Shown: positions 1 through 33,909 of the stretch, piece after piece
Layout: every line of letters starts with the position of its first letter
Position numbering within the stretch: position 1 is the stretch's first letter
Source: a virus
Length of the DNA: 33,909 bases
Strand: one strand, 5' to 3'
Virus record (IMG/VR): IMGVR_UViG_3300011116_000306
Coordinates: 1 to 33,909 of that record
Made by a program: the position numbers and the translations under genes
The notes under the pieces: model-generated
Told to the model about the DNA's origin: nothing
Database searches by the model: none
What the model saw: the letters and a program-made list of their open reading frames with translations, nothing else

Positions 1-127
1 AAGCTGATTCAATGGCTGCGCTTGATTGGGCAGCAGAGCGCGATAGTGCTGTACAGTTTATGCAGGGTCTTGGCGCGTTTATCAGCCAGGTTTCTCCAAT
101 GGCTCAAGCGGTTCCTGGGGCTGCTCC
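1..127. repeat. Terminal direct repeat: 1-127 is identical to 33783-33909 (circular-assembly overlap)
   Basis: Base-by-base comparison of the first 127 nt (aagctgattcaatggctgcg...ggggctgctcc) with the last 127 nt of the window. Confidence 0.95.
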
Positions 128-416
128 GTACTTCCTTAAACTTATGCAGTGGGCTGTTGCCAAGTTCAGGGTATCTAGTGAAATTGAAGGCGTTATTGAC
201 CAGGCTGTTGGACAGCTTCAGGCAAATCCGCCAGGACCGCCGCAGCCAAGCCCAGAGCAGCAAGCCAAAACAGCGGCAGACATAGCTAAAGCCAAAGAGC
301 GCGAAGCCAACGCGCAAGAAACGCAAGTGGATACTCAGGCCAAAGTATTGCAGATGAACGCGGCTGTACGCGCTGCGATGCAGCCTAATCAAAACTTGCC
401 GCCGATTGTGAGGTAG
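1..416 (+). CDS. Portal protein, C-terminal part (continues 32285-33909 across the circular junction)
   Basis: When 33783-33909 is superimposed on 1-127, the frame of ORF 12-416 matches the open-ended ORF starting at 32285. Stop at 414-416. The combined product is about 637 aa. Confidence 0.85.
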   Translation, partial: ADSMAALDWAAERDSAVQFMQGLGAFISQVSPMAQAVPGAAPYFLKLMQWAVAKFRVSSEIEGVIDQAVGQLQANPPGPPQPSPEQQAKTAADIAKAKEREANAQETQVDTQAKVLQMNAAVRAAMQPNQNLPPIVR

Positions 417-418
417 CC

Positions 419-724
419 ATGTCTGGGGTTCCAGAGCCATATAGGTACAATTATGTTCATGTATCCGGCGCACAAACCAGCTATGCGCTTGGGATTCATG
501 GACAGATTGGGGATTATTTGCATCGTTTGATTGTTACGCTTACTGCAAATAATACTGCAAACATTTCAATAATTGATGGAACGATGGAGCATTTGCTTGT
601 GCCGAGCGGCGTAAGCAAAGGCGTTTACGTTATAGATATGAACATGATTTCTCAGGAAAGCGGCTGGAAAGTTACAACCAGTTCTGCGGCTGAAGTGTTG
701 GCCGTAGGCGTATTTACGAATTAG
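419..724 (+). CDS. Hypothetical protein (101 aa), head-module position
   Basis: ORF starts 2 nt after the portal stop, with GAGG upstream. No recognisable motif. Confidence 0.6.
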   Translation: MSGVPEPYRYNYVHVSGAQTSYALGIHGQIGDYLHRLIVTLTANNTANISIIDGTMEHLLVPSGVSKGVYVIDMNMISQESGWKVTTSSAAEVLAVGVFTN

Positions 725-726
725 TC

Positions 727-1017
727 ATGGACAAATATTCAGCCCGCATTAATGCGCTTCGCAGTGAATTTGGCGGTTTTAACAATCCCAAGCGCACTCC
801 ATCGCACCCTACAAAATCTCATGCTGTTCTTGCCAAGCAGGGAGAACATATAAAGCTAATTAGATTTGGGCAGCAGGGCGTAAGCGGATCGCCAAAGAAA
901 GAAGGCGAGTCAGAAGCATATAGGAACCGGCGCGAAGCTTTTAAGGCGCGTCATGCCAGCAACATTGCAAAAGGTCCAATGTCTGCGGCTTATTGGGCAA
1001 ACAAGGTCAAATGGTAG
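727..1017 (+). CDS. Conserved-looking small basic phage protein (96 aa)
   Basis: Tightly packed ORF with a basic sequence ending in SAAYWANKVKW. I cannot name a family with confidence. Confidence 0.6.
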   Translation: MDKYSARINALRSEFGGFNNPKRTPSHPTKSHAVLAKQGEHIKLIRFGQQGVSGSPKKEGESEAYRNRREAFKARHASNIAKGPMSAAYWANKVKW

Positions 1018-1026
1018 GAGGTTGTT

Positions 1027-1191
1027 ATGAAGGGTAAAATGCAGATTTATGCTGAGATTCTTCGCCAGCTTGCGCGTATGCCGGATAAGTACGAAGAACC
1101 GGATATGAGTGCTATGGATTCCGAGTCTGAAGATGAAATGAGCAAAGGAGATACTGAAGAAGATAAAAAGGAATACAAAGATGCCGAGTAA
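1027..1191 (+). CDS. Small acidic protein (54 aa)
   Basis: Below the ORF-track cutoff. ATG 1027 has AGGAGG 5 nt upstream. Translation is MKGKMQIYAEILRQLARMPDKYEEPDMSAMDSESEDEMSKGDTEEDKKEYKDAE. Confidence 0.55.
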   Translation: MKGKMQIYAEILRQLARMPDKYEEPDMSAMDSESEDEMSKGDTEEDKKEYKDAE

Positions 1192-1354
1192 ATCGCCAAC
1201 GCAAGCCAGGATGATGGCTGCGGCAGCGCATGATCCTGCGTTTGCCAAAAAGGTAGGCGTTCCTCAGTCTGTAGCCAAAGACTTTAATAAAGCCGACACC
1301 GGCACAAAGATGTTGAAACAGGCTATGCAAGCCAAGGCGCTAAGGAAGAAGTAA
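1181..1354 (+). CDS. Small basic protein (57 aa), loosely DUF3008-like
   Basis: Below the ORF-track cutoff. ATG 1181 is preceded by AAGGAA. Translation is MPSKSPTQARMMAAAAHDPAFAKKVGVPQSVAKDFNKADTGTKMLKQAMQAKALRKK. Its stop overlaps the next start (TAATG). Confidence 0.5.
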   Translation: MPSKSPTQARMMAAAAHDPAFAKKVGVPQSVAKDFNKADTGTKMLKQAMQAKALRKK

Positions 1355-1665
1355 TGCGCCGCGTTTATATTTACGACAAACAGCTTAAAAAAGTTGTCGA
1401 AGTAACACCACATAAGCAAGCAAGCAAAGATAACATAATGGTATCTGACGGCCATTATGAAGGATTACGCGCTACTGATGGCACTGACATTGGTACGCGA
1501 AAGAAGCATCGCGATTATATGAAGCAACATGGATTGACGACTGTTGATGATTATAAAGATTCATGGGCTAAGAAAAAAACAGAACGAGAAAATTATTATC
1601 AAAAAGGCGGAACAATTACGCGGGATCATATCCGCCGCATAATTCACCAACTGGAGAATAAATAA
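1354..1665 (+). CDS. Hypothetical protein (103 aa)
   Basis: ORF with AAGGAAG upstream, start coupled to the previous stop. Confidence 0.6.
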   Translation: MRRVYIYDKQLKKVVEVTPHKQASKDNIMVSDGHYEGLRATDGTDIGTRKKHRDYMKQHGLTTVDDYKDSWAKKKTERENYYQKGGTITRDHIRRIIHQLENK

Positions 1666-1667
1666 AA

Positions 1668-2771
1668 ATGTCTACTGAACCCACCACAATCAGGGATGTA
1701 CTTGAATCTGCTATTCCGAAAGAAGAAGAAACGCAGAGCGCACAGCCTGATGCCATCGTACAACAGCCTATTGGTTCTGAACCTGAAGTAGAGGTGCCTG
1801 TAAAAAATGAAGCACCCGAAAAGCAGCGAGACAACCAGGGAAAGTTTGCAAAATCAGAACAGGGAAACGATCAAAAAGAAGCACCTGTTGTTGCTGAACA
1901 GGCTGGAATCAAACCTGGCCCTAAAGCTGAACCTAAGCCGGTTGAAAAAGCTCCTGTCTCATGGCGTCCAGAGACAAGAGAACATTGGGCTGCGTTGCCG
2001 ACAGAAATAAAGAACGAAGTTTTGCGCCGCGAGCGTGAAATTCAGAATACGCTCAAAGAAAGCACTGAAGCCCGCAAGATGGTTGAGCAGTTCAACCGGG
2101 TTATTCAGCCTTATGAAATGTTCATTAAGGCAGAAAACAGCAATCCGCTTCAGGCTGTTGATAATTTGATGGCTACAGCAGCCAGGTTGCGAACTGGTAC
2201 GTCTGGCGACGTAGCTCAAATGGTTGCCCATATTGTTAAGCAGTTTGGCGTTGGAAGATTTGGAAAGACGTTTATTGAACAGCTTGATTCGGCATTGATT
2301 GGCGAAATTCCTCAAGAGGATGCTCAGTCCTCTCAAATGAGGGATATGCTGCAACAGCAGTTGGCACCAGTTCAGCAATTTATGAACCAGTTTCAACAGG
2401 CTCAATATATGCAGCAGGAAAAGTTAACGCAGGAAGCTGCTGGAGAAGTTCAAAACTTTCTGGAAAACGCCGAGTTTTCTGAAGATGTACGCGATGATAT
2501 GGCCGACCTGATGGAAGTCGCGCAACGCCGTGGACGCGAGCTTAGCTTGCAGGAAGCTTATCAACAGGCTTGCATTGCCAACCCCAAGATTAGAACCATT
2601 TTGCAGCAGCGCGGTAAAACGGCTGACGCCAATAAGCTTACTGGCGCAGCGCAGAAGGCCAGGGCTGCGGCTGTAAGCGTATCTGGAGCGCCAGCTATTT
2701 CAGCGCCGCAGCGAGCGGCTGTGGACGTTAGATCGGCTATTGAGGCGGCTATTGCCTCACATTCTAGATAA
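1668..2771 (+). CDS. Putative scaffolding protein (367 aa)
   Basis: Lies between the portal and major capsid genes. Acidic N-terminus, Gln/Ala-rich helical low-complexity sequence, GGAGA SD. Confidence 0.6.
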   Translation: MSTEPTTIRDVLESAIPKEEETQSAQPDAIVQQPIGSEPEVEVPVKNEAPEKQRDNQGKFAKSEQGNDQKEAPVVAEQAGIKPGPKAEPKPVEKAPVSWRPETREHWAALPTEIKNEVLRREREIQNTLKESTEARKMVEQFNRVIQPYEMFIKAENSNPLQAVDNLMATAARLRTGTSGDVAQMVAHIVKQFGVGRFGKTFIEQLDSALIGEIPQEDAQSSQMRDMLQQQLAPVQQFMNQFQQAQYMQQEKLTQEAAGEVQNFLENAEFSEDVRDDMADLMEVAQRRGRELSLQEAYQQACIANPKIRTILQQRGKTADANKLTGAAQKARAAAVSVSGAPAISAPQRAAVDVRSAIEAAIASHSR

Positions 2772-2786
2772 GCGTATGGTTTATAA

Positions 2787-2805
2787 AGCAAAACAATGTT
2801 TTGCT
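2787..2805 (+). other. Perfect 8-bp hairpin (agcaaaac-aat-gttttgct) just after the scaffold stop
   Basis: Inverted repeat read directly from the sequence. No T-tract follows immediately, so it is a weak terminator at best. Confidence 0.35.
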
Positions 2806-2810
2806 AAGTA

Positions 2811-2966
2811 ATTGTTATTGTTATGTTTTTACTGCTTTTGCGAACTTGTTAACAATTAAGTGCCATCGCAAGAACACTTATAGTTAACAAATCATCGCAA
2901 TCTGCTTATGTAAAATACATAACAATTTCAACAACGTGCAGCGACACCAAACAAAAGATTAACAAT
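2811..2966. promoter_or_regulatory. Cluster of TAACAA(T/A) boxes in the 333-bp leader upstream of the capsid gene
   Basis: Forward copies at 2850-2856, 2885-2891, 2920-2926 and 2960-2966 (spacing 35, 35, 40 bp). Two overlapping reverse copies at 2811-2817 and 2817-2823. Confidence 0.4.
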
Positions 2967-3104
2967 CCCATTTGTTTGTCGTCGGGGACGTTATGCCATC
3001 TGCGCCTATGGTGCAGAACATGATCGGACCACTCGTTCTGCTGCATGGACGATGTGTGTTTTTAACCGCCCGATTGAGCGGGCAATAGATCATGGAGAAA
3101 TCAG

Positions 3105-4082
3105 ATGGCTTTTGCGAATACGTCCGTTACGGACATTATTGCTACTACGATTCAGTCGCGTACTCGCCAGATTGCGGATAACGTCACCAAAAACAATGCT
3201 TTGCTTGCCCGTCTTAATAACCGTGGCAACGTAAAGCCGTTTGGCGGCGGTAACGTGATCTTCCAGGAACTTTCGTTCCAGCAGAACGGCAATGCCGGTT
3301 TCTATAGCGGTTACGATCTTCTGCCGGTTGCGGCGGCTGACGTTATCAGCGCGGCTGAATTTAACATTAAGCAGCTTGCTTGCCCGGTCGTTATGAGCGG
3401 CCTGGAAATGTTGCAGAACGCTGGCCGTGAGCAGTTTATTGACTTGCTCGAAGCCCGCATGAACGTTGCCGAAAGCACGATGGCTAATAAGCTGGCGCAG
3501 TCGGTTTATAGCGATGGTACTGGTTCTGGCGGTAAGGAAGTGACCGGCCTTGATGCGGCGGTTCCTTCTGACCCGACCACTGGCACTTACGGCGGCATTG
3601 ACCGCGCTACTTGGTCTTTCTGGCGTTCGCAGCTTTATGACTTTAGCTCTCAGAGTGTCACTCCGTCCTCGACCACGATCCAGGCGGCGATGAACACTCT
3701 TTGGTCCTCGTTGGTTCGTGGCTCTGATCGTCCTGATTTGGTCGTTCTGAGCAATTCCTACTGGACCTATTACATGACTTCGCTCCAGGCGCAGCAGCGG
3801 TTTACCGACCCCAAGACTGGCGATCTTGGTTTCCCGACGATCAAGTTTATGGATGCTGACGTTGTGCTTGATGGCGGTATTGGTGGCTATTGCCCGGCCA
3901 ATACTGGCTTCATGCTCAACACGAAGTACATTTTCCTGCGTCCTCACAAGGATCGTAACATGGTTGCTCTTAGCCCGACGCGGCGCTATGCGATCAACCA
4001 GGACGCGGAAGTTCAGATTCTGGCTTGGGCTGGCAATCTGACTTCTTCGGGCGCTCAGTTCCAGGGTCGTATCCAGAATTAA
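3105..4082 (+). CDS. Major capsid protein (325 aa)
   Basis: Follows the scaffold gene. GGAGAA SD, long leader, strong terminator downstream. Size and sequence are typical of podovirus HK97-fold capsid proteins. Confidence 0.8.
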   Translation: MAFANTSVTDIIATTIQSRTRQIADNVTKNNALLARLNNRGNVKPFGGGNVIFQELSFQQNGNAGFYSGYDLLPVAAADVISAAEFNIKQLACPVVMSGLEMLQNAGREQFIDLLEARMNVAESTMANKLAQSVYSDGTGSGGKEVTGLDAAVPSDPTTGTYGGIDRATWSFWRSQLYDFSSQSVTPSSTTIQAAMNTLWSSLVRGSDRPDLVVLSNSYWTYYMTSLQAQQRFTDPKTGDLGFPTIKFMDADVVLDGGIGGYCPANTGFMLNTKYIFLRPHKDRNMVALSPTRRYAINQDAEVQILAWAGNLTSSGAQFQGRIQN

Positions 4083-4102
4083 CCCTGTGGTGGGGTCAAC
4101 TT

Positions 4103-4142
4103 ACCTTGGTAGGTAAGGTAACTTTCCTACCAAGGTCTTTTT
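4103..4142 (+). terminator. Rho-independent terminator after the capsid gene
   Basis: Perfect 11-bp stem (accttggtagg / cctaccaaggt) with a 12-nt loop, followed by cTTTTT. Confidence 0.8.
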
Positions 4143-4156
4143 GAAAGGAATGAATT

Positions 4157-4663
4157 ATGGCTCAAGACATTATTGGTATTAATCCCACGCAGGTTACGGT
4201 TTCCACTTCTACCGCTGCGTTCCGACTGGGGACTGTTGGCGGATACGATGATCCGACCAATGGTTATCAGGAATTTGTTTATGGTCGCGCTGATGGCGCG
4301 ATTACTGCGGCTGGTTATCTTTGCGTAGAAGAAACTGGCTTTGATTTTGTTATGGCTACCACTACTAATACCGCTGCTGGTGCGTCTGGCTTCGGTAGCC
4401 GTTGTGGGGCTGCTCAGGCAACTATGGCTGACAATGAATATGGCTGGTTCCAGATTTACGGCAAAGGCAGCCTTCGCACGTTGGCTTCTGCTGCTAAGGG
4501 AACTCGTCTAAACAGCACTGCGACTGCTGGCGCTGTTGATGACGATGGTACCGCCAGTTCTAAAGCCATTAATGGCATTGTTCTTGGCACTGCCACGGGT
4601 GGCGCTGCTGCTACCAATACGGATGCGGTTTTCTCGTATCCTACGGTTGGCGCTACCCTCTAA
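4157..4663 (+). CDS. Putative capsid decoration/cement protein (168 aa, DUF2190-like by eye)
   Basis: Lies immediately after the capsid gene. Gly/Ala/Thr-rich beta-type sequence, AAAGGAA SD, bracketed by two terminators. Confidence 0.45.
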   Translation: MAQDIIGINPTQVTVSTSTAAFRLGTVGGYDDPTNGYQEFVYGRADGAITAAGYLCVEETGFDFVMATTTNTAAGASGFGSRCGAAQATMADNEYGWFQIYGKGSLRTLASAAKGTRLNSTATAGAVDDDGTASSKAINGIVLGTATGGAAATNTDAVFSYPTVGATL

Positions 4664-4668
4664 AAATA

Positions 4669-4707
4669 ATGGATGGCGTGGGATATTCCTGCGCCATCCA
4701 TTTTCTT
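4669..4707 (+). terminator. Rho-independent terminator
   Basis: 10-bp stem (atggatggcg / cgccatccat), 13-nt loop, then TTTTCTT. The ATG at 4673 lies inside the stem. Confidence 0.7.
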
Positions 4708-4723
4708 AAAAAAGGAAATAAAA

Positions 4724-5317
4724 ATGAACGCAAACGCCGCCACAGTTCAAACCGATTGGTCAACCATTGCTGACGCTCCCGGTCTTGATGATTCTCGATT
4801 TGCCGTTGATGACAAGCTTTTTATCCAGTTTTTCCGCAAGCCTAAAATGATGCCTGGCGAAAGCAGGAAAGCTGGTCGCGCCATTTACACAGAAGTCGAT
4901 TACATTCGCATTATTGTTCCCGGCGACAAACTCAGCATTGTTGAACGTCCGGTAAATGAAATTGATATTCAGCGTTTTGGACCGAAATACGAAAAATTTA
5001 AGTCTGGCGCTGGAAATGTAATTGAAGGCACTCCGTTGTCGTCTTTGCCGCGCATGACGCCGGTAAAGGTTGAGGAATACAAATATTTTAATATCCATAC
5101 TGTAGAGCAGCTTGCTTCTGCATCTGACAATGTTGGTCAAAAGTTCTTTGGCTTTCAGGAAGATAAACGCGGCGCTATTGCGTTCCTTGAAATTGCCAAA
5201 GGCAACGCTCCGATTGAAAAGATGAATGAAGAACTAAAAGAGCGCGACGTTAAGATTGAAGAAATGCAAGCGCAGATCGAAGCTCTGACGAAGATGGTAA
5301 ACGGTAAAAAGTCGTAG
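4724..5317 (+). CDS. Hypothetical structural-module protein (197 aa)
   Basis: In-frame ATG 4724 has AAGGAAA upstream and is preferred over the track start at 4673, which lies inside the terminator stem. C-terminal coiled-coil-like EELKERDVKIEEMQAQIEALTKM. Confidence 0.6.
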   Translation: MNANAATVQTDWSTIADAPGLDDSRFAVDDKLFIQFFRKPKMMPGESRKAGRAIYTEVDYIRIIVPGDKLSIVERPVNEIDIQRFGPKYEKFKSGAGNVIEGTPLSSLPRMTPVKVEEYKYFNIHTVEQLASASDNVGQKFFGFQEDKRGAIAFLEIAKGNAPIEKMNEELKERDVKIEEMQAQIEALTKMVNGKKS

Positions 5318-5342
5318 CCTTCTGAAAAATAGGAATTAACGG

Positions 5343-6092
5343 ATGGCTTACCAGATTATTAACGACACTACGCTTTCTGCCATCGTTCAGAACGTAGCGC
5401 AGATGGTAAGCTATCCGGTTCCTTCTGATCCGGCTGGAAGTTCCGACCCATCCATTGAGCAGATGGTTCAAGCCGTTAATCTTTCTGGCTTGGATTTGAT
5501 GGCTCTTTACGATTGGCAAGAACTTACAAAGACTTATGAAATTTCCATTGAAGCAGACACAAGCGGTCAAATTCAAAAAGCGTTTAATTTGCCCGAAGAT
5601 TTTTATGAGTGGGTAGACCAGACGCAATGGAACAGCACTAATCAATGGCCCGCGATTGGCCCGATTAGTCCGCAAATGTGGCAACAGCTAATTGTTCGCC
5701 AGGTTTTGCCGACGCTTTCATTCTATTGGCAAGTGCGTGATAACAAGTTGTATATCATGGCACCGCCTACGTCTGCTCAAACGCTGACGTTCTTTTATCA
5801 GTCTCAGGCTTGGGTACGCGATCAAGATAATCCTGATTTGTATAAAAACCGCGCCACTAAAAACGGCGATGTAATTTTGCTGGATTCGTTTCTTGTTACT
5901 TTGTACACCCGCGCAAAGTGGCTTGAAATGAAAGGCTTGGATTCAAGTGCAGCGTTTAGAGATTTTCACGTTAATTTTGAAAACAGACGCGGCCAAGAAA
6001 AAGGCGCTCCTGTTCTCACAATGGCGCGTGAATATAGGTTTCCGTACATTCAGCCTTTGTCTAATACACCGGATACTGGATTTGGTGGTTAG
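5343..6092 (+). CDS. Virion structural protein (249 aa), possible head-tail adaptor
   Basis: Assignment is by position in the late operon only. Confidence 0.45.
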   Translation: MAYQIINDTTLSAIVQNVAQMVSYPVPSDPAGSSDPSIEQMVQAVNLSGLDLMALYDWQELTKTYEISIEADTSGQIQKAFNLPEDFYEWVDQTQWNSTNQWPAIGPISPQMWQQLIVRQVLPTLSFYWQVRDNKLYIMAPPTSAQTLTFFYQSQAWVRDQDNPDLYKNRATKNGDVILLDSFLVTLYTRAKWLEMKGLDSSAAFRDFHVNFENRRGQEKGAPVLTMAREYRFPYIQPLSNTPDTGFGG

Positions 6093-6094
6093 AA

Positions 6095-7681
6095 ATGCCA
6101 TTACAGCCACTTCGTTCATTCAAAGCGCCAAGGTTATCGGCAGCTACGCAAACGTCGCAGCTTAGTGTTGCGCCGCCGCCTGTTGGCGGCTTAAATTTTC
6201 GTGATCCAATCAATGCAATGCCAATTACTGATGCAATGGTATTGCGTAATTTTATCCCCAACAAAACTGGATGTACTCTTAGAAAAGGCTATCAGTATCA
6301 CACGACTGAATTGGATGATCCTGTAGTCTCTTTGTTTTCCTATAACAGCGCAGATGGAACAACGAACAAACTGTTTGCTGCTTCTGGTGGAGACATTTGG
6401 GACGTAACTACGGAAACTCCAGCCGTATCCCAAGCCAGCACTGGCTCTGACGAAGATCAGTGGAATACAACACAGTTTGCAAATGGCGCTGGAAACTTTT
6501 TGCTGGCCGTTTCTCCTGGTGCTGGTTATTGGACTTATGACGGAACATCTTGGACGCACCAGAGCGTAACCAATCTTCCGGCCAATCCAACTAGCGTTGC
6601 TGTCTTTAAAAACCGCGTTTGGTTTACAATTAAAGACAGTTCAAGCGTTTGGTACTTGGACACCATCGACGCAATTACAGGAACCGCACAAGAATTTGTG
6701 ATGGGTTCTTTGTTGCGGAATGGCGGCTATATTCGCGGTCTAATCAACTGGACGGTTGACGCCGGTGTGTCGTTTGACGACTTCCTTGTTGTAGTGGGAA
6801 GTGAAGGCGATCTTGGAGTTTGGCAAGGAACCGACCCCTCAGACGCAACTAAGTTTGCGCTAAAAGGCGTTTGGTATGTTGGTCCTGTTCCGAAATACGG
6901 AAGATTCTTTACCGCTTATGGCGGCGATGTTTTGATAATTTCAACGCTTGGCCTGGTTGAAATGTCAAAACTGGTTAATGGGCAATTTGTAAATACTCAG
7001 CAGGGACCATCTGCAAAAATAGAAACTGTGCTTGGCCCAATCATTAAACAGTATCTAAATGAACCATCTTTTGATGTTCAGATTGTTGCTGATAGCGAAG
7101 TTCTTATTCTAAAACTTCCGCCTCAGAAGAATGTTTATATTCAATATGTGATGAATATAAACACAGCTTCCTGGTGTACGTTTAGTGGTTTGCCAATGGT
7201 TTGCACTGCGTTGCTTGGCGGCAAACTCTATTTTGCAACGGACTCATATCGAATTGTAAAAGGTCTTTATGGTGAATTTGACCAAGTAGAGACTGACTCT
7301 GAAGGCGGTCAGCCCATAGAAGGCGAAGTGCAAACGGCATTTAACGATTTTACTTCACCTGGGCAATTAAAGCAGTTTGTGATGGTAAAGCCTATTTTTA
7401 CTGCATCTCAAGCTCCAAGCGTAAAGCTCCGTGTAAACACTCAATATAGTTTTCAGCCGGTGGCCGGATCGCCGTCTTTTGTTAAAGATCAAAGTTCATA
7501 TTGGGATGAGGCCAAATGGAATTTGGCTAACTGGTCGTCTGCAACAAACACTTATGAATTTTGGTATGGGGTTAGGGCGCTTGGATATTATGGCGCTCTA
7601 AGCATGAGGCTGCGTGGTTTTGGTGGAACCACAAATTTTTATAGCTACCACATAATGAATCAGATTGGCGGGGTAATGTAA
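6095..7681 (+). CDS. Virion structural protein (528 aa), possible tail tubular/nozzle protein
   Basis: Large beta-rich ORF downstream of the head genes. Assignment is by position only. Confidence 0.45.
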   Translation: MPLQPLRSFKAPRLSAATQTSQLSVAPPPVGGLNFRDPINAMPITDAMVLRNFIPNKTGCTLRKGYQYHTTELDDPVVSLFSYNSADGTTNKLFAASGGDIWDVTTETPAVSQASTGSDEDQWNTTQFANGAGNFLLAVSPGAGYWTYDGTSWTHQSVTNLPANPTSVAVFKNRVWFTIKDSSSVWYLDTIDAITGTAQEFVMGSLLRNGGYIRGLINWTVDAGVSFDDFLVVVGSEGDLGVWQGTDPSDATKFALKGVWYVGPVPKYGRFFTAYGGDVLIISTLGLVEMSKLVNGQFVNTQQGPSAKIETVLGPIIKQYLNEPSFDVQIVADSEVLILKLPPQKNVYIQYVMNINTASWCTFSGLPMVCTALLGGKLYFATDSYRIVKGLYGEFDQVETDSEGGQPIEGEVQTAFNDFTSPGQLKQFVMVKPIFTASQAPSVKLRVNTQYSFQPVAGSPSFVKDQSSYWDEAKWNLANWSSATNTYEFWYGVRALGYYGALSMRLRGFGGTTNFYSYHIMNQIGGVM

Positions 7682-8235
7682 TGGCTGATGGAAGTGCTCT
7701 TATTGCCGCCCTAAGAAGCGCAACGCCGGTCGATCTAAAGCAAGCGTCTGGTCCTCAAACCTTGTCTTTCCCTTGGATGGCAAGGACAGAAGGCCCATTG
7801 GTATTGCCAACAAGAAAGTCTGCAAAACCAACTCCGGTTACTCCGGTTACGCCTTCTCCGGTCCAACCAGTCGAGCCTGTTTACACGCCTCCTACAGATA
7901 CGTCTGTGGGCAACTATGGCGTAGAAACTAAGCCTATGCAGCAGACTGATTGGGATAAGCTAAATGCTGATTATGCTTCAGCTTACAATCAGGCAATGCA
8001 ACAGGGTCTTTCGCCGGAACAATGGTCGCAAACCCCTGTTTTTGGAAATTGGCAAAAAACAGTTTTGTCAGGTGTAGAAAAGACAAGCGATCCTACAAAA
8101 CTAACTGGTGATATAAATTGGCTATCAAGCAACATTAACGATCCCGTTTATGGCGATTGGTACCAAACTTTGCTTTCGGCAGAACAGCAAAAATTAAATC
8201 AACTTTATCCTCAGAATTACGATTATTTTGAATAA
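7681..8235 (+). CDS. Hypothetical virion protein (184 aa) with Pro/Thr/Val-rich linker
   Basis: Start overlaps the previous stop (TAATG). Contains the linker KPTPVTPVTPSPVQPVEPVYTPP. Confidence 0.55.
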   Translation: MADGSALIAALRSATPVDLKQASGPQTLSFPWMARTEGPLVLPTRKSAKPTPVTPVTPSPVQPVEPVYTPPTDTSVGNYGVETKPMQQTDWDKLNADYASAYNQAMQQGLSPEQWSQTPVFGNWQKTVLSGVEKTSDPTKLTGDINWLSSNINDPVYGDWYQTLLSAEQQKLNQLYPQNYDYFE

Positions 8236-8672
8236 TGATTGTTTTCGGACCACACAACATTTTGGGCGAATGGCTTTGTCAAAAAATTGATTACGCTCCG
8301 ACTAAGCATTTTCGTTCTTTAGGAAACATAACTCCTGAAGGAAAAATACTTGGTGTTGTCGGGTTTGATGCGTGGAATGGGGCTTCGTGTCAAATGCACG
8401 TTGCCGGTGAGGGAAACTGGCTAACAAGAGAATTGTTAAGATGCACATTTGATTATGCTTTTAATGTAGCAAAGCTAAATATGGTGATTGTCGTAATTCC
8501 TTCTGGAAATAAACAATCACTTAGATTTAGCAAGCATGTTGGATTTGTAGAGATTGCAAACATTAAAGACGGTCATCCTGACGGGTCATTATTTGTTTTA
8601 GAGTTGCGGCGAGAAAATTGCCGTTATTTGGAGAAGAAAGATGGGAAGCAAAGCTACTCCTGCGCCGCCTGA
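8235..8672 (+). CDS. GNAT-like acetyltransferase-fold protein (145 aa)
   Basis: Core sequence ...CQMHVAGEGNWLTRELLRCTFDYAFNVAKLNMVIVVIPSGNKQSLRFSKHVGFVEIANIKDG... resembles the GNAT beta4-alpha3-beta5 region. The motif A glycines are not canonical. AT-rich relative to its neighbours. Confidence 0.45.
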   Translation: MIVFGPHNILGEWLCQKIDYAPTKHFRSLGNITPEGKILGVVGFDAWNGASCQMHVAGEGNWLTRELLRCTFDYAFNVAKLNMVIVVIPSGNKQSLRFSKHVGFVEIANIKDGHPDGSLFVLELRRENCRYLEKKDGKQSYSCAA

Positions 8673-9762
8673 TTACACTGGCGCTGCACAAGCGCAAGCT
8701 GCTGCGTCTGCTCAAAATGTAATGACGCAGAACTATGCCAATCGTCCAAATGTTAATACGCCGTTTGGAACTCAATCGTGGCAGACTTCTGCTGGAACTG
8801 ATCCGTCCACTAGTCAGCAAGTAACCCAATGGACTCAAAATATTGGTCTGACGCCTGATTTGCAGTCAGCGTTGCAGTCTCAGATTGATACGCAGCTTGC
8901 TCGCAGCGATCTTGCTTCTGGTTTTGCCGGTAGGGTAGGGGAAGCCTATAAGCAGCCGTTTGATTGGCAAAACCTTCCTGCAATGACTTCAGCCGGGACG
9001 CCTGGGCAACTGCAAACGCAGACCGCCGATTATGCGCCTGGCCTTACTACGTCATATAATTTTGGTGGAGCTACCGCACTTCCAACTTATGACACTGGAT
9101 ATAGAGACAAAATCGCTCAGTCTCTTGTCGAGCGCATGGCTCCAATGCAGCAATACCAGCAGTCACAGTTGGAAACGCAGCTTTCCAATCAAGGCTTCAA
9201 ACAAGGCTCCGAAGCGTATAAACGCGCTCTAGACCAACTTGCCCAAAGGCAGTCTGCCGAAAGATACAATGCTTTTGATGTGGCTGGACAAGAAGCGTCC
9301 AGGCAGTTTGGAAGTGCTTTGCAGGGTAGGCAGCAGGGTGTTTCTGAAGCTATGGCTCAAGGCAACTTGCAAAATCAAGCTTTGGGTCAGGCTGCTGGAC
9401 TTGATCTTTCTCGCATGGGCGCAATGAACCAGGCGCAAGCGCAGGAATACGCGCTTAATCAGCAATATGCCAATATGCAAAACCAGTTGCGTCAACAGGC
9501 TATTGCAGAACAGGCGCAGCAGCGCGGAATGAGCCTTAACGAAATGAACGCGCTTTTGTCTGGTCAGCAAGTTCAAATGCCTCAATTCCCTTCGTTCGCT
9601 TTGTCTAGCCAAGCTCAGACGCCCGATCTTTTGGGCGCAGCGCAATCTCAATACAAAGCTGCTCTTGATGCGTATAATGCAAAACAAGGGGCTATGGGTG
9701 GATTGTTTGGCGGCCTAACAAGCCTTGGGTCAGCCTATTTGGGCAACCCATTTGCATTTTAG
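8641..9762 (+). CDS. Gln/Ala-rich internal virion (ejection-type) protein candidate (373 aa)
   Basis: GGAGAAG SD. Low-complexity Q/A-rich sequence with a Gly-zipper-like C-terminus GAMGGLFGGLTSLGSAYLGNPFAF. Its 5' end overlaps the GNAT gene by 32 nt. Confidence 0.5.
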   Translation: MGSKATPAPPDYTGAAQAQAAASAQNVMTQNYANRPNVNTPFGTQSWQTSAGTDPSTSQQVTQWTQNIGLTPDLQSALQSQIDTQLARSDLASGFAGRVGEAYKQPFDWQNLPAMTSAGTPGQLQTQTADYAPGLTTSYNFGGATALPTYDTGYRDKIAQSLVERMAPMQQYQQSQLETQLSNQGFKQGSEAYKRALDQLAQRQSAERYNAFDVAGQEASRQFGSALQGRQQGVSEAMAQGNLQNQALGQAAGLDLSRMGAMNQAQAQEYALNQQYANMQNQLRQQAIAEQAQQRGMSLNEMNALLSGQQVQMPQFPSFALSSQAQTPDLLGAAQSQYKAALDAYNAKQGAMGGLFGGLTSLGSAYLGNPFAF

Positions 9763-9780
9763 TGATTCTGGAGAAGTAAC

Positions 9781-10230
9781 ATGGCAAATGGTTTCTTTTA
9801 TCCTGGTATGGGTTTTGACCAATCTCAGTTTAATACGCTTCTAGATTTAGGTGCGCTTAGTCCGCAGGAAGAACAGTTGATGCGGAAACAGGCGATGATT
9901 GAACAACTGCGTCAATCTTCTATGGAACCTAGCAAGACTCAAATGTATGGAGATATTGCTGTTGCTCCGTCATGGGCTGAACATCTGTCAAAACTGGGAC
10001 AGGCGTATATGGCTAGAAAAGGCTTTGAAAAAGCCGGGGCAGCCGCGCAAGACATTTATGGACGCAAAAGCGATATTTTGAAAAAAGCTCAATCTAGTCT
10101 TGGCGGTACTCAAGACAATGTTTCTGGAGGCACTCCAAGCATGCGGGCGCGTTATAAAATGCAGATGGGTATGCCTTTGACTGAAGAAGAAAAGGCTGCT
10201 CTTGGCATGTCTGGCGGCGGTCAGATTTAG
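9781..10230 (+). CDS. Hypothetical virion protein (149 aa)
   Basis: ORF with GGAGAAG SD in the late operon. Confidence 0.55.
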   Translation: MANGFFYPGMGFDQSQFNTLLDLGALSPQEEQLMRKQAMIEQLRQSSMEPSKTQMYGDIAVAPSWAEHLSKLGQAYMARKGFEKAGAAAQDIYGRKSDILKKAQSSLGGTQDNVSGGTPSMRARYKMQMGMPLTEEEKAALGMSGGGQI

Positions 10231-10241
10231 GGGATTTTGTT

Positions 10242-11357
10242 ATGGCGATGATTAATTTTCCTATGGGAAATGAAAGCAGTTTACTTGATGAAATTCAAAA
10301 GTATCTTGCTCGTAATCCCACTAATCAGACCGTTCCTACTGCTGCACAAAATACCCCTATGCCGCAACAGAACGCGCCTGTTGTAAGCCGTAGTGCATTG
10401 CCGTCTGGTTTGTCTTATTTGCAACGCGCTTTGGCTCTGACGCAAGAACAGCCGGATATGGCGTCTTTGCAGGAATACGCTCGCAATCGCCAAGCGCAAG
10501 GTCAACAGTCAATGCTTAATGCGTTAGCTGCTGGAATTGCTGGTCCTCAGTATCAAGGATTGCAGCAAAGTTATCTGCGCCGCGCTATGGCTGCTCAAGA
10601 ACCTGAACAAATCGGTCCTGGCATGGCTTACGGCGGGAAGTATATCAGCGATCCTTATGCTGGCAAAAAAGAACAGGCCAATATTCTTGCTGAAACTGGA
10701 AAAGAATTATTCAGGGCTGAATCTGAAGCTGCAAAAGCTGAAGCAGCAGATAAGCGTCTTGAAATGATGTATAGCCCTGAACGACTAACACCAGGCGAGA
10801 GGCAGCAAAGCGCCAGGAGAGTGATGCAATATGGGGAAAAGGCTGATTCCGCCAGACAAACTATTTCTTTAATTCCTACTATGGAAAGAGCATTGCAAGA
10901 TGCTCCACAAGGATATTTTGGGCCATTAATTGCTAAGACTGCAAGCATAGCTTCAGGTCTTGGCATATCAAAAGCAGATAAGTTAACTGCTGCCGATCAA
11001 TTAGCAGATGCAATTTCTAAACAATTTGGTATTGCAAAATTGTCTGACATTGGCGGGAACGACACAGATCGAGAACTTATTACTGCAATTTCGACTACTT
11101 ACAATGGACAAAACTTAAAAGAAGTTAATAAAGAACTATTGAAGGTATTAAAACAAGCTGCTGATAGAGGTATTGATGCGTTCAACGAAGCGCAAAGATG
11201 GTCAGTTAAGAACAAAAGTGTTTTAAGACCTAATGAAGAAGGACTAACTCTTGATGAATATCTTAAAAATAAATATGAAAACATAAATGCTTCGGTAACG
11301 CCGACACAAAATATGGATTACGGCGCTCCTCCTGCTGGCGCTGTGCGTAGGAAGTAA
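10242..11357 (+). CDS. Hypothetical internal virion protein (371 aa)
   Basis: ORF with AGGGGA SD. Q/A-rich helical sequence. Confidence 0.55.
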   Translation: MAMINFPMGNESSLLDEIQKYLARNPTNQTVPTAAQNTPMPQQNAPVVSRSALPSGLSYLQRALALTQEQPDMASLQEYARNRQAQGQQSMLNALAAGIAGPQYQGLQQSYLRRAMAAQEPEQIGPGMAYGGKYISDPYAGKKEQANILAETGKELFRAESEAAKAEAADKRLEMMYSPERLTPGERQQSARRVMQYGEKADSARQTISLIPTMERALQDAPQGYFGPLIAKTASIASGLGISKADKLTAADQLADAISKQFGIAKLSDIGGNDTDRELITAISTTYNGQNLKEVNKELLKVLKQAADRGIDAFNEAQRWSVKNKSVLRPNEEGLTLDEYLKNKYENINASVTPTQNMDYGAPPAGAVRRK

Positions 11358-11359
11358 AC

Positions 11360-13075
11360 ATGCCTACATTTGATGTAGATGTTGAAGGATCGACGTATGA
11401 AGTAGATGCGCCAGATGAGCGCACTGCTTGGGCGTGGGCCAACATTGAACATAAGAAGCAAAAAGAAAGCGTTACTCAGGACGTTGAAAAAATGCGTCAG
11501 GGTAGCTCCATTGAGCGTTTTGGACAGGGTGCATTGGCTAATGTTGAAAACATTGGCTATGGCCTAAAAGGACTGGTTTCCGATCTTACGCCAGAACAGC
11601 GGCGTGATGTTGCCGTAAACAAGGCTTTTCTTGAAGGCGTAAAGGGCGAAGGTATCAGGGCTGAAAATCTTGGTTCTCTTGCTGCTGATGTTGCTTCATT
11701 TGCCGCACCTGGCGGTTTGGCCGTAAAAGGCGCTCGGATGCTTCCTGCCGCTATGAAGTTGGCAAAGGCGGCTCCAATTCTTGCGCCTTTAGCTGGAGAA
11801 ACGGCGCTTGGTGCTGGTTTGTCTGCTGCTTATTCGCCTGAAGATCGTGGACAAGCTGCAATGTTTGGCGGCGCTGGTGGTGCGGCTGGATATGGGTTGA
11901 CTAGGGCTTTGGGTGAAGTTGCTGGTGGTGTTATAACCCCGACTGAAGAAGCAAAGCAGCTTATGGAGCAAGGGGTAAATGTTCCTGTATGGAAAGCAAC
12001 AGCAAACAGATTGCTGCGGGGTGCGGTAGAAAGAGCCAAAGCACTTCCAATAACAAAATCGTTTGTTTCTGGACAAGAGCGCGCCGCGCTCGAAAACGTA
12101 AACAAGAACTGGTTTGCTAAAGCAACCCCTCCATCTCCTGTTCTTGATGAAGCTGGAGGCGTATTGCGTTGGGAAACTGATAAGCCTGTAACAAGTATTG
12201 GTTCAGAAGGATTACAGGAATTAACTGATAAATTTGATGATGCTTACAAAGCCTTATACAAAGGGCGCGTAATTCCTGTTGATGATGCTTATAAACAAGA
12301 AATTCTTTCTACCACAAAAGACGTTAAAAAATATTATCCAAGAGTTTCTGAAGAATTTAATGCTGCTGTTACTCAAGCTGATGATTTGCTCAGAGAAGGA
12401 ACGCGCCCGTTCCGTGATCCTATTACTGGACAAATTAGAAAAGGGCGCGAAGGCGTTTCTCCTGAAGCAATTAAAGTTTCTATTGATTCTCTAAATAAGA
12501 GAATTACCGAAGCCTGGAATAGAGGTGAGGCTAATTTAGCTGAATCTTTAAGCGGCGTAAGGGACTCTTTAACTGATTTGCGTGTCAGGGGTTTGCCGCC
12601 TGAAGTCGCAAGCATGGCAAAGCCAATCAACGCGGCTTATGCAAACTTTAAACAGCTTCAAAAAGCTGCTCAATCTCCTGTAGTTCAGCGTGAAGGGATA
12701 ATTACGCCCGACAGGATGCTTTCAGCAATTAGATCAACCGATATAACTCCCGGTAAATCTGCTTTTGCAAGAGGCGCTGCGCGTAACCAGCCCGATGTTG
12801 TTTCGGCAGCTAAAGTATTAGGTAGTGAATTGCCAAATGTCGGACCTGGGACGGCTGAAAAATTATTGTTTCCTGGTATGTTAATGACTCCAAGTATTTT
12901 GGGTGCTGATTTTGGCATTGGTGCGGGATTGGCTGCGGCCACTAGTGCGCCTGGTCAAAGATTTCTATTAGGCGGATATGGTTATCAAAAGGCTTTACAA
13001 GATGCTTTGCGGCAAAATATCGCTCCGTATGCAGGAGTAGGCGGCGGCTTTCTTGGATATAAATATTCTAAATAG
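11360..13075 (+). CDS. Hypothetical internal virion protein (571 aa)
   Basis: ORF with AGGAAG SD. Has Gly/Ala-rich hydrophobic stretches. Assignment is by position before the tail fibre. Confidence 0.55.
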   Translation: MPTFDVDVEGSTYEVDAPDERTAWAWANIEHKKQKESVTQDVEKMRQGSSIERFGQGALANVENIGYGLKGLVSDLTPEQRRDVAVNKAFLEGVKGEGIRAENLGSLAADVASFAAPGGLAVKGARMLPAAMKLAKAAPILAPLAGETALGAGLSAAYSPEDRGQAAMFGGAGGAAGYGLTRALGEVAGGVITPTEEAKQLMEQGVNVPVWKATANRLLRGAVERAKALPITKSFVSGQERAALENVNKNWFAKATPPSPVLDEAGGVLRWETDKPVTSIGSEGLQELTDKFDDAYKALYKGRVIPVDDAYKQEILSTTKDVKKYYPRVSEEFNAAVTQADDLLREGTRPFRDPITGQIRKGREGVSPEAIKVSIDSLNKRITEAWNRGEANLAESLSGVRDSLTDLRVRGLPPEVASMAKPINAAYANFKQLQKAAQSPVVQREGIITPDRMLSAIRSTDITPGKSAFARGAARNQPDVVSAAKVLGSELPNVGPGTAEKLLFPGMLMTPSILGADFGIGAGLAAATSAPGQRFLLGGYGYQKALQDALRQNIAPYAGVGGGFLGYKYSK

Positions 13076-13087
13076 GAGTAATAATTA

Positions 13088-15160
13088 ATGCCGCGCAATG
13101 GATCAGGGACTTATACGCTTCCCGTTGGCAATCCAGTTGAGCCAAATACCGTTATCGAAGCTGAATGGGCTAATACAACGCTCGATGATATTGGCAATGA
13201 GATTACGGATTCGCTATCGCGTACAGGCGAAGGCGGTATGCTTGCGCCTTTGCGTTTTTATGCCGGTACGGCTGGTGTCCCTGGCATTGGTTGGCTTGAT
13301 GAAACCAGCAGCGGTTTTTATAGGTCTGGCGCTGGTGAATTTTGGGCAACTGTTCTTGGTACAGAAGTTGTCCAATTCTCGGATACGGGCGTTTTAATTC
13401 CTGCTGGCGTCGATCTTACTGTAGAAGGCAACGTAGACTTCCAGGGTACGTTTGACGTACTTGGAAACTTTGAAGTTAATACAGATAAGTTTGTAGTTAC
13501 GGCGGCATCCGGCAACACCACGATTGCCGGAACGCTTGGAGTAACAGGACTTATTACGGCGACAGGTGGTGTAAACGGCGCTGTTACGTCATCGTCAGTA
13601 ACAATTACTGGCGGAACAATTAATAGCACCAGCATTGGGGCCACAACTGCATCAAGCGGCGCGTTTACTACGCTTTCCGCTTCTGGGGCTTTTAGTCTTA
13701 CTGGCGATCAGGTGCAAGTCAGCGAAGGCGGCACTGGCGCAACAACGGCGGCTGGAGCCAGGTCTGCCATTTTGCCGTCATACTCCACCAACGCGCTTAA
13801 ATTCCTGCGCGTTAATTCTGGTGCAACTGACGTTGAATGGGCGGCAGAACCTAGCCTTGGGACGGTTACAAGTGTTGATGTTTCCGGCGGCACTACTGGT
13901 CTAACTAGCTCTGGTGGCCCCGTTACCACAAGCGGAACAATTACGCTTGCTGGTACTTTGGTGGTCGGAAATGGCGGTACTGGCGTAACTACGCTTACCG
14001 GCCTTGTTAAAGGCAACGGCACTAGTGCGTTTAGTGCTGCTACTGCCGGTACAGATTACATTGCACCAGGCGGCGCTCTTGGTACTCCGTCTAGCGGTAC
14101 TTTGACAAATTGTACCAGTTTGCCGCTATCGACCGGTGTCACTGGGACGCTTGCGGCTACTAATGGCGGCACAGCGCAAAGCACTTGGACTACGGGCGAT
14201 CTTCTTTATGCAAGTGCATCAAATACGCTTTCAAAGCTTGGTATTGGAACTTCAGGCCAGATTTTAAAAGTATCCGGCGGTTTGCCATCTTGGGCTACTG
14301 ATACTTCTAGCGGAACCGTAACTAGTATTGATGTGTCTGGTGGCACGACCGGATTAACTACTTCCGGTGGACCTGTAACTTCTAGCGGCACCATTACGTT
14401 GGCTGGAACTCTTGCTGTAGCCAATGGGGGTACGGGTCAAACTTCTTATACTGATGGTCAGCTTCTTATTGGCAAAAGCACTGGCAATACGCTAGCTAAA
14501 GCTACTCTTACGGCTGGCTCTGGCATTACCATCACCAATGGAAGCGGCACTATCACCATCGCCTCAACGGCTGGCGGCGGAAGTGTAACGAGTGTTGCTC
14601 AGAGCTTTACTGGCGGTCTTATTTCTGTTTCTGGATCGCCAATTACGACTTCTGGAACGCTGGCATTGACTGTTGCCGGGACCAGCGGCGGGATACCCTA
14701 TTTTAGCAGCGCGTCGGCTTGGGCTTCGTCAGCCGCGCTTACTCAATATGGTGTTGTTTATGGTGGGGGCGCTGGCGCTGCTCCGTCCTCAACTGCAAAC
14801 GGTACGACCGGCCAAGTTCTGACTGCCACAACTGGTAGTGCGCCAACCTGGCAAACTCCTGCTACTCCTGCCGCGCTTTACACGACGACTACAATCACAG
14901 GCGCTACAAATGCGGCTGTGAGTACTGCGTATAGAGCAACAACGGCTGCGTACACCGTCACGCTTCCGACGATGGCAACAAACGATTGGGTTGTGGTTGG
15001 CCGAGATCAAACCGCAGGTAACACTACGATTGGCCGCAATAGCCAAACCATTGACGGCGCTGCGGAAAATTTTGTGATTGATGTAGACAAAGTGATCGTC
15101 CTGTTCATCTGCACCGGCAGCGGAACAGTGGTAACTCGTTTAATAGGACAACTGCCATGA
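13088..15160 (+). CDS. Tail fibre protein (690 aa) with internal repeats
   Basis: N-terminus MPRNGSGTYTLPVGNPVEPNTVIEAEWANTTLDDIGNEITDSLSRTGEGGM is typical of phage tail-fibre N-terminal domains. The rest is Gly/Thr/Ser-rich, with recurrent (A/G)NGGTG motifs. Confidence 0.8.
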   Translation: MPRNGSGTYTLPVGNPVEPNTVIEAEWANTTLDDIGNEITDSLSRTGEGGMLAPLRFYAGTAGVPGIGWLDETSSGFYRSGAGEFWATVLGTEVVQFSDTGVLIPAGVDLTVEGNVDFQGTFDVLGNFEVNTDKFVVTAASGNTTIAGTLGVTGLITATGGVNGAVTSSSVTITGGTINSTSIGATTASSGAFTTLSASGAFSLTGDQVQVSEGGTGATTAAGARSAILPSYSTNALKFLRVNSGATDVEWAAEPSLGTVTSVDVSGGTTGLTSSGGPVTTSGTITLAGTLVVGNGGTGVTTLTGLVKGNGTSAFSAATAGTDYIAPGGALGTPSSGTLTNCTSLPLSTGVTGTLAATNGGTAQSTWTTGDLLYASASNTLSKLGIGTSGQILKVSGGLPSWATDTSSGTVTSIDVSGGTTGLTTSGGPVTSSGTITLAGTLAVANGGTGQTSYTDGQLLIGKSTGNTLAKATLTAGSGITITNGSGTITIASTAGGGSVTSVAQSFTGGLISVSGSPITTSGTLALTVAGTSGGIPYFSSASAWASSAALTQYGVVYGGGAGAAPSSTANGTTGQVLTATTGSAPTWQTPATPAALYTTTTITGATNAAVSTAYRATTAAYTVTLPTMATNDWVVVGRDQTAGNTTIGRNSQTIDGAAENFVIDVDKVIVLFICTGSGTVVTRLIGQLP
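13859..13984 (+). repeat. Tail-fibre repeat copy 1 (GTVTSVDVSGGTTGLTSSGGPVTTSGTITLAGTLVVGNGGTG)
   Basis: 42-aa block repeated 151 aa downstream. Conserved at protein level, diverged at synonymous DNA positions. Confidence 0.8.
14312..14437 (+). repeat. Tail-fibre repeat copy 2 (GTVTSIDVSGGTTGLTTSGGPVTSSGTITLAGTLAVANGGTG)
   Basis: See copy 1. A degenerate third copy (GSVTSVAQSFTGGLISVSGSPITTSGTLALTVAGTSGG) begins near 14579. Confidence 0.8.
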
Positions 15161-15822
15161 CGAATTTCAGCACCCTATATCCGCCTACCGGGGCCAGCGG
15201 CCTCTTTGCGAACCTGAACCCGCCTCACTACATCACCAATGCTTATTACCGTCCGATTGGCTATGGGGTGATGGGTGGGGCGACCGGCACAAACATGACG
15301 GCCACCAGGGTCTATTACTTCCCGCTTGCGATCTGGGAGAATCACACGTTTTCTGGTGCGTCGGTTTACAACTCAGGCACATCCGACAACGGCAAAAAAT
15401 ATCGTCTGATGGTTTTCAATGAGGCATCCGGTGGAGGCCCAGGAACCTTGGCGAAAGACTTTGGCGAAATCACTCTTACCGGCGCGGCGGCGCTGCGTAC
15501 CCTTTCATCATCCTGGGCGGCAACAGCTGGCATGTATTGGGGCGCTGTTTGGGCCGAACAAGATTCAGCCATGTATGCAATGCTGCCTTGGAATTATTTG
15601 AGCGCCGTTGGAACACTTTCTGGCCCGCAAATTGACAATTTCACCGGATCACTCAGCACTGGGCTCATCAACGGAAACTCAACAATGGCCACAACAATGT
15701 ATGTAGACACCACCTACGGGGCGGCTCCCGCAAGTGCTGTAGCTCCCACATCTTCATTGCTTTATCCGCCCAGTGCCACAGGGAGTTTCCTGGCTGGCCC
15801 GTGCTTCTGGCTGAAAGGTTAA
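15157..15822 (+). CDS. Hypothetical protein (221 aa), tail-fibre-associated (possible distal or receptor-binding component)
   Basis: ATGA overlap with the tail-fibre stop. Gly/Ala/Ser/Thr-rich. GC content is higher than in the head genes. Confidence 0.5.
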   Translation: MTNFSTLYPPTGASGLFANLNPPHYITNAYYRPIGYGVMGGATGTNMTATRVYYFPLAIWENHTFSGASVYNSGTSDNGKKYRLMVFNEASGGGPGTLAKDFGEITLTGAAALRTLSSSWAATAGMYWGAVWAEQDSAMYAMLPWNYLSAVGTLSGPQIDNFTGSLSTGLINGNSTMATTMYVDTTYGAAPASAVAPTSSLLYPPSATGSFLAGPCFWLKG

Positions 15823-15825
15823 GTT

Positions 15826-16089
15826 ATGGAACTCGTTTATGAAGCCGACAAACTCGTTGAAGTGAGGATTGGATATCCTTGCCTTCAATCAAAGCTGACG
15901 CCTAACGAAAAAATGGCGTTTTTTGCTTGCGACACTCCAAACGCTGTTGTTTGGCAAAATGTTGATTGGCTGGAAAAAAATTCCGTTAATCCCGACGGTA
16001 CGCCAAAGACCACGCTCGCCCTGACAGTGCAGAGCATGGTCACGGAGGGCCTCATCACCCAGGCCCGCGCCGACGAAATCTTGAGCTAG
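15826..16089 (+). CDS. Hypothetical protein (87 aa)
   Basis: ORF with AAAGG SD, 3 nt after the previous stop. Confidence 0.5.
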   Translation: MELVYEADKLVEVRIGYPCLQSKLTPNEKMAFFACDTPNAVVWQNVDWLEKNSVNPDGTPKTTLALTVQSMVTEGLITQARADEILS

Positions 16090-16191
16090 ATTAACAACGA
16101 AGAAACGTGCCGGTGGCAAGCGCCCGTCCCAATGCCTGATGACGGGAAAGCCCACGATTGGAACGAGCAGACTTTGAACTGGACATAACAA

Positions 16192-16380
16192 ATGACCGAT
16201 CCAGCCGTTACAGAAACACGCCTGAGCGTCCACGAACAAGTATGCGCTGAACGCTATGCTGATATTAAAGAAGCATTTAAGGCTGTTAATGAACGGCTGG
16301 ATAATGTCGTTTACGGTATCATTGGCTTGCTAATAGCAATGGTGGCTTGGCTTTTGGTTAATGGCGTACCTTGGAAATGA
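16192..16380 (+). CDS. Small tail-anchored membrane protein (62 aa), lysis-cassette member (holin/antiholin candidate)
   Basis: Single C-terminal hydrophobic helix VVYGIIGLLIAMVAWLLVNGV. Overlaps the start of the peptidase gene. No clear SD. Confidence 0.45.
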   Translation: MTDPAVTETRLSVHEQVCAERYADIKEAFKAVNERLDNVVYGIIGLLIAMVAWLLVNGVPWK

Positions 16381-16811
16381 AGGCTGTCCTTGAACGCCTT
16401 GAGAGTTCCGACCAAGGCACGTTTGGGCGCATCACCTTTGGCAATACCACGCTGTTTACCGGCGAGCTTCCAGAACGCGACAATGCTTCAAACACATCTT
16501 GCATACCGGCTGGCAAATATACTTGCCGCTGGACATTTTCAAATGCGTTTAAACGCACAATGTATTTGGTAGATAACGTACCTAATCGCGCCGGTATACG
16601 CATCCACAGCGCAAACTTCATGGGCGATAACCCGCCATACAAGAAACAATTACACGGCTGCATAGCTTTAGGCGAACGCTTGGGCATTATGGACGGTCAG
16701 AAAGCAGTTCTTTTGTCTGCTCCAGCCGTCAGAAAGCTCGAATCAGCCATGAACCAGCAGCCATTTGAATTGGAGATAGTCGATGCTAGGGCTTCTGGGA
16801 TCAATATTTAG
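16371..16811 (+). CDS. Putative endolysin, DUF5675-like with L,D-transpeptidase (YkuD) fold (146 aa)
   Basis: Contains GTFGRI...SCIPAGKYTC...VPNRAGIRIHSANFMGDNPPYKKQLHGCIALG. H-x15-HGC fits the YkuD active-site pattern H-x(14-17)-[ST]-HGC, except Leu replaces Ser/Thr. Flanked by membrane-protein genes. Confidence 0.6.
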   Translation: MEMKAVLERLESSDQGTFGRITFGNTTLFTGELPERDNASNTSCIPAGKYTCRWTFSNAFKRTMYLVDNVPNRAGIRIHSANFMGDNPPYKKQLHGCIALGERLGIMDGQKAVLLSAPAVRKLESAMNQQPFELEIVDARASGINI

Positions 16812-17334
16812 CGGCGGTTTGACGGGTCTGCTTGGCGTAGCGTTTCAACGCTTCTTCGACTTCCTGAAGGTAAAGCAGGAAATTGAAATGAAGAAGCTCG
16901 ACCATGAACACGAAGCCAATATGCGTAAGATCGACGGCGAACTTATGGCCCAGGAATGGGCTGCGCGTACTCAGGTAGCAACGATTGAAGCCACGGCTAG
17001 AGAAACGGTAGCCGCAGAAACGTCTTTTGCCGCGTCGTTTAACAGCGAACCAAAGCAATATAGCGCCAAAGTTAAGCTTGGACCTGTAACCGGGTTCTTG
17101 CTGGTGCTGCTGGACTTCCTGCGCGGCATTGTGCGTCCTGGCCTGACGATCTATTTGTGCGTCATTACAACTATGATCTATGTGGAAGCCAGAGCCATTA
17201 TGGCTAACGTATCATTCTCTACTGCTGATGCTATGGCCGTACACGACCACATCATTAGCACCATCCTTTATCTCACTACGACTTGCGTATTGTGGTGGTT
17301 TGGTACGCGCAATTCACAGAAGGCACCTAAGTAA
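16783..17334 (+). CDS. Putative holin (183 aa), resembling the 3-TM GTA-type holin family (PF11351/DUF3154)
   Basis: Gly-rich N-terminus MLGLLGSIFSGGLTGLLG, a charged helical segment, then hydrophobic helices (VTGFLLVLLDFL, LTIYLCVITTMIYV, IISTILYLTTTCVLWWF). GGAGA SD. Confidence 0.5.
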   Translation: MLGLLGSIFSGGLTGLLGVAFQRFFDFLKVKQEIEMKKLDHEHEANMRKIDGELMAQEWAARTQVATIEATARETVAAETSFAASFNSEPKQYSAKVKLGPVTGFLLVLLDFLRGIVRPGLTIYLCVITTMIYVEARAIMANVSFSTADAMAVHDHIISTILYLTTTCVLWWFGTRNSQKAPK

Positions 17335-17675
17335 TGGAAACTGAAACCGCAAAAGAAGCTGCCAGCCGATTTATCGGCAAATGGGGTGTGCCGATGATCG
17401 TGTTCCTGGTATGCGTTGGCGTATTTGCGGCAACCATCCTGCCGTCAGAAGCGTTAACGCCGGTAGTTGGTCTTGTGTCCACGGCGGCTATGGCACTGAT
17501 TGGCATTTTGACCGGCATCACCGGCACGGCAGACAAGCCGGAAAAGCCTGAGTTCAAAGTCATCGAGGGACTTATTGCGCGATTGGATAAAACAGAAGCG
17601 CCAATGCGGGTTACGATTGATGGCGACGTTGTGACGGTCACTAAGGGCGACGACGTTATTACGACGAAGAAGTGA
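17334..17675 (+). CDS. Membrane protein (113 aa, two predicted TM helices), lysis-cassette member
   Basis: Hydrophobic helices VPMIVFLVCVGVFAATIL and VVGLVSTAAMALIGILTGI. Start overlaps the previous stop (TAATG). No lipobox. Confidence 0.5.
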   Translation: METETAKEAASRFIGKWGVPMIVFLVCVGVFAATILPSEALTPVVGLVSTAAMALIGILTGITGTADKPEKPEFKVIEGLIARLDKTEAPMRVTIDGDVVTVTKGDDVITTKK

Positions 17676-17985
17676 TATTTTTCAATAAAGGCAAAACGTC
17701 GTTTAAACGCATCACTACGCGCCATTCTTCATTGTTTTGCCTAAACGCCACAACCGGCACATCGTCACCATTGCAACATGCTTCCACCTGGCGGCACCAC
17801 TGCATGATTGCCAAAGTCTCGCGGCGCTTTACTTCAATGCGATATTTGCCGATTTGAATATCATCGCCGCTATCTCTGGCTTGTCCTAACTTCCGCTTAA
17901 TTTCTATACCAAGCTGCTCTGACAAAAACGCGCTCAGTTCGCGCTCTGCTCCCGCGCCTTTATTGCGCGACATTTTACCGCCCAT
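17659..17985 (-). CDS. PD-(D/E)XK Holliday-junction-resolvase-like nuclease (108 aa, Hjc-type)
   Basis: NKGAGAERELSAFL...DSGDDIQIGKYRIEVKRR gives an E...D...E-x-K nuclease motif. AGGAGG SD overlaps the upstream stop. Confidence 0.6.
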   Translation of the reverse strand: MGGKMSRNKGAGAERELSAFLSEQLGIEIKRKLGQARDSGDDIQIGKYRIEVKRRETLAIMQWCRQVEACCNGDDVPVVAFRQNNEEWRVVMRLNDVLPLLKNITSSS

Positions 17986-17993
17986 GTAACCTC

Positions 17994-19070
17994 CTAAAAC
18001 GGAATCGGATCATCGTGAAATGGAGCATTGTCAACGACAGGCTTTACATTCTTAATTCTTGCAGTAGGCATAACGGTTTTTATTTCATGCACAACACCTT
18101 CGGTCACAAGATCGGCTGGCATCATAGCAAGTTCTTTCGACTGATAGTGTCCTTCGCCATTCTTAAAGACTTTGCCAGTTTTCTTATGCTGGTACTCAAC
18201 ATAACCTTCAGCAGCGTCAATGGCATCTGCAAACGGCACTAGCGCCGGAATGAACATATGCGATGAACAAGCTGCGTTTTGCTTTGTCTCGGTAATTGTC
18301 ATTTTATGATACTCGCAATGCCACTTGCTTTCTGACTGCGGCGTAGCGTGTACGCAAGTGCGACAATTAACTGCGGCAATTTTGTCTTGATGGCACAAAT
18401 TGTAAAAATCGCATGTTTTACATTCCCAATAAGCCGGGTCTTGGCTAATGCGATCCGGCGGCTGTTGTGCCTCTATAGTGGTTCTGGCGCGTTGATATAT
18501 ACCGTCATAACCCTTTTTATCAAAATGGACCCATTCTCCATAAATCTCATCATTGTCTTTATTAACCGCAAAATAATATGCGCGATCTAGTTTCATCAGC
18601 GCCATATACACTTGCATCTGGACCCAATGACGCGGCTTGCTTTCTTGAACGCCTTTTTTCTCAAGGTCAGCAAAAGACTTTGCGTTATGAGTCTTAATTT
18701 CTAATACAGCCCATGTTTTAGGGCTTTCTTTGAAGCCCATGCCGATAGCGTCAACGCTTCCGCCAAAATGACCGCTATCATCACGACACTCAATTTGTTT
18801 GCCGTTATCATGCGTATGCAACTCAACGCCAATAGCCTTTAGTTCCTTAAACACGCGATCTTCTTCGCGCTTGCCGGTGTCAAAAAGGCGTTTAATGCGC
18901 CAATTAAAGTCAGGCAGTTTGGCCCACCGGAATGTGAGCCAAACATGCCTGTTACAGTTATGACCAATTACACTTGCCCCAAGGTGGGGTCTATGCGCCT
19001 CGGTTTTAGCTGCGTACCAATCTGCGATGGCTTGAGCAGTACCGTTTTGGCTCTGGGGCAAGAATACCAT
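17994..19070 (-). CDS. Cas4/RecB-family PD-(D/E)XK exonuclease with Fe-S Cys cluster (358 aa)
   Basis: GSVDAIG...AVLEIKT nuclease motifs. One N-terminal Cys (GHNCNRH) plus C-x2-C-x5-C (CKTCDFYNLC), as in Cas4/AddB. Cys/His-rich C-terminal extension ending FHDDPIPF. Confidence 0.75.
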   Translation of the reverse strand: MVFLPQSQNGTAQAIADWYAAKTEAHRPHLGASVIGHNCNRHVWLTFRWAKLPDFNWRIKRLFDTGKREEDRVFKELKAIGVELHTHDNGKQIECRDDSGHFGGSVDAIGMGFKESPKTWAVLEIKTHNAKSFADLEKKGVQESKPRHWVQMQVYMALMKLDRAYYFAVNKDNDEIYGEWVHFDKKGYDGIYQRARTTIEAQQPPDRISQDPAYWECKTCDFYNLCHQDKIAAVNCRTCVHATPQSESKWHCEYHKMTITETKQNAACSSHMFIPALVPFADAIDAAEGYVEYQHKKTGKVFKNGEGHYQSKELAMMPADLVTEGVVHEIKTVMPTARIKNVKPVVDNAPFHDDPIPF

Positions 19071-19073
19071 TGT

Positions 19074-19532
19074 TTACTTCTCCCAGGGCTTCTTACCGTT
19101 AGAGGAAACTGGTTTGGCCTTTGGCGCAGCTACTTGCCCATCGCGCTCATATCCGTAAATACGATTGCGCGTTTCGTCCTTTGAATCCAATCCAACGTCA
19201 ATAACAATCGGAATGTCGTGCAGTTCTTCGCTCCGCTGCAATCGAGTCCCAGAAGCAATGCCACAAGCAACGCAAATACTATTGAGTTCAGCCTTGGCAA
19301 TGTCTTCGGCAGTCTTATTCGGATTGCTCAAATTCAGATTTTGCCAAATGCGCCTACCAGAATGGTCGCCTTCAATGATCTGAAACGTAATCGCCAGGTA
19401 TTCGCCAGTACCGGATTTTGTAGGCTTAATGGCTGTATTGTTAATGATTGCCCGATACTTGCCTTTCGGCAGAACATCGTAACTACGCTTCTGTTGAACT
19501 TCTTCGCCAACTTCATAAGAAAATGTAGGCAT
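19074..19532 (-). CDS. DUF669-family phage ssDNA-binding protein (152 aa)
   Basis: YDVLPKGKYRAIINNTAIKPTKSGTGEYLAITFQIIEGDHSGRRIWQNLNL matches the DUF669 pattern. Canonical position between the Sak4-like ATPase and the Cas4-like nuclease. Confidence 0.7.
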   Translation of the reverse strand: MPTFSYEVGEEVQQKRSYDVLPKGKYRAIINNTAIKPTKSGTGEYLAITFQIIEGDHSGRRIWQNLNLSNPNKTAEDIAKAELNSICVACGIASGTRLQRSEELHDIPIVIDVGLDSKDETRNRIYGYERDGQVAAPKAKPVSSNGKKPWEK

Positions 19533-19544
19533 TGCGCGTTTCCT

Positions 19545-20282
19545 TTACTTTGTGGTGGTAATTGCGTTTTCAAATGCTTCCCAGGTCAACGTAATCTTGT
19601 CTTGCAAGCTGTATCTGTTTTTAGCCATGTAAGCGGGACGCTCGTTGCAATGGAGCAGCCGTTCGCCTGATCCAATACCGCGAGCAACTGTTTTGTTAAA
19701 TCCTACCTCCTCCTTCGTTACGACTGTTTTGTAGTTTGCAAACATAACTGCATCAACCCACTCTCGGATTAACGCATTGCTACGCTCTTGCAGCTTCGGC
19801 TGATAACGGTCGTATGGCTCTGTCTCAGGACTATCAAACCGCTTGATTGTGCAATGCGCGAGCAAAATAACAATCATGCCTTTGTCGTTGCGGAGCGCGT
19901 TTAAACCAATCAGTATTTCGCGCCATTTCTCTGCGGCAATGATCGAGCCTTTGCCATACGCCAAATCCTTGGCATCGTGAGTAGCCTCAATTTCCGCCCA
20001 TAGGAAATTTTCAAGCCAATCCAAACTATCAATCACAACAGTCTTAAAATTGTGCTTGTTTTGATACAGCGAACCAATGGCTTCAAGCACGTTTGTCGTA
20101 CTGGTTGCCAAAGGAAAGTGATCTACTTCCAAACTTCCTAAACCATCCTCGGTTGGAATAAAAATCGGCGCTGGCGCTCCAGCCGCAAATGTACTTTTTC
20201 CGATACCTTCAACGCCATAAATCATAATGCGCGGCGCTGATATGCTGGTGTTTTTCTTTACGCTGTTAAGGTCAAACGCCAT
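19545..20282 (-). CDS. AAA_24 / Sak4-like RecA-fold recombination ATPase (245 aa)
   Basis: Walker A in IMIYGVEGIGKST, Walker B in KTVVIDSLD, and the family-typical ...NERPAYMAKNRYSL C-terminus. Confidence 0.8.
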   Translation of the reverse strand: MAFDLNSVKKNTSISAPRIMIYGVEGIGKSTFAAGAPAPIFIPTEDGLGSLEVDHFPLATSTTNVLEAIGSLYQNKHNFKTVVIDSLDWLENFLWAEIEATHDAKDLAYGKGSIIAAEKWREILIGLNALRNDKGMIVILLAHCTIKRFDSPETEPYDRYQPKLQERSNALIREWVDAVMFANYKTVVTKEEVGFNKTVARGIGSGERLLHCNERPAYMAKNRYSLQDKITLTWEAFENAITTTK

Positions 20283-20658
20283 CGACGCGCTCCAATGTGA
20301 TGTGGGTTTTTGCTGGTTTTAGCGTGATTGCTAAAGCAATCTTTTTCCAAGTCTCTGGCCGGTCATGCCGTATTTTTTTCAGTGCCGACTCATCAGCTTC
20401 AACTACTGTTTTTATCGGACGATCTGCTTCCGGCCATGCCTTAGTCAAATCAGACAATACTTTAACGTCAGCTTTGTAATTCAATTTTGCAGTTGCAACG
20501 CAGCGCACAGTATTGGTCAGCATTGCAGTTGTGCGGCCTTCTTCTTTGACCGACATTAGCTTTAGCAATTCTTTTTCTATGGAATGGCGCTTTTCGGTAA
20601 CAGTTTGCTCTGCCTGTTTAGCGTCAAACCAGGCAGCAATCAGTTCTGTTGCGTTCAT
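20272..20658 (-). CDS. Hypothetical protein (128 aa), first gene of the recombination operon
   Basis: ORF with GAGGT SD. Its 3' end overlaps the Sak4-like start by 11 nt. Confidence 0.6.
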   Translation of the reverse strand: MNATELIAAWFDAKQAEQTVTEKRHSIEKELLKLMSVKEEGRTTAMLTNTVRCVATAKLNYKADVKVLSDLTKAWPEADRPIKTVVEADESALKKIRHDRPETWKKIALAITLKPAKTHITLERVDGV

Positions 20659-20688
20659 GTTTACCTCGTTGTGGTGGGGTGGCGGCTT

Positions 20689-20717
20689 AACGTATTTTGC
20701 CGTTCCAAAATAAGCAA
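20689..20717 (-). promoter_or_regulatory. Candidate leftward sigma70-type promoter (-35 TTGCTT, 17 nt, -10 TACGTT)
   Basis: Read on the minus strand upstream of 20658. The spacer contains the inverted repeat ATTTTG-n6-CAAAAT (20694-20711). Confidence 0.3.
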
Positions 20718-20735
20718 CACCTATTTTTTTGTGTG

Positions 20736-20765
20736 TTGACTTAATTGATACGGCTACTTTATTGT
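20736..20765 (+). promoter_or_regulatory. Candidate rightward sigma70-type promoter (-35 TTGACT, 18 nt, -10 TATTGT)
   Basis: Read on the plus strand, 27 nt upstream of ATG 20792. Confidence 0.35.
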
Positions 20766-20791
20766 CCTTGCCTCACCACAAGGGGGTTCAA

Positions 20792-21028
20792 ATGAAAACA
20801 ATCAAACATAAACGTGAACCTGCTTATAGCGTTATCATCACATTGGGCGGCGTAAGATCGACCGCTCGCATACTAGATATTGCGCCTAGTGCTGTTTCGC
20901 GCTGGCTCTTGCCTCGCAAGAAAACCAAGGCTGGCTTGATTCCTCAAGAGCATTGGTCGCGCATCTTAGAGCATTGCAAATTAAACAAGATTAAACTTAG
21001 CATTGATGACCTGACGCACGTTCGGTAG
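20792..21028 (+). CDS. Cro/YdaS-like helix-turn-helix regulator (78 aa)
   Basis: ATG 20792 has AAGGGGG upstream. The track start at 20729 is a TTG lying inside the promoter. HTH-like sequence GGVRSTARILDIAPSAVSRW. Confidence 0.55.
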   Translation: MKTIKHKREPAYSVIITLGGVRSTARILDIAPSAVSRWLLPRKKTKAGLIPQEHWSRILEHCKLNKIKLSIDDLTHVR

Positions 21029-21034
21029 GTCACA

Positions 21035-22960
21035 ATGAAAAATTCAGAATTTCTTGCGGCGCTTGGGGGCGCTGGCGAAGATCATTACCTATGGATTACG
21101 CACTTTGCGGCTGATCCTAGTCAGGCAAGCCAAGGTCAATGGGCTGGTCGAATGTACCAGCACAAAATCAGCCAAGCTAACTTGATTGACACAGTTTCCA
21201 GCCAGAATGTTTATTTCTGTCCAGCCGTTCTATCTGGCCTTGATGAAAGCGGATCGTTTAAACGCAGCAAAAACCACTTTTGCAGACTCGCCGCGCTTGG
21301 CGTTGATGACGTAAACATTGATGACATTAACGGCAAAGTCTCATGGATATTTGAGACAAGCCCGCTGAATTACCAAGCTGGCATATTGCTGGATGAAGCC
21401 GACCAGGACGCAGCCAATTTGGCGCTGGTCGATGCTGTTATGTCTGAATTGGCTGATAAAGGGCTTATTAAAGCAGACAAGTCTGGCAACAATGCTGTTC
21501 GTTATATGCGGTTGCCTCATGCAAAAAACACAAAACAACGCGCTACTGGACCGCATGACGTTCGTGTTGTTAGTTCTGACTTAATCAATAAATACAGCCT
21601 TGCAGATGCCTGTGCTGCTTTTGGAATTGATTTGGATGCCTTACGCGGCAAGCAATCAACTACAAAAGAAAGCATTAAAAATGTTACAGGCTCTAGCCAT
21701 GCAGAGCTAATTGCAGCATTAGCACAAGATGATCCTGCTGATCGCAGCTATCACGACCCATTACTAAAGCTATCTAGCAAACTTGTGTCTGCTGGACTAA
21801 ATCCAGGCGCAGTAGTCGAGCATTTGCGCGGGCTTATGCTGGCTATCCGTCCGCAAGACGCAACAGAACTTAGCCGGTGGCAATCACGCTACGATGAAAT
21901 TCCCAGGCTTGTTCTTGGCGCTCAAAAGTTTGCACCGGAGCCAAAGCAACAGCCTGTATCAGATGGCGGATTGCTGCTTGATATATCGACATTGGAAAGC
22001 CGGTCAAAAGCCGTTAAATGGCTTGTTAAAGGCTTTATTCCAGCCGACAGCATGGGCGTCTTGTTTGGTGCGTCAGGCGCATACAAGTCATTTCTGGCAA
22101 TAGATTTGGGATTGCATATTTCGCACAGTTTAAACTGGGTAAACCGTAAAACAAAGCCAGGCCCGGTTGTTTATGTCGCATCTGAAGGCGGCGCTGGTAT
22201 TTATCGCCGGATTGCAGCTTGGCATAAGCTAAACAAACGCCAACTGCCGAATAACTTTTGGACTTGTGCCACGCCGCTGGTTTTGACGGATGAAGATAGT
22301 CTGAAGGCTCTCAGAAAAGACATTCAGGCATTACCTGAACAGCCTAGCTTGATTATTGTTGATACATTCAGCCAGACGTTTTTTGGAGATGAAAACGCGG
22401 CCACGGATGTAAGTGAATATTTCCGGCAGATTAACACTCATTTGCGTGAGCCATTTAATGCGACGGTTATCGTAATCCATCACATTGGACACTCAAATGA
22501 TAATGCCGGTCGTCCTCGCGGCTCTAGCGCGTTCACAGCAAACGTAGATTTTCTGCTGGCTGTCAGGCGCGACGGCGATCTTGCAGCGTCGATTGAAGTA
22601 ACCAAACAGAAAGATGGCGATAAAATATCATCCCAGGCATTTAACCTGGAATCTCAGCCGTTATGGGAAGATGAAGATGGAGATACGATTACTTCGCTTG
22701 CAGCAAAGCATGTAAACATTATTGAGCAGATTAAAACCGGCAATGCAACGCTAGGCGAGACAGATAAAGTTATTTTGGATTTTATTACATTGAACGTCAG
22801 CGTTACCAAGAACGATGTAACTGCATTTGTTGCAAAGAAGTCAAAGAATGAAAAATCAGCTTACGTTATGGCAATGCGCTCGTTGAAAAAGCTGCAAGAG
22901 CTTACGCTGATTAGGCACACCATAGACGACAAGTATGTAGTCATGGGCGAGGTTTTATAA
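21035..22960 (+). CDS. Primase / RecA-like (AAA_25, RepA-type) replicative ATPase fusion (641 aa)
   Basis: C-terminal half has Walker A in GVLFGASGAYKS, Walker B in SLIIVDTFS, then VIHHIGHS...GRPRGSSAF. N-terminal half has LGVDDVN and ETSPLNYQAGILL, reminiscent of RepB-prime/primase-polymerase-type primases. Confidence 0.65.
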   Translation: MKNSEFLAALGGAGEDHYLWITHFAADPSQASQGQWAGRMYQHKISQANLIDTVSSQNVYFCPAVLSGLDESGSFKRSKNHFCRLAALGVDDVNIDDINGKVSWIFETSPLNYQAGILLDEADQDAANLALVDAVMSELADKGLIKADKSGNNAVRYMRLPHAKNTKQRATGPHDVRVVSSDLINKYSLADACAAFGIDLDALRGKQSTTKESIKNVTGSSHAELIAALAQDDPADRSYHDPLLKLSSKLVSAGLNPGAVVEHLRGLMLAIRPQDATELSRWQSRYDEIPRLVLGAQKFAPEPKQQPVSDGGLLLDISTLESRSKAVKWLVKGFIPADSMGVLFGASGAYKSFLAIDLGLHISHSLNWVNRKTKPGPVVYVASEGGAGIYRRIAAWHKLNKRQLPNNFWTCATPLVLTDEDSLKALRKDIQALPEQPSLIIVDTFSQTFFGDENAATDVSEYFRQINTHLREPFNATVIVIHHIGHSNDNAGRPRGSSAFTANVDFLLAVRRDGDLAASIEVTKQKDGDKISSQAFNLESQPLWEDEDGDTITSLAAKHVNIIEQIKTGNATLGETDKVILDFITLNVSVTKNDVTAFVAKKSKNEKSAYVMAMRSLKKLQELTLIRHTIDDKYVVMGEVL

Positions 22961-23177
22961 TTGGCTCAAGCCCATGATCTACTCGTATTTTATCAACAAA
23001 CTCTGGATATGTTTTTCTTGTTAAGTAAGTTTTCTTATTATTCTTTATAACAATTATGTTTTTAAGTGTTTTGATTACTCGATAGCCAAACTCAAATAAA
23101 AAAGTTTCATTGTTTAATGATGCTCCAATTTCAAATTTTCTAATTTGAGGAAGTTTGGGTTTTCTTTTTCTTGGCAT
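22941..23177 (-). CDS. Hypothetical Lys/Asn-rich protein (78 aa) in an AT-rich islet
   Basis: ATG 23177 has GGTGGG upstream. The 3' end overlaps the primase 3' end by 20 nt (convergent). Weak coding evidence. Confidence 0.35.
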   Translation of the reverse strand: MPRKRKPKLPQIRKFEIGASLNNETFLFEFGYRVIKTLKNIIVIKNNKKTYLTRKTYPEFVDKIRVDHGLEPIIKPRP

Positions 23178-23316
23178 TTGCCCACCGCTTTGCAACGATC
23201 TTGCGATAATACTCAGCATTGCCGCGCACCTTTGCTTTGCCAGTGCCGGAAGCTCCACCCTTCTTACCAATAGACGCCAAATACGCTTTAACGCTCAAAT
23301 CCAAATCGTTAGTCAT
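23140..23316 (-). CDS. Small basic protein (58 aa)
   Basis: ATG 23316 has GAGGA upstream. Translation MTNDLDLSVKAYLASIGKKGGASGTGKAKVRGNAEYYRKIVAKRWANAKKKK... 8-nt overlap with the upstream gene. Confidence 0.5.
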   Translation of the reverse strand: MTNDLDLSVKAYLASIGKKGGASGTGKAKVRGNAEYYRKIVAKRWANAKKKKTQTSSN

Positions 23317-23494
23317 TAGTGTTTTTATCCTCATACAATTTCCCATGCGGTCCACACACGCCATTCGGGTTCCGCGCCTCCATAGTCAGCGCGTCGGCAA
23401 CTTCTGGATGGTGACATTCGCCCAGGCTGCCAACCGGCCAAACGGCGTGTTTACACGACATGCACATCACGAAGCGGTTGTTGGTTATGGTCAT
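23309..23494 (-). CDS. Small Cys/His-rich protein (61 aa), possible zinc binder
   Basis: ATG 23494. Translation MTITNNRFVMCMSCKHAVWPVGSLGECHHPEVADALTMEARNPNGVCGPHGKLY... No strong SD. Confidence 0.4.
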   Translation of the reverse strand: MTITNNRFVMCMSCKHAVWPVGSLGECHHPEVADALTMEARNPNGVCGPHGKLYEDKNTND

Positions 23495-23507
23495 AAATGT
23501 TGCTTTG

Positions 23508-24032
23508 CTATGGTTGATCGCCGCGCAGGCGGCGTAGGAGTTCAAGAATGGCGTCTACGGCCACGATGCCGTTTCCGCTCGCGATGCTGTCGCGGTACTG
23601 CCACATGATGTGCGCAAGCTGTTCCTTCGTCGGCAACGCGGGCTGGTGTGTGGCTATCCTAGCCTGAAGGTCCCAGATTTTCTCTTTGGCCTGGTCAAGC
23701 GACACCGTTTTGCGCTCGGGGCAGCACGACAAGAATCCACCGGCCTTCAGCGCCTCAAGGCTTCGCATCGATCCACATCCCAAGCAAATGGTAGGCGGTT
23801 CGGGCTGGTGTGTGGTAGAGGGTGAGGAAGCGGGGCGCATGACGTTCTCCAAGAAGTCACGTGTGTCGTCGCTCATGCCATCCCCCACCCCAGAGCCAGA
23901 CAGAAGCTCCTTGAGTGCGCGGGCAATTTCACAGGCATCGGTGCTGGCGATACCGTGACTTGATGGACCAAAGCCACCTGTCGCCAGAATGGCGTTGCAC
24001 TTGTCTATGAGGGCCTGCCTATCGGTCGTCAT
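23508..24032 (-). CDS. Hypothetical protein (174 aa)
   Basis: GC-rich ORF with an ATGA overlap with the upstream gene. Contains CLGCG...SCCPERK. Confidence 0.6.
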   Translation of the reverse strand: MTTDRQALIDKCNAILATGGFGPSSHGIASTDACEIARALKELLSGSGVGDGMSDDTRDFLENVMRPASSPSTTHQPEPPTICLGCGSMRSLEALKAGGFLSCCPERKTVSLDQAKEKIWDLQARIATHQPALPTKEQLAHIMWQYRDSIASGNGIVAVDAILELLRRLRGDQP

Positions 24033-24382
24033 GGGGTGCTCCTGATGGCTTGGGCGATGCCATGTAAAGTCGTGGCTGAAATCGGTGTTTCACCCGCCGC
24101 ATACCCTCGGCCTTCGCGTTTTAGAGATAACCATGCAGAGCCATCAGCGTGAATGCCGATCAAAATGCCCTTGTCGCGCCACTGAATTATAAGGTTTTCA
24201 TCATCAAATCCGACAAAGGGACACCGCTCCCGCTCTGCCTTGGTGGCCTGGGCTACACGGTGGTCTATGGTGGCGAGGATTTCTCTGAGTTTGCCAATGG
24301 TGATGCGAGCGTCGTCGTCATCGCTATCTGCCACTTCAACCGCGCAATACAGATCGGATAGCGGCTCTGGTGTCGTCGTCAT
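24029..24382 (-). CDS. Hypothetical acidic protein (117 aa)
   Basis: Start set at ATG 24382 (MTTTPEPL...) because it forms an ATGA overlap with the upstream small ORF. Confidence 0.55.
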   Translation of the reverse strand: MTTTPEPLSDLYCAVEVADSDDDDARITIGKLREILATIDHRVAQATKAERERCPFVGFDDENLIIQWRDKGILIGIHADGSAWLSLKREGRGYAAGETPISATTLHGIAQAIRSTP

Positions 24383-24558
24383 TGCGGCTTCTCCATGCAA
24401 ACATGGTCGTAATACGTTGAACGGATTTCCCCGGTCTGCATCTTTGGCAGCACCTCCAAAGTAAACGCCGCCTCGCAGGATTCCTTGCTGCGGTAATCAA
24501 TCGGCACCGCTAACGAACCGGTGCGCCAAACAAAGATCAGCAATATCCATGTCGTCAT
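24379..24558 (-). CDS. Small protein (59 aa) with N-terminal hydrophobic/signal-like segment
   Basis: Not in the track. Translation MTTWILLIFVWRTGSLAVPIDYRSKESCEAAFTLEVLPKMQTGEIRSTYYDHVCMEKPQ. ATGA overlaps at both ends. Confidence 0.45.
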   Translation of the reverse strand: MTTWILLIFVWRTGSLAVPIDYRSKESCEAAFTLEVLPKMQTGEIRSTYYDHVCMEKPQ

Positions 24559-24980
24559 TGTCTTGTGTCCTCTATGTGTATGAGGGCCCGAACAGCGGCG
24601 AGGCAGAGGGCTAGGGCGGGCGTCTTAGCCTTGGCGTCAGGAGCGATGCACCCAACGGTCGCCGAAACGACACTTTCCATGCCGCCGGACACAGTCCACG
24701 GGCGTCCTTCCGGCACCAGCGTGAGCGCGGCGTCTATGCTGGTATCTGGAAAGCCCCGGAGAGCGGACACAGACAGATCATCCACCAACCCCTGGCCGGT
24801 GATTTCAAGCTCATCCTCCCCAGAGTCACCGCACCCAACCGACCATTTGTAGGGGACATTTTCACAGCCTTTTTTGCAGTGGGTCAGGTAAAGCAGAGCG
24901 GCGCGGTCCTGCATGTGCAGTGGCCCCTTCGCCTCGGCCAGCCTGCGCTCTAGTTCTCTCAGTGACTCAAGCTTGGTCAT
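24555..24980 (-). CDS. Hypothetical protein (141 aa), loosely DUF2591/ABA-sandwich-like
   Basis: Start set at ATG 24980 (MTKLESL...), because the longer track ORF would overlap the 25031-25264 gene. The C-terminus ...AKTPALALCLAAVRALI resembles that family. The assignment is weak. Confidence 0.45.
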   Translation of the reverse strand: MTKLESLRELERRLAEAKGPLHMQDRAALLYLTHCKKGCENVPYKWSVGCGDSGEDELEITGQGLVDDLSVSALRGFPDTSIDAALTLVPEGRPWTVSGGMESVVSATVGCIAPDAKAKTPALALCLAAVRALIHIEDTRQ

Positions 24981-25030
24981 AGGGTGCCTACTTATTGGCG
25001 GTGAGTGCGGTGGTGATGGCGGAGAGGGCG

Positions 25031-25264
25031 TCACTTCCACCACCACTTGCCTTCCAGCAGCCGCCCCAAGATCGACAACGTACAGCCAAAGCACAACAGC
25101 AAACCCATCACATACACCGTCCACTGCGCTGCGTTGCTGGTCAGGCCAACGCGATACGCTACGTTGCTGATGTACTGACACACGCCGACAAAAGCCAACG
25201 TGACAAGGATGATTGCGCCCATGACACTTAAAAGCGCACCAACGGCTTGAATGTCGTCTTTCAT
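25031..25264 (-). CDS. Membrane protein (77 aa, two TM helices)
   Basis: AAAGGAAA SD. Hydrophobic helices AVGALLSVMGAIILVTLAFVGV and WTVYVMGLLLCFGCTLSILG. Confidence 0.6.
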   Translation of the reverse strand: MKDDIQAVGALLSVMGAIILVTLAFVGVCQYISNVAYRVGLTSNAAQWTVYVMGLLLCFGCTLSILGRLLEGKWWWK

Positions 25265-25288
25265 GTTTAGTTTCCTTTTGTTGAAATG

Positions 25289-25546
25289 TTAGCCGTCGCC
25301 GGAGCCGTAGCCGGAGCCGTAGCCGGAGCCGTAGCCGTAGCCGTCGCCGTAGCCGTAGCCGGAGCCGTAGCCGGAGCCGGAGCCGTAGCCGGAGCCGGAG
25401 CCGTCGCCGTAGCCGTAGCCGTAGCCGGAGCCGTCGCCGTAGCCGGAGCCGGAGCCGTCGCCGTAGCCGTAGCCGGAGCCGTAGCCGGAGCCGGAGCCGT
25501 CGCCGTAGCCGTAGCCGGAGCCGTAGCCGTCATTTACTTTGCCCAT
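25289..25546 (-). CDS. Alternating (Gly-Tyr/Ser/Asp)n low-complexity mini-protein (85 aa); reading frame uncertain
   Basis: ATG 25546 has GAGG 6 nt upstream. Product is MGKVND + (G-X)39 + G with X only Y, S or D. Two other minus-strand frames are also open across the array. Confidence 0.45.
   Translation of the reverse strand: MGKVNDGYGSGYGYGDGSGSGYGSGYGYGDGSGSGYGDGSGYGYGYGDGSGSGYGSGSGYGSGYGYGDGYGYGSGYGSGYGSGDG
25292..25528. repeat. Hexanucleotide array: GCC + 39 units of GTAGCC / GGAGCC / GTCGCC
   Basis: Read directly from the sequence. No unit deviates from these three variants. Confidence 0.95.
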
Positions 25547-25911
25547 CCCGCACCTCGAAGGCACTTTTCGCCTTCTTTCGTCGTCGGAATAATCTCAATC
25601 ACTTGCATCAGCAAAATGCTGTCAACGGAATCACTAATCTTGGATGTCTTTTCCACGCCCTTGGACGCAATTTCGTGCAGCGTATTGGCACCCGTCCACG
25701 ACCAAATGCGCTTGGCATCAGTCAGCACACATTCCTGGCCGTTGCGGGATTTCAAAACCCCCACATGCACACCAGCCGAATAAGTGCGGACTACAACGTA
25801 TTTCCCAACAAACTCGCAGCACATATTGTTAGACGCCGCCTGTTGATTACCAAACATACACGCAAGTTGCTTGGCTTCTCCGATAGTCAAATCATCAATT
25901 TTCATGTTCAT
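25534..25911 (-). CDS. Conserved-looking hypothetical phage protein (125 aa)
   Basis: AGGAGAA SD. The sequence GKYVVVRTYSAGVHVGVLKSRNGQECVLTDAKRIWSWTGANTLHEIA resembles proteins I have seen in other phages. No family name assigned. Confidence 0.65.
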   Translation of the reverse strand: MNMKIDDLTIGEAKQLACMFGNQQAASNNMCCEFVGKYVVVRTYSAGVHVGVLKSRNGQECVLTDAKRIWSWTGANTLHEIASKGVEKTSKISDSVDSILLMQVIEIIPTTKEGEKCLRGAGWAK

Positions 25912-25923
25912 TCTCCTGTGGTG

Positions 25924-25957
25924 AAAAAATGCCAGCTTCGCACACTACTGCGCTGGC
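25924..25957 (-). terminator. Candidate intrinsic terminator/attenuator inside the leftward operon
   Basis: Minus strand reads GCCAGC-GCAGTAGTGTGCGAA-GCTGGC followed by ATTTTTT. It sits between the stop at 25993 and the SD of the 25911 gene. Confidence 0.5.
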
Positions 25958-25992
25958 GACAGTTTAGGGGACGCTTCGGGGCGCGTGTGCGA

Positions 25993-26175
25993 TTAGTTTA
26001 ATTCTTGCCTGATCCAAATTTGAACGCCGGTCTGCATTAAGGTTTCATGCAAAAAATTTATATGTTCCTGCATTTTGCTGCGCTGGCTTTTCAAATCTCT
26101 TACCAGCCTCACTAGTTGGCGATGGCTGTCCAGCAGATCGTTGTACGGTATTTTGTACTGCGATTTTGCACTCAT
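25993..26175 (-). CDS. Small helical protein (60 aa); overlaps the alternative ORF 26045-26281
   Basis: MSAKSQYKIPYNDLLDSHRQLVRLVRDLKSQRSKMQEHINFLHETLMQTGVQIWIRQELN looks protein-like. It overlaps the zinc-ribbon ORF by 131 nt in another frame. Confidence 0.4.
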   Translation of the reverse strand: MSAKSQYKIPYNDLLDSHRQLVRLVRDLKSQRSKMQEHINFLHETLMQTGVQIWIRQELN

Positions 26176-26281
26176 AACACCGCACTACGCCTTTCTGTGG
26201 TTCCCAAACAGCCCATGCACCTTGCGCCAATCCAGCGCCGCACCTGCATTTGCAAGCCCATTTGACGTTTATTGCCTTCAT
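26045..26281 (-). CDS. Small zinc-ribbon-like protein (78 aa as an ORF; C-terminal half doubtful)
   Basis: ATG 26281 forms an ATGA overlap with the upstream stop. MKAINVKWACKCRCGAGLAQGAWAVWEPQKGVVRCYECK carries CxC...CxxC. The tail looks like non-coding translation. Confidence 0.4.
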   Translation of the reverse strand: MKAINVKWACKCRCGAGLAQGAWAVWEPQKGVVRCYECKIAVQNTVQRSAGQPSPTSEAGKRFEKPAQQNAGTYKFFA

Positions 26282-26817
26282 TCGCAGCGCCATTCTTCAA
26301 CCTGGCGCTTCAGCCCTCTGGGCCATTCGGTCGAAGTCGTAAATGACTTGTCACGAAAAACTACTTTGTCGGTCGGCTGAATAGTCAAACGTCCATTGTT
26401 TAAACGCACAAACGTAAACTCTTTGCTTTGCCTTGGGTCACGGCTGAAAGCATCGTTGATTGGCGCAACAGTGAATAGATATACGCCTTTGTGCCCACCT
26501 AGCGTTTCACAATCCAAACCATCCAACGCCGGATAAACCAACGTGCTAAACTGTGGTCCGTAGCAATCCCAAATCTGCGCGTCCTTAATGCTCCAATCCA
26601 GCTTGGGACACTGTGTAAACGCCAGCGCATGGGGCGGTAGGTTGCGATAAATCGCACCGTTTTCCAAAAGCACGTTACAGCCCCAAGCCAATCCGTATTT
26701 GCTTACCAGGCCAAACCAACGCACCGGCACAAAGCCTATCGCCTCACGCATAAAAAACGCGCTGTCTGCGTATATGTCCAAATGATACGGCAGCGCACCG
26801 CTATTACTGTAGATCAT
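26278..26817 (-). CDS. Hypothetical protein (179 aa)
   Basis: Long ORF in the leftward operon. No motif recognised. Confidence 0.6.
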   Translation of the reverse strand: MIYSNSGALPYHLDIYADSAFFMREAIGFVPVRWFGLVSKYGLAWGCNVLLENGAIYRNLPPHALAFTQCPKLDWSIKDAQIWDCYGPQFSTLVYPALDGLDCETLGGHKGVYLFTVAPINDAFSRDPRQSKEFTFVRLNNGRLTIQPTDKVVFRDKSFTTSTEWPRGLKRQVEEWRCE

Positions 26818-26857
26818 GCACTCACCCTAACGCTAAGGCAACCCGCTTGGCAATAGG

Positions 26858-27127
26858 CTATTGGCAACACTGTTTGACCATCTGCTCGATGCACAATTCA
26901 TCAGTCTGGATATGCTGATAAATGTCACCTGGCGCGTCAGTGCCGTCAGCCAGCTTGGCCGATAGTACGTCGATCTCTGGCCCGTGCGCGGGTTCCCAGT
27001 AGCTACCAGGAAACCCTGGCATGTAATTGTATTGCACCGTCACATCAATTTCCTCCGGCGCGTCCTCGGGATGGTCGGGGCGTAGGTGCGGCAGATAGAT
27101 TGACAGCGTGATTTCGTGTTTACGCAT
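26858..27127 (-). CDS. Hypothetical acidic protein (89 aa)
   Basis: Start overlaps the upstream stop by 8 nt. Translation MRKHEITLSIYLPHLRPDHPEDAPEEIDVTVQYNYMPGFPGSYWEPAHGPEIDV... Confidence 0.55.
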   Translation of the reverse strand: MRKHEITLSIYLPHLRPDHPEDAPEEIDVTVQYNYMPGFPGSYWEPAHGPEIDVLSAKLADGTDAPGDIYQHIQTDELCIEQMVKQCCQ

Positions 27128-27866
27128 GGCACTGCTCCAACAGCGAGATTAACTTATCGGACATGCGCTGATATGCCCCCGCCGCCGCATCCGCCGCCTC
27201 CGCCGCCACATCCGCCGCCGCCCTCGCCGCCGCCCTCGCCGCCGCCCTCGCCGCCGCCCTCGCCGCCCACCTCGCCGCCCACGCCGCCGCATCCGCCGCA
27301 TCCGCCGCCGCCGCCCACGCCGCCGCCCGCGCCGCCCACCTCGCCGCCGCTTTCGCCGCATCCGCCACCCACGCCTCCGCCCGCGCCGCCTCCGCCGCCC
27401 CCCGCGCCGCCGCCTCACGGTCAACCGGCTCGCCGCAAGTCAGCGGCAGCAACACATCAGCGCATTTCGCAATAGCAGCGTTTACACGCTTGTCGTTTGT
27501 TTTCGGCAATTCGTCGGTCAACAGCCAGTGCAAGAACTTCCACCCCACCCGCGATAAATCCGCGCCAGGGATGATGGCGGCGCTAAACCGCACAGGCCAC
27601 TTCATCGCGTCGGCATTGGCAAGCCCCTCAAATATTGCATCTTCTAGCCGCGCCAGCATCTGCGGGATACCGAGCAGCCGTTCGTATTCGGCATGTTTGT
27701 TTGTTTCAATCGCGCCGAGACTGTGCAAAGTACAGCCCACCGCGCACCCTTTGCCGTCCTCCCAATACTGGCCCTTCACCAGCCGGTCGACGTCGGCGTG
27801 AGCCTGTAGATCAGCCAGTAGCTTGGCCTTGATGGCCGGGTCATTGTGATATGCGAGCAGGGTCAT
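27120..27866 (-). CDS. Two-domain protein (248 aa): globular N-terminal domain plus Ala/Arg/Trp-rich repeat domain
   Basis: Start set at ATG 27866 (ATGA overlap). Non-repetitive N-terminus (...KGQYWEDGKGCAVGCTLHS...) followed by ...AARWAARAAAWAAAADAADAAAWAARWAARAAARAAARAAARAAADVAAEAADAAAGA and the tail YQRMSDKLISLLEQCHA. Confidence 0.65.
   Translation of the reverse strand: MTLLAYHNDPAIKAKLLADLQAHADVDRLVKGQYWEDGKGCAVGCTLHSLGAIETNKHAEYERLLGIPQMLARLEDAIFEGLANADAMKWPVRFSAAIIPGADLSRVGWKFLHWLLTDELPKTNDKRVNAAIAKCADVLLPLTCGEPVDREAAARGAAEAARAEAWVADAAKAAARWAARAAAWAAAADAADAAAWAARWAARAAARAAARAAARAAADVAAEAADAAAGAYQRMSDKLISLLEQCHA
27214..27261. repeat. Four perfect tandem copies of the 12-mer GCCGCCGCCCTC (encodes AARA x4 on the minus strand)
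   Basis: Counted directly. It is embedded in about 240 nt (27176-27420) of GCC-periodic sequence. Confidence 0.95.
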
Positions 27867-27952
27867 GCGATCACCATAAGCCAAAGATAAATTACACCTA
27901 ACAGCGCGAGCAGCGCCGCACCTTCTGCGATTGCGATAAATAGCTGTTTCAT
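27863..27952 (-). CDS. Tiny hydrophobic peptide (29 aa, single TM)
   Basis: Not in the track. Translation MKQLFIAIAEGAALLALLGVIYLWLMVIA. ATGA overlaps with both the upstream stop and the downstream start. Confidence 0.45.
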   Translation of the reverse strand: MKQLFIAIAEGAALLALLGVIYLWLMVIA

Positions 27953-28182
27953 TGTTCCCACCCTGTAATGACTACGAACTCAGCCCCACCTTCGGGCAAC
28001 TGCACCTGTAGATACTTGCCAGTCATTCCATGCACCCGCATGAACGATTGCGCGGCTTTCAAATGATCGGCCTTTGTGTTTTGTGCCGGCGAAAAGAGCA
28101 TTTTGGCATCATGGCTCCAGGCGCTTATGCGTCCGGTTTTTGTGCCTGTGGGCGGGTGGTACTTGGTTAAAATGGCGAGCAT
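27949..28182 (-). CDS. Hypothetical protein (77 aa)
   Basis: GAGGA SD. Translation MLAILTKYHPPTGTKTGRISAWSHDAKMLF... Confidence 0.55.
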   Translation of the reverse strand: MLAILTKYHPPTGTKTGRISAWSHDAKMLFSPAQNTKADHLKAAQSFMRVHGMTGKYLQVQLPEGGAEFVVITGWEQ

Positions 28183-28200
28183 GTAATCCTCAAGAAATAT

Positions 28201-28223
28201 GGGCGGGGCGCTAGGCCCCGCCC
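28201..28223 (-). terminator. GC-rich hairpin (GGGCGGGGC-n5-GCCCCGCCC) after the SprT-like gene; weak terminator or RNA-stability element
   Basis: Perfect 9-bp stem. On the minus strand it is followed by ATATTTCTTG, a poor U-tract. A second small hairpin (28225-28239) encloses the stop codon. Confidence 0.4.
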
Positions 28224-28230
28224 GGTTGCG

Positions 28231-28794
28231 TTACGCAACGTTGATTGACCCGCCGCAATGGCAAGTCGGAAGGCCAGCGTCCACATTCTTTTGCGCTGTG
28301 CGGCAGGTCCAGCCGCAATCGTCGCAAGCCAACTTAATCATGCGGGTATTTTGCTTTTTGCGCCCGGAGAGTGCGGTATTGAGCGCCGCATGAGGATATG
28401 CGCCAAGCTGAGAGATAATGGCCGTTAGGCGGGCTGTAAGATCGGCACCGGCAGTTGTGCTAGTCATTTTGCCCTCCAGGCCAAGGGCAAGCGCAAGGCG
28501 TTTAAACGCGCCTTTGTGCCCATGCTCTAGGCCAACAGCGGCATGAACCAACTCATGCACAAGGATAGCCAGGACGTTGGTTGCGTTGGACTGTGAGGGA
28601 CAAATAAAGACTTCGGTGGTTGCATCGGCGCTTGCGGCAGGGGACCAGCACTCGCCAATGCGCTTGAGCTTTCCGCCCTTGCCGCCAGCAGGGATACCGA
28701 CAGATACGCGGACGGGAGGGAGCGGGTAACCCTGGGCATTGAACCAGGGGGACATAAGAGCGGTAGCAGCGTTAAGGTATTCTTCGCGGGTCAT
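28231..28794 (-). CDS. SprT-like zinc metallopeptidase with C-terminal zinc ribbon (187 aa)
   Basis: HExxH in LAILVHELVHAAVGLEHGHKGAFKRLA. C-terminal CDDCGW...CHCGG. Confidence 0.65.
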   Translation of the reverse strand: MTREEYLNAATALMSPWFNAQGYPLPPVRVSVGIPAGGKGGKLKRIGECWSPAASADATTEVFICPSQSNATNVLAILVHELVHAAVGLEHGHKGAFKRLALALGLEGKMTSTTAGADLTARLTAIISQLGAYPHAALNTALSGRKKQNTRMIKLACDDCGWTCRTAQKNVDAGLPTCHCGGSINVA

Positions 28795-28823
28795 GGGCTG
28801 TATTCCTTTGCAGGGTTAAAGCT

Positions 28824-28852
28824 AACGGGGAGGACGTTATGCCCTCCCCGTT
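28824..28852. other. 10-bp hairpin (aacggggagg / cctccccgtt); the T-tract follows only in the plus orientation
   Basis: Read directly. It lies between two minus-strand genes, and the minus-strand -35-like TTGACA abuts it. Confidence 0.4.
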
Positions 28853-28858
28853 TTATTG

Positions 28859-29041
28859 TCAAGCGGGTTGTTTATAAACTACTTCAAACGTTGGTAATGG
28901 TTCCATTTTAAGTTCTTTCGCAGCATCTATTTCCCTTTCGCCCCAAAATTTCGCCTTTTTGCGCGTGGCAAAGTATTTAATAATTTCGCCAGGGCATTGG
29001 GGCCAATTATCTTTGATAATGCAGACGTAAAGTGACTTCAT
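28859..29041 (-). CDS. Hypothetical protein (60 aa), lower GC than its neighbours
   Basis: ORF MKSLYVCIIKDNWPQCPGEIIKYFATRKKAKFWGEREIDAAKELKMEPLPTFEVVYKQPA, 2 nt after the upstream stop. Confidence 0.5.
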   Translation of the reverse strand: MKSLYVCIIKDNWPQCPGEIIKYFATRKKAKFWGEREIDAAKELKMEPLPTFEVVYKQPA

Positions 29042-29043
29042 GG

Positions 29044-29409
29044 TTAAGCCTCCTCTGTTTCAAGTTCAAATTGTTCTAATTCGCTTTCAACACTAGACGC
29101 CCATAATTCAACCGCAGTTGAAAGGTAGAAACAGGCTAGGCCGGACCAGCTTTCGCCTCGCTTTGGTTGCGGTAGTTCGCCCAGCTGATCCTCAATAAAC
29201 TGTAAGACTTCATCGCCATCCTCGGACATGACAGCAAGCGCCTTGTGATACGTCACGGCCGGCATATATGCGCCTGAAGCGCAGCCGCCTTGGACAATGG
29301 CGGCGACATCACTGGGGGTAATGTTTTGGTCAATCCAGATCGGCAGATTGAGGTCTAGGCCAGGAATGTCTTCAATCGCGGTTTCTGTGTTCCAGAGGTC
29401 CATTGTCAT
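29044..29409 (-). CDS. Strongly acidic protein (121 aa)
   Basis: By my count, about 23 Asp/Glu against 3 Lys/Arg. Conserved-looking core ITPSDVAAIVQGGCASGAYMPAVTYHKA. ATGA overlap with the upstream gene. Confidence 0.6.
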   Translation of the reverse strand: MTMDLWNTETAIEDIPGLDLNLPIWIDQNITPSDVAAIVQGGCASGAYMPAVTYHKALAVMSEDGDEVLQFIEDQLGELPQPKRGESWSGLACFYLSTAVELWASSVESELEQFELETEEA

Positions 29410-29675
29410 TGCTCCTTGATGCCGGTGGCTTTGGCGATGGCTTCATCGCACAATTCCCTAATCCCATTCGCATCAAGAGAAGGCGCGTGAAGTGCAATTG
29501 TTTCCAAAATTTGAAGCATGAAAGGCGCGGCGGCGATTAGGGCGGCGTTGGCGTCGATTGTTTCCACAGACGTATCGCCATAATTTCCGTCTGCATCAAA
29601 AACCGTATAATTTGCGCGGCTGTAATCTTTGTGTATGGTCCACGGGCCGGGGGTGTGTTTGGTGGTCATTGTCAT
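29406..29675 (-). CDS. Hypothetical protein (89 aa) with N-terminal HTPGPW motif
   Basis: ORF MTMTTKHTPGPWTIHKD... Its start context GAGCAATGACAATG is shared with the next gene. Confidence 0.55.
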   Translation of the reverse strand: MTMTTKHTPGPWTIHKDYSRANYTVFDADGNYGDTSVETIDANAALIAAAPFMLQILETIALHAPSLDANGIRELCDEAIAKATGIKEQ

Positions 29676-29680
29676 TGCTC

Positions 29681-29863
29681 TTAGATATTGCGCGGCTGAT
29701 TGGTTACGGCTTCAAAGCCATAGCCAAGCTGTTTGATTGTTTCGATCTGATGGTGGTTAAAGGTTTTTACGCCGAGCAGCTTGGCAAACAGTTTTGCCTG
29801 ATCGCAGACCGGGTAAACCAGGTCATTGCCGTAAACGCTGCGGAATTGAATTTGGAGGGTCAT
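29681..29863 (-). CDS. Hypothetical protein (60 aa), first gene of the leftward operon
   Basis: ATG 29863 with AAGGAA SD is preferred over the longer track ORF. Translation MTLQIQFRSVYGNDLVYPVCDQAKLFAKLLGVKTF... Confidence 0.55.
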   Translation of the reverse strand: MTLQIQFRSVYGNDLVYPVCDQAKLFAKLLGVKTFNHHQIETIKQLGYGFEAVTNQPRNI

Positions 29864-29900
29864 GTTGCGTATTCCTTTTGTGGGTTGTGCTAACGGCTTG

Positions 29901-29929
29901 TTTATATATAGCCCTAATGTATAACACAA
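29901..29929 (-). promoter_or_regulatory. Candidate leftward promoter (-35 TTGTGT, 17 nt, -10 TATAAA)
   Basis: Read on the minus strand, about 40 nt upstream of ATG 29863. Flanked by the ATAAACAA(C/G)CCG motif copies. Confidence 0.3.
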
Positions 29930-30046
29930 GCGGGTTGTTTATTACATGGTTGTAAGGTGGGAAAATATTTTATGCTGCAAGTGCGTAAAAATTCAGATAT
30001 GCCGATAAATACGCGTTAACATCGTTGGTAACTTTACGACATTTTA

Positions 30047-30074
30047 TTGCGAGCGCGAGTTATGCCTATAAAAT
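30047..30074 (+). promoter_or_regulatory. Candidate rightward (late-operon) promoter (-35 TTGCGA, 16 nt, -10 TAAAAT)
   Basis: Read on the plus strand, about 300 nt upstream of the terS-like gene. Confidence 0.3.
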
Positions 30075-30224
30075 AAGGATAAGTCGAATTGCTGTGGTGC
30101 AATATAACTGGTGGAAACAAGCAATAACATTTTAAGCCGCTTGCGTAAACTGGAATGGAAACGCGGAATAACTGTTTAGTAACAAGGCATTACATTTGAA
30201 TAACTTTGGGCGGGCCAATGGAAA

Positions 30225-30283
30225 CAGCAAAATCCCCCCCCCCTAAGGGGGGGATTGCTGCTTTCGGCTGATGTTATTTTTTT
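30225..30283 (+). terminator. C10/G7 hairpin (CAGCAA[AA]TCCCCCCC...GGGGGGGATTGCTG) followed by CTTTCGG and a later T7 run
   Basis: Read directly. The stem has a 2-nt bulge. It is terminator-like in either orientation and lies in the leader of the late operon. Confidence 0.45.
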
Positions 30284-30380
30284 GATAAAAACGGCTGGAT
30301 GATAGAGCGGCCCAGGCGTGAAAACTGATGTGCGCGTTTTTGTGCTTGCGTAAGAATTCGAGGGGTGCAAAAGATTGAGA

Positions 30381-30833
30381 ATGCAAATGAGTAAAGAAAT
30401 CAAAAAAGACGGAGAGAAAATAGACCGGAGGAGGCTCAATCTTCCGCCTACAGGATCAAAGGGCAGACCCAAGGGAGCGCCTAACAAAGTCACGGCAAGT
30501 ATTAGAGCCGCCGTTGAAAGAGCCGCCAGGGAAGTCACTACGCGAGACGGGAAACGTGGCCTAACTGAATGGATGCTCGAAAGAGCGCGTGGCGGAATAC
30601 AAGACCGCGCCCTGTTTGTTGGCCTAGTCAAAGCCGCCCTACCGCTCAAGGTGGACGCCACCGTCCAAAGCATCCAGATTAATCTAGGCTGGCTGGCCGC
30701 TCGCCCGATCGATGCAGCAGCACCCGGCACGATGCCGGCCATCATGCCGCCCGTCATCGAGGCCCCCCCAAGCGCGGAAGGCCAGGACGTTTACACGGGG
30801 CAGGCGGAAAACATAGACAAATCAACGGCTTAG
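30381..30833 (+). CDS. terS: Putative small terminase subunit (about 150 aa; start uncertain at 30381 or 30387)
   Basis: Lies immediately upstream of terL. The basic N-terminus with GRPKGAPNKVT is typical of terS-like DNA-binding proteins. The track start at 30375 is a TTG. Confidence 0.45.
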   Translation: MQMSKEIKKDGEKIDRRRLNLPPTGSKGRPKGAPNKVTASIRAAVERAAREVTTRDGKRGLTEWMLERARGGIQDRALFVGLVKAALPLKVDATVQSIQINLGWLAARPIDAAAPGTMPAIMPPVIEAPPSAEGQDVYTGQAENIDKSTA

Positions 30834-30950
30834 GGGCGGGCCGGGGGAAATTTGACCCCTACCCCCATGTCAGCCGGGGGGTGGGGGGTGGTCTATACTA
30901 GGTACCATACCCCCTCCGCTCTGGTACCCCCATAGGAGTGTTGCCGTTTT

Positions 30951-32285
30951 ATGGACATTAATGAATACGTCCCGCGAGACATATTTTTGCCGCTGCACCA
31001 GCGGGACAAACGTTGGGCAGTTGTTATAGCGCACCGCCGCGCTGGCAAGACTGTTGCGATGTGCGCGGATATATTGATTAGCGCATTGCAGTGTCGGCAT
31101 CCAAAGCCGCAGTTTGCGTATTTAGCGCCGTTTCGGGATCAGGCGAAGAAGGTGGCGTGGAGTTATATTAAGGATTTGAGCAAACCGTTATGGGCGGCGC
31201 AGCCTAATGAAACGGAATTGCATGTAAGTTTATTTAACGGAAACAATGGGGTTAGCCGGATTTATGTAGGTGGTGCGGATCATCCTGATGCTTGGCGCGG
31301 GATGTATTTTGACGGTGTTGTGTTGGATGAGGTTGGGCAGATTAGGCCGAGTGCGTGGTATTCGGTTTTGCGCCCGGCATTATCGGATCGGCGCGGGTGG
31401 GCGATATTTGCTGGCACCCCGGCTGGTAAGAACTTCTTTTGGCAGATGCGCGAGGAAGCTCGGTTGAATCCTGGGACGCACATGCTTTTGGAATTACCGG
31501 CGTCCAAGACGAATATTTTGCATCCTGATGAGTTGCGGGATGCGCGGGCGCAGATGACTGAAGAAACGTATGCGACTGAATATGAAATTAGTTTTGATGC
31601 GGCTATGCCTGGGGCGTATTACTCCAAATTGATTGGGGAGGCGTATGACGAGGGGCGGGTTGGTGTATTTCCGGCCAGTTCTGAATTTCCGGTCGATCTT
31701 GTGGCTGACCTTGGGTACACGGACAGTTGCAGTTGGTGGGGTTGGCAGACGCAGCCTGATGGCTACAAGATTGTAGATTTTTACGAAGCCGATAATCAGC
31801 CGATTGCTCATTATATTGAATGGGTTAAAACCAGACCGTATAAGGTTAGGGATATATATTTGCCGCATGATGCGAAGGCCAAGAGCCTTCAGACCGGCAA
31901 GAGCATTATTGAGCAGTTTTTAGCAAACGGCATACACCCGAAGCTGGTTCCTGAACTGTCTTTGCAGGATGGGATTGAGGCGGCCAGGCTTACTTTGCCG
32001 AAGTGTTGGTTTGACGAAAAAACGGTTTATGATGGGCTGGAACACTTAAGGGCGTATAAGCGGGAGTGGGACGAGCGCACCCAGACGTATCGCAACAGGC
32101 CACGGCATGACCAGCATAGCCATGCGTCTGATGCGTTTAGGTATTTTGCGCTGAGTTGCAAGCCGGTATCGAGCGCAAAACGGAGCAGCACTGCAAGCAG
32201 CGTTTACACGGCCAGAAGTATGTATGAATTTAATTTAGAAGATATTTGGGAATGTCAGCCTAAAACAAGCGGAAGGTTGGGCTAA
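30951..32285 (+). CDS. terL: Terminase large subunit (444 aa)
   Basis: Walker A-like AHRRAGKT, Walker B in GVVLDEVGQ, and a C-terminal RNaseH-like nuclease region ending HDQHSHASDAFRYF. Confidence 0.9.
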   Translation: MDINEYVPRDIFLPLHQRDKRWAVVIAHRRAGKTVAMCADILISALQCRHPKPQFAYLAPFRDQAKKVAWSYIKDLSKPLWAAQPNETELHVSLFNGNNGVSRIYVGGADHPDAWRGMYFDGVVLDEVGQIRPSAWYSVLRPALSDRRGWAIFAGTPAGKNFFWQMREEARLNPGTHMLLELPASKTNILHPDELRDARAQMTEETYATEYEISFDAAMPGAYYSKLIGEAYDEGRVGVFPASSEFPVDLVADLGYTDSCSWWGWQTQPDGYKIVDFYEADNQPIAHYIEWVKTRPYKVRDIYLPHDAKAKSLQTGKSIIEQFLANGIHPKLVPELSLQDGIEAARLTLPKCWFDEKTVYDGLEHLRAYKREWDERTQTYRNRPRHDQHSHASDAFRYFALSCKPVSSAKRSSTASSVYTARSMYEFNLEDIWECQPKTSGRLG

Positions 32286-33909
32286 TGGAAGTTCAGAACA
32301 AGATTGAGTCCAATACGGACTTTGCTGACACTCCTGCTGGACAAGCGCAGCGGTGGGGCGCTGAAATTGAAGCTTCAAAGAAAGAGATGATGAAGTTTCA
32401 GGAAGATGCCGACCGCATTACGCGCCGGTATCTGGATCGCCGTGATGAATGGCATAAGGAAGAAAGCCGCGTAAATCTGTTTTGGTCGTCTACGAAAGTA
32501 TTGTTGAGTTTGCTTTATGCGCGTCCTCCGAAGGCTTCGGTGGCGCGTTCTTTTTTGGATGCTGACGATGATGTGGCGCGTGTTGCCGGTCAGATTGTGC
32601 AGCGTCTTTTGAATCGTTCGTTTGATGACAATGTATCCGCCTGGGATGCGTCTATCAGGCAAGGCATTGAGGATTGGCTCATTGTTGGCATGGGTCAGTC
32701 TTGGATGCGTTATGAAGTAGAGACACAGATTGAAGAAATACCGGCGCAAATCGACCCGATTACGGGAGTAGAGCTTGTGCCGTCTAGTACATATGAGCGC
32801 ATTGTTAAGGAAGATGCGCCGATTGATTATATTTACTGGAAGGACTTTTTCTATTCGCCAGCCCGCGTTTGGGGTGAGGTGCGGTGGGTAGCGCGGCGCG
32901 TTTACATGACGCGGGATCAGTTGATCCAGCGGTTTGGCGAACAGATTGGCAAGATGGTTCCGTTGTTTTCAAGGGAGACTACGGAAACAAACGCGCAGAC
33001 GCCTAAATATGATCCTTGGTCAAAGGCTCAAGTATTTGAGATTTGGTCTAAAGAGGATAAGAAGGTTTATTGGTACGCCAAGGGCTGCGACATTATTCTG
33101 GATATTAAAGATGATCCGTTGCAGCTTGATGGGTTTTTTCCGTGTCCCAAACCGCTTGTTGCCAATGTAACCAGCAGCAACTTTATTGGTCGCGCTGATT
33201 ATATTTTTGCACAAGATCAGTTCAATGAACTTGATGAGATAAACACGCGCATTACCTGGCTGACGCGGGCGGCTAAGGTTGTCGGCGTATATGACAAGAA
33301 CCATGACGGTATTCAGCGCATGTTTAATCAGGCGGCTGAAAACCAGCTTATTCCGGTTGATAACTGGGCAATGTTTGCCGAAGCGGGTGGTGTAAAAGGC
33401 AAGGTTGATTGGGTTCCGATTGACCAGGTTGTTAATGCCATTGACCATTTGCGCCAATATCGTCAGGACAAGACTGTTCAGATTTATGAAGTCTTGGGCA
33501 TTTCCGACATTATGCGCGGCACTACTCGCGCCACTGAGACTGCTACCGCGCAGCAGATTAAAGCGCAGTTTGGTTCCACGCGCATACAATTGAATCAGTT
33601 TTACATTGCGGAATGGATTACCAATCTGTTGCGTATTAAGGCTGAAATTATCAGCAAGCATTGGCAGCCTGAAACGATTGCCGAACGCTCCAACATTATG
33701 CGAACGCCAGACGCGCAATATGCCGGTCCTGCTATTCAGCTTATCAAGGACGAACGCCTAGCGGAGTACAGAATCAATGTCGAAGCTGATTCAATGGCTG
33801 CGCTTGATTGGGCAGCAGAGCGCGATAGTGCTGTACAGTTTATGCAGGGTCTTGGCGCGTTTATCAGCCAGGTTTCTCCAATGGCTCAAGCGGTTCCTGG
33901 GGCTGCTCC
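32285..33909 (+). CDS. Portal protein, N-terminal 541 codons (open at the window end; continues at 128-416 via the circular junction)
   Basis: ATG 32285 overlaps the terL stop (TAATG). There is no stop before the window end, which is why the ORF is absent from the track. Translation starts MEVQNKIESNTDFADTPAGQAQRWGAEIEASKKEMMKFQEDADRITRRYLDRRDEW... Confidence 0.85.
   Translation, partial: MEVQNKIESNTDFADTPAGQAQRWGAEIEASKKEMMKFQEDADRITRRYLDRRDEWHKEESRVNLFWSSTKVLLSLLYARPPKASVARSFLDADDDVARVAGQIVQRLLNRSFDDNVSAWDASIRQGIEDWLIVGMGQSWMRYEVETQIEEIPAQIDPITGVELVPSSTYERIVKEDAPIDYIYWKDFFYSPARVWGEVRWVARRVYMTRDQLIQRFGEQIGKMVPLFSRETTETNAQTPKYDPWSKAQVFEIWSKEDKKVYWYAKGCDIILDIKDDPLQLDGFFPCPKPLVANVTSSNFIGRADYIFAQDQFNELDEINTRITWLTRAAKVVGVYDKNHDGIQRMFNQAAENQLIPVDNWAMFAEAGGVKGKVDWVPIDQVVNAIDHLRQYRQDKTVQIYEVLGISDIMRGTTRATETATAQQIKAQFGSTRIQLNQFYIAEWITNLLRIKAEIISKHWQPETIAERSNIMRTPDAQYAGPAIQLIKDERLAEYRINVEADSMAALDWAAERDSAVQFMQGLGAFISQVSPMAQAVPGAA
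33783..33909. repeat. Second copy of the 127-bp terminal overlap
   Basis: Identical to 1-127. Confidence 0.95.

Follow-up and report, generated by a model that had tools for sequence, protein, structure and literature searches.

A variable array of small genes is a probable accessory arm of an aquatic tailed phage

The systems closest to the gene array described here are the class I genes 0.3-0.7 of T7, the nin and b/ea regions of lambda, and anti-defence islands that have a conserved gene as their anchor. Like these, the array consists of small same-strand ORFs with ATGA-type coupling and a mosaic content between conserved flanks, is dispensable in relatives, and carries a strongly acidic protein near its promoter-proximal end. 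It differs in that no member has a homologue among the genes characterised there, and in being broken by hairpins and repeated leaders. The circular assembly and headful-type terminase of its genome also leave no fixed first-entering end to define 'early'.

The window, the whole stretch of DNA analysed (33,909 nt, IMG/VR record IMGVR_UViG_3300011116_000306), holds the complete, circularly assembled 33.8 kb genome of a tailed phage from aquatic metagenomes. Positions 22941-29863, about one fifth of the genome, form a minus-strand array that runs leftward from the divergent intergenic region beside terS to a convergent end on the primase-helicase gene. An earlier note on this DNA had placed every credible gene of the block on the minus strand, which ORF and codon analysis bears out; its count of about 21 genes becomes 22. 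We conclude that the block is probably a variable accessory arm of the phage. Its genes, listed from the terS side, are as follows.

29681-29863, minus strand: gene 1, 60 aa, no homologue in any fetched relative, missing from population variants
29406-29675, minus strand: gene 2, 89 aa, phrog_1273 (unknown function; E 1.6e-14)
29044-29409, minus strand: gene 3, acidic helical protein, 119-121 aa, net charge -20
28859-29041, minus strand: gene 4, 60 aa, 80% identity in relative L003
28231-28794, minus strand: SprT-like zinc metalloprotease, 187 aa, HELVH ... HGxxF and a C-terminal Cys-rich ribbon
27949-28182, minus strand: 77 aa, phrog_3199 (unknown function), 80-91% identity in relatives L003, L018 and L019
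27863-27952, minus strand: hydrophobic mini-protein, 29 aa, maximum hydropathy 2.44, kept in three relatives
27120-27866, minus strand: 248 aa, conserved 150-aa N-terminal domain and variable Ala/Arg/Trp repeat tail with GCC-periodic DNA
26858-27127, minus strand: acidic ORFan, 89 aa, net charge -11
26278-26817, minus strand: all-beta protein, 179 aa, large aquatic-phage family
26045-26281, minus strand: 78 aa, Zn-ribbon (CxC...CxxC) conserved only over the first ~43 aa
25993-26175, minus strand: helical/coiled-coil-like protein, 60 aa, kept in three relatives
25534-25911, minus strand: DUF6948 protein, 125 aa (PF22253, 100.7 bits against a cut-off of 27)
25289-25546, minus strand: (Gly-Tyr/Ser/Asp)n repeat protein, 85 aa, partner of DUF6948; hexamer array, period 6, 40.2 copies
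25031-25264, minus strand: two-helix membrane protein, 77 aa, about 50% identity in six relatives, hydropathy 2.61
24555-24980, minus strand: 141 aa, in a G+C-rich insertion, unnamed family with 110 representative clusters
24379-24558, minus strand: ORFan with hydrophobic N-terminus, 59 aa
24029-24382, minus strand: acidic ORFan, 117 aa, diverged or replaced in variants
23508-24032, minus strand: ORFan, 174 aa, removed in some variants
23309-23494, minus strand: Cys/His-rich mini-protein, 61 aa, 46-86% identity in eight loci
23140-23316, minus strand: basic protein, 58 aa, pI 10.4
22941-23177, minus strand: basic protein, 78 aa, 29% G+C, 3' end overlapping the convergent primase gene by 20 nt

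Scored against a codon table built on 14 long genes from elsewhere in the genome, 19 of the 22 ORFs did best in their annotated frame of the six; the exceptions were the 29-aa ORF, the repeat gene and one of two ORFs that overlap each other. Start and stop codons overlap at nine junctions, where translational coupling is possible; the seven 4-nt ATGA junctions (24029, 24379, 24555, 26278, 27863, 27949, 29406) and two 8-nt overlaps (23309-23316 and 27120-27127) reported earlier are exact. The tail of the Zn-ribbon gene overlaps the next gene, the coiled-coil-like one, by 131 nt; the ATG of the latter falls within the ribbon's CY(E/D)C codons. The product classes are as first described: acidic proteins (net -20, -11 and -6), Cys-rich mini-proteins, three small hydrophobic proteins and two low-complexity proteins. 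The real frame of the hexamer array is the Gly-Tyr/Ser/Asp one, and a Thr-Ala-Pro ORF was rejected as its product.

That these genes are unrecognisable is half true, given that five belong to large phage families: the acidic 119-aa protein, the Ala/Arg/Trp-tailed protein, the all-beta protein, the SprT-like zincin, and DUF6948 with its Gly-Tyr repeat partner. The statement that no function could be recognised apart from a SprT-like peptidase was too strong, as DUF6948 is a clear Pfam match and six ORFs match PHROGs. Three ORFs fall in families of 200 to >1500 clusters. The 248-aa protein family spans at least 1592 clusters, with lengths of 144-297, and has no Pfam match. The 179-aa family is mislabelled PurM or ferredoxin in GenBank; the protein is all-beta, with no clear match among solved structures.

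The SprT-like gene matches phrog_6361 (7.5e-47), and its product is ~50% identical to the 'SprT-like protease' of actinophages, in Microbacterium and Arthrobacter phages. H80, E81, H84 and H93 are invariant in 10 homologues, and the protein has in common with SprT/Spartan/Wss1-type zincins the HExxH motif, a downstream His in an HGxxF context and a C-terminal Cys-rich ribbon. The Pfam SprT-like model reached only E 0.093, below its cut-off, and no solved structure was matched by sequence. DUF6948 and its partner form a recurrent two-gene phage module: both here and in 12 of 12 other loci fetched a strictly alternating X-Gly ORF sits at the DUF6948 stop codon, and such a Gly-Tyr-type ORF is present in 0 of 45 other loci. 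The copy here lies in a G+C-rich insertion missing from the closest relatives and is otherwise without notable difference.

These families bear on one reading of the array, that it holds helpers for phage DNA and RNA transactions, useful and individually dispensable, as in the nin region. The SprT-like protein would clear DNA-protein adducts, the Zn-ribbon and basic mini-proteins would be nucleic-acid binders, and the DUF6948/Gly-Tyr pair would handle RNA or form an assembly. The invariant SprT-like motif set, the Cys-rich and basic small proteins and the high conservation of five members are consistent with such roles, as are the location of the block, beside the replication module and with its end on the primase gene, and the SSB, HNH and methylase genes beside the DUF6948/Gly-Tyr pair in other phages. 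However, profiles found neither a DNA- nor an RNA-binding domain, 0.5-1.5 kb is enough for this interval in distant relatives, and the extreme cargo turnover is unusual for housekeeping, and we regard this reading as rather unlikely.

The earlier note had suggested checking synteny and gene turnover in related phages, and the comparison reveals different cargo between conserved flanks. The primase-helicase/terS interval, which the block fills, is a recombination hot-spot. It measures 7.4 kb in this genome; its length is 5.5-5.9 kb among close relatives and about 0.5-1.5 kb among more distant phages. Near-identical phages from four other studies carry gene-sized indels within it. In contigs of these four studies, 29663 is followed by 7 other letters and then by 29864, in the region of gene 1; an 81-nt segment of gene 2 is replaced in variants, 23538-24002 in the 174-aa gene is deleted in contigs of three studies, and one variant skips the 141-aa gene. 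Among the cargo of relatives are a TET-associated DNA glycosyltransferase (PF20691, 2e-36) and a gene resembling PAPS reductase. For eight ORFs, none of the fetched relatives has a homologue.

Could the block then be mostly neutral or selfish cargo, morons and ORFans brought by illegitimate recombination to a permissive site, with no coherent programme and a few small membrane proteins acting in superinfection exclusion? The natural presence/absence polymorphism, the eight ORFs lacking homologues, the three small hydrophobic proteins and the G+C-rich insertions (58-64% against 49%) with their poorer codon fit would suit this. Yet the tightly packed genes, their overlapping starts and stops and the conserved regulatory motifs are signs of selection acting on expression, the annotated frame is mostly the best one, and five families are large and strongly conserved. 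We consider this explanation improbable.

The regulatory features concerned are as follows.

29901-29929, minus strand: candidate promoter TTGTGT-17-TATAAA before the first gene, overlapping one palindrome copy and one TATAAACAAsCCG copy
29927-29937, unstranded: palindrome CAAGCGGGTTG, family CAAGC-N-GCTTG, copy 1
28860-28870: palindrome copy 2, within the last codons of gene 4
26839-26849, unstranded: palindrome copy 3, in the 40-nt gap ahead of the 179-aa gene
28824-28852, minus strand: hairpin with a 12-bp G+C-rich stem between gene 4 and the SprT-like gene, dG -28.9 kcal/mol
28201-28223, minus strand: terminator-like hairpin downstream of the SprT-like gene, 9 G-C pairs, U-poor tail
25924-25957, minus strand: 6-bp stem GCCAGC/GCUGGC, then A-U6, just ahead of the DUF6948 gene

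The proposed promoter overlaps a conserved motif, but matches at only 8 of 12 positions, below the consensus-scan threshold; sigma-70-like sites number 5 against 9.7 in shuffles. Positions 29901-29929 are thus a weak candidate for a sigma-70 promoter. The palindrome occurs in three exact copies, with further one-mismatch copies at 30133, 29773, 29725, 29235 and 25863. With at most one mismatch allowed there are 11 sites, where 2.8 are expected, and eight of them fall inside 25863-30143. The palindrome clusters round the start region, recurs ahead of the SprT-like and 179-aa genes, and is kept at equivalent places in relatives L003, L018 and L019; copy 3 has the same position in L003 and L019, whereas the L018 copy (3573) precedes the Zn-ribbon gene instead. 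A leader module of about 100 nt is duplicated upstream of the SprT-like gene.

Of the two hairpins noted earlier, that at 28201-28223 is confirmed (z -2.8), whereas 25924-25957 has its stem and U6 but a minimum free energy no better than shuffles (z -0.2). The hairpin at 28824-28852, absent from the earlier note, is stronger (z -6.2; 0 of 200 shuffles fold as well). Together the three terminator-like hairpins, the duplicated leader and the palindrome split the array into at least three units, although the hairpin tails are U-poor, so transcription termination may fail. These units are genes 1-4, the stretch from the SprT-like gene to 26858, and everything from 26817 on, the last broken again ahead of DUF6948. 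What had been described as a 7-kb leftward operon therefore stands as a dense, coupled same-strand array, not as a single plain operon.

So, is the array mainly an arsenal for counter-defence and host takeover (anti-restriction, anti-CRISPR, shutoff) in one early operon, as the earlier note proposed? The case begins with gene 3, the one constant, promoter-proximal member of the variable arm. Among 71 anchor loci examined, terL is divergent upstream in 13 of 13 where seen. The 3 kb downstream hold almost entirely different genes across 55 phages: 386 ORFs, some of which may be spurious, form 330 clusters, and in 55 loci the gene immediately downstream represents 46 families. A hypervariable hot-spot behind a conserved anchor resembles known anti-defence islands, and the glycosyltransferase of a relative lies in the same interval.

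Of 48,161 chains compared, the PDB fold neighbour that ranks first for gene 3 is T7 Ocr (gp0.3; PDB 1s7z), which mimics DNA and inhibits type I R-M and BREX (PMC7261183). The match (Z 4.2, rmsd 3.8 A, 86 residues) is followed by one of Z 3.1, and its Z is far under the level proving a shared fold. Ocr and gene 3 are alike in length (117 and 119 aa), in a net charge of about -20 that is family-conserved in gene 3, in being helical and in being promoter-proximal. The anchor family has a mean net charge of -19, with 14 columns at least 80% acidic. Sequence-profile comparison with Ocr (hhalign) was not significant (E 0.16-0.25), and gene 3 carries an invariant GGCASGAYMPAVTY loop without an Ocr counterpart. 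This loop, together with 65-75% identity across >1000 clusters, suggests a specific conserved partner or chemistry, not generic DNA mimicry. As a putative Ocr-like protein, gene 3 is the best, if weak, lead of the block.

Against an arsenal, Pfam, PHROGs and NCBIfam gave no gene a match to a known anti-defence family (anti-restriction, anti-CRISPR or host-shutoff), several members come from very conserved families, and hairpins and repeated leaders interrupt the array. The earlier note had also held that placing most ORFs in replication or structural families would speak against its proposal; profile and structure searches placed no ORF of the block in a replication or virion family. The proposal is partly supported, by the dense coupled array, by this search result and by the hot-spot with its acidic, Ocr-sized anchor, and we hold the arsenal to be possible, if doubtful.

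For the accessory arm that we favour, a dimeric DNA-binding regulator may recognise the palindrome and set when the array is expressed relative to the divergent late operon. Soon after entry the products would target either the host or nucleic-acid transactions of the phage itself. The acidic anchor would serve as a protein-binding decoy, which may mimic DNA, and the SprT-like zincin would cleave a defence protein or one bound to DNA. Exchangeable, host-specific modules would make up the cargo behind anchor and zincin. Several members are highly conserved (55-75% identity, hundreds to thousands of clusters), and so core-accessory functions fit better than an arms-race arsenal. The block is an ordinary kind of phage accessory arm of putative function, and hot-spots of fast-changing small genes are a typical place for phage host-manipulation genes.

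The window (33,909 bases) is an entire IMG/VR virus record, rated 100% complete and classed as having direct terminal repeats. The terminal repeat (127 bases) lies within a gene. It is therefore no physical end but an overlap left by assembly, and the genome is circular or circularly permuted. The nearest cultured relatives by terL are only ~37-40% identical and infect Methylophilales, Rhodoferax, Microcystis and Pelagibacter. A search of genome contigs with the SprT-like protein returned a single MAG fragment and no host, and tRNA and Rfam scans of the whole genome found nothing. Megablast with the leftward block found no counterpart among 50,697 phage records. The block fills the interval between the primase-helicase and terS.

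Genome layout and the main genes of the block
30375-30833, rightward: terS
30951-32285, rightward: terL
From terS/terL across the record junction to about 15.8 kb, rightward: virion genes
17.6-20.7 kb, leftward: recombination module (RusA-like/PDDEXK protein, Cas4-type exonuclease, DUF669 SSB, Sak4-like ATPase)
21035-22960, rightward: primase-helicase, preceded by a Cro-like gene (20729-21028) in the same direction
29863 to 22941, leftward: accessory block, including the following
29681-29863, leftward: gene 1 (60 aa)
29406-29675, leftward: gene 2 (89 aa)
29044-29409, leftward: acidic 119-aa protein (the anchor)
28231-28794, leftward: SprT-like protein
27120-27866, leftward: 248-aa protein
26278-26817, leftward: 179-aa protein
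26045-26281, leftward: 78-aa Zn-ribbon protein
24555-24980, leftward: 141-aa protein
23508-24032, leftward: 174-aa protein

The earlier note described about 21 genes here; we count 22, and the minus-strand array itself stands, as do all seven 4-nt ATGA junctions and both 8-nt overlaps, which are exact. Such dense packing of small same-strand ORFs with start/stop overlaps fits a hypervariable accessory or early arm. Ranked with a codon table trained on 14 long genes from the rest of the genome, the annotated minus-strand frame came first of six for 19 of the 22 ORFs; the exceptions are a 29-aa ORF, the repeat gene and one of two overlapping ORFs.

Two places in the array have unusual coding arrangements. 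At 25993-26281 (minus strand), two conserved genes in different frames overlap by 131 nt, and the start codon (ATG) of a 60-aa helical protein falls within the CY(E/D)C codons with which the Zn-ribbon of the 78-aa protein, its conserved part, closes. In four relatives neither frame is interrupted, although the 78-aa protein has a tail that is not conserved; the two ORFs may truly overlap or be joined by a frameshift. The last gene of the arm (22941-23177, minus strand) has 29% G+C, and 18% at third codon positions, in a genome of 49%. It shares 38 nt with the gene before it and 20 nt with the convergent primase gene, and is 100% conserved in one relative (L018) and 53% in another (L019).

The array is not the single plain operon originally proposed, as it is broken by a repeated leader, palindrome copies and hairpins. 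About 100 bases 5' of gene 1 align with those 5' of the SprT-like gene, including TATAAACAAsCCG, CCGTTAGC and the ribosome-binding region. The palindrome CAAGCGGGTTG occurs in three exact copies, at 29927, 28860 and (inverted) 26839, and relatives carry the perfect form CAAGC-N-GCTTG. In the related locus L003 it precedes the first gene, the SprT-like gene and the 179-aa gene; in L019 it precedes the 179-aa gene, and in L018, which has no 179-aa gene, the Zn-ribbon gene. If one mismatch is tolerated the count rises to 11, where 2.8 would be expected; eight of these sites fall within 25863-30143, four of them clustered around the start region. Of the suggested hairpins, the one at 28201-28223 is confirmed (9 G-C pairs, z -2.8), and a stronger 12-bp hairpin that had been overlooked lies at 28824-28852 (dG -28.9 kcal/mol, z -6.2). 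The other suggested terminator, at 25924-25957, does have a 6-bp stem with U6 after it, yet shuffled sequences fold as well as this region. Similarly, the promoter proposed at 29929-29901 can be read as TTGTGT-17-TATAAA, but with 8 of 12 consensus matches it is under the scan threshold, and sigma-70-like sites in the block region are fewer than in shuffles. Judged from these sequence features, the palindrome is a putative operator for a dimeric regulator, and palindrome and hairpins together would split the array into at least three putative units.

Some gene-start junctions are near-repeats of one another: 29401-29420 and 29667-29686 are identical at 18 of 20 bases, and 28783-28817 and 29852-29886 at 26 of 35. 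Both pairs take in the ribosome-binding site and first codons, and are possible sites for cassette exchange.

Relatives fetched via the SprT-like protein and via the primase share conserved flanks (Cro-like gene, primase, terS and terL), and the primase-terS interval between them varies. It spans 7.4 kb in the window, ~5.5 kb in L019 (where 10 of the 22 ORFs recur in unchanged order and the primase is 81% identical), ~5.9 kb in the rearranged L005 and L008, and only ~0.5-1.5 kb in some 18 more distant relatives with terL ~70% identical. Eight of the 22 ORFs have no homologue in any fetched relative; these are mostly in G+C-rich stretches (58-64% vs 49% for the genome) and fit the codon table less well. 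Other genes take up the interval elsewhere, including a TET-associated glycosyltransferase in L005 (PF20691, E 2e-36) and a PAPS-reductase-like gene in L029. A PLD-like gene in L004 belongs to a wider SprT-anchored stretch in which primase and terS were not seen. The L005 glycosyltransferase gene (11885-12745) lies directly 5' of the 179-aa homologue in the hot-spot, and the same gene is found in L008, which hints at DNA hypermodification in that lineage.

A near-identical block is present in sequencing runs of seven studies, spanning viral, marine, seawater, estuary, reservoir and drinking-water/sediment metagenomes and one unlabelled source. These runs contain 50-98% of sampled 31-mers of the arm, and no RNA run is listed among those with block sequence. 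The salinity range of the phage lineage (marine, seawater, estuary, reservoir, drinking water, sediment) is unusually wide. Gene-sized differences occur in contigs of four of the seven studies. Gene 1 is missing in contigs of all four, which jump from 29663 to 29864; three have lost the 174-aa ORF, one skips the 141-aa ORF, and a segment of gene 2 is replaced. The comparison of synteny and gene turnover suggested by the earlier note therefore finds conserved flanks and content that varies both among relatives and within populations. Public metagenome contigs break at two G+C-rich coding repeats (25310-25590 and 27277-27557), where their depth exceeds that of the flanks by a factor of hundreds to thousands. 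Similar repeats are therefore common in those communities, and assembled array lengths are untrustworthy.

Against this turnover, the acidic 119-aa protein is constant. Its family counts at least 1099 clusters (60-88% identity), in which a GGCASGAYMPAVTY loop is invariant. The protein has a net charge of -20 (family mean -19.2), and 14 columns of the family are at least 80% acidic. Across 71 viral loci, terL is divergent and 1.4-4.6 kb upstream of the acidic homologue in all 13 where it is seen, and a convergent primase lies downstream in eight. The 3 kb behind the acidic gene in 55 loci contain 386 ORFs that form 330 clusters, of which 284 are singletons, and the first downstream gene alone belongs to 46 families. 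Constant placement combined with different downstream ORFs identifies the acidic protein as the conserved anchor of a hypervariable arm.

Is the anchor a DNA mimic? Like Ocr (T7 gp0.3), which as a dimeric mimic of bent B-DNA inhibits type I restriction-modification and BREX, it is small and strongly acidic. The predicted structure has three helices and a poorly modelled loop (pLDDT 83), and T7 Ocr (1s7z_A) is its top VIA neighbour among 48,161 chains, at a weak score (Z 4.2, rmsd 3.8 A over 86 residues; the next neighbour has Z 3.1). Foldseek with the same model found nothing, Ocr included, and an Atlas search with the protein gave no usable match. By hhalign, the alignment to Ocr is co-linear and not significant (E 0.25 with one sequence and 0.16 with a 7-sequence alignment, probability <1%). 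An unlikely reading is that the acidic protein founds an unrecognised Ocr-like decoy family of >1000 clusters, always promoter-proximal and divergent from the terminase operon, which would anchor a hypervariable counter-defence island in a large group of aquatic podovirus-like phages, with palindrome-controlled cargo, the SprT-like protease included, as a reservoir of undescribed anti-defence genes.

None of the 22 ORFs has a Pfam, PHROGs or NCBIfam match that would make it a replication or virion gene, or a member of a known anti-defence family such as Ocr, ArdA or Acr. The genes had been called unrecognisable, which holds only in part: several belong to large families. The SprT-like protein is assigned by its motif (H80, E81 and H84 of HExxH and a third histidine, H93, invariant in 10 homologues) and by ~50% identity to actinophage genes annotated 'SprT-like protease'. 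It also matches phrog_6361 (7.5e-47) and ends in a Cys-rich ribbon; Pfam PF10263 scores 13 bits (E 0.093), under its gathering cut-off of 25.6. The 248-aa protein has a 150-aa N-terminal domain found in at least 1592 clusters with no Pfam assignment, and a variable Ala/Arg/Trp tail accounts for family lengths of 144-297 aa. An Imm5-like immunity protein (PF21805), suggested by an Atlas feature score of 0.82, was not supported, as there is no Pfam match at E up to 5; nor is there a Pfam domain in homologues among the 120 matches listed.

The 179-aa family has at least 201 clusters at ~55% identity and a confident all-beta model (pLDDT 91). Against this model, Foldseek and VIA matched uncharacterised viral proteins only (TM 0.86), and none of the solved folds exceeded Z 5. 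GenBank records of homologues from Pelagibacter, Pseudanabaena, Aphanizomenon and Flavobacterium phages carry the label 'phosphoribosylaminoimidazole synthetase/PurM', 'ferredoxin' or hypothetical. Ferredoxin, also the phrog_3704 label, was rejected: across 33 sequences there is no four-Cys cluster (C85 is invariant and C47 nearly so). Neither a PurM chain nor a ferredoxin fold appears in the match lists of the structure searches, an absence that does not exclude PurM. With an all-beta model and no such Cys cluster, the ferredoxin label does not fit the predicted protein, and the PurM label probably does not. PDB sequence searches with the SprT-like, 179-aa, 248-aa and DUF6948 proteins and two family profiles gave nothing useful.

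The DUF6948 domain is clear (100.7 bits vs a cut-off of 27), and the hexamer array 3' of its gene encodes (Gly-Tyr/Ser/Asp)n; the two genes occupy 25289-25911 on the minus strand. An X-Gly repeat ORF starting at the DUF6948 stop is present in the window, in 12 of 12 other loci with this domain and in none of 45 control loci. The 12 (L047-L058) are unrelated viral loci, and in two of them (L057, L058) the (Gly-Tyr/Ser/Asp)n repeat forms the N-terminal part of a 241-259-aa protein; L054 has at least two paralogues with the common N-terminus MNNFCKVFGK, and a third similar ORF was seen. A Thr-Ala-Pro ORF (25267-25533) was rejected as the product of the array, since alternative frames differ between phages and the Gly-Tyr frame is constant. 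For the 141-aa protein, whose family has 110 unnamed representatives, a possible likeness to NinX/DUF2591 was not confirmed: there is no Pfam match at E up to 5, no tblastn phage match and no PDB match by family profile. Gene 2 has no tblastn match in phages, a search of viral contigs found nothing related to the 174-aa ORFan, and NCBIfam returned nothing for 10 ORFs. The remaining ORFs encode small hydrophobic, Cys-rich, basic or acidic proteins.

Does the arm counter host defence? The block was put forward as a candidate host-takeover and anti-defence arsenal, a reading supported in part: the hot-spot architecture and acidic anchor fit it, but no named anti-defence family is matched. A counter-defence role is plausible given that architecture, the anchor, and DNA-modifying enzymes at the same site in relatives, and Ocr provides a precedent (PMC7261183). 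Five members are strongly conserved, which conserved accessory roles would explain at least equally well. What the sequences show is a leftward run of coupled genes, divided into segments and placed at a recombination hot-spot, where an acidic first-line protein is kept and the genes behind it are freely swapped. A palindrome-binding regulator may balance this arm against the divergent packaging/late operon, and shortly after entry the products would target host proteins or the phage's own nucleic-acid transactions.

The region adds one more well-characterised example to a known type of phage locus and does not constitute a new type of system. Such hot-spots are a repeated source of new phage-host conflict genes. 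Three leads stand out as most useful: the anchor protein, the operator-like palindrome and a set of three large unnamed families. The conserved anchor gene can be used to retrieve hundreds of different cargo sets from metagenomes, and the conserved palindrome is a handle for testing its putative regulator. The three large, strongly conserved phage families have confident models and no function, and one of them (179-aa) currently spreads probably wrong 'PurM/ferredoxin' labels through GenBank. If the anchor is a decoy inhibitor, Ocr-type counter-defence would extend to abundant freshwater and marine phages; otherwise the block keeps its value as a well-mapped case of gene turnover at the population level.

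What the first reader, a model, noticed from the sequence alone, without database searches (positions are those of the whole stretch)
25289..25546. Perfect 39-unit hexanucleotide array encoding a silk-like alternating (Gly-Tyr/Ser/Asp)n mini-protein, open in several frames
Seen in the sequence:
- 25292-25528 is GCC plus 39 back-to-back hexamers. Only three variants occur (plus strand GTAGCC, GGAGCC, GTCGCC; minus strand GGCTAC, GGCTCC, GGCGAC), with no other substitution or indel.
- Read on the minus strand from ATG 25546 (GAGG 6 nt upstream, overlapping the last codons of the upstream gene), it gives MGKVND + (G-X)39 + G with X only Tyr, Ser or Asp.
- This frame stops at 25289, 24 nt before the SD/ATG of a 2-TM membrane-protein gene.
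- The block GYGSGYGYGDGSGS occurs twice in tandem at the N-terminus, a partial 42-nt higher-order period.
- The array is also open in the minus (Ala-Thr/Pro)n frame (25267-25533, whose ATG abuts the upstream TAA), in the minus (Leu/Arg)n frame, and in a plus (Ala-Val/Gly)n frame. ORF logic alone therefore cannot fix the coding frame. I favour Gly-X because of its SD.

Established knowledge: strict Gly-X alternation with X = Ala/Ser/Tyr defines the beta-sheet crystallites of Bombyx fibroin. [G/S]Y[G/S] low-complexity tracts drive FUS-type condensation.

Inference: this may be a self-assembling, condensate-forming or slippage-variable protein expressed from the accessory/host-takeover operon, possibly working with the adjacent membrane protein. 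I know of no described phage function for such a protein.
Basis: partly seen in the sequence, partly recalled or inferred. Interest (0 to 1): 0.8.

Follow-up and report, generated by a model that had tools for sequence, protein, structure and literature searches.

The report
Phage Gly-Tyr/Ser/Asp repeat protein cassette
The perfect hexanucleotide array is a real gene for an 85-residue (Gly-Tyr/Ser/Asp)n protein that, in well over a hundred unrelated phages, always sits just after a small Sm-like protein gene, forming a widespread, hypervariable and so far undescribed two-gene module of unknown function.

Summary
Window 25292-25528 (minus strand) is 39 perfect hexamers (GGCTAC x18, GGCTCC x15, GGCGAC x6) plus GGC, inside an 85-codon ORF, 25289-25546.

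Comparison with relatives settles the frame. The upstream gene (25534-25911, Pfam DUF6948) has at least 585 relatives in IMG/VR and 2,798 clusters at 50% identity. In 121 of 144 fetched loci it is followed directly by a (Gly-X)n ORF of 10 or more dipeptides; most exceptions are truncated contigs. Codon sets differ between lineages, but X stays aromatic (31%), acidic (24%) or small/polar (42%), with 1.3% basic residues.

The repeat gene's start codon usually overlaps the end of DUF6948 (modal overlap as in the window), with an enriched Shine-Dalgarno motif. DUF6948 models confidently as an Sm/LSm-like barrel. Arrays differ by many hexamers between phages with identical flanks, break short-read assemblies, and are unannotated or annotated in the wrong frame in GenBank.

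The adjacent 2-TM gene is not a conserved partner. No paper describing the module was found.

Best reading, which is inferred: an acidic, tyrosine-rich disordered protein acts with its Sm-like partner, like an Hfq or LSm low-complexity tail supplied in trans. Function is untested.

The parts
25289..25546 (-). Gene for the 85-aa (Gly-X)n protein, MGKVND(GX)39G plus stop. It is 7.9 kDa, net charge -6, pI about 4, with 18 [G/S]Y[G/S] triplets.
   Evidence: The frame is fixed by comparison with relatives.
25292..25528 (-). Perfect array of 39 hexamers (GGCTAC/GGCTCC/GGCGAC) plus GGC. Every codon ends in C. GC is 76%.
25534..25911 (-). Partner gene: a 125-aa DUF6948 (PF22253) protein with a predicted Sm/LSm-like small beta-barrel.
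   Evidence: Pfam E 5e-29. (pLDDT 87, core above 92). (all top-50 PDB matches are Sm/LSm proteins)..
25534..25546 (-). 13-nt overlap between the two genes. The ATG of the repeat gene is formed by the A of GGA plus the TG of the conserved Trp codon near the DUF6948 C-terminus (GGA TGG GCA AAG TAA). This is a translational-coupling arrangement.
   Evidence: The same overlap occurs in 34 of 99 related loci, and 91 of 99 overlap in some way.
25553..25556 (-). Shine-Dalgarno-like GAGG, 6 nt upstream of the ATG and embedded in the DUF6948 coding sequence.
   Evidence: A core SD tetramer is present upstream of the repeat-gene start in 43 of 99 relatives, against 3 of 99 control positions.
25031..25264 (-). 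Adjacent 77-aa 2-TM protein gene. It is probably co-transcribed, but it is not a conserved member of the cassette.
   Evidence: Searches give no significant family match. One search shows no flanking gene shared by more than 8 of 93 loci. One search shows no terminator between the genes.

Best explanation
Shown:
- The array is the body of a real protein-coding gene read in the Gly-X frame.
- It is the second gene of a conserved, mobile two-gene phage cassette. The first gene encodes a DUF6948 small beta-barrel protein with a predicted Sm/LSm-like fold.
- The repeat gene is read from its own SD and ATG, which are embedded in the last codons of the first gene. The two are therefore co-transcribed and probably translationally coupled.
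- The product has a 2-17-residue leader followed by little else than Gly alternating with aromatic (Tyr, less often Phe or Trp), acidic (Asp, less often Glu) and small (Ser, less often Asn, Ala or Thr) residues. It has almost no basic residues, usually no C-terminal tail, no signal peptide and no predicted fold.
- The DNA evolves by gain, loss and reshuffling of hexamer units. Length and unit order change quickly while the frame and the composition are kept.

Inferred:
- The protein is an acidic, intrinsically disordered 'sticker-and-spacer' polymer, with Tyr as stickers, Gly/Ser as spacers and Asp for solubility and charge. It works together with the slightly basic Sm-like partner.
- It would act like the Gly/aromatic/acidic C-terminal tail of Acinetobacter Hfq, or the low-complexity tails of eukaryotic Sm/LSm proteins, but supplied in trans.
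- Bound to an oligomeric hub, it would either gate the hub's nucleic-acid-binding surface or cross-link hubs into multivalent assemblies (a condensate or gel).
- This would happen in the infected cell's cytoplasm during early infection, because the cassette usually lies among early recombination and replication genes.
For: Gene and frame:
- Between lineages the Gly codon changes (GGC, GGG or GGT) and the third base of X changes (C or T). The amino-acid pattern stays S 35%, Y 28%, D 23%. His and Cys are about 0.7% and 0.3%, although each is one step from TAC.
- Apparent Gly-Thr/Pro arrays are the other frame of Y/S/D arrays that use GGG.
- Variants with Trp+Glu (L125) or Phe/Ala/Val (L136) keep the aromatic + acidic + small triad.
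- All 118 arrays of 30 aa or more contain aromatic residues and 116 contain acidic residues. Only 1 has more than 5% K/R.

Cassette:
- 85 of 92 viral loci and 48 of 52 genome loci have a Gly-X run just after DUF6948.
- With a stricter definition the count is 121 of 144. Only 7 such runs occur elsewhere in 770 kb of flanks, and most of those lie just upstream of DUF6948.
- The reverse search from the repeat protein recovered proteins that again lie directly after a DUF6948 gene, in 2 of 2 cases checked.
- No other flanking gene is conserved.

Coupling:
- 91 of 99 repeat-gene starts overlap the DUF6948 gene end, with a modal gap of -13 nt as in the window.
- SD motifs are enriched, 43 of 99 against 3 of 99.

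Partner fold:
- The AlphaFold2 model has pLDDT 87.
- The top 50 Foldseek PDB matches are all Sm/LSm/SmAP proteins, with target-normalised TM-score up to 0.76. Phage proteins annotated 'Sm-like' or 'RNA binding' also appear in BFVD.

Physical link:
- One natural fusion of DUF6948 to a degenerate Gly-rich tail exists (P0258).
- The charges are complementary: the repeat protein has median net charge -8, and DUF6948 has median pI 8.2.

Disorder:
- The single-sequence AlphaFold2 model has pLDDT 36.5.

Precedent:
- A. baumannii Hfq has an Sm core plus a disordered tail of GGFGGQ repeats and an acidic tip. Both are needed for its function and autoregulation (PMC11617691).

Genomic setting:
- The cassette lies beside Erf/SSB, RecE/RecT, ERF/Gp157, YqaJ or XerD genes.
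- In the window it lies in a minus-strand operon of small genes between the primase/helicase and terminase genes.
Against: - No experiment or expression data exist for any member.
- The Sm-like assignment rests on fold only. Foldseek E-values are about 1e-3 and identity is 11-22%. No sequence-level match to solved structures was found. The invariant DUF6948 residues (RTYSAGVH, ARRIWxW) are not the canonical Sm RNA-binding loops.
- Ring formation, RNA binding and binding to the repeat protein could not be tested.
- Low single-sequence pLDDT is weak evidence for disorder.
- Only one fusion protein was found, on a 1.9-kb contig.
- Tyr and Asp are only slightly more evenly interspersed than random (mean z about 0.35).
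- The hypervariability would fit an arms-race (anti-defence) role equally well.
Confidence: 0.4

Rival explanations
1. Anti-defence or host-takeover decoy. The acidic, Tyr/Ser-rich polymer, presented or chaperoned by DUF6948, would mimic nucleic acid. Alternatively it would act as a sponge or pseudo-substrate for a host enzyme such as a kinase, protease or nucleic-acid-binding defence protein. Its length and unit order would vary under an arms race.
For: - It lies among small accessory or early genes.
- It is extremely hypervariable between otherwise identical phages.
- It is strongly acidic with no basic residues. This resembles known acidic DNA-mimic anti-restriction proteins such as Ocr (own knowledge).
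- The cassette moves between unrelated genomic contexts.
Against: - The same composition is kept in phages of very different host phyla: Proteobacteria, Bacteroidota, Firmicutes, Planctomycetes, Spirochaetes and CPR. This argues for a universal target or an intrinsic physical property rather than a host-specific defence protein.
- There is no match in PADLOC or any other annotated family, although those libraries are not built for anti-defence genes.
- Variability in repeat number is expected from the DNA structure alone.
Confidence: 0.2
2. Silk-like structural material. The strict Gly-X alternation would form antiparallel beta-sheet crystallites or amyloid-like fibres. These would be used in the virion or as an extracellular or cell-envelope structure, possibly together with the neighbouring membrane protein.
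For: - Gly-X alternation is strict, as in Bombyx fibroin crystalline blocks (own knowledge).
- One GenBank record calls the homologue 'fibroin heavy chain-like protein'.
- In phage Pappous the cassette lies between tail genes.
Against: - There is no signal peptide or membrane anchor.
- X is Tyr/Ser/Asp with about 2% Ala. A quarter of X positions carry a negative charge, which disfavours tight sheet stacking.
- The usual neighbours are recombination and replication genes, not structural genes.
- The 2-TM neighbour is not conserved.
- AlphaFold2 gives no beta-solenoid or sheet.
Confidence: 0.08
3. Programmed -1 ribosomal frameshift. Ribosomes finishing DUF6948 would slip on GCA AAG (Lys AAG to AAA) next to the TAA stop and continue into the Gly-X frame. 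The real product would then be an Sm-like protein with a Gly-X tail, not a free mini-protein.
For: - In the window the Gly-X frame is -1 relative to DUF6948. The sequence A-AAG-TAA is a plausible slip site next to a stop (own knowledge of A AAG slippage).
- 62 of 99 loci share this frame relation.
- One fused protein exists.
Against: - 36 of 99 loci have the other frame relation.
- Nearly all have their own ATG, and SD motifs are enriched.
- Some cassettes have a gap between the genes, or the repeat gene lies upstream.
- The slippery sequence was not checked for conservation.
Confidence: 0.05
4. Non-coding DNA repeat, for example a recombination hotspot, replication iterons or a structural DNA element, whose open frames are incidental. 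Alternatively, an assembly artefact.
For: - Most of the other frames are open across the array.
- The array breaks short-read assemblies.
- Gene callers disagree on the frame.
Against: - The DNA units are not conserved between lineages, while the Gly-[aromatic/acidic/small] protein pattern is.
- A start codon with an SD is conserved.
- Basic residues and stop codons are excluded.
- The array start is seen independently in at least 10 sequencing runs, anchored by unique sequence. Its existence is therefore not an artefact, although its exact length might be.
Confidence: 0.03

Closest known systems
Hfq of Acinetobacter baumannii: Sm core plus a disordered C-terminal tail of GGFGGQ repeats with an acidic tip (PMC11617691)
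   Same: An Sm-type barrel is combined with a tandem-repeat region that is glycine-rich, aromatic and acidic. In Hfq, the number of repeats matters for function.
   Different: Here the two parts are separate, translationally coupled genes, and they are phage-encoded. The repeat is a strict dipeptide (Gly-X) rather than a hexapeptide. DUF6948 shows no sequence similarity to Hfq and is closer in fold to archaeal and eukaryotic Sm/LSm proteins. RNA binding is untested.
Eukaryotic Sm/LSm proteins with low-complexity tails: SmD1/D3/B Gly-Arg dipeptide repeats, and the Lsm4 Q/N-rich tail that promotes P-body assembly (own knowledge)
   Same: An Sm fold is paired with a low-complexity tail. SmD1 even carries a strictly alternating Gly-X dipeptide repeat. 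The tails mediate higher-order RNP assembly.
   Different: The eukaryotic tails are basic (Arg) or Q/N-rich and are part of the same polypeptide. The phage protein is acidic and Tyr-rich, and it is a separate chain.
FUS-family prion-like low-complexity domains, with [G/S]Y[G/S] motifs in which tyrosine drives phase separation (own knowledge; abstract of PMC10888811)
   Same: The window protein has 18 [G/S]Y[G/S] triplets in 85 residues. It has Gly/Ser spacers, predicted disorder, and a partner resembling an RNA-binding fold.
   Different: It has no Gln, far more Asp and strict two-residue periodicity. It is about 8 kDa and free-standing. No phase-separation data exist.
Bombyx mori fibroin heavy-chain crystalline repeats (GAGAGS/GAGAGY) (own knowledge)
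   Same: Strict Gly-X alternation, with Ser and Tyr among the X residues. A GenBank annotator used this name for the homologue in Ralstonia phage NK-7.
   Different: Fibroin X is mostly Ala. Fibroin is a secreted protein of thousands of residues with terminal domains. The phage X set is Tyr/Ser/Asp with about 2% Ala, and there is no signal peptide.
Perfect tandem repeats in Borg extrachromosomal elements that create new disordered regions (PMC9879509, abstract seen)
   Same: Perfect in-frame tandem DNA repeats in a mobile element that evolve rapidly and encode low-complexity or disordered protein segments.
   Different: Borg repeats arise independently in many different genes. Here one specific repeat protein with a fixed composition is conserved next to one specific partner across many phage lineages.
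EBNA1 Gly-Ala repeat of Epstein-Barr virus (own knowledge)
   Same: A virus-encoded, length-variable Gly-X repeat.
   Different: It is an internal cis-acting region of a large protein, with X = Ala. It acts on proteasomal processing and translation in eukaryotic cells.

Membership tests
DUF6948 + (Gly-X)n phage cassette (defined here) | A PF22253 gene is followed directly, on the same strand, by a (Gly-X)n ORF. | tested here: met
   The window gene at 25534-25911 matches PF22253 (E 5e-29) and is followed by ORF 25289-25546. The same arrangement is seen in 121 of 144 related loci.
DUF6948 + (Gly-X)n phage cassette (defined here) | X is drawn from aromatic, acidic and small residues, with basic residues nearly absent. 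| tested here: met
   Window X = Y18/S15/D6. Across the family X is 31% aromatic, 24% acidic, 42% small/polar and 1.3% basic.
DUF6948 + (Gly-X)n phage cassette (defined here) | The start codon of the repeat gene overlaps the end of the DUF6948 gene. | tested here: met
   The window overlap is 13 nt. The same spacing is found in 34 of 99 loci, and 91 of 99 overlap in some way.
Sm/LSm/Hfq superfamily (for the partner protein) | Sm fold: a strongly bent five-stranded beta-barrel, usually preceded by an N-terminal helix. | tested here: met
   The AlphaFold2 model has pLDDT 87 and five strands. All top-50 Foldseek PDB matches are Sm/LSm/SmAP proteins, with TM-score up to 0.76 and rmsd 2.9 Å over 82 columns. 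E-values are only about 1e-3.
Sm/LSm/Hfq superfamily (for the partner protein) | Sm1/Sm2 sequence motifs, or a sequence-level match to Sm/Hfq families. | tested here: not met
   Pfam matches only DUF6948. A profile search of PDB sequences finds nothing significant. The conserved motifs RTYSAGVH and ARRIWxW are not Sm1/Sm2 motifs.
Sm/LSm/Hfq superfamily (for the partner protein) | Hexameric or heptameric ring and RNA binding. | not testable with these tools
   Only monomer prediction was available. Tandem double-DUF6948 proteins (P0181, P0201) hint at self-association.
Silk fibroin heavy-chain crystalline repeats | Strict Gly-X alternation. | tested here: met
   39 consecutive Gly-X dipeptides.
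Silk fibroin heavy-chain crystalline repeats | X mostly Ala, then Ser. A secreted giant protein with non-repetitive termini. | tested here: not met
   The window protein has no Ala, and Ala is about 2% of X across the family. The protein is 85 aa with a 6-residue leader, no signal peptide and no tail.
FUS-type prion-like low-complexity domain | A high density of [G/S]Y[G/S] motifs in a disordered Gly/Ser-rich sequence. | tested here: met
   18 triplets in 85 aa. AlphaFold2 pLDDT is 36.5.
FUS-type prion-like low-complexity domain | Gln/Asn-rich, nearly uncharged composition. Demonstrated phase separation or labile cross-beta polymers. | tested here: inconclusive
   Composition was tested and not met: no Gln, 7% Asp in the window protein and 23% of X positions across the family. 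Phase behaviour cannot be tested with these tools.
Polyglycine-II / polyproline-II helix bundle proteins (snow-flea antifreeze, phage S16 gp38 type) | Gly at every third position (G-X-X or GGX motifs). | tested here: not met
   The period is 2 residues (6 nt), not 3.
Glycine-rich antimicrobial peptides | A secretion signal and a cationic mature peptide. | tested here: not met
   There is no signal peptide. Net charge is -6 in the window protein and the family median is -8.

The most novel reading that the evidence does not exclude
The cassette could be a minimal, phage-encoded condensate or gel system. An oligomeric Sm-like hub and a free, acidic poly(Gly-Tyr/Ser/Asp) 'sticker-spacer' chain would together build a membraneless compartment or RNP/ssDNA assembly in the infected bacterium. 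Material properties would be tuned by rapid gain and loss of hexamer units. This would be a prokaryotic-virus counterpart of LSm/FUS-type granules, used across many bacterial phyla.
Probability: 0.25. Interest if true: 0.9.

Novelty: new variant of a known kind. Interest (0 to 1): 0.78.

Why it matters
If the reading is right, thousands of phage lineages infecting very different bacteria carry a tiny two-gene module. One product is among the most extreme low-complexity proteins known, and the other has an Sm-like fold.

- It would give a simple, genetically tractable bacterial system for testing how tyrosine-rich low-complexity proteins work with Sm-type hubs. That question is so far studied mostly in eukaryotic RNA granules.
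- It would assign a partner and a testable role to a Pfam domain of unknown function, which has 2,798 clusters at 50% identity.
- There is a practical side. The array breaks short-read assemblies: many of the fetched IMG/VR loci, and all 10 Logan contigs examined, end in or just after it.
- In public phage genomes the gene is left unannotated or called in the wrong frame. Phage annotation pipelines systematically miss or mistranslate it.

Tried and rejected
- Megablast of 26 kb of the window against 50,697 phage records found no match.
- tblastn with the repeat protein found nothing, because of the low-complexity filter.
- Pfam, PHROGs, NCBIfam and PADLOC gave nothing meaningful for the repeat protein. 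Only sub-threshold low-complexity hits appeared, to TrAA12 (window protein) and Keratin_2_head (two relatives).
- A profile search of PDB sequences with DUF6948 found nothing significant.
It was repeated with alignment A2.
- Single-sequence AlphaFold2 of the repeat protein gave no fold.
- Rfam found no RNA family anywhere in the window.
- Literature searches for DUF6948, 'fibroin heavy chain-like' plus phage, literal repeat strings, phage Sm-like glycine-rich proteins and phage-encoded phase separation found nothing describing the module.
- The idea that the 2-TM neighbour is a partner was rejected. It is not conserved.
- Apparent Gly-Thr/Pro and Gly-Leu/Arg variants were rejected as separate types. 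They are other frames of Y/S/D or S/E/W arrays.
- An obligate frameshift fusion was considered unlikely, because both non-zero frame relations occur and the repeat gene has its own SD and ATG.
- Extra domains fused to some repeat proteins gave no informative family hit. The only match was a sub-threshold TIGR02996 hit.
Full report
**1. The observation**

The minus strand of window 25292-25528 is 39 consecutive hexamers, GGCTAC (18), GGCTCC (15) and GGCGAC (6), followed by GGC. There is no other change. TRF reports period 6, 40.2 copies and score 335. The array is 76% GC in a 49% GC window.

From ATG 25546 the frame reads MGKVND(GX)39G and stops at 25289-25291. GAGG lies 6 nt upstream of the ATG. 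The ATG sits inside the last codons of the upstream gene.

**2. What the window is**

The window is a phage genome segment.
- Plus strand: major head protein (3105-4082), virion proteins and a tail fibre.
- Minus strand: RusA, Cas4-type exonuclease, SSB and Sak4 (16.3-20.7 kb).
- Primase/helicase at 21035-22960.
- Large terminase at 30951-32285.

The array lies in a minus-strand run of small genes without assigned function, about 30.7 to 23.5 kb. A strong hairpin terminator on that strand at 28223-28201 suggests a transcription unit starting below 28.2 kb. No terminator separates the array gene from its neighbours. No near-identical phage record exists.

**3. The key finding: a conserved partner**

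The upstream gene (25534-25911, 125 aa) is Pfam DUF6948 (E 5e-29). Its homologues in Ralstonia phage NK-7, Vibrio phage IKEMa6-1 and Pectobacterium phage Pappous are 39-48% identical. Each is followed directly by an ORF made of Gly-X dipeptides with X = Y/S/D/F/T/E.

I then fetched 92 viral loci and 52 genome loci through the DUF6948 protein alone.
- 85 of 92 viral loci and 48 of 52 genome loci have a (Gly-X) run of 5 or more starting within a few tens of nucleotides of the DUF6948 stop, on the same strand.
- Most exceptions are contigs that end within 300 nt of the gene.
- With a stricter definition (10 or more dipeptides, containing both aromatic and acidic residues), 121 of 144 loci have such a run right after DUF6948. 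Only 7 further runs occur in 770 kb of flanking DNA, and most of those lie just upstream of DUF6948.
- The reverse search, starting from the repeat protein, recovered proteins that again sit directly downstream of a PF22253 gene, in 2 of 2 cases checked.
- All-against-all clustering of flanking ORFs found no other gene shared by more than 8 of 93 loci.

So this is a two-gene cassette in variable surroundings, and the 2-TM neighbour in the window is not part of it.

Host assignments span many phyla.

**4. The reading frame**

Within any one array the codons are nearly uniform. Between lineages the codon set changes:
- Gly is GGC in most lineages, GGG in some (L038, L039, L019) and GGT in L010.
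- X codons end in C in some lineages and in T in others.

Arrays that first looked like Gly-Thr/Pro are the second Gly-alternating frame of Tyr/Asp/Ser arrays built on GGG.

After choosing frames accordingly, 4,428 X positions are S 35%, Y 28%, D 23%, N 3.5%, F 2.4% and A 1.9%. His and Cys, each one mutational step from TAC, are 0.7% and 0.3%. Basic residues total 1.3%. Divergent members replace Tyr by Trp or Phe, Asp by Glu, and Ser by Ala, but keep the aromatic + acidic + small triad (L125, L034, L136).

This pattern shows selection on the protein in the Gly-X frame. It is the opposite of what a non-coding or other-frame role predicts.

**5. Gene architecture**

In 99 complete repeat ORFs:
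- The start codon overlaps the end of the DUF6948 gene in 91. The commonest spacing (34 loci) is the 13-nt overlap seen in the window. In the window the ATG is built from the conserved Trp codon near the DUF6948 C-terminus.
- A core Shine-Dalgarno tetramer lies 4-16 nt upstream in 43 of 99, against 3 of 99 at a control position.
- Both non-zero frame relations occur, 62 and 36. A frameshift fusion is therefore not required.
- Leaders are mostly 2-17 residues, and 72 of 99 proteins end exactly with the repeat.
- A few carry an extra N- or C-terminal domain without informative family matches.

**6. Rapid evolution, and its practical consequences**

- L004 and L007 are 100% identical over the DUF6948 gene, 1 kb upstream and 600 nt downstream. 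Their arrays differ by 22 hexamers.
- The 10 displayed short-read contigs, out of 17 that encode the window's exact DUF6948 protein, all stop 14-32 nt into the array. The first four units, anchored by unique sequence, differ between samples: YSYY, YYDD, SYYD, YYYS and SSYD.
- Many of the fetched IMG/VR loci end in or just after the array.
- The RefSeq record of Iodobacter phage PhiPLPE leaves the gene unannotated. Chlorobiaceae phage CV-1-33 annotates the Ala-Met/Leu frame. NK-7 calls it 'fibroin heavy chain-like protein'.
- Repeat collapse during assembly could inflate apparent length differences. Only long reads can fix the exact length of the window's array.

**7. The partner's fold**

An AlphaFold2 model built from 40 homologues has mean pLDDT 87, above 92 for residues 36-120. 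It shows five strands, a helix between strands 3 and 4, and a C-terminal helix.

All 50 best Foldseek matches in the PDB are Sm/LSm/archaeal SmAP proteins. The best target-normalised TM-score is 0.76, with rmsd 2.9 Å over 82 columns. E-values are only about 1e-3 and identity is 11-22%. In BFVD, phage proteins annotated as Sm-like or RNA-binding follow the DUF6948 proteins. Sequence-only searches see nothing.

So the fold is Sm-like, but membership at the motif level is not shown. Ring formation and RNA binding are untested.

DUF6948 proteins are mildly basic (median pI 8.2). The repeat proteins are acidic (median net charge -8; window protein -6, pI about 4, 7.9 kDa). One protein fuses DUF6948 to a degenerate Gly-rich tail, and two proteins are tandem double DUF6948. 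The repeat protein alone gives no confident fold (pLDDT 36.5).

**8. How it most likely works**

Shown: this is a co-transcribed pair of genes, probably translationally coupled. It encodes an Sm-like barrel and a free, acidic, aromatic-rich Gly-X polymer. The pair is conserved as a unit, usually among early recombination and replication genes (Erf/SSB, RecE/RecT, ERF/Gp157, YqaJ, XerD).

Inferred: the polymer acts on or with the barrel protein, in the way the Gly/aromatic/acidic tail of Acinetobacter Hfq serves its Sm core (PMC11617691). The low-complexity tails of eukaryotic Sm/LSm proteins are a similar case (own knowledge). Either it occupies the hub's basic nucleic-acid-binding surface, or it cross-links oligomeric hubs through multivalent Tyr contacts into a condensate or gel. 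The window protein has 18 [G/S]Y[G/S] triplets, the motif class known from FUS-type domains (own knowledge).

I put this at about 0.4.

Rivals:
- Anti-defence decoy or nucleic-acid mimic: 0.2.
- Silk-like structural fibre: 0.08.
- Frameshift fusion as the main product: 0.05.
- Non-coding repeat or artefact: 0.03.

**9. Comparison with what is known, and novelty**

No family library names the repeat protein. Six literature searches found no description of the cassette.

The closest known arrangements are Sm/Hfq proteins with low-complexity tails and FUS-type Tyr-rich domains. Silk fibroin shares only the alternation. I therefore classify it as a new variant of a known kind: an Sm-type barrel plus a low-complexity tail, here split into two genes, phage-borne, strictly dipeptidic and acidic. 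There is a reasonable chance that experiments would show something without precedent in phages.

**10. Verdict**

The suggested link to the membrane protein is not supported. The real context is a widespread Sm-like + (Gly-Tyr/Ser/Asp)n cassette. Interest is high (0.78), because the cassette is common, unstudied, easy to test, and systematically mishandled by assemblers and annotators.

Noticed in passing
window 27176-27414, inside ORF 27120..27884, minus strand: A second tandem repeat (TRF periods 12 and 21) encodes an Ala-rich AARAAAR/AAWAAR C-terminal region of a 254-aa protein with no family match. The opposite strand and other frames read as Pro-rich and Arg-rich ORFs. Short-read contigs from other samples also break here and carry a different repeat variant.
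   Followed up: partly
L145 about 1170-1440 (Iodobacter phage PhiPLPE, NC_011142) and L146 4286-4531 (Chlorobiaceae phage CV-1-33, MT192033): PhiPLPE leaves the Gly-X gene unannotated in a 272-nt 'intergenic' gap. CV-1-33 annotates the same kind of array in the wrong frame (MAMAMALAM...)..
   Followed up: yes
L005, L017, L020-L022, L027-L029, L031, L035, L036, L038, L040 and others; L150-L159: Many of the fetched IMG/VR loci, and all 10 Logan contigs with the window's exact DUF6948 gene, end inside or just after the array. The cassette is therefore a systematic assembly breakpoint in phage metagenomics.
   Followed up: partly
window 25541-25546, and related loci: The ATG of the repeat gene is made from the last base of one codon plus the TG of the conserved Trp codon in the DUF6948 C-terminal motif (L-R-x-A-x-W-x-K). 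Part of that motif's conservation may therefore serve the overlapping start site and SD of the downstream gene.
   Followed up: partly
L014, L015; P0125, P0152, P0160; P0138, P0158; P0170, L080, L101: Some Gly-X proteins carry extra domains. These are a 155-aa C-terminal domain (L014/L015), a C-terminal domain of about 55 aa (P0152 type), or an N-terminal 'ADWLEE'-like segment. The last gives a sub-threshold match to TIGR02996 (rpt_mate_G_obs, E 9e-5). None is informative about function.
   Followed up: partly
P0181, P0201, P0258 (L160 1227-1766): Two proteins are tandem duplications of the DUF6948 domain. One protein fuses DUF6948 to a degenerate Gly-rich tail, and it comes from a single 1.9-kb contig.
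   Followed up: partly
L011 2695-4810; L026, L033, L050, L078, L079 upstream of the DUF6948 match: There are gene-order and copy-number variants. L011 has several Gly-X ORFs on both sides of DUF6948. In five other loci a Gly-X ORF lies upstream of DUF6948.
   Followed up: no
window 28201-28223, minus strand: A strong terminator-like hairpin (9 G-C pairs followed by a T-rich tail) lies just downstream of ORF 28231..28794. It probably separates two minus-strand transcription units.
   Followed up: no
window 26278-26817, minus strand: This 179-aa ORF matches phrog_3704, which PHROGs labels 'ferredoxin' (moron/AMG category, E 3e-18). It has no Pfam or NCBIfam support, so the label looks doubtful.
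   Followed up: no

Follow-up and report, generated by a model that had tools for sequence, protein, structure and literature searches.

The gene described here is real and belongs to an early operon of a tailed phage. It lies in a DNA stretch of 33,909 nt, which is called the window below. Our overall reading, which we consider reasonably probable, is that this early phage gene belongs to a very large undescribed family whose Ala-rich repeat is selected as protein, renewed as DNA, predicted to fold as a helical hairpin and used as an interaction surface or spacer. Two parts of this reading come directly from the comparison of relatives. First, the repeat is selected as a protein, its frame, Ala content and balanced charge being kept in genomes of 33% to 72% GC. 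Second, it is generated and renewed as DNA, units of 9, 12 and 21 nt being gained and lost in frame. The family is new and widespread, and neither a name nor a domain model, solved structure or paper was found for it.

Gene, repeat tract and predicted protein structure

The features of the region are collected in Table 1. The 248 aa of the target ORF are counted from the ATG at 27866 (minus strand), and this start is preferred to a TTG further upstream, at 27884, since the stop of a 29-aa ORF shares the sequence ATGA with it. The 29-aa ORF, shorter than the length cut-off of the ORF lists, was read directly. Its start overlaps the stop of a 77-aa ORF and its stop overlaps the start of the target, with ATGA at both junctions, an arrangement that suggests translational coupling. 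The 89-aa ORF located downstream is part of the same operon as the target. No conservation of the 29-aa ORF was seen beside the homologues of the target, and no homologue of the 89-aa ORF adjoined other family members. The promoter and terminator scan gave nothing informative for the target gene; its sole strong hairpin, at 28201-28223 on the minus strand, lies upstream of the target, after an SprT-like gene.

Table 1. Location of the target gene, its parts and the adjoining ORFs in the window.
Feature	Position	Strand	Description and basis
Upstream ORF	27863-27952	-	29 aa, hydrophobic, MKQLFIAIAEGAALLALLGVIYLWLMVIA; direct reading and translation
Target ORF	27120-27866	-	Complete CDS, 248 aa and stop; ORF list and translation
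N-terminal domain (N-domain)	27417-27866	-	aa 1-150, conserved, all-helical; alignments A1 and A2, AlphaFold2
Signature motif	27732-27773	-	aa 32-45, G-Q-Y-W-E-D-G-K-G-C-A-V-G-C; invariant columns in alignments A1, A2 and A3
Ala-based tandem-repeat region	27174-27416	-	aa 151-231; TRF period-12 array, codon usage, AlphaFold2 hairpin
Four exact 12-nt tandem copies	27214-27261	-	Exact string comparison
C-terminal helix	27123-27173	-	aa 232-248, conserved, YQRMSDKLISLLEQCHA; alignment and pLDDT
Downstream ORF	26858-27127	-	89 aa, ATGCGTAA; its ATG overlaps the stop of the target

On the plus strand, the four exact copies are GCCGCCGCCCTC repeated four times; on the coding strand they read ...GCG GCG GCG AGG..., that is, Ala-Ala-Ala-Arg four times over. 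They lie within a period-12 array which Tandem Repeats Finder (TRF) placed at 27179-27414, with 19.7 copies and 71% matches, and these in-frame tandem repeats inside the coding sequence are of the VNTR type. The GC content reaches 0.82 in the tract, while the flanks are at about 0.53-0.56. In the target repeat, the 12-nt unit has NGG or GAK as its fourth codon. The Ala codons of this repeat form a single-codon array beyond chance, as was confirmed by the use of GCG: 52 of the 53 Ala codons in the repeat, versus 6 of 21 in the N-domain of the same protein and 23% in 12 other genes of the same phage. The first-pass annotation had described this ORF with its N-terminal, repetitive and C-terminal parts, together with the four perfect 12-bp copies, and all of them were found again where it had placed them. 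It had also pointed out that every minus-strand frame and a poly-Pro plus-strand frame are open across the tract. The ORF list agrees: the other two minus-strand frames are open over 27149-27424 and 27154-27372, and the poly-Pro frame over 27116-27475.

The 81 aa of the repeat (aa 151-231) comprise 53 Ala, 9 Arg, 5 Trp, 5 Asp and 4 Glu. The Trp residues, at 166, 177, 184, 196 and 200, kept on re-checking the spacings of 11, 7, 12 and 4 that had been noticed earlier, and the three located in the first predicted helix share one helical face (helical moment 0.99). AlphaFold2 predicted the N-domain helices over residues 5-143 and, for the repeat, two arms (residues 150-186 and 191-245, pLDDT 63-82) separated by a turn. 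In two independent AlphaFold2 models (pTM 0.70 and 0.80) the C-terminal helix was docked on the N-domain with pLDDT of 89-96. With the helix placed against the N-domain as in these models, the repeat would be an antiparallel hairpin, which is predicted to project from the body of the protein. The hairpin stays a model because no helix breaker encodes the position of the turn, close to which pLDDT is only 63-72. With the same reservation, the prediction agrees with the first-pass annotation, which had expected a long Ala helix or a helical hairpin with Arg and Trp stripes. In the mechanism that we propose, docking of the C-terminal helix would make the repeat a two-helix antiparallel stalk or finger, whose arms would pack through their Ala faces and leave stripes of Trp/Tyr, Arg and Asp/Glu exposed.

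The most widely conserved core of the protein is aa 1-118, and distant relatives match residues 3-118. Within the signature motif, W35, G38, G40, C41, A42 and C45 are invariant. All three alignments (A1, A2 and A3) show no variation at H23, D27, C41, C45, D76 and E80, and none or almost none at H58, E62 and E75. The motif together with these conserved His, Cys, Asp and Glu residues is possibly a metal- or ligand-binding site; both models give this most conserved stretch a pLDDT of 53-66, lower than anywhere else in the N-domain. After the repeat, a tail with the pattern Y-x-x-M-A-x-K-L-x-x-L is conserved: Y232, M235, K238 and L239 are nearly invariant and L242 is invariant. No signal peptide was obvious by eye in the target sequence, and the protein appears to be cytoplasmic.

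Extent of the family and database searches

A 90%-clustered database yielded 1,449 homologues at E<=1e-3, and the family includes at least 3,829 representatives of 50% identity clusters and is carried by at least 435 IMG/VR contigs. Sequence comparison across more than 3,800 homologue clusters showed, at that level of evidence, that the three-part architecture of N-domain, hypervariable Ala repeat and conserved C-terminal helix is kept. The carriers are phages and prophages of Proteobacteria, Bacteroidota, Acidobacteriota, Planctomycetota, Chloroflexota, Actinomycetota, Patescibacteria and others, and one 52-kb element bears three paralogues. Similar Ala/Trp-repeat proteins of bacterial genomes, mentioned in the first-pass annotation, do exist, and those located on long contigs sit in prophages or phage-like contigs. 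Family genes are found in early replication/recombination modules or in runs of small hypothetical genes. Neither a BLAST comparison of the 15 window neighbours with the ORFs of all fetched loci nor an all-versus-all clustering of 2,523 flanking ORFs revealed any target-linked family beyond one clade of near-identical phages. As no conserved partner gene was found, we infer that the gene works alone, as a standalone cassette.

The first-pass annotation took the Ala frame as the real one, and named as evidence against it homologues in which the repeat is frame-shifted or absent and the C-terminus is different. The comparison with relatives gave the opposite result: the Ala frame and the tail are kept over differing repeat lengths and codon choices, as head, Ala-rich repeat and conserved tail are retained in 102 of the 120 listed homologues. 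The tract might still be misassembled, or the true gene might be in the poly-Pro plus-strand frame or in the Arg- or Gly-rich minus-strand frames. In line with such an artefact, all four frames are open, contigs of relatives frequently break in the repeat, the exact target protein, with either of its possible starts, was not found in any other assembly on record, and a few homologues (L062, L113, L137 and P0200) are shifted to the Pro or Arg/Gly frames. We regard it as extremely improbable, given that the conserved C-terminal helix is in frame here and in most homologues, that the perfect copies cover just 48 nt of an otherwise imperfect array, which therefore contains unique words, and that start/stop overlaps chain the gene to its neighbours in the Ala frame.

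Homology offered no support for a function in Pfam, PHROGs, NCBIfam, PADLOC, PDB sequences or Foldseek comparisons. The target had no match in PHROGs v4 at E<=1, and its best E-value against Pfam-A was 0.28, under the cut-off of that database. Among 98 members compared with Pfam there was a single stray match, to DUF7740 (E=0.003); 27 N-domains gave nothing under E=0.013 in NCBIfam 20, and 50 members had no match in PADLOC 2.0. Against PDB sequences, the best E-value of a profile was 0.57, and the repeat alone had no match. A Foldseek search with an AlphaFold2 model, recommended in the first-pass annotation, was run and gave no fold match in the PDB, either for the full model (best E=5, TM 0.16) or for that of a compact homologue (best E=1.4, TM<=0.25). 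In BFVD, the only Foldseek match was A0A6J5QCR4, an uncharacterised phage protein (E=1e-8, 35% identity) that appears to be a member of the same family. When homologues were searched with the repeat only, to see if the Ala module is joined to other domains as well, none of 8,000 word candidates scored, the composition correction having probably removed them. A 3-kb region had no megablast match among GenBank phages. Finally, a literature search by topic and by signature peptides (e.g., SAAWSAA and GKGCAVGC) returned no relevant paper, and a survey of repeat proteins (PMC10392669) does not appear, from the terms present in its text, to cover the family.

Renewal and selection of the repeat

Over 126 loci, the dominant Ala codon made up a median of 0.89 of the Ala codons in the repeat versus 0.42 in the N-domain. 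Each of the four Ala codons dominates in some lineage, repeats other than those based on GCG being homogenised to GCC, GCT or GCA. Each lineage has a young array of one Ala codon because units are gained and lost at the DNA level. In AT-rich contexts (flanks of 33-40% GC) the repeats are still Ala-rich and built on the same unit types, by means of GCT or GCA; the dominant codon was GCA in 50 of 52 Ala codons of the repeat in L116, and GCT in 51 of 55 in L102 and in 151 of 158 in L140. Even the closest relative with a DNA sequence (L001) has GCG-GCG-GCT-NAT units, against GCG-GCG-GCG-NGG in the target. Protein- and DNA-level forces are combined in this family, in which one Ala-helix design is rebuilt from whichever Ala codon a lineage amplifies. 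Three findings had not been foreseen in the first-pass annotation: how large the family is, the single-codon mark left by constant turnover of the repeat, and the retention of the Ala repeat in AT-rich genomes.

These comparisons also bear on whether the tract acts as DNA or RNA (iterons, a recombination hot spot, a G-quadruplex or a translational sensor), the Ala reading being incidental. The exact 12-nt copies with their high GC content, the GGG runs present every 12 nt on the coding strand over the four perfect copies and the position of the gene within a replication region would fit such an element. Nevertheless, AT-rich homologues use GCT or GCA arrays without GGG runs and with an unchanged amino-acid pattern, the frame and the C-terminal tail are conserved behind arrays of any length, and close relatives already differ in unit sequence, so that we hold this explanation to be highly improbable.

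Changes in copy number were found between near-identical genomes, again as in VNTR-type loci; these are short-read metagenome assemblies, and some of the differences could be due to assembly collapse. Two loci identical in 830 of 830 nt outside the repeat (L013 and L015) differ by one 21-nt unit (+21 nt) inside it. Compared with L021, which is 99.7% identical across the 330 nt at the start of the gene and 97% over a 702-nt aligned stretch, L013 shows a difference of -9 nt in the repeat. The L004 and L008 genes, 95% identical, differ by +129 nt in the repeat, an insertion of 43 aa with the same motif on either side. In-frame variation of copy number within the population had been anticipated in the first-pass annotation. 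Here it was seen between phages, and the 37 of 146 related ORFs that run into a contig end within the repeat are no more than an indirect hint that it may occur inside one population too. The repeat is not hyper-unstable, as it has equal length in three loci from three samples (L005, L006 and L007). Units are likely gained and lost by slippage or unequal recombination.

A diversity-generating retroelement (DGR) that hypermutates the repeat could be thought of in place of slippage, because the variation within the unit falls mainly on its fourth codon, at the first base (NGG in the target, NAT in L001). DGR target proteins have a C-type lectin fold as scaffold, and the target resembles them in being phage-borne and in its local hypervariability on a conserved scaffold. 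It differs in its unit indels and its predicted helical scaffold; moreover, a tandem-repeat scan of the window showed no template repeat, variants differ by whole units and not merely by substitutions, and the variable codon position takes any base, without adenine specificity. The chance that a DGR is responsible seems negligible to us, and this explanation was dropped on finding no reverse transcriptase among the window ORFs scanned.

At the protein level, the repeat spans 15-131 aa among the 102 of 120 listed homologues in which head, repeat and tail were delimited and 5-238 aa in 109 complete ORFs from the fetched loci, the family median being 76-84 aa. Aromatic residues account for 6.7% of its composition, Pro for 1.3% and Gly for 2.8%, and Ala and Ser recur at lags of 3, 4, 7 and 11, a helical-face periodicity. 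Some members (L087-L092) carry non-repetitive, mixed-codon 'fossil' inserts. Others have nearly no repeat, such as L044 (167 aa) and P0089 (172 aa), so a long hairpin is not essential for the role of the core; P0032 is a further short-repeat member.

The repeat might instead be a neutral runaway insert, that is, a functionless Ala linker expanded by slippage, from which selection removes only frame- or helix-breaking variants, the biology residing in the N-domain and the C-terminal helix. The wide range of lengths with no conserved position, the short-repeat members, the strong mutational input evidenced by single-codon arrays and the higher pTM of the compact homologue (0.80) than of the long protein all point in this direction. 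However, nearly all members over many phyla have an Ala-rich insert, of substantial median length; it has been remade with all four Ala codons, even against AT-biased genomes, and its composition is constrained in charge balance, aromatics, Pro, Gly and periodicity. On these grounds we find a neutral insert unlikely, while it is the rival to which we give most weight.

Possible role and comparison with known systems

In the reading that we prefer, the protein is probably an accessory one, possibly metal-binding, on which the repeat acts as a fast-evolving interaction surface or spacer; this role is inferred only. The N-domain, with its invariant His, Cys, Asp and Glu residues, would be the effector or anchor part, and the hairpin would offer a quickly changing surface or set the reach of the protein. 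In this way the accessory protein could keep pace in phage-host or phage-phage conflict. More tentatively, and we think it doubtful in this specific form, the hairpin may be a slippage-driven generator of diversity. In such a generator, an inert Ala scaffold would bear stripes of a minimal 'binder' alphabet (Trp/Tyr, Arg, Asp/Glu and Ser), and the continual gain, loss and shuffling of 3-7-residue units would yield new surfaces and reaches that track targets of host defence or of rival phages. If so, the hairpin would be functionally analogous to DGR variable proteins, but based on repeats. Should the hairpin be an adaptive interaction surface, it would show a simple way in which phage accessory proteins can become hypervariable by means of repeats, and it would be a natural precedent for minimal-alphabet helical binders.

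A DNA mimic of the Ocr/ArdA kind was also considered, in which Asp/Glu stripes on the helical hairpin would resemble a DNA backbone and thereby inhibit host restriction or other defences that bind DNA. The early operon, the elongated helical shape predicted and the strongly acidic Asp/Tyr arrays of some lineages (e.g., L118 and L057) agree with this idea. It is nonetheless very improbable, as no sequence or fold likeness to any solved protein was found and the net charge is +1 over the 81 residues of the target repeat, with a family median of -0.01 per residue (range -0.17 to +0.10). On charge, the DNA mimic was dropped both for the target and for the family median.

Among known systems, the streptococcal M and alpha-C proteins are secreted surface proteins of the VNTR type, subjected to immune or phage selection and having units of tens of residues. 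The target family shares with them the in-frame units gained or lost by slippage or unequal recombination, the constant flanks and the homogenisation at the DNA level. Unlike them, the target is phage-encoded, appears cytoplasmic and has units of 3-7 residues based on a single Ala codon, and its array does not form an extended fibre but is inserted ahead of a C-terminal helix that closes it. The family is a new variant of coding tandem-repeat variation. Phase-variable contingency loci, where simple-sequence repeats switch genes on and off, are similar in that short coding tandem repeats constitute a mutational hot spot. In the target family, in contrast, units are multiples of 3 nt (9, 12 and 21), frame-shifted copies are rare and the tail is in frame in most homologues. 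Because of these unit sizes slippage alters length and surface, not expression, and the gene was not classified as a contingency locus.

Stable Ala-based helices are known from (EAAAK)n rigid linkers, Marqusee-Baldwin peptides and type I fish antifreeze proteins, including the hairpin-forming 'Maxi'. The repeats of the family resemble them in their approximately 45-65% Ala, their 11-residue periodicity and charges placed from i to i+4 (E-S-A-A-R and R-S-A-A-E), which could form helix-stabilising salt bridges; as in Maxi, a long Ala-rich helix is folded as a hairpin, here by prediction. They differ in that there is no sequence match to a solved chain and that the target repeat is hypervariable, phage-borne and fused to a conserved globular domain. 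Type I antifreeze proteins are secreted and marked by an ice-binding stripe of Thr (T-x2-D/N-x7) within an 11-residue repeat. This identity was rejected for the target, which has no signal peptide obvious by eye and whose repeat has no Thr, no ice-binding stripe and no PDB match; the 3/4/7/11 Ala periodicity is shared. In GreA, GreB and DksA, the length of the finger is fixed by the secondary channel of RNA polymerase, and acidic residues are conserved at its tip. Like these proteins, the target is predicted to combine a globular body with an antiparallel hairpin of two helices that projects from it, but in the family the length varies about 40-fold, with no conserved tip motif and no fold match.

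The repeat also has a practical side. The sequence ended within it in 21 of 80 viral contigs and in 37 of 146 loci overall, which also fits its turnover at the DNA level. It breaks about one quarter of the assemblies containing it and therefore leads, time and again, to phage contigs in pieces and to gene calls that are cut short.

The repeat-bearing ORF and its surroundings in the phage genome

The protein sequence quoted in the first-pass annotation matched exactly a minus-strand ORF with a product of 248 aa, and its description of the repeat DNA was likewise reproduced. Four copies of GCCGCCGCCCTC at 27214-27261 are all exact, the five Trp residues of the repeat (positions 166, 177, 184, 196 and 200) are spaced by 11, 7, 12 and 4 residues, and the tract is also open in the other two minus-strand frames and in a plus-strand poly-Pro frame. 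These four copies are contained in a period-12 array at 27179-27414 (19.7 copies, 71% matches), and the GC of the tract reaches 0.82 versus about 0.53-0.56 in the flanks. The likely start codon is the ATG at 27866, because a 29-aa ORF overlaps it (ATGA), and the stop codon and the ATG of the 89-aa ORF downstream of it overlap in ATGCGTAA. The 29-aa ORF, which is hydrophobic (MKQLFIAIAEGAALLALLGVIYLWLMVIA) and whose product probably forms one transmembrane helix, is linked by ATGA overlaps both to the stop of a 77-aa ORF and to the ATG of the repeat-bearing ORF; it has no counterpart upstream of the homologue at locus L001.

The window is a tailed-phage genome, and no close DNA-level relatives were found in GenBank phages. 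The repeat-bearing ORF belongs to a series of small early genes on the minus strand and lies downstream of a gene read from its HExxH motif as putatively SprT-like, the PHROG matches of which were all of unknown function. Between this putative SprT-like gene and the 77-aa ORF there is a perfect 9-bp all-G/C stem-loop (GGGCGGGGC-CTAGC-GCCCCGCCC), which could be a terminator or attenuator dividing the early operon, although its downstream T-run is weak. The same operon holds another coding-type tandem repeat, a larger one 1.6 kb downstream, consisting of a hexamer repeated 40 times (coding-strand units GGCTAC, 18; GGCTCC, 15; GGCGAC, 6). One open frame across it would encode (Thr/Pro-Ala)n, with its ATG directly after the stop of the preceding DUF6948 gene (TAAATG), and another would encode (Gly-Tyr/Ser/Asp)n. 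Long period-6 arrays outside the homologous gene also occur in some related loci, e.g., L075 (6255-6719) and L062 (6319-6455).

Coordinates of features in the window
Feature	Position	Strand
Major head protein	3105-4082	
Amidase-family lysis protein	6095-7681	
Tail fibre protein	13088-15160	
Cas4-type exonuclease (early gene)	17994-19070	minus
Sak4-like annealing protein (early gene)	19545-20282	minus
Primase-helicase (early gene)	21035-22960	
Hexamer array	25290-25530	
ORFs across hexamer array	25267-25533 and 25289-25564	minus
Repeat-bearing ORF	27120-27866	minus
29-aa ORF	27863-27952	minus
77-aa ORF	27949-28182	
Stem-loop	28201-28223	minus
Putative SprT-like gene	28231-28794	
Terminase large subunit	30951-32285	

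The protein family, its reading frame and its distribution

A search with the N-terminal 151 aa alone gave 1,449 homologues at E<=1e-3, whose named matches were all 'hypothetical' and carried no Pfam domain, and an N-domain profile search reached 3,829 cluster representatives (50% identity), of which 2,701 had E<=1e-10. Listed for the best 120 of the 1,449 homologues, the C-terminal regions revealed a single plan, namely the N-domain, an Ala-rich repeat and the tail Y-x-x-M-A-x-K-L-x-x-L, with a repeat of 15-131 aa in the 102 of the 120 where it could be delimited. As this tail stays in frame whatever the repeat length, translation is in the Ala frame, the one chosen in the first-pass annotation. 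The evidence that the latter had named against this choice, homologues with a frame-shifted or absent repeat and a different C-terminus, was also sought, and the outcome favours the Ala frame: only a few copies (loci L062, L113 and L137 and protein P0200) shift to a Pro or Arg/Gly frame, and these may be errors or pseudogenes. At L027 (match from 2508), the conserved tail is followed by an unrelated second tandem repeat, (K-A-K-R-R)x6, forming a strongly basic C-terminal extension of that ORF.

No match to the family was obtained in Pfam (query and 98 members searched), NCBIfam or PADLOC, nor to the window protein in PHROGs, and no paper was found in the searchable literature with the family signature peptides. 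The family is without prior description; it is widespread, clean and unexplained. Relatives are encoded on 435 IMG/VR contigs, and in species-representative genomes the gene was located at 66 loci, nearly all in MAGs, from Alpha- and Gammaproteobacteria, Planctomycetota, Bacteroidota, Acidobacteriota, Chloroflexota, Actinomycetota, Patescibacteria, Bdellovibrionota and others. An Aestuariivirga prophage has it flanked by RecT and exonuclease genes on one side and a DNA methylase on the other, with an integrase downstream. Elsewhere its neighbours include AAA_24 (Sak4-like), DUF7173, SprT-like, DNA polymerase A, Prim-Pol and RusA genes, and other copies sit amid small genes of hypothetical proteins or separate one structural module from another. 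Among the loci compared no conserved neighbour was found, and the gene behaves as a standalone accessory cassette carried by phages. Three copies (L094, L095 and L096) lie in a stretch of about 15 kb on the small replicon OY728594.2 (52,210 bp, 'chromosome 2' of a Gammaproteobacteria MAG); their Ala-rich regions all differ (Tyr/Asp-, Ile/Asp/His- and Leu/Thr/Arg-flavoured), which looks like paralogue diversification.

Turnover of the repeat DNA and constraint on its product

In the window, GCG makes up 52 of the 53 Ala codons of the repeat versus 6 of 21 in the N-domain; its share in 12 other genes of the phage is 23%. The unit is GCG-GCG-GCG-NGG (Ala-Ala-Ala plus Arg, Trp or Gly), with GAT and GAG codons alongside; at L001, whose N-domain is 81% identical, it is GCG-GCG-GCT-NAT (Ala-Ala-Ala plus Asp, Tyr or His). 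Over 126 loci the dominant Ala codon had a median share of 0.89 in the repeat versus 0.42 in the N-domain, and in the repeat it was GCG in 53 genes, GCC in 40, GCT in 29 and GCA in 4. This dominance of one codon indicates that each array is young and homogenised, and that arrays turn over more quickly than the N-domain diverges.

Turnover of the repeat DNA was also apparent between close relatives. L013 and L015 are identical over 830/830 nt (upstream region and N-domain) and are set apart by a single E-S-A-E-S-A-A unit (21 nt); L013 and L021, which share 99.7% identity in the gene's first 330 nt, differ by 9 nt in length and L023 and L024 (100% identical) by roughly 120 aa. L004 and L008, 95% identical, differ by a 43-aa block bordered on both sides by G-A-A-R-A-A-A-R-A-A-A-R-A-A, the mark left by unequal recombination. 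Hyper-instability of the tract is not seen: L005, L006 and L007 have equal repeat lengths in three samples. An artefact as the source of the repeat is unlikely. The mechanism of turnover is that of VNTR-type coding tandem-repeat variation, with units in frame, and differs from on/off phase variation and from DGR; the latter is an unlikely explanation, and no reverse transcriptase was present among the window ORFs scanned.

Of 80 viral contigs, 21 stop while the ORF is still within the repeat, and in all the same holds for 37 of 146 loci; by rough estimate, chance would account for only a few per cent where contigs are tens of kilobases long. The IMG/VR contigs ending there were L003, L012, L015-L018, L022, L023, L029, L034, L035, L040, L042, L045-L047, L051, L053, L059, L063 and L065. 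Assemblies thus break recurrently at the repeat, and gene calls on such contigs are truncated.

The repeat is also constrained at the protein level. Flank GC of family members ranges from 33% to 72%, and even AT-rich genomes keep the insert rich in Ala; its unit types are unchanged (S-A-A-W, S-A-A-R, S-A-A-E, A-A-A-Y and A-A-A-D) but are spelled with GCA (50/52 Ala codons in L116 and 47/48 in L126) or GCT (51/55 in L102, 42/42 in L128 and 151/158 in L140). This spelling argues against a G+C-rich DNA motif being itself the functional object, which is unlikely. The median composition over 213 proteins was 45% Ala, 10% Ser, 6% Arg, about 5% each of Asp and Glu, and 6.7% aromatic, with low Pro (1.3%) and Gly (2.8%); net charge was balanced (median -0.01 per residue), and a DNA mimic is an unlikely reading. 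Ala and Ser autocorrelate at lags 3, 4, 7 and 11, a pattern consistent with a helix that has an Ala face and a single stripe of polar or aromatic residues. E-S-A-A-R and R-S-A-A-E spacings are frequent, and in Ala-based helices they would allow i to i+4 salt bridges.

The main rival, a tolerated neutral expansion, draws on members with short repeats and on 'fossil' inserts at L087-L092 (Rhodopila and other Alphaproteobacteria MAGs). The latter are non-repetitive, of mixed codons and near-constant length, with Pro-containing breaks and possibly three helices, in proteins of about 225 aa, and they look like hairpins fossilised without further turnover. However, the insert is near-universal in the family, its composition is constrained and it is regenerated in spite of AT-biased genome composition; we consider neutral expansion rather improbable.

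Predicted structure and possible role

AlphaFold2 modelled the window protein (pLDDT 80, pTM 0.70) with helices through residue 143, a helix at 150-186, a turn and a helix at 191-245, and gave the same body for the compact homologue P0017 (repeat of ~20 aa; pLDDT 83, pTM 0.80). The C-terminal helix, conserved in the family, has pLDDT 89-96 in both models, which argues for its docking on the N-domain. Were it so docked, the repeat would leave the body and come back, giving the predicted hairpin closed by that helix. Of the long Ala helix or helical hairpin proposed in the first-pass annotation, the hairpin is thus recovered as a prediction, but its turn is marked by no Gly or Pro and has pLDDT of only 63-72.

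Foldseek of both models gave no solved-structure match (best E 1.4-5, TM <=0.25), nor did a PDB sequence-profile search, and the N-domain is without detectable relative of known structure. The sole viral Foldseek match, the uncharacterised A0A6J5QCR4, appears to be a member of the same family. The most conserved stretch, G-x-Y-W-x-x-G-K-G-C-A-V-G-C, is surrounded by invariant H23, D27, D76 and E80 and invariant or nearly invariant H58, E62 and E75. It has the lowest confidence within the N-domain, which would fit a candidate metal- or ligand-requiring site.

We are highly confident of the architecture, frame, repeat constraint, turnover, standalone carriage and predicted hairpin taken jointly. 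Only tentatively, as a possibility falling short of probable, do we propose a conflict-related accessory protein in which the N-domain, perhaps metal-binding, would act as effector or anchor and the hairpin as an evolving interaction surface or a reach-setting spacer. The explanation with all these parts combined is moderately probable. In structure the repeat is similar to stable helices built on Ala, such as those of EAAAK linkers and of type I antifreeze proteins (the Maxi hairpin among the latter), without being a member of either, and the overall predicted shape is similar to that of GreA and DksA, a globular body with a coiled-coil finger, to which the family does not belong.
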